Positions 1-21,581 of a DNA stretch of 21,581 nt are shown here, piece after piece (position 1 is the first letter of the stretch; each line of letters opens with the position of its first letter). The DNA is from a bacterium (GTDB lineage: Bacteria; SZUA-182; DTGQ01). A program made the position numbers and the translations under genes. The stretch covers positions 1 through 21,581 of the forward strand of contig JBFMGO010000104.1 of NCBI GenBank assembly GCA_040752695.1. The letters run 5' to 3'. The notes below the pieces were generated by a model, which had not been told where the DNA came from, ran no database searches, and saw only the letters and a list, made by a program, of their open reading frames with translations.

Positions 1-399
1 GTATTCGAAAGCTGTTGGGAACAAAGATTGCTCGAAACAGGAACGGTAAAAAGAGTCAAGAAATCTCGCTTAATCATGAGTGAAATTATGACTATAGTCA
101 TATACTTTCATTTCTCTAAATTTAGAACTTTTAAAGATTACTATGTAAATTTTATATGCGGCTCTCATCATTCAGCCTTCCCAAACCTGGTAAGTTATAA
201 CAGGTTTGTAGAGCTATCACAAGGGGTTATAGTTCCCTTGCTGTTTTACCTTCAAACCCAGAGGCTTGGCAAGATAACGGGAATTTCATTTATTGATTCC
301 CCCCCCTTAGAGGTGTGCCATCCCAGAAGGATTCACTCTCATCGTGTGCTTAAGGGCAGTGCCTAAAGAGGAAAATCCTCTGTAGGATGGTTCTATGGC
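1..399 (+). pseudogene. IS982-family transposase fragment (open at the window edge, internal stop at 364-366, truncated after WFYG)
   Basis: The frame is open from base 1 (VFESCWEQRLLETG...). It carries IS982-type motifs SEIMTIVIYFH..FRTFKDYY, FPNLVSYNRFVEL and TGISFIDS...VCH.RRI. After TAA (364-366) the same frame continues RGKSSVGWFYG (367-399), the conserved RGK.S.GWFYGFKLH motif, then breaks off. No terminal inverted repeat seen. Confidence 0.9.
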
Positions 400-453
400 C
401 ACCATAGTTGAAGGAGGAATTGATGGAGGGAGGAGGTGAAGGGCAGGGAAAGG

Positions 454-3114
454 TCAAGAGGAGAAAATTCTTTCCAAAACTTCTTTAATCGGATAATATT
501 GTTGAACTACTTGCTGAATATTTTTCTTATAGCTGCTATTAATTCGATAAGCATTCTTAAAGTACTGGATAAACTGTGCAAAAGCGTCAAGGTAGGCATT
601 TTCGTCCTCTACCACTTTTGACTTCCATATCCAATAGCAGCCGACGGAAAAATTGATTTGTGCAGATTGAGGCATAAAATATACCGCCCGGTCAAACTCT
701 TTCTCGGCTGCGGCCAGAAAGGACCCGATATGGTCCATATTTTCTTCCTGTTTCCCCTGATCCAATGTGTGCCAGGCCAGCTTTAAATGGTAATAAGGAT
801 TGCTGGGATTTAGCAGTATAGCCCGTTCCAAAGCGAGTAAAGCATAATCATTCTCTGGTTCTCTTACAGCCGCTTTTTTTACTGCCGCTTCTCCCACCAC
901 CTCATCTCTTACCGCCACTTCTTTCACTGCATCTTCTCCTACCGCATCATCTCTTATCGCCGCTTTTTCTACTGTATCATCTCTTATCGCCGCTTCTTTT
1001 ACTGTATCTTCTCCTGCTGTATCTTTTCTTACCGCTATTTCTCCCACTGTCAACTCATATATCCCATCATTGCCCCCGTACATTCTTCCATCATCGCTCC
1101 CATGCTTTTCACCATTATCACGCCTATCATCATCATCATTATCACTACCGCTACCCTCATCATCTTCGCTCCTCTTATTCCTTTTGTTCCCTTTACTCCC
1201 CTGGTTGGCACCGTCAACCTTCAGTTTCTTCAACACAGCCAGAACCACTGGCTGTTCATATGTTTTTTGCATTTTTTGAGTATTTTGCATTTTTTGTATT
1301 TTTTGCTGATCATCCGCTGCGCTCTCTTCCAGGAGAGAGGCCAGCCAATAAAAATATTCCGCGTTTGTTGGTTCGATGGTGATAGCTTTACAAATTTCCC
1401 CTATGGTGGGATCTTTCTTCCTTTTTATTGTGCTGTCAGGCAAAGTGGGTACAAGCTTTTCAGCCAGATAAGGTTCCCTCACCAGCATCAGCGCATAGCA
1501 GAACCCGGCCATGAGGAAGAGGGCCAGGGGCCATTGAAGCCAGACGGGAAGATAAAACGTCAATTTTTTCTGTTCTTCGTTTTTCCTCTCCCTGCTGTGC
1601 TCACCGTCGGATGCAGGATCTTCTTCCCCTCTGCTTTGGTGATGATACGTCAGGGCCGCCTGAGTAACGCCGACCGCTATGCTTAAAAGCAGGGCATTGG
1701 CCGGAATATGCATATTGAAGTCTGTAAGACTATGCAGCGCAAGAGAAGTGATGGCTCCCATGCCTCCCAGGCCAATGCCGACGCTCAGGCTGTTTTTCCT
1801 TTTCTTCCAGAGAAAGAAAAAGTAGCCCAGACAAAAGAAAAGAAAAAAGATGCCCAGCCCTAAGCCGACAAGGCCCATTTCAGCAGCCAATTCCACCCAA
1901 TCATGGTGTGCATGGTCGATGACCCATTTATCATCTTTCGGGTCCTGATATTTAGGGTAAGCCTTTTCAAAGGTCCCCCAGCCAGTGCCCATAAGAGGGA
2001 AGTCTCTCACTATGCCCAGGGATGTCGTAGCAAAACGGACTCTTATCTGGGCATCATCACTCAATTTCTCAAACCGCTTCAATGTAGCACTCATGCCTGT
2101 TAAAAGCCCATACCCCAGGGCAATGAGCACGATAGCCACTCCTGCCAGTGCGTACCTTTTCACCTTGCTCCGAAAGAGCAGGAAAACACTCATGAGGATA
2201 AAGGCAACAGCGAGAGAGAGAATGCCTCCCCGAGAGCCTGACAGAAGAAGGGCAAGGAACATGATGGCAATCAAAAACATCAGCAGTATTCGCTTGGCCT
2301 GGTCGTGATCCTCTATGTTTAGGTTTAAAAGAAACCCTCTGATCCCGCCTACGGCGATGCTCCTTTGGGTATACCCCTTCCTTTTACCGGCCATGGCCAC
2401 CAGGAGCCCAAAGGACATGGGGATAGTTATCTCCAGTAATCCCGCCAGGTGATTTCTGTTAACGTAGGTGCCGGTTGCAAATCCGCCGTACCAGATGTTC
2501 TGATACCACAGGATGAAATCACACTTTCCCAAATACATCAGTATTCCATAGATAGCCTCAAATGAACCAATCAGGATAAAGGGGAATACCAGCGCAGTAA
2601 TCTTTTCTCTGTTATCTGCCCAGTTTATGATCAGCCAAAAAGCTCCCATGTAGGCCAGTATTTTGAAAAGGCCGATCTTAAAGCTGTAGGGACAGATAGA
2701 TAAGGTGACGAAATCCGGTACTTTCCCCAGAGCAGACTGATACATCCCGAAGGTTTCCGGAGAAAAAGTTTTCACCCATGTGGCAGGCAAGGGCAAGGAC
2801 TGAAGAATGAGCAGGCCAAGAAAGGCCAGAGCGAAAAAATTCAAAGGGCTCTTTCTGAAAGAAAGCTCTATCCTCTCGACCCATCTCCTGTCCGCCCCAC
2901 CCTGTCGTCGACCACTGGACTCCCAGTCAGGCGCAGCAGGGACTCCCCCCCCCTTCCATCTGCGGCTTTTAAAGACCTGCTTCATCAGCAGGCACAACCA
3001 CAGAACCAGAACCGTAATCTCCATCAGAGTGAATGGAAAGATGTGCACAGCTCCAAAGGCCAGAGGGCAGTAGATAATAAGAAAAATAAGACCGAATTTT
3101 ATAACTCTATCCAA
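454..3114 (-). CDS. O-antigen ligase (Wzy_C/WaaL-like) family membrane protein with C-terminal TPR-like region and low-complexity repeat insertion
   Basis: 886 aa with many hydrophobic segments. Motifs GTYVNRNHLAG, LSGSRGG, PLMGTGWGTF and HAHHDWVELAAEMG. TPR-like segments AITIEPTNAEYFYWLA, LERAILLNPSNPYYHLKLA and FDRAVYFMPQSAQINF. TTG start preceded by GAGG. Confidence 0.85.
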   Translation of the reverse strand: MDRVIKFGLIFLIIYCPLAFGAVHIFPFTLMEITVLVLWLCLLMKQVFKSRRWKGGGVPAAPDWESSGRRQGGADRRWVERIELSFRKSPLNFFALAFLGLLILQSLPLPATWVKTFSPETFGMYQSALGKVPDFVTLSICPYSFKIGLFKILAYMGAFWLIINWADNREKITALVFPFILIGSFEAIYGILMYLGKCDFILWYQNIWYGGFATGTYVNRNHLAGLLEITIPMSFGLLVAMAGKRKGYTQRSIAVGGIRGFLLNLNIEDHDQAKRILLMFLIAIMFLALLLSGSRGGILSLAVAFILMSVFLLFRSKVKRYALAGVAIVLIALGYGLLTGMSATLKRFEKLSDDAQIRVRFATTSLGIVRDFPLMGTGWGTFEKAYPKYQDPKDDKWVIDHAHHDWVELAAEMGLVGLGLGIFFLFFCLGYFFFLWKKRKNSLSVGIGLGGMGAITSLALHSLTDFNMHIPANALLLSIAVGVTQAALTYHHQSRGEEDPASDGEHSRERKNEEQKKLTFYLPVWLQWPLALFLMAGFCYALMLVREPYLAEKLVPTLPDSTIKRKKDPTIGEICKAITIEPTNAEYFYWLASLLEESAADDQQKIQKMQNTQKMQKTYEQPVVLAVLKKLKVDGANQGSKGNKRNKRSEDDEGSGSDNDDDDRRDNGEKHGSDDGRMYGGNDGIYELTVGEIAVRKDTAGEDTVKEAAIRDDTVEKAAIRDDAVGEDAVKEVAVRDEVVGEAAVKKAAVREPENDYALLALERAILLNPSNPYYHLKLAWHTLDQGKQEENMDHIGSFLAAAEKEFDRAVYFMPQSAQINFSVGCYWIWKSKVVEDENAYLDAFAQFIQYFKNAYRINSSYKKNIQQVVQQYYPIKEVLERIFSS
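861..1055. repeat. Degenerate 15-bp tandem repeat, 13 units, in frame in the ligase gene (5-aa units such as DDTVE, KAAIR, EDAVK, EVAVR)
   Basis: Units read off at a 15-bp period, e.g. ctcttatcgccgctt at 951 and 981. A near-perfect 30-bp doublet lies at 946-975/976-1005. Confidence 0.9.
1261..1305. repeat. 9-bp degenerate tandem repeat encoding QKIQKMQNTQKMQKT
   Basis: tgttttttgcattttttgagtattttgcattttttgtattttttg. Confidence 0.75.
2945..2953 (-). repeat. G9 homopolymer in the 5' part of the ligase gene (codons K-G-G-G)
   Basis: The plus strand reads gact-ccccccccc-ttcc. Confidence 0.85.
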
Positions 3115-3181
3115 GGGGGATTCCTCAAACTCGCCAAGGGGGGATTGCTCAAACTCGCCAAGGGGGGATTGCTCAAACTCG
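3111..3181. repeat. Three tandem copies of a 23/24-bp unit spanning the upstream stop codon, RBS and downstream start codon
   Basis: ccaagggggattcctcaaactcg (3111-3133), ccaaggggggattgctcaaactcg (3134-3157) and ccaaggggggattgctcaaactcg (3158-3181). Confidence 0.95.
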
Positions 3182-5770
3182 AGCTCTTATACCGGGAACT
3201 CCTTCGAGTTCGACGACAGGCTCGCCTTGAAATGGCATATCTTCGCTGAGCAACTGGGGTTTATATTCGGGCACGATCTCCCACAGTTTTAATTGTATCC
3301 CTCGGCGGTCGTATCTTCTGGCCAGGGTGAGCAGTTCCTCGATTTTGTTTTCCAGATCGCGGAATGATTTTCCTTCTCCTTCAGCACCGTTGCTTCTTAA
3401 GACCATGAGCTTCTCATGGGAGGTAGAGACAATTCCCTCTCCCTCAGTGATAAGCTCCTCATAGAGTTTTTCTCCCGGCCGCAAGCCGGTGATGTTGATG
3501 CGGATATCTTTGTCAGGCTCAAGCCCCGACAACCGGATCAGGTCTCTGGCCATATCGAGGATCTTGACCGGCCTGCCCATTTTCAGGATATAGATTTCTC
3601 CGCTTTCCCCCATAGCTCCTGCCTGGAGCACAAGCTGCACTGCCTCACTGATGGTCATAAAGTAGCGGGTAACCTCAGGGTGAGTTACGGCCAGCGGCCC
3701 GCCGCGGGCAATCTGTCTCTTGAAGAGCGGAATGACACTGCCAGCGCTGCCAATCACATTCCCGAATCGAACCGCCATGATCCTGGTCGAGGGGGTCGAT
3801 GAGGCGGTTATTGATGAAATAGACGATGCGGATGAAGTCGATGATGTGGATGATGTCGATGATGTGGACGATGCAGATGGAGTAGTCGATGCGGACAGCG
3901 TGGATAATGTGGAGGATGGAAGAGACGATGCGGATGAAGTCGATGATGTGGATGATGCAGATGGAGTAGTCGATGCGGACGGCGTGGATAATGTGGAGGA
4001 TGGAAGAGACGATGCGGACGACGTGGGTGATGCGGATGGAGGAGACGATGCGGATGACATGGACGATACGGACGATGTGGATGGAGGAGACGATGCGGAT
4101 GAGATGGATGATACGGACGATGCGGATGGAGAAGACGAGGCGGATGACATGGACGATATGGACGATATGGACGATGCGGATGGAGGAGACGATGCGGATG
4201 AGATGGATGATACGGACGATGCGGATGGAGGAGACGATGCGGATGAGATGGATGATACGGACGATGCGGATGGAGAAGACGATGCGGATGACATGGACGA
4301 TATGGACGATGCGGATGACATGGATGATGCCTTTTTCGATTGGGCTGATAGAGGCGATACAGATGCCCGCCTTGACGAGGGTGCTCCCTGATCTTCCCTC
4401 TTTGACTTTGCCGCCAGTTCTCTATGCTTGAGCAGCAGGATAATCTCGGCTACCCTTTTGCTTGCACCCATTACATTGGTCGGCCTTACCGCCTTATCCG
4501 TGGAGACCAGGACAAACCTTTCGGCTTTTACTTCCACTGCCGCTTCCAGGACGTTTTTGGTCCCCAGGATATTGTTATACACTGCCTCCCAGGGATGGAC
4601 TTCCATCATGGGAACGTGCTTATAGGCCGCGGCATGGAAAACGACCTGAGGTTTGAGCTGATTGAAAATTCCCCTAATGAACGCCGGTGTCGTTACCGAC
4701 CCCAAGATCGGGGCGATCCTCTGCTGAGGGAAAAGGTCCTTTAATTCCATTTCGATATCGTACAGGCTGCTTTCCGCCCGGTCCAGCATGACCAGAAGTT
4801 TCGGCTCGAATCTGGCTACCTGACGGCAGAACTCAGAGCCGATCGACCCGCCGGCACCGGTTATAAGAACGCATTTGCCTTTCAGGTAATCGCCGATCAT
4901 CTCCATGTCCAGTTCAACCTGCCCTCTGCCCAGAAGATCAGCGTAAGAGACATCCCGAATCCTCGATATGCTCACCTTATCGTCAATCAACTCCCCCATA
5001 CCGGGGATGGTCTTGCAATTGACACCGGTTTTCTGGCAAAGATCGATGATGCGGCGCATCTCCTCTGCCGTGGCTGAAGGGATGGCGATAATGATCTCGT
5101 CAATGCTCAAGCCCTCGACCGCAGAGGTAACCCCCTGGACGGTATCCAATACTTTAACCCCATGAATGGAGCGGTTGATCCTTTGAGGATCATCGTCGAG
5201 AAACCCTACTACCTTATAGTGTATCAATTCTTTATTATCTTTAATCTCCCGCAGGATCTTCTCTCCTGCACCACCGGCTCCGATTATCAGCACTCTTTTT
5301 TTCTTCTTGCCGCCAGTTCCATTCTTCCCCCATAAACAAAAGGGGAACCCCTCCTTTTTCATGGAAGAAAACCAGAGTCTGATCGCTACCCGGAAACCCC
5401 CGATCAAGAAAATGGTAAGAAGAGCGTCTATAAAGAATACCGACCGGGGAAATCCCTCAAGTCTGACCGTAATGGCAGCGAAAGTAACAATGGACAGTAA
5501 ACTGGCCAGTGATGCCCTGATGATATTCTCCAAATCCTCCAGCCCTGTGTAGCGGCACATTCCCCGATAGAGGCCAAGGTAATAAAAGATGGTAACTTTT
5601 AACAGGAGGATCGGGGCCAGTGTTCTCCTGAACAGGATGTATTCTGCATGGGGAAACTCCAGGTCGAAGCGAAGGAGGAATGATCCGGCATAAGAGGCGG
5701 TAAACAGCCCTATATCCACGAGGAAAAGAATGAGAAAGTTCTTATTGAACTTTTGCTTCGAATTCAGCAT
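3173..5770 (-). CDS. pglF: Membrane-anchored UDP-GlcNAc 4,6-dehydratase (PglF/CapD/WbpM/WbgZ family) with a large Ser-rich in-frame insertion
   Basis: About four N-terminal hydrophobic helices, an IIGAGGAG domain, TGAGGSIGSE, FHAAAYKHVPMME, STDKAVRPTNVMGASK (T-M-K catalytic variant), VRFGNVIGSAGSVIPLF and GLRPGEKLYEEL. AGGAGG lies 10 nt upstream of the ATG. Confidence 0.95.
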   Translation of the reverse strand: MLNSKQKFNKNFLILFLVDIGLFTASYAGSFLLRFDLEFPHAEYILFRRTLAPILLLKVTIFYYLGLYRGMCRYTGLEDLENIIRASLASLLSIVTFAAITVRLEGFPRSVFFIDALLTIFLIGGFRVAIRLWFSSMKKEGFPFCLWGKNGTGGKKKKRVLIIGAGGAGEKILREIKDNKELIHYKVVGFLDDDPQRINRSIHGVKVLDTVQGVTSAVEGLSIDEIIIAIPSATAEEMRRIIDLCQKTGVNCKTIPGMGELIDDKVSISRIRDVSYADLLGRGQVELDMEMIGDYLKGKCVLITGAGGSIGSEFCRQVARFEPKLLVMLDRAESSLYDIEMELKDLFPQQRIAPILGSVTTPAFIRGIFNQLKPQVVFHAAAYKHVPMMEVHPWEAVYNNILGTKNVLEAAVEVKAERFVLVSTDKAVRPTNVMGASKRVAEIILLLKHRELAAKSKREDQGAPSSRRASVSPLSAQSKKASSMSSASSISSMSSASSSPSASSVSSISSASSPPSASSVSSISSASSPPSASSISSISSMSSASSSPSASSVSSISSASSPPSTSSVSSMSSASSPPSASPTSSASSLPSSTLSTPSASTTPSASSTSSTSSASSLPSSTLSTLSASTTPSASSTSSTSSTSSTSSASSISSITASSTPSTRIMAVRFGNVIGSAGSVIPLFKRQIARGGPLAVTHPEVTRYFMTISEAVQLVLQAGAMGESGEIYILKMGRPVKILDMARDLIRLSGLEPDKDIRINITGLRPGEKLYEELITEGEGIVSTSHEKLMVLRSNGAEGEGKSFRDLENKIEELLTLARRYDRRGIQLKLWEIVPEYKPQLLSEDMPFQGEPVVELEGVPGIRARV
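3788..4331. repeat. Hierarchical tandem repeat (9-bp base unit, 45-bp and 84-bp higher-order units) encoding ~180 aa of Ser-Ser-X
   Basis: Perfect 45-bp copies at 4170-4214 and 4215-4259 and a near copy at 4071-4115. An 84-bp period links 3870 and 3954. Base units include gacgatgcg, gatgatgtg and gacgatatg. Confidence 0.97.
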
Positions 5771-5780
5771 AGGTTCATGA

Positions 5781-5786
5781 CCTCCT
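5781..5786 (-). promoter_or_regulatory. Shine-Dalgarno AGGAGG for the dehydratase gene
   Basis: cctcct on the plus strand, 10 nt from the ATG at 5770. Confidence 0.75.
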
Positions 5787-5888
5787 TGGGGAAAGGTGGC
5801 AAATTGGTATTAATCAGCACCTTCAAAAGGTCTTCGGATTATGAATGAAAATTGAAATGGTTAGGGAACGTGGAAATCCGTTTCCCTT

Positions 5889-5993
5889 AAAAAAAGAAAA
5901 CCTTGTGTAAAGGATGCGGGGAGCATAGACTGCATTCTCAAAAAAAAAGAAAACCTTATGCAAAGGATGCGGGGAGCATAGACAGAAATTCTC
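5889..5993. repeat. Two-copy ~53-bp direct repeat; each copy has two short hairpins followed by a U-tract on the minus strand (weak terminator-like)
   Basis: aaaaaaagaaaaccttgtgtaaaggatgcggggagcatagac at 5889 and aaaaaaagaaaaccttatgcaaaggatgcggggagcatagac at 5942. Stems are cctt/aagg and atgc/gcat. Confidence 0.85.
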
Positions 5994-6005
5994 GAACAGG
6001 CTCTT

Positions 6006-6602
6006 TCAGGACACTATGGATTCAATGGTCCTGAGAATCAGTACAAAATCGAGCCATAGTGACCGTTCACGTATGTATTTTTGATAATAGGCAAGTTTTA
6101 CAGGAAGGATTTTTTTTATGTATTCCTGCTCAGGATCTTCAGATAAATTCAGCATATCGTTTTCGTCCTTAAACTCGATGGCGGCAAAATCGGTAATTCC
6201 CGGGGGAACTGACAGGACGGCTTCTCTTATCTCTTCAGGATAATACCTTACATACCGGGGAACTTCCGGCCTTGGGCCTACCAGGCTCATATTCCCCATG
6301 ACCACATCGATGAGTTGAGGAAGCTCATCTAATTTATATGTGCGCAGGATTCGGCCAACCCTGGTGATGCGGCTGTCACCGCTGGTAGTAATCAGCGGCC
6401 CGCCTTGGCCGGTTTGTACCGTCATGGTCCGGAATTTATGGATTCTGAAAACCTGGCCAAAACGGCCCACCCGCTCCTGGCGGAAGAAAACAGGCCCTCT
6501 TGAATCGAATTTGATCAAAACCGCCAGTATCAGAAATACCGGCAGCAAAATGAGTAACCCGATCGATGAAAAAACCAGGTCAAAAATGCGCTTGGCAATC
6601 AC
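6006..6602 (-). CDS. Small monotopic phosphoglycosyl transferase (bacterial sugar transferase; PglC/WbgY-like initiating transferase)
   Basis: KRIFD followed by a single hydrophobic segment, GPVFFRQERVG, KFRTM, DSRITRVGRILR, LDELPQLIDV and MSLVGPRPE; 198 aa. Confidence 0.95.
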   Translation of the reverse strand: MIAKRIFDLVFSSIGLLILLPVFLILAVLIKFDSRGPVFFRQERVGRFGQVFRIHKFRTMTVQTGQGGPLITTSGDSRITRVGRILRTYKLDELPQLIDVVMGNMSLVGPRPEVPRYVRYYPEEIREAVLSVPPGITDFAAIEFKDENDMLNLSEDPEQEYIKKILPVKLAYYQKYIRERSLWLDFVLILRTIESIVS

Positions 6603-6637
6603 GATTACTGTTCTCTTTCTGTTCTCTTATCGTTCTC

Positions 6638-7819
6638 TTACCGTAATAATTCCCTTACCGCCTCGACGACCCGCGCCTGATCTTCATCAGTCATTCTGGT
6701 GAAAAGCGGCAGGCTCACTGCCTTTTGATACGCGAGAAAAGCGTGAGGGAAGTCCATCGGTTCCAGATTATAGGTATTACTCCAATAAGGGTGCAAATGA
6801 AGCGGAATAAAATGAACGCTGCACCCTATGCCCCTTACCGCCATTTGTTCGATGAATTCCTTACGACTGATCCTTACCGATTCATCCAGCCGAATGACAT
6901 AAATGTGCCAGGCATGCAAATCTCCACGGCGAGGATGGGGCGGAAGCTGCAAAGGCAAACCAGCCAGTTCCGCATCATATTGCTCAACTATTCGCATTCT
7001 CTTCTCCTGGAAGTTCCAAACCTTCTTTAATTGATGAATTCCCAGGGAGGCCGCAAGGTCCGTCATGTTATATTTAAACCCAGGGGCAATCACTTCATAA
7101 TACCAGGCTGGCTTGGTCGAAGAATACCGGTCAAAGGCATCGCGGCTGATCCCGTGCAGCCGCATCACCTTGCACCGGTCTGCAATCTTGCGGTTGCAGG
7201 TCACGACCATTCCGCCTTCGCCCGTGGCCAGGGTTTTATTTGCGTAAAAGCTGTATATGGTTGCGTCACTTTCCAGCGTCCCCACCAGCTTGCCGTTATA
7301 GGTTGTCGGTAGCGCGTGAGCAGCATCTTCCACTACAGCCAGCCCGTGGTGCCTCGCTATATCAACAATAGCGTCCATATCGCAGGCAAGCCCTGCAAAG
7401 TGCACCGGAATAATTGCCCTGGTGCGTGGCGTAATGGCTGCTTCAATCTTCGAGGGGTCAATATTGAAAGTGGCCGGATCTATATCGACAAAAACCGGCC
7501 TGGCCCCTAAATACCGGATAACCTCGGCAGTGGCGGTAAAGGTGTATGGCGTCGTGATAACTTCATCCCCAGCACCGATGCCAAGAGCCTCCAACCCCAG
7601 GTGTAAACCCGCAGTTCCTGAATTGACTGCAATCGCTTCCACACCATTGCCAAGAAACTCTGCAAAATTCCGCTCAAAAAGTTTGGTCTTAGGCCCGGTA
7701 GTGATCCAGCCTGACCGCAGAGAATCAACTACTTCCGCGACTTCCTCCTCGCCGATGTCCGGCACGAAGAAAGGCAGGAAACCAACTGTCCCTGTTGATT
7801 TTTCTTTGACTTCTAACAT
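6638..7819 (-). CDS. DegT/DnrJ/EryC1/StrS PLP-dependent sugar aminotransferase, WbgX-like
   Basis: [47 protein letters not shown] and [13 protein letters not shown]. The start was moved from 8008 to the ATG at 7819 (393 aa), which has AGAGGA upstream; the extra 63 codons have no family features. Confidence 0.93.
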
Positions 7820-7821
7820 TT

Positions 7822-7853
7822 TGTGTAATCCTCTTTTATGTGTAATCCTTCTT
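7822..7853. repeat. 17-bp-period direct duplication of the RBS region of the aminotransferase
   Basis: tgtgtaatcct at 7822 and 7839. The minus strand reads aagaAGGATTACACAtaaaagAGGATTACACAaaATG. Confidence 0.7.
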
Positions 7854-8090
7854 GGTGTTCTTAAGACATAAATATATAAGCCAATATCGCTCCCTTGAGT
7901 ATTCCTTGTCTTGAATGACTGTCTTATTTCTTGATAGGCGTTTCTTACCAGTCGATCATCATTTGTCCTAAGCGACCTGCTCCGAGTTTTAATTTTTACC
8001 AATTCCACATCACTGATTCAGGTAATAGTGAACATACTGTCAAAAAGTTATTACTCAATATCCACTGCTACATTGGGTCTCTTTCTATTG

Positions 8091-8735
8091 TCAACTTTCT
8101 GTTTTATTCCTGCCAGGGTGGATAAGATACTCATTCATAGCGCGCCCTTCAGGCGTTACGTAAGATCGACTAAGGCAAAATCCTAACTTCTGATAAAATT
8201 GATTAACACGATCATTATGGTTTTTATCAGTTGTTAGGCATACGGAACTGATACCTCGGTTAATCAATTCCTGGTTAAAAGCTTCCACTAACTGCCTTCC
8301 AATCCCCTTGCCCTCATATTCGGGTCGCACAGCAATAGACATGAGACAAGCTTCCGCTGATGCTTGCTGTGCTTCTGATGGCTTCCTTAGTGCCCTTAAC
8401 AACCTGGGAGCAATACGAGGGCACCTCAGCAGTGCCTTGAGCGATGCAAAGGCAAACGCCCATTTTTGTCTTTTAATAAGACGCTTATAGAAACCACATT
8501 GATTAGTCACTCCAGCTATAAACCCTTCAATTTGATCGTCTAAAAAGGCGCCTAAAATGATGCCGTCAGGCTCATTACAAATACCTTTATAAAGCAATAA
8601 CAAAAAATCTTTTCCCAGGAAGGTAAGGAAAAAATTCGGAAAGCTTTTGATATGAATATCAACAACTTGTGGTAAATCGTTCAATAAAACCGACTTAATA
8701 GCCTCACTTAATTTTGGATAAGAATATTCACTCAT
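8091..8735 (-). CDS. GNAT-family N-acetyltransferase
   Basis: Acetyl-CoA motif LMSIAVRPEYEGKGIGRQL and N..VNQFYQKLGF. The ATG at 8735 overlaps the upstream TGA (ATGA), so it is preferred over the TTG at 8753. Confidence 0.9.
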   Translation of the reverse strand: MSEYSYPKLSEAIKSVLLNDLPQVVDIHIKSFPNFFLTFLGKDFLLLLYKGICNEPDGIILGAFLDDQIEGFIAGVTNQCGFYKRLIKRQKWAFAFASLKALLRCPRIAPRLLRALRKPSEAQQASAEACLMSIAVRPEYEGKGIGRQLVEAFNQELINRGISSVCLTTDKNHNDRVNQFYQKLGFCLSRSYVTPEGRAMNEYLIHPGRNKTES

Positions 8736-9955
8736 TGGACAGAATGGGCACAATCTCTTACTGAATTTCTAGTTTCTAATTTTATATTTTTGTTTTTCAA
8801 TAGGTTTATATACAAATCCCACGTTTCACGAAACATCCGATCAATCGTATAGCGCTCTACAACACGTTGTCTCGCAGCTCTCGCACACTTTTGAGCAAAC
8901 TCAGGGTCCTGCACAAAGCGATTGATGGCCTGAGCGATATGTTCCGGTGACTTCGGTGGAATTGTTAAACCCGTTACCTGATGTTCAATAAGTTCTGCAT
9001 TGGCTGGAATGGAAGTAGTGACAATCGGCCTGGCGGAAGCCATAGCTTCAAGCAATGAGATGGACAGACCTTCCCATAAGGAAGGATTAACGAAAATATC
9101 GAGCCCTGCTAACAAGGAGGGGATATCCTGACAGAAACCGAGGAAACGGACCTGATCGGTCAGTTTCAAAGACTGAACAAGGGTTGCCAATTTCAGGCGG
9201 TCTGGACCATCGCCAACAAGTACTAGAGTAAATCGCCTGTCCTTTAAAATTGTCTTTAAAACCGCCATAGCACGAATCAATGTTTCGTTGTCTTTTTGCG
9301 CAGATAAACGGCCTGTATTACCGATTATCACATGATCAGTGGATATCTTTAATCTTTTGCATAATGCCTCTCTCTCAACAGCAGTATTACCCGTTTTCAT
9401 GAATGGCTGTGGTTCGATTCCGTTACAAATGGTCACTAATTTGCTTTGAGGGGCAATACGAAGCTTATGTGCCTGACTGTTGACGGCGTGGCTGACACAA
9501 ATCGCCTTTGTGGAGGCTAGAGTGGCTAAATATTCCAAGGGTGTATAAAACAGCCGCTCCCCAAGGGTAGAGTAGTCGTTCACCGTCCACCCTGCCTGAT
9601 GGTTGAGTATCACTGGAACTCCGCTCATACGTGCAGCGATTCTGCCGAGAAAGCCGGGAGTTGCTGTATAGGTATGGACTACATCGTAAGATGCATGGCG
9701 AAAAAGCCTCATTAATTTGATAAAGGCTTTTCCATCTGTCATTGGTTTAATGTCTCGGGGAATATAAATATCTTCGCGTATTCGTACTCCCTTTATCTTT
9801 CGAATTTCACGGATTGTGACAGCATCCGTGCTCAATACTTCAACCTGGCATCTTTGATCTAACAAGTACTTACACCACTGAATGATTAAGTAAGTGGCAC
9901 CACCATATTTCGAATCTCCAACGATTTGTAACGTATTCAATATTGTTTCTTGCAT
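8732..9955 (-). CDS. GT4-family (GT-B) glycosyltransferase
   Basis: YGGA, DVVHT, ICNGI, GRLSAQKD, VGDGP and PSLWEGLSISLLEAMASARPIV (E-X7-E). Confidence 0.95.
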   Translation of the reverse strand: MQETILNTLQIVGDSKYGGATYLIIQWCKYLLDQRCQVEVLSTDAVTIREIRKIKGVRIREDIYIPRDIKPMTDGKAFIKLMRLFRHASYDVVHTYTATPGFLGRIAARMSGVPVILNHQAGWTVNDYSTLGERLFYTPLEYLATLASTKAICVSHAVNSQAHKLRIAPQSKLVTICNGIEPQPFMKTGNTAVEREALCKRLKISTDHVIIGNTGRLSAQKDNETLIRAMAVLKTILKDRRFTLVLVGDGPDRLKLATLVQSLKLTDQVRFLGFCQDIPSLLAGLDIFVNPSLWEGLSISLLEAMASARPIVTTSIPANAELIEHQVTGLTIPPKSPEHIAQAINRFVQDPEFAQKCARAARQRVVERYTIDRMFRETWDLYINLLKNKNIKLETRNSVRDCAHSVQ

Positions 9956-10056
9956 ATTCTTTCGACTTTTATATTGGTAGGATATACTTCAGATTAAGAT
10001 AGTTACATATGTTAGCTGGATACTTCACGATAAGAAAAGGGATAAGAGTACCTAAA

Positions 10057-11268
10057 TTATTTTTCTGAGCCTTTATGCATTTGTTTCAATCTTTGTTCCA
10101 GCAATATCGCGACTTGATTAATATCATGCTTCTGCTCAATATAGCGGCGGCCATTGGCTAGCATCTCAGCTCTCTGCCCAGGATCTCCTTTTGCGATAGA
10201 AACTACACCTCGTGCAAATTCGACCGGATCATCTGCGATCCACAGGTGTTTACCATGTTGGACATCAAGCCCCTGGCAGGCAAGAGCGGTGGCAACTGTC
10301 GGGATCCCAAGCGCTAGCTGGGTTATCACTCTGCCAGAAACGCCGCTAGCAATCACCATCGGTGCAATAGCTACCGATGCTTTTTGTAGCTCCTCCCGAA
10401 CATCTTTTATAAAATCCACCGTTTCTGTACGGGGCGACTTTTTAATATATTGTTCCAAAGGAGAGTTTGGATTAACATTAACAACACGGAATCGTGCCTG
10501 CGGCCAAAGGGACAACACATGCGGATATACCCTGTCGAGGAACCATCTTACTCCGGCGGCGTTTTTATAATAGTCAGCAGGGCCTATGAATACAATCGGT
10601 TCATTGCCATCTCCAGGTAATATGTTAAATGGGTACTGTTTTAGATTAATCGCAAGTGGCACAATGCCAACTTCGCACTCAGGCTGATGACAACGTACAA
10701 GTCCTCGGTCATGTTCCGATAAACAAACTGTCTTTGTTTGCCGTATAGTACGAAATTCATAAGCTTGCATGCGTTTTGATTCAATCCATGCGCCCAGCTT
10801 TATGAACCATGAATGACTGGTTTTAACGAGCAATTGGAGCTTCTGCGCCTCAATATCGTGAAGGTGTAGCAAAACTGGTATACCTAGCCGTTCAATCATC
10901 TTTGCATATTGTGCAACTTGTATATGTGCTAAGAAAGCAACTTCTGGAGGCTCTGAAGAAGAAAGAATCTGTAAAATCTTATCCCTTAGCTGTGGGATGC
11001 CATACTTGGCGATCGCAAAAGGGGCTCTTTTCCGAATAGAACGAAATGTCGTATCAAACGACTTTAATTGGACCAATGAACCAGGAAGATCGTGGATAAT
11101 AATGCGTTTTGATTGCAAGGCTGACAGTCCATTACCACTATTCGTAAAGCAAACAACAAAAACCTTATGTCCTCTTTGTGCTAATGCACTAATCAGCTCA
11201 CAGTGGTATTCTGAAGCTGTGTTTAAGGGAGGATAAAACAACCATGGAACTACATAAAGGATTTGCAT
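10057..11268 (-). CDS. GT4-like glycosyltransferase with an atypical donor-binding motif
   Basis: ILYVVPWLFYPP, VFIG...YYKNAAGVRWFLDRVYP, APMVIASGVSGRVITQLALGIPTVAT and HLWIADDPVEFA. Confidence 0.8.
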   Translation of the reverse strand: MQILYVVPWLFYPPLNTASEYHCELISALAQRGHKVFVVCFTNSGNGLSALQSKRIIIHDLPGSLVQLKSFDTTFRSIRKRAPFAIAKYGIPQLRDKILQILSSSEPPEVAFLAHIQVAQYAKMIERLGIPVLLHLHDIEAQKLQLLVKTSHSWFIKLGAWIESKRMQAYEFRTIRQTKTVCLSEHDRGLVRCHQPECEVGIVPLAINLKQYPFNILPGDGNEPIVFIGPADYYKNAAGVRWFLDRVYPHVLSLWPQARFRVVNVNPNSPLEQYIKKSPRTETVDFIKDVREELQKASVAIAPMVIASGVSGRVITQLALGIPTVATALACQGLDVQHGKHLWIADDPVEFARGVVSIAKGDPGQRAEMLANGRRYIEQKHDINQVAILLEQRLKQMHKGSEK

Positions 11269-11442
11269 TTTAGTAAAATCCCCTTTAACATTCGTTTAGC
11301 TGATTGTTATGAGCGAAATCTTATCTAGAAAGGATGACTTGCGATTTGTTCAAATACTTGCCTGAACTTAGGAGGGCTTGGGGAAGAGAAGATGTTTTTA
11401 CCTGAAAACAATAGTCTTCAGTAGCGTTAACATTATGCTGGC

Positions 11443-12684
11443 TCATTTAACATTACTGATCTTTGTTTTTTTCGGCATAACCTTTTTAGCTATTTTTGTA
11501 AGAACGAACACTCGCCAGCTTAAAGCATGTGTCTCAGGTCCGGAAAATTTAGCCGCAATCATTCTAGTGAAACATATTTCAGCTATATCTTCGTATTGTT
11601 TTAACTGTAAATGCTTGATACCTGCCGCCAGAGAGTTAAATACCCATGCATCACTGCGAATCATGTAATTATTACTTATTGGTTTACCTTCTGGGGTGAG
11701 TACCGGCGTAAACCAGCGGCCGTTCCATGAATACTTAATTATCCAATCGATTATTTCTCTTGCTACACGATGGTACATCTCTTTGCGTTCGGGAATGACC
11801 ATCGCTGCTTCTAGTAACCCAGATGAACAAGAACATAAGCCCCATACATGGATATTGCCCTGAAAGAATTCTGGTGAGTTGGTATAGGGAACAACACCAT
11901 CCCGCTCATGAAGTGCTACGATGTGATCCGCTGCATCACGAATAATCCGTTGTTGGACACTGACGGGGCAAACCTGGTGGGCCAGACTATGCATCTCCAC
12001 CTGCTGCATCTGGTGATAATAATCTATCTTCCTTCGCTTAGTTTCATCTAAGTCGCATCGGGATTGGTCATTATAATACCAGAAACGCCCTGGTAGAGAT
12101 GGATCTGTTGCCATAACCTTATCCATATATGTAACCATACCATGATATATCTGGTAAAGGTCCGGAGTGTTTGCAATACAACCTAAATAACGACCTAAGC
12201 CTCCCACAGCAAATGAGATGCCATTATAAACCATGAGTTCTGATGTAGTATATGGACTATAAGGGATTATCCAGTCCTCTTGCCCCAGAGGACGAGCGAA
12301 GTGTTGAATCCACTTGGTGGCCGCTTCAGCAGCGCTAAGAACCGATTCAATAGGAAAAAGCCGCCCATATTCTGATAATGCTAACAACCCCACAAGTTCA
12401 GGCGATGTGGATTGGCCTTTGCGGTGTCTCAAGCCAAAATTAAAGTCATAACCGATATCAAACCCTCCATCTCGCCTCTGGATATCCTGCAATAAATGAC
12501 AAAGCTGATCGGCCCTATCACGCCAAATTTGTGAAGATGTTGCTTGCCAGAAACGCAGACATCCCAGCAGACATTGGTAAACTGTCTGTGAACAGTGCCT
12601 CACGTAAGGTGAACGTAATATCGTTTGCTTTGCTATATATTTCAGATTCCATCGGATGTTATGATAATCAGTTAAGGCCATCAT
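11443..12684 (-). CDS. Hypothetical protein, probable (alpha/alpha)-barrel (six-hairpin glycosidase / prenyltransferase-cyclase-like fold)
   Basis: 413 aa, soluble, with repeated helix + G-x-aromatic segments: LLQDIQRRDGGF, YMDKVM...GRFWYY, HIVALHERDGVVPY and WIIKYSWNGRWF. The ORF is solid; the fold is inferred. Confidence 0.6.
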   Translation of the reverse strand: MMALTDYHNIRWNLKYIAKQTILRSPYVRHCSQTVYQCLLGCLRFWQATSSQIWRDRADQLCHLLQDIQRRDGGFDIGYDFNFGLRHRKGQSTSPELVGLLALSEYGRLFPIESVLSAAEAATKWIQHFARPLGQEDWIIPYSPYTTSELMVYNGISFAVGGLGRYLGCIANTPDLYQIYHGMVTYMDKVMATDPSLPGRFWYYNDQSRCDLDETKRRKIDYYHQMQQVEMHSLAHQVCPVSVQQRIIRDAADHIVALHERDGVVPYTNSPEFFQGNIHVWGLCSCSSGLLEAAMVIPERKEMYHRVAREIIDWIIKYSWNGRWFTPVLTPEGKPISNNYMIRSDAWVFNSLAAGIKHLQLKQYEDIAEICFTRMIAAKFSGPETHALSWRVFVLTKIAKKVMPKKTKISNVK

Positions 12685-12722
12685 ACCCCCACTCGTGTGA
12701 TGAACTTAAAATGTAAGGTATT

Positions 12723-14156
12723 CTACTGTCTTTGACATGTTGCATTCTGAGGAATCTTTGAGACAATGAATTGATATTTACCATTCGGCCGGCGAGGTAT
12801 ATCGTCGACAAGTTCAATTTCAATCTTGATCTCCTTACCAACATGCTTTCTTATGTTGTGTTCAAGCTCAGGATAATGGATTGAATTATCCCATCTCTCG
12901 GTAGGTATAACCTTAACATGCAATAGCCCTATATCTTCCTGAATATATTGGGCAGACTTAATACTATCATACATAGTCTTCATTGGTTGGTTCATGGAGC
13001 CACACCCAACCCTAAATCCTTCAGGCGTTACGATGATATCATCGTCCCGTCCCGTAAGAGAAAGGAGTTTCTGATGGCTTCGGCCACAATTGCATTTTGG
13101 GCCGAACTCGCTCACTATACCGACGTCACCGACTGCGTATCTAATGAGAGGCATTACAAAATTTTCTAGATGGGTACTGAGCAATCTACCTTCTCGACCT
13201 GTTACAGATAAACCATCATTATCAACAGACTCTACGACGCAGCTTTCTACATTAATGTGAAATCCATCGCCCTTACTGCATTCATTTGCAGTTAAACTAT
13301 CCTCGTTTTGTCCATAGTGATTAAACACTTGACAACGAAACGCTTTTTCTATTGTAGCTCGATATTGAGGAAAGAGGGTATCAGATGAAGTCAATATTGC
13401 TTTAAGGGGAATTGTAATCCCTCTTTCTACTAGTCTCCTTGCTAAAAGATAAACACCCGATGCATAGCCTCGGATATAATCCCCTTTAAATTTGGATATA
13501 TCTTCGATGTACCAGTCCAATACCTTATCACTCATATTGGCTGATGAGATACTGAGACGATTTCTCGTTAATGATAGACATCCCCGGGTATTTTCCGGGG
13601 CATTTACCCACCGTTTTGGTGCGCCACCACAATAAATCATTTTGTCCTCAAATAGCTTGATCCCCGCAAAATCTGACCACCGCCACCAATGGGCATTTCT
13701 AACCCCAAGCATGTGTTTATCAAAAAAGAATCGCATCGGAGTACCAGTAGAACCACCTGTAAGTATGACTTCAAGTTGAGACCGATCGGTTACCGTGTCG
13801 CATATGAAGTCATCTAAACGTGAACGTATTATTTCCTTAGTTAAAATTGGCAACTTCTGCAAATCTTCTATTGTCTTGATATCGCTTGGCTTGAGTTTCC
13901 GCTCTTCGAAAACACTGCGGTAATATCGAGTATGCTCATAAGCATGTCTAATCATTTTGCTCAATTTATCCAACTGTATTTGTTTTAACTGATCCGCTGG
14001 CAACCACTCAGAGGCTAAGAGCTTAGAATGATAATCTTTTTGGGCAGGCGTTGGCTTCGCTATAGGATCATTAGGTAACAACCTTAAACACCACCCTATC
14101 ATGTCCTTAGCAATCTCAGGCGAAGCCCAATATAAATCTTTCATTTTTGTTATCAT
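12723..14156 (-). CDS. CapK / phenylacetate-CoA-ligase-like adenylate-forming enzyme
   Basis: DLQKLPILTKE, P-loop TGGSTGTP, YGQNE, PLIRYAVGD, GRDDD and GKYQFIVS. The start was placed at the ATG at 14156, just after GGAGG (14161-14165), rather than at the TTG at 14234. Confidence 0.9.
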   Translation of the reverse strand: MITKMKDLYWASPEIAKDMIGWCLRLLPNDPIAKPTPAQKDYHSKLLASEWLPADQLKQIQLDKLSKMIRHAYEHTRYYRSVFEERKLKPSDIKTIEDLQKLPILTKEIIRSRLDDFICDTVTDRSQLEVILTGGSTGTPMRFFFDKHMLGVRNAHWWRWSDFAGIKLFEDKMIYCGGAPKRWVNAPENTRGCLSLTRNRLSISSANMSDKVLDWYIEDISKFKGDYIRGYASGVYLLARRLVERGITIPLKAILTSSDTLFPQYRATIEKAFRCQVFNHYGQNEDSLTANECSKGDGFHINVESCVVESVDNDGLSVTGREGRLLSTHLENFVMPLIRYAVGDVGIVSEFGPKCNCGRSHQKLLSLTGRDDDIIVTPEGFRVGCGSMNQPMKTMYDSIKSAQYIQEDIGLLHVKVIPTERWDNSIHYPELEHNIRKHVGKEIKIEIELVDDIPRRPNGKYQFIVSKIPQNATCQRQ

Positions 14157-14364
14157 GACGCCTCCATTCCAATTAGTATATTTACATCTATACGCGAACG
14201 CATCGCCGGTTATTAAATAATTATAGAAAAGCAATCGACTTCAACCCACATTTTACATTTTCCATTTAACTTACTGAAAATGCTCTAATTAATTTTGGTC
14301 AATTTTTCTGTCTTTGATAAATACCTTTAATAAAAACATCTTTACCTTAAGGGTGTTTTCTCAC

Positions 14365-14901
14365 TTACCTATCTTTTTCTACCCAACCAATAATTTTTGC
14401 TGGGACACCACCAACTATAGCCCCATCTGGGACATCTTTTGTGACAACAGCGTTCGCTGCCACCAGGCAACCTTTGCCAATAGACACACCAGACGTAATT
14501 GTAGCATGGGCAGCGATCCATGTTCCTTTCCCAATCCTTATTAGTCCGGATTTACACTTTTTAGCAAACCGAAAACTTCCCCCTTCACAAAGGTGTTCTC
14601 CTGCTACCATTGTTACATAGGGTCCCAGCATAACCTCATCGTCAAAGATTATTCCACCCCCTAATCCATTAAGCCAGCACCCGAAACCAATGTATACATC
14701 CTTGCCGAATTCAATCCGGCACGGTGTCGCCAGCTTTGCATGTATAGATATTTGTAAACCTTGGCCACATCGCTTCAGGAATGGGCGATAAAGAAGTCCT
14801 CGCAACCGGTTCCCCAGATAATAGTCTGGCCACAATCCTGCAAAAATTTCTATGGTATGATAACCGATTTCTTTCAGCGCCTCCACTATTAGATTACCCA
14901 T
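14365..14901 (-). CDS. Hexapeptide-repeat (left-handed beta-helix) O/N-acyltransferase
   Basis: IGKGTWIAAHATITSGVSIGKGCLVAANAVVTKDVPDGAIVGGVPAKII. Confidence 0.93.
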   Translation of the reverse strand: MGNLIVEALKEIGYHTIEIFAGLWPDYYLGNRLRGLLYRPFLKRCGQGLQISIHAKLATPCRIEFGKDVYIGFGCWLNGLGGGIIFDDEVMLGPYVTMVAGEHLCEGGSFRFAKKCKSGLIRIGKGTWIAAHATITSGVSIGKGCLVAANAVVTKDVPDGAIVGGVPAKIIGWVEKDR

Positions 14902-14948
14902 TATCCGAGGCCCTCATACCAACACTTTCTTGATAAAAACCGTACGTT

Positions 14949-16433
14949 TCATCCTATAGGTCTGCTTTCTAAGGTGCGCTGTCTCAACATCTGTAAAATT
15001 TCTTGTGGATATAAACCAACTCCTACAACCAAGCTTATTATCATGACAGACAAAACTGCCAAACGCGACATGAGTGCCAAATCGCTCACCTGACAGATAA
15101 AAAGCAAGGCTATTGTCACTAATATTTGGCTTATCCAATACTCTCGATCCGGTTTTCTCCGACCAGGAAGCCTGAAATATATAATTGAAAACAGGCCGAT
15201 CTGTGCTGATAAGATGCCAGCCCCCTTTGCTAAAATTATCCCAAAGACACCCAGATTCCTGATTAAAAGAAAGCTCAAGACAATTTGTATCCCTATTAAG
15301 GTAATGCTATTGAAAAAAAAGTATTTCGTTTCTTGTTTTGCCAGGATCAGCATCGAATTGATATTTCCCAAAGCACCTATGTTTAAAATCGCACTCAACC
15401 AGATAAGATCCCGATGATGATTGGCAAAGGCAGGGCCAAATATAGCAGTAACTTCACGAGACAGGAATATAAAAATCAGTACTGGTATAGCGGTTACTAA
15501 GATCGATATCTTACACATTTTATGGTAAAGCAGTTGAACTACATCTTCCCGGTCATTAGCCATCAAGTAGCTGAAACTACTAACCATCAATCTACCAATC
15601 TCTTGGGGTAAAAAACGAACGAGTTGTGCCAAAGTTAGCAGTTGGAAATACACTCCCAGCCGGGAAACATCACATGCTCCAGCGATAAAGAGTTGATCGA
15701 CTGTTTCATATGCAAAGGTGAGTATAGTGTTCATATGGATATAGAAACTGTAGCTCCAGAAACCTCTAGGAAGCCATGGCCGTAAGCGTAATGTCAACTC
15801 TTTTCGCGAAATCACTATTCCTATAATAATGCCTAACATATTGGAAAAAAAAACCCCTGAACCAAGAATGGCAAGGGGATGTCTACGCAACAACTGGGGT
15901 GCCACAAAAAAGAAAACCATAGCGAGAGGAGCAATGAATATTAACTGTATCCGTTGGACGATAGCTGAAGCACGATATGCTAACAATCCTGTCAGGATAT
16001 AATTAGCTGCATAGTTCAAAGTTACAACTGGTGTTATCAAAAGTAATAGGTAGGTTAATGGGGTGTCTAATTTTCTATGAAATAATAACTCAAAAAAGTG
16101 AGGATAACGGAAAAGGAAATATATCCATATTATCATCATTGCTAAAATAATATAAAAATAACCCATTACAAAAGAACCTTGCTTTTCAGAATCTTTAATT
16201 TTCGGCAGATAATATGATAAAACTGGCGCACCACCATACAAAACGAAGGTTGTTATGAAACTAATAAAAATAAGTACCAGTGCATAGACACCAAGTACGG
16301 ATCCGTCAGTATCCATACGCCCTAAAAACCAATTGCGGGCAAAGCACAATACAAGTCCAGACGTTGCAATCGAAACAGTCCAGATGCCGCCGCTACGGAT
16401 TTTTTCTCTTATATTGACAGTACTGCTTTTCAT
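14949..16433 (-). CDS. wzx: Wzx-type polysaccharide flippase (MOP superfamily)
   Basis: 494 aa with ~12-14 hydrophobic segments; LGVYAL, VDQLFI...LGVYF and NLGVFG; located within the cluster. Confidence 0.8.
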   Translation of the reverse strand: MKSSTVNIREKIRSGGIWTVSIATSGLVLCFARNWFLGRMDTDGSVLGVYALVLIFISFITTFVLYGGAPVLSYYLPKIKDSEKQGSFVMGYFYIILAMMIIWIYFLFRYPHFFELLFHRKLDTPLTYLLLLITPVVTLNYAANYILTGLLAYRASAIVQRIQLIFIAPLAMVFFFVAPQLLRRHPLAILGSGVFFSNMLGIIIGIVISRKELTLRLRPWLPRGFWSYSFYIHMNTILTFAYETVDQLFIAGACDVSRLGVYFQLLTLAQLVRFLPQEIGRLMVSSFSYLMANDREDVVQLLYHKMCKISILVTAIPVLIFIFLSREVTAIFGPAFANHHRDLIWLSAILNIGALGNINSMLILAKQETKYFFFNSITLIGIQIVLSFLLIRNLGVFGIILAKGAGILSAQIGLFSIIYFRLPGRRKPDREYWISQILVTIALLFICQVSDLALMSRLAVLSVMIISLVVGVGLYPQEILQMLRQRTLESRPIG

Positions 16434-16468
16434 GGAAATATCGGGAATGTCTTCAAATGATTAACTGA

Positions 16469-17773
16469 TCATTGAGGGAAAGTATTTCGCATTCGTTTTT
16501 CATTTCTTTTTCCTATGGTCATAAAATACAAAAGTAAAATCAAAGGATATATACGTCTGGATAACAAATAAGGTGCTGTAATACCGCAAAGCAAAAATAC
16601 GATAGCCATTGTTATAAATGATAACTTAGATTCGACTTCCCTTGTCTTTTCTACACGACGCCATATGCTAATTGTACACCCTAAAAATAAAAACAAACCA
16701 ACAAGTCCATATGACCAATACATATCTATATAAGCACTATCCATGATTAGGGATGAGTTATTGTAATCAACACGGGTGCCCATTCCAAAAAATATTCTTA
16801 CCCACGATGACTGTAAATACGTTAAGGCTTCAGACCATCGGATTAGTCGATTTGCAATACTTTCCTCCTGGAGGCCAATACTAAGAAGACTCCATCTTTT
16901 TAGCAAAAAATTATAATATCCCATTTCTTTAGTTATCCATAAAGCCAAAATGACTGCAAAAGCAGGGATAAAAAGTTTGAAAGGCTGCCTAGACAAAAAA
17001 ACCAAGGCCAGCAAACCGAGGACCAAGGCAAGCTGTGCTGTACGGCCAGAGGTAATAACAAGAAGGGTCATGGCACAAAGAAGCAAGACGGTAATATTCA
17101 ATTTCCGGTTATCTGGTTTGATGAGCCACTTTCCCCCCAGGTAAGCAATTACAACAGCCAAATACGCAGCGAGATAATTAGATTCATTCTCGAAAGGACC
17201 GCTTACCCGTCCCCAAGCACTGAACTTGCTCCATGATATATACTCATTAGTATAATTTTCCATAAGCCATAAATCAAAAGCCTTGCTTCCGAATAGTTGA
17301 CAAGCACAGATCATAATCACTAAAATCAGCCCCCCCAAGAGGCCAATATATACATAATGCCATGCATCAGGCTTTTGGTTCAGATAGTTCGCCAAGAATA
17401 CTACACCAAAATTTATAAGCAAGATAACTAAAGCAGGATTCAAGTCACGGAAAGTATTACCATAAGCTAGATTCAACGATGCTCTAAAGACAAACCAAAA
17501 AGTCAACAGTCCCAACCATCTTAGCGGGCGAGAATCAATTGACCTCTTCATCTTTGTAGCTTTCAAAAATAAATAGGGGGAAAAAAGAATGAAGGCGATC
17601 TCATCAATCTTCAACTTTAAGCCAGCCACTTTGAAAAATGGCGAAGTAGGAATTAATATTACAAAACAAACCAATGCAAATCCCATCACGGGACCCATCC
17701 GAGGGCGGCGCATTTCCCTACAGGGCTTAGACAGGTATATCGATGAGTTTTCGACTAATGAATCCATAACCAC
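16469..17773 (-). CDS. Wzy-like polysaccharide polymerase / O-antigen ligase-family membrane protein
   Basis: 434 aa, multi-TM; GRVSGPFENESNY, TSGRTA, IFFGMG and MDSAYIDMYWSYGLVG; adjacent to wzx. The start could be the GTG at 17773 or the ATG at 17767. Confidence 0.75.
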   Translation of the reverse strand: MVMDSLVENSSIYLSKPCREMRRPRMGPVMGFALVCFVILIPTSPFFKVAGLKLKIDEIAFILFSPYLFLKATKMKRSIDSRPLRWLGLLTFWFVFRASLNLAYGNTFRDLNPALVILLINFGVVFLANYLNQKPDAWHYVYIGLLGGLILVIMICACQLFGSKAFDLWLMENYTNEYISWSKFSAWGRVSGPFENESNYLAAYLAVVIAYLGGKWLIKPDNRKLNITVLLLCAMTLLVITSGRTAQLALVLGLLALVFLSRQPFKLFIPAFAVILALWITKEMGYYNFLLKRWSLLSIGLQEESIANRLIRWSEALTYLQSSWVRIFFGMGTRVDYNNSSLIMDSAYIDMYWSYGLVGLFLFLGCTISIWRRVEKTREVESKLSFITMAIVFLLCGITAPYLLSRRIYPLILLLYFMTIGKRNEKRMRNTFPQ

Positions 17774-17813
17774 CGCAAATAACGTTGATTATAATACAAC
17801 TCTTCCTCTGTAA

Positions 17814-18929
17814 TCATGACGCTCCGGACAAAATCTGTCGGTATAAGTTAGCGTAGCCTTTAACCATCTTGGAAAGGTCAAATTGTCGAGCCCTCTCAAT
17901 AGCATGAGCACCCATAGCCTTTACTTTCCCGGGATTGCGCAGAAGATCAGTCAATACATCAGCTAATGCGTGTGGATCACAAGGGGGAACTACTATGCCG
18001 CTAACGCCATCCTCAACTAACTCTTGTGCGCCTGTCCCATGGGGCACGATTACTGCACACCCGGCAGCCATAGCTTCAAGCAAGGCCAGTCCAAATCCCT
18101 CCCAGGGATAAGTGTCAACATATATACCAGATGACCAAAGAGCTGGTCGCGCATCTGACAGCCAGCCGGGGAAATTCACTATCGACTTGATCCCTAAGGC
18201 CAGACTCTTACTTTCCAGCTTAGCCCTCTCGATCCCATCGCCCACAATCCTGAGCATAGATACCGTCCCGCTAGCCAGAAGAGCCACAGCTTCCAATAAC
18301 ACACCAAACGCTCTTTCCGGTACCAGCCTGCCAACACTAACAATAGAGTTGTAATCTCTTTGTGTGCCTGCTGGCGGCTGCAAATATGCAACTTCAATCC
18401 CATTATAGATCACGAAAATTCGATCTAAATGCCAATGCAAAAAATCCGCCCAAAACTGGGCAACTGTCCTCGATATAGCAACGAAATGAAACCTACGTTG
18501 AAGAGGAATAGTTTCCAAAACGCGCCCGACGATTTTTTTATGGTCCCATGACCAATTCCAGGGTAATGGATCATGCAAAGTCTTTACAACTGGCATAGGC
18601 CGTCCGATAGTGGCGAGTCTGAGCACCATGTCCACTAATAAGTTATTTGAGTGCACTAAGTCAAACCGCTCCTCTTTCAATAAAGACCGAAGATTTGCAA
18701 CTACTGCCAGCAAACCTCTGCCTACTCGTTTACCTAATGGAGGAAGCAGATTGTAACCTTCGTTAGAGCAAAATCTCAATAATTCTTGAGGTTGCTCATA
18801 CAAGCACATCAACGAGACATCAAATTCTCCTGCCAGCCCCTTGGCCAGACTTCTGGTCATACGTTCACACCCGCCGCCGTCAAGCCCAGGAGTGAGGATC
18901 AGGATTCGAAACTTCCGAGCACTCATCAT
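17814..18929 (-). CDS. GT4-family glycosyltransferase
   Basis: GGGCER, VIYNGI, SVGRL, VGDG and WEGFGLALLEAMAAG. ATGA overlap with the upstream gene. Confidence 0.93.
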   Translation of the reverse strand: MMSARKFRILILTPGLDGGGCERMTRSLAKGLAGEFDVSLMCLYEQPQELLRFCSNEGYNLLPPLGKRVGRGLLAVVANLRSLLKEERFDLVHSNNLLVDMVLRLATIGRPMPVVKTLHDPLPWNWSWDHKKIVGRVLETIPLQRRFHFVAISRTVAQFWADFLHWHLDRIFVIYNGIEVAYLQPPAGTQRDYNSIVSVGRLVPERAFGVLLEAVALLASGTVSMLRIVGDGIERAKLESKSLALGIKSIVNFPGWLSDARPALWSSGIYVDTYPWEGFGLALLEAMAAGCAVIVPHGTGAQELVEDGVSGIVVPPCDPHALADVLTDLLRNPGKVKAMGAHAIERARQFDLSKMVKGYANLYRQILSGAS

Positions 18930-20119
18930 TTCTCCCTAAGCAGCCCTATAACTTGCCTAACATGCTGCTCCCAATTGAATCTAATGTGTGACTGAGTTGC
19001 ATTATGGACTCCTCCTCCCTTTCGCTCATTCGGCCTGAGGTCCAGGAAAGCCTTGAGCGCTTTACTGCAACCCTCAGCATCTGCCGAAGGCCAGTAAAAG
19101 GCCGAGAGTCCCTCAAGCACTTCTCGAGATGCAGTCTGTACTCCGGGCAAGCGACTGTCCGGTGCCATTAACCAAAGCCCGCAGGCTGCTGCCTCAATAA
19201 GCACTTGCCCCAACGATTCACGAAAGGAAGCTAAGATCAACGCATCAGAAGCTGCCATGTAGCGCTCCGGAGACTCAGTTGTACCTGTAAAACATACTAA
19301 TTCAGGGGCTATCCATCGGTATATCTCCCGACGGATCAATGCCTCCTGTGCTCCTCCACCGACTACAATCCAAAATGGCTTCTCATCGAGTCCAGCTATA
19401 GCTTCAGCTACGAGAGATAAATTTTTTTCCGGAACCATACGGCCTACACTGATCAAAACAACTTGCTCACTGCCCAGTCTAAGATTGGTACGGATGGTAG
19501 CCCGTGTGTGATCATCAGGATGGTAACGGCCCGTATCCACACCAGGAGGAATCACTGCTACCGAAAAATTCCTCCTGGTATGGACTTCTCTTAATTGATC
19601 AGCGAGTGATTGACTAAAGCATACGACTTTCAAGCTTCTTGTTAAAGCCTCTCCCTCAATTTTACTCAATCTAGCTAGTAATGATGGGAAAATTAACCAC
19701 CGCTGCGCAGCTACCTTGGGCTTCCACCAAGGTAAAGCTTTGAGATTATCCAGATAAATATGTTCAATCACACAGGCAGGGTGAAAAATCACAGGGGTTT
19801 TTGGCCAAGCTTCCGTTGCTGCCCAAGCTCCCACGGCATCTCTAGACCATACTATGTCATAAGAGCCATCAGCACCTAATTTACAAAGATTCTCGATAAT
19901 CGATTTCTGTAAGCGCTTGACTGCATGAGCTGTCCAGACATGGAAATGATGTGGAATCAGGTACCCATCAGGAATCGTTGGAGTACCAGTTGGCTCATAG
20001 CTGGCTACAGTAACTTCCCACCCAAGCCCAATCAGTGCTTGTCTAATTGCAATAATAGCCGAGCGAAGGCCTCCAAGTACACCCAAATGACTAGCCAATA
20101 GTAAACATCGTCGTGTCAT
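18926..20119 (-). CDS. GT4-family glycosyltransferase
   Basis: LGGL, VIPPGVDT, SVGRMVPEKN and SFRESLGQVLIEAAACG. Confidence 0.92.
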   Translation of the reverse strand: MTRRCLLLASHLGVLGGLRSAIIAIRQALIGLGWEVTVASYEPTGTPTIPDGYLIPHHFHVWTAHAVKRLQKSIIENLCKLGADGSYDIVWSRDAVGAWAATEAWPKTPVIFHPACVIEHIYLDNLKALPWWKPKVAAQRWLIFPSLLARLSKIEGEALTRSLKVVCFSQSLADQLREVHTRRNFSVAVIPPGVDTGRYHPDDHTRATIRTNLRLGSEQVVLISVGRMVPEKNLSLVAEAIAGLDEKPFWIVVGGGAQEALIRREIYRWIAPELVCFTGTTESPERYMAASDALILASFRESLGQVLIEAAACGLWLMAPDSRLPGVQTASREVLEGLSAFYWPSADAEGCSKALKAFLDLRPNERKGGGVHNATQSHIRFNWEQHVRQVIGLLREK

Positions 20120-20143
20120 TAAATTAACGCCCTGTACAAATTT

Positions 20144-20160
20144 TTCAGGAAATTCCTGAA
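20144..20160. other. Perfect 8-1-8 inverted repeat in the intergenic gap
   Basis: TTCAGGAA-A-TTCCTGAA; function unknown. Confidence 0.6.
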
Positions 20161-20172
20161 GACTGTAAAAAG

Positions 20173-21408
20173 CTACCTGTCACAGAAATGAGCCACACAT
20201 TCCACGACATATGCCTGCTGCTCTTTGCTTAGTTCGGGGTAGATGGGCAGGGCCACGGTATGTTTTGCCGCAGACTCCGACTCAGGGAAATCGCCTTCCC
20301 TGTAAGCCAGATCAAAGAAGCATTCCTGGAGGTGGAAGGGGACAGGGTAGTAGACTTCGGTGCCGATGCCTTTATCCTTCAGGAAGGCCCGCAGTTTATC
20401 GCGATCGTTCACCCGGATAACGTATTGATTGAAGATATGGTCGTATTCAAGGCCAGCATGTCGAGGGCTTTTAGTGCTTGTGTCTGTGCTGCCGGTTCCT
20501 GCCTTATAAACACGCTTTGGTGTTGTAACAAGGCCATCCGTCAGCATCCCTGCCTCTTGCATCAACCCGTCGTAATGGTCAGCATTCTTTTGTCTGGCCT
20601 TATGCCATTGGTTCAGGTAAGGGAGTTTGACTAAAAGGATGGCAGCCTGCATCGGATCGAGCCGGAAATTTCCGCCTATGATCTTGTGGTAGTATTTGGG
20701 CTTTCCGCCGTGTACGCGAAGGATGCGAAGCTTGTCGGCCAAAGCGTCATCCTGCGTGACCACCATTCCCCCATCGCCCATGCAGCCAAGGTTCTTGCTG
20801 GGGAAGAAGGAGAAGCAGCCCATCGCAGCCATGGTGCCTGCCTTACGGACGGTCCCGTCGGGCATGGGGTATTCCGCGCCTATGGCCTGGGCAGCATCCT
20901 CGATCACCGGAACGTTGTACTTTGCAGCCACGTCCAGTATTCCACTCATGTCGGCGCATTGTCCGTAGAGGTGAACAGGGATAATGGCCTTAACCCTGGA
21001 GACGGAAAATTTTCTCTTTGAAATATCACCTGTCACGCCTTTTTCCAGAGCCTCCCTCAAAAGGGCAGGATCGAGGTTATAGGTCACAGGATCGATATCA
21101 ACGAAGACAGGCTGGGCATGCAGCCTGGCGATGACTCCGGCTGTAGCGAAAAAGGAATAGGGCGTCGTGATTACCACATCTCCCGGCCCGACGCCGAGGG
21201 CCATTAAGGATATGAGCAGAGCGTCGGTTCCTGAAGTGACGCCTACGGCGTGTTTGGCATTGCAGTAGGCAGCGATGCGCTCCTCGAGTTCCGCAACCTT
21301 GGGACCCATGATATATTGGGTTGAATCCACGACCTCGGTGATGGCTTTCAGGATATCGTCTCTGAGAGGGGCAAGCTGCGCTTTTATATCTAAGAGCGGA
21401 ACATTCAT
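20173..21408 (-). CDS. DegT/DnrJ/EryC1/StrS PLP-dependent sugar aminotransferase (WbpE/FdtB-like)
   Basis: VPLLDIK, SGTDAL, IIPVHLYGQCADM, EDAAQAIGA, SFFPSKNLGCMGDGGM, NFRLDPMQAAIL and LPIYPEL. AAGGAG lies at 21418-21423. Confidence 0.95.
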   Translation of the reverse strand: MNVPLLDIKAQLAPLRDDILKAITEVVDSTQYIMGPKVAELEERIAAYCNAKHAVGVTSGTDALLISLMALGVGPGDVVITTPYSFFATAGVIARLHAQPVFVDIDPVTYNLDPALLREALEKGVTGDISKRKFSVSRVKAIIPVHLYGQCADMSGILDVAAKYNVPVIEDAAQAIGAEYPMPDGTVRKAGTMAAMGCFSFFPSKNLGCMGDGGMVVTQDDALADKLRILRVHGGKPKYYHKIIGGNFRLDPMQAAILLVKLPYLNQWHKARQKNADHYDGLMQEAGMLTDGLVTTPKRVYKAGTGSTDTSTKSPRHAGLEYDHIFNQYVIRVNDRDKLRAFLKDKGIGTEVYYPVPFHLQECFFDLAYREGDFPESESAAKHTVALPIYPELSKEQQAYVVECVAHFCDR

Positions 21409-21433
21409 TTTGAATTACTCCTTCCCTTATGTA

Positions 21434-21520
21434 TTACGAATTACGGATTATACAAATCCATACAAATTTATACAGATTAATACAAATTGATATGGATTTA
21501 TACGGATTTATACGGATTAC
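21434..21520. repeat. Degenerate 10-bp-period tandem array (~8 units, consensus TACRRATTTA) upstream of the aminotransferase
   Basis: tacggatta, tacaaatcca, tacaaattta, tacagattaa, tacaaattga, tatggattta, tacggattta, tacggattac; preceded by ttacgaa. Confidence 0.85.
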
Positions 21521-21581
21521 AGGAGGGATATGGCGCTATGGGAACGGAAACGGTTATTCGGGGTATGCAAAAACTCTCGCC

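What the first reader, a model, noticed from the sequence alone, without database searches (positions are those of the whole stretch)
3788..4420. ~200-aa Ser-rich repeat inserted inside the catalytic domain of a PglF/CapD dehydratase
Seen: between the catalytic MGASK helix and the next conserved strand (TRIMAVRFGNV) lies ~210 aa of extra sequence. About 180 aa of it is (Ser-Ser-X)n built from a 9-bp unit, with 45-bp and 84-bp higher-order duplications. The frame and all catalytic motifs are intact. Known: in PglF/WbpM/CapD this link is a short surface loop of a cytoplasmic SDR domain, and long Ser-rich repeats are typical of secreted adhesins and linkers rather than nucleotide-sugar enzymes. 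Inference: this is a recently expanding intrinsically disordered loop. It may be tolerated neutrally, or act as a phosphorylation, glycosylation or interaction module on the first enzyme of the pathway. The perfect 45-bp copies indicate recent expansion.
Basis: partly seen in the sequence, partly recalled or inferred. Interest (0 to 1): 0.85.

Follow-up and report, generated by a model that had tools for sequence, protein, structure and literature searches.

The report
Repeat-swollen loop in sugar dehydratase
A sugar-pathway enzyme of an uncultured bacterium carries about 200 extra, mostly serine residues in a loop of its catalytic domain; the same loop swelled with other repeats in a second species, and many core enzymes of this genome carry smaller repeat inserts, so it is most likely a tolerated floppy loop produced by genome-wide short duplications rather than a dedicated regulatory module.

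Summary
Confirmed. ORF 3173-5770 (-) encodes an 865-aa PglF/WbpM-type dehydratase with intact TDK/MxxxK motifs, under purifying selection (dN/dS 0.10-0.16). The catalytic-helix-to-RFGNV span is 239 residues, against 30-46 in 117 scored homologues. The 180-codon core (3788-4327) is 58% Ser, built from a 9-bp unit with 45-, 84- and 144-bp duplications. AlphaFold keeps the PglF fold and leaves the insert unstructured.

It is not unique. A paralogue in this genome has an 87-residue loop there. A metagenome relative (L219) has a 235-residue loop of mostly different sequence plus a second 95-residue insert. Short-loop homologues nest between them, favouring independent expansions. Genome-wide, 414 of 2414 long ORFs hold short-period arrays; MurC, PriA and NrdJ carry inserts absent from 5 of 5 relatives.

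Best reading: genome-wide 9-30-bp duplications, filtered for frame and polar residues, accumulate in permissive loops; this is an extreme case. A phosphorylation or interaction role is untested. Misassembly is unlikely, but no reads were available. The scan noted similar genome-wide in-frame repeat traits in other genomes before.

The parts
3173..5770 (-). PglF/WbpM-type membrane-anchored UDP-GlcNAc 4,6-dehydratase gene, 865 aa; Shine-Dalgarno-like AAGGAGG about 10 nt before the ATG
4838..4861 (-). NAD-binding glycine motif (aa 304-311)
   Evidence: several of its residues invariant in alignment A1
4490..4504 (-). STDKA, holding the Thr-Asp-Lys catalytic residues of PglF-type enzymes (aa 423-427)
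   Evidence: motif definition from PMC8987622 passages
4457..4471 (-). MxxxK catalytic helix start (aa 434-438)
4391..4429 (-). extension of the catalytic helix (aa 448-460); the nearest homologues also have a 10-15-residue longer loop here than distant ones
   Evidence: helix predicted to aa 461; homologue loops of 39-46
4328..4390 (-). non-repetitive start of the insert (aa 461-481)
3788..4327 (-). Ser-Ser-X repeat core, 180 codons, 9-bp unit with 45-, 144- and 84-bp higher-order duplications; predicted disordered
4169..4275 (.). perfect 45-bp-period stretch (exact 62-bp match at 45-bp offset), the youngest duplication seen
3755..3787 (-). conserved strand and RFGNV motif where the fold resumes (aa 662-672)
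3720..4391 (+). Asp-rich 223-aa antisense ORF; judged a shadow of the repeat, not a gene
   Evidence: no Pfam hit; starts inside the conserved dehydratase coding region
454..3114 (-). downstream O-antigen-ligase/TPR gene with its own repeat-swollen loop (arrays at 860-1050 and 1263-1306)

Best explanation
The insert is a real in-frame tandem-repeat expansion in the loop between the catalytic helix and the next strand of an intact PglF-type UDP-GlcNAc 4,6-dehydratase, and it most likely forms a tolerated, disordered loop produced by a genome-wide tendency to short head-to-tail duplication rather than a selected module. Inferred steps: (1) Duplications of about 9-30 bp arise all over this genome, probably by replication slippage. 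(2) In genes only units of 3n survive, and polar or small residues are favoured. (3) At this site a 9-bp Ser-Ser-X seed was amplified and then re-duplicated in 45-, 84- and 144-bp blocks. (4) The loop tolerates length, so it swelled separately in another species, and perhaps separately in a paralogue. (5) The enzyme is predicted to fold around the loop and to keep making the 4-keto-6-deoxy UDP-sugar for the adjacent aminotransferase and priming transferase of this glycan locus.
For: Intact motifs and purifying selection outside the insert: dN/dS 0.10-0.16 against 4 of 5 homologues, the fifth saturated. AlphaFold with a 94-sequence alignment: 10-residue blocks of the folded domain mostly pLDDT 72-98, insert mostly below 50, no secondary structure in it; best structural match PglF 5bjw/5bju, target TM-score 0.89. 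Same-site expansions with other sequences: paralogue G000:C62, 87 residues; L219, 235 residues in three different repeat blocks plus a second 95-residue Gln/Asn/Ser insert elsewhere in the domain. Short-loop P0003 and P0004 nest between this gene and L219 (SH-aLRT 98 and 97; this gene + P0003 at 99/97), so two gains beat one gain plus two losses. Genome-wide: 1468 short-period arrays (243/Mb) and 414 of 2414 ORFs of 300 aa or more hit, against 23/Mb and 4 of 262 in other-phylum dehydratase loci. Period is a multiple of 3 in 596 of 625 arrays inside long ORFs, against 203 of 536 intergenic. Intergenic units peak broadly at 14-23 bp. In 268 orthologue pairs within the family, 57 inserts of 10 aa or more are in G000 and 15 in the relatives. 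MurC, PriA and NrdJ carry inserts of about 30-75 aa absent from 5 of 5 relatives. Arrays are enriched in Q, G, P, S, T and depleted in W, F, I, C, L.
Against: No reads, transcripts or protein data (not testable here). This insert is about 8 times the median coding array (497 vs 62 bp). Two separate expansions ended at nearly the same length (239 and 235), and all three swollen loops contain a Ser/Thr/Ala block on a 9-bp TCA-led unit; both facts are compatible with selection or a shared seed. pN/pS between neighbouring repeat copies is 0.49 genome-wide, not 1, so inserts are not fully neutral. Only 11 of the 57 orthologue-defined inserts overlap a TRF array. The density control is polysaccharide loci, not whole genomes, and the G000 count includes secreted repeat proteins. 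One congener has a similar overall array density (G001, 227/Mb) but a short loop in its dehydratase. No cause of the duplication bias was found.
Confidence: 0.7

Rival explanations
1. The loop arose by the same duplications but has been recruited. A roughly 200-residue Ser/Thr-rich disordered segment would act as a phosphorylation or interaction module, or as a spacer, that tunes the first step of the glycan pathway.
For: Two long expansions of 239 and 235 residues, and a Ser/Thr/Ala block in all three swollen loops. The 180-residue core has no aromatic, Cys or charged residue. Four Pkinase matches in the genome. Capsule enzymes are kinase-regulated in S. aureus (PMC6441080 passages). The Borg paper argues that such repeats are functional (PMC9879509).
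Against: The closest homologues (79% and 82% identical) lack it. L219's loop is mostly other sequence, including a charged block, and L219 has a further insert elsewhere. Equivalent inserts of unrelated composition sit in MurC, PriA and NrdJ. In S. aureus, CapD itself was not phosphorylated by CapAB. Glycosylation of a cytoplasmic domain by the periplasmic ligase would be topologically unlikely (own knowledge).
Confidence: 0.17
2. The insert is slightly deleterious or disabling, and this copy is decaying under cover of its two paralogues.
For: The genome holds two further PglF-type copies, C52 (short loop) and C62.
Against: All motifs are intact, dN/dS is 0.10-0.16, the end branch (0.13) is like its insert-free sister's (0.11), and the gene sits in its own complete glycan locus. 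A very recent loss of function would not yet show in these measures.
Confidence: 0.08
3. The insert, or its length, is an assembly artefact.
For: The genome is a draft of 239 contigs with N gaps. No reads could be laid. The window's protein did not appear among the listed protein hits.
Against: The longest exact internal repeat is 62 bp, and the units are degenerate and keep the frame. The 20-mers of the core occur nowhere else in the assembly. An independent assembly (L219) and a paralogue show expansions at the same site. Assemblers tend to collapse, not invent, such arrays (own knowledge). The number of perfect 45-bp copies could still be off by one or two.
Confidence: 0.05

Closest known systems
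Campylobacter jejuni PglF / Pseudomonas aeruginosa WbpM (MxxxK UDP-GlcNAc 4,6-dehydratases; PDB 5BJU series; PMC8987622 passages)
   Same: Membrane-anchor N-terminus, TDK plus MxxxK motifs, fold (target TM-score 0.89), glycan-locus context.
   Different: About 200 extra residues where the PglF chain has a few (chain positions 174 to 179).
Borg amino-acid tandem repeats (PMC9879509; abstract and first part of the Discussion read)
   Same: Recent, independently formed tandem repeats; in ORFs nearly always 3n; disorder-promoting residues; homologues without repeats.
   Different: Here a bacterial chromosome, degenerate rather than perfect arrays, and inserts inside cytoplasmic core enzymes. Borg repeats are enriched in extracellular and membrane proteins of an archaeal extrachromosomal element.
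Transient low-complexity regions in prokaryotic proteins (PMC10120016, abstract and opening of the introduction)
   Same: Expansion of short repeats, attributed to slippage, that can temporarily affect ancestral functions.
   Different: A very long case inside a catalytic domain, recurring at one loop, in a genome with about ten times the array density of the control loci.
Ehrlichia ruminantium variable tandem repeats (PMC10710844 passages) and Plasmodium low-complexity regions (PMC5762703 abstract; inserts inside enzymes recalled)
   Same: A genome-wide bias to repeat expansion.
   Different: The Ehrlichia passage places the process in non-coding regions of a small reduced genome. This is a 6-Mb genome with in-frame inserts in core enzymes; Plasmodium is a eukaryote.

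Membership tests
PglF/WbpM-type UDP-GlcNAc 4,6-dehydratase | TDK-xn-MxxxK catalytic signature (Met in place of Tyr) | tested here: met
   STDKA at aa 423-427 and MGASK at aa 434-438; definition in PMC8987622 Table 1
PglF/WbpM-type UDP-GlcNAc 4,6-dehydratase | Extended SDR fold with NAD-binding glycine motif, Pfam PF02719 | tested here: met
   PF02719 E 9.9e-115; Foldseek best match PglF; PDB sequence match E 1e-81
PglF/WbpM-type UDP-GlcNAc 4,6-dehydratase | N-terminal membrane anchor region ahead of the catalytic domain | tested here: met
   Hydrophobic N-terminus aligned with full-length homologues and PF13727 at aa 68-256; no topology predictor was run
PglF/WbpM-type UDP-GlcNAc 4,6-dehydratase | Dehydratase activity on UDP-GlcNAc | not testable with these tools
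   needs an enzyme assay
Coding tandem repeat / low-complexity expansion (Borg-like aaTR) | Unit length a multiple of 3, frame kept | tested here: met
   9/45/84/144-bp periods; 596 of 625 arrays in long ORFs
Coding tandem repeat / low-complexity expansion (Borg-like aaTR) | Predicted intrinsic disorder | tested here: met
   pLDDT mostly below 50 and no secondary structure over the insert; low pLDDT also follows from having no aligned rows there
Coding tandem repeat / low-complexity expansion (Borg-like aaTR) | Absent from close homologues, independent origin | tested here: met
Coding tandem repeat / low-complexity expansion (Borg-like aaTR) | Perfect repeats, as in Borgs | tested here: not met
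   only a 107-bp stretch has a perfect 45-bp period; TRF matches 73-93%
Coding tandem repeat / low-complexity expansion (Borg-like aaTR) | Copy-number variation within the population | not testable with these tools
   no sequencing run was listed
Dispersed mobile coding repeat (Rickettsia palindromic element type; features recalled) | Same element present at many loci | tested here: not met
   20-mers of the core match only contig C104; other inserts have unrelated units
Serine-rich repeat adhesin / secreted linker (features recalled) | Exported location of the Ser-rich segment | tested here: not met
   the segment lies inside the NAD-dependent catalytic domain, which is cytoplasmic in this family (own knowledge)

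The most novel reading that the evidence does not exclude
In this uncultured lineage a genome-wide duplication bias has repeatedly turned one loop of the glycan-initiating dehydratase into a selected disordered module of about 200 residues. It arose at least twice from different repeats and converged on similar length and a Ser/Thr block. It would regulate the enzyme, for example through Ser/Thr phosphorylation or by spacing or tethering partner enzymes: a eukaryote-like disordered regulatory region born inside a bacterial catalytic domain.
Probability: 0.15. Interest if true: 0.75.

Novelty: new variant of a known kind. Interest (0 to 1): 0.42.

Why it matters
It shows that an SDR catalytic domain can apparently carry about 200 disordered residues next to its catalytic helix, and twice over. 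It also points to a bacterial lineage whose core enzymes gain in-frame repeat loops at a high rate, even though MutS, MutL and RecA are present and the TopA arginine known to matter is intact. That makes the lineage a natural system for asking how de novo tandem repeats arise (called unknown in PMC6954433) and when new disordered regions become functional. The three loop versions (41, 87 and 239 residues in one genome; 235 in L219) give a ready-made comparison. If the loop is neutral, the enzyme itself is ordinary.

Tried and rejected
Sequencing runs: none was listed, so length and expression stayed unchecked. The cluster-member look-up could not be made. The rest of L219's contig is not held as a genome. 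The single-sequence AlphaFold model was poor (pLDDT 41.7) and was not used. Antisense Asp-rich ORF as a gene: rejected (no family hit; begins inside conserved coding sequence); it shares wobble positions with the sense frame, so codon bias cannot decide it. Mobile or dispersed element: rejected. Cause of the duplication bias, not found: MutS and MutL motifs present; RecA present (my motif scans had missed it); PF00929 exonucleases not found in 12 of 13 genomes of the order, including repeat-poor ones, so not specific; one weak PF00817 match in a 165-aa frame in G000, none found in G001 and G002. TopA keeps the arginine pair equivalent to E. coli R168. The scan for G000-private TopA substitutions is invalid because at least two rows (G003, G005) were mis-extracted. 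The position of the C62 paralogue in the tree is unresolved. The PglF structure paper PMC6211297 is not held, so the loop's distance from the active site and dimer interface was not checked. The second protein search, with the L219 protein, was read only as a listing (lengths 582-812); loop lengths of its new entries were not measured.

Full report
Observation. The window is contig C104 of a 6.05-Mb draft genome (239 contigs, 96.6% complete) of an uncultured bacterium. The nearest protein hits are named only 'bacterium'. ORF 3173-5770 (-) gives 865 aa without a stop. PF02719 matches in two stretches that leave out the insert. The glycine motif, STDKA, MGASK and the resuming RFGNV strand are all present. 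They match the PglF/WbpM signature in PMC8987622 (passages read). The core of the insert, 3788-4327, is 180 codons: 104 Ser (all TCN), and otherwise only Ala, Thr, Pro, Ile, Leu, Met and Val. It has a 9-bp basic period, an exact 62-bp match at a 45-bp offset, and 84-bp and 144-bp duplications at 91% and 93%.

How unusual at this site. The motif-to-motif span is 239 residues. It is 30-46 in 117 of the 120 listed protein homologues (3 not matched by the pattern). It is 29-49 in 79 of 80 genome loci; one value of 52 is a pattern artefact. It is 30-49 in 77 of 80 metagenome loci, with 2 unscored and one at 235. The two closest homologues, P0003 (79%) and P0004 (82%), have 46 and 44. Neither this protein nor the L219 protein appeared in the protein-collection listings, so that collection may under-count such inserts. 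The DNA-level scans were partial samples (21 and 16 of 64 parts).

Structure and selection. With a 94-row alignment, AlphaFold gives the catalytic domain high confidence, extends the catalytic helix to about aa 461, resumes the strand at aa 663, and leaves the insert without structure, mostly below pLDDT 50. Part of that low score is simply the lack of aligned rows. Foldseek ranks the C. jejuni PglF structures first (target TM-score 0.89). Outside the insert, dN/dS is 0.10-0.16 against four homologues; a fifth is saturated. The gene lies in a glycan locus with a priming transferase, two DegT-family aminotransferases, glycosyltransferases, a flippase-like gene and ligase-like genes. That the enzyme supplies the 4-keto-6-deoxy sugar for this locus is inferred from family knowledge.

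Recurrence. The genome has two more PglF-type copies. C52 has a 41-residue span. C62, cut by the contig end, has 87 residues with a different Ser/Ala/Thr repeat. Metagenome locus L219 encodes a 990-aa relative with a 235-residue span built from three different repeat blocks, a second 95-residue Gln/Asn/Ser insert in the NAD-binding part, and an acidic tail. In a tree built without the inserts, short-loop P0003 is sister to the window's gene and P0004 is next, with L219 outside (SH-aLRT 98, 97; quick method, midpoint root, 16 rows). The C-terminal tree gave 99/97 for the first pair. Two gains are simpler than one gain and two losses. C62 is unresolved. It shares synteny and a weak DNA match (80% over 40 bp) with L219, so those two may share a seed. 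All three loops contain a Ser/Thr/Ala block on a 9-bp TCA-led unit. This is the main point in favour of selection or of a shared seed.

Genome-wide context. TRF finds 1468 short-period arrays in G000 (243/Mb), and 414 of 2414 ORFs of 300 aa or more hold one. In 574 kb of dehydratase loci from other phyla the figures are 23/Mb and 4 of 262. Samples of relatives gave 227/Mb (G001), 87 (G002), 97 (G004), 30-88 (others in the order) and 20 (class). Caveats: ORFs were called by length only, the control is not whole genomes, and G000's count includes secreted repeat proteins. Periods are multiples of 3 in 596 of 625 arrays inside long ORFs and in 203 of 536 intergenic arrays; the ORF definition itself contributes to this contrast. 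Intergenic units form a broad 14-23-bp peak, and units of 1-6 bp are nearly absent. In 268 orthologue pairs with five family members, 57 internal inserts of 10 aa or more were in G000 (35 genes) and 15 in the relatives (12 genes). In 72 pairs with more distant kin the counts were 3 and 1. Only 11 of the 57 overlap a TRF array. I picked 19 repeat-bearing G000 ORFs by eye and named them with NCBIfam. I tested three, MurC, PriA and NrdJ, and each has inserts of about 30-75 aa missing from 5 of 5 relatives. Between neighbouring repeat copies in 328 coding arrays, differences fall 286/307/451 on codon positions 1/2/3 (pN/pS 0.49), against an even split in 132 intergenic arrays. Coding arrays are rich in Q, G, P, S, T and poor in W, F, I, C, L. 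So the inserts appear to be filtered at the protein level, but loosely.

Mechanism. Shown: the repeat anatomy, intact motifs, recurrence at the site, and the genome-wide excess with its frame filter. Predicted: the fold and the disorder. Inferred: slippage-type head-to-tail duplication as the source. That loops longer than a few bases escape MutS is recalled and would fit the lack of very short units, but TRF's score threshold also disfavours them. No causal lesion was found. MutS, MutL and RecA are present. The lack of PF00929 matches is order-wide (12 of 13). TopA keeps the arginine whose change causes de novo tandem duplications in E. coli (PMC6954433 passages). I put 0.70 on a tolerated loop, 0.17 on a recruited module, 0.08 on decay and 0.05 on misassembly.

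Comparison with what is known. The enzyme is a PglF/WbpM member by motif and fold. The insert works like the in-frame tandem repeats of Borgs (PMC9879509: abstract and first part of the Discussion read), but it is degenerate and sits in cytoplasmic enzymes of a bacterial chromosome. It fits the view of prokaryotic low-complexity regions as transient (PMC10120016: abstract and opening of the introduction). Ehrlichia's repeat dynamics are described for non-coding regions (PMC10710844 passages). For Plasmodium I read only the abstract of PMC5762703. In S. aureus, CapD was not a CapAB substrate (PMC6441080 passages). Searches listed no paper on a long repeat insert in PglF/CapD or on this trait in such a lineage; the library lacks most subscription papers, and no supplements were read. 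Earlier scan notes (unchecked AI notes) report similar genome-wide in-frame repeats in other genomes and a repeat-swollen intergenic region in this one. They agree with my reading, which I had formed before consulting them. The lead to Ehrlichia came from e1-5068325.

Verdict. A real and extreme instance of a known kind of mutation: a new variant of coding tandem-repeat expansion, notable for its size inside a catalytic domain and for recurring at one loop. Interest 0.42. If the loop proved to be a selected regulatory module (probability 0.15), it would deserve 0.75.

Noticed in passing
window 454-3114 (-), arrays 860-1050 and 1263-1306: The O-antigen-ligase/TPR gene has a loop of roughly 165 residues in its C-terminal TPR-like region, against roughly 20 (G002), 60 (G000 C52 paralogue) and 80 (G001): a second recurrent expansion site (lengths read by eye from the alignment).
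   Followed up: partly
window 3111-3181: A 24-bp x3 array (95%) fills the gap between the dehydratase stop and the ligase start, overlapping both ends.
   Followed up: no
window about 6700-21400: The central glycan genes, mostly of lower GC, hold no TRF array. Genome-wide, the share of long ORFs with arrays rises from 1 of 19 at GC 0.35 to 141 of 544 at GC 0.55. This may reflect residence time of genes, or composition.
   Followed up: partly
L219 2-907 (-) and 5877-7586 (+): The neighbours of the L219 dehydratase also carry repeats: a short one in a CarA-like gene, and three inserts of about 35-55 residues in a gene syntenic with G000:C62, absent or short in G001 and G002. This species looks at least as repeat-prone as G000.
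   Followed up: partly
L022/L023 (G004) dehydratases: Gly/Asn repeats of different length after the catalytic domain in two near-identical paralogues.
   Followed up: no
window 1-366 (+): Contig-end fragment with a DDE transposase match, PF13612.
   Followed up: no
window 21442-21519: Intergenic 10/20-bp tandem array at the contig end.
   Followed up: no
G000 many contigs (e.g. C45, C37, C33, C3): Numerous Gly/Tyr/Leu-repeat proteins rank among the longest coding arrays; described in earlier scan notes.
   Followed up: no
L119 (G000:C72:17086-18981): One open frame matches both RsmG and RlmB-type rRNA methyltransferase models, with a repeat between them; a possible fusion.
   Followed up: no
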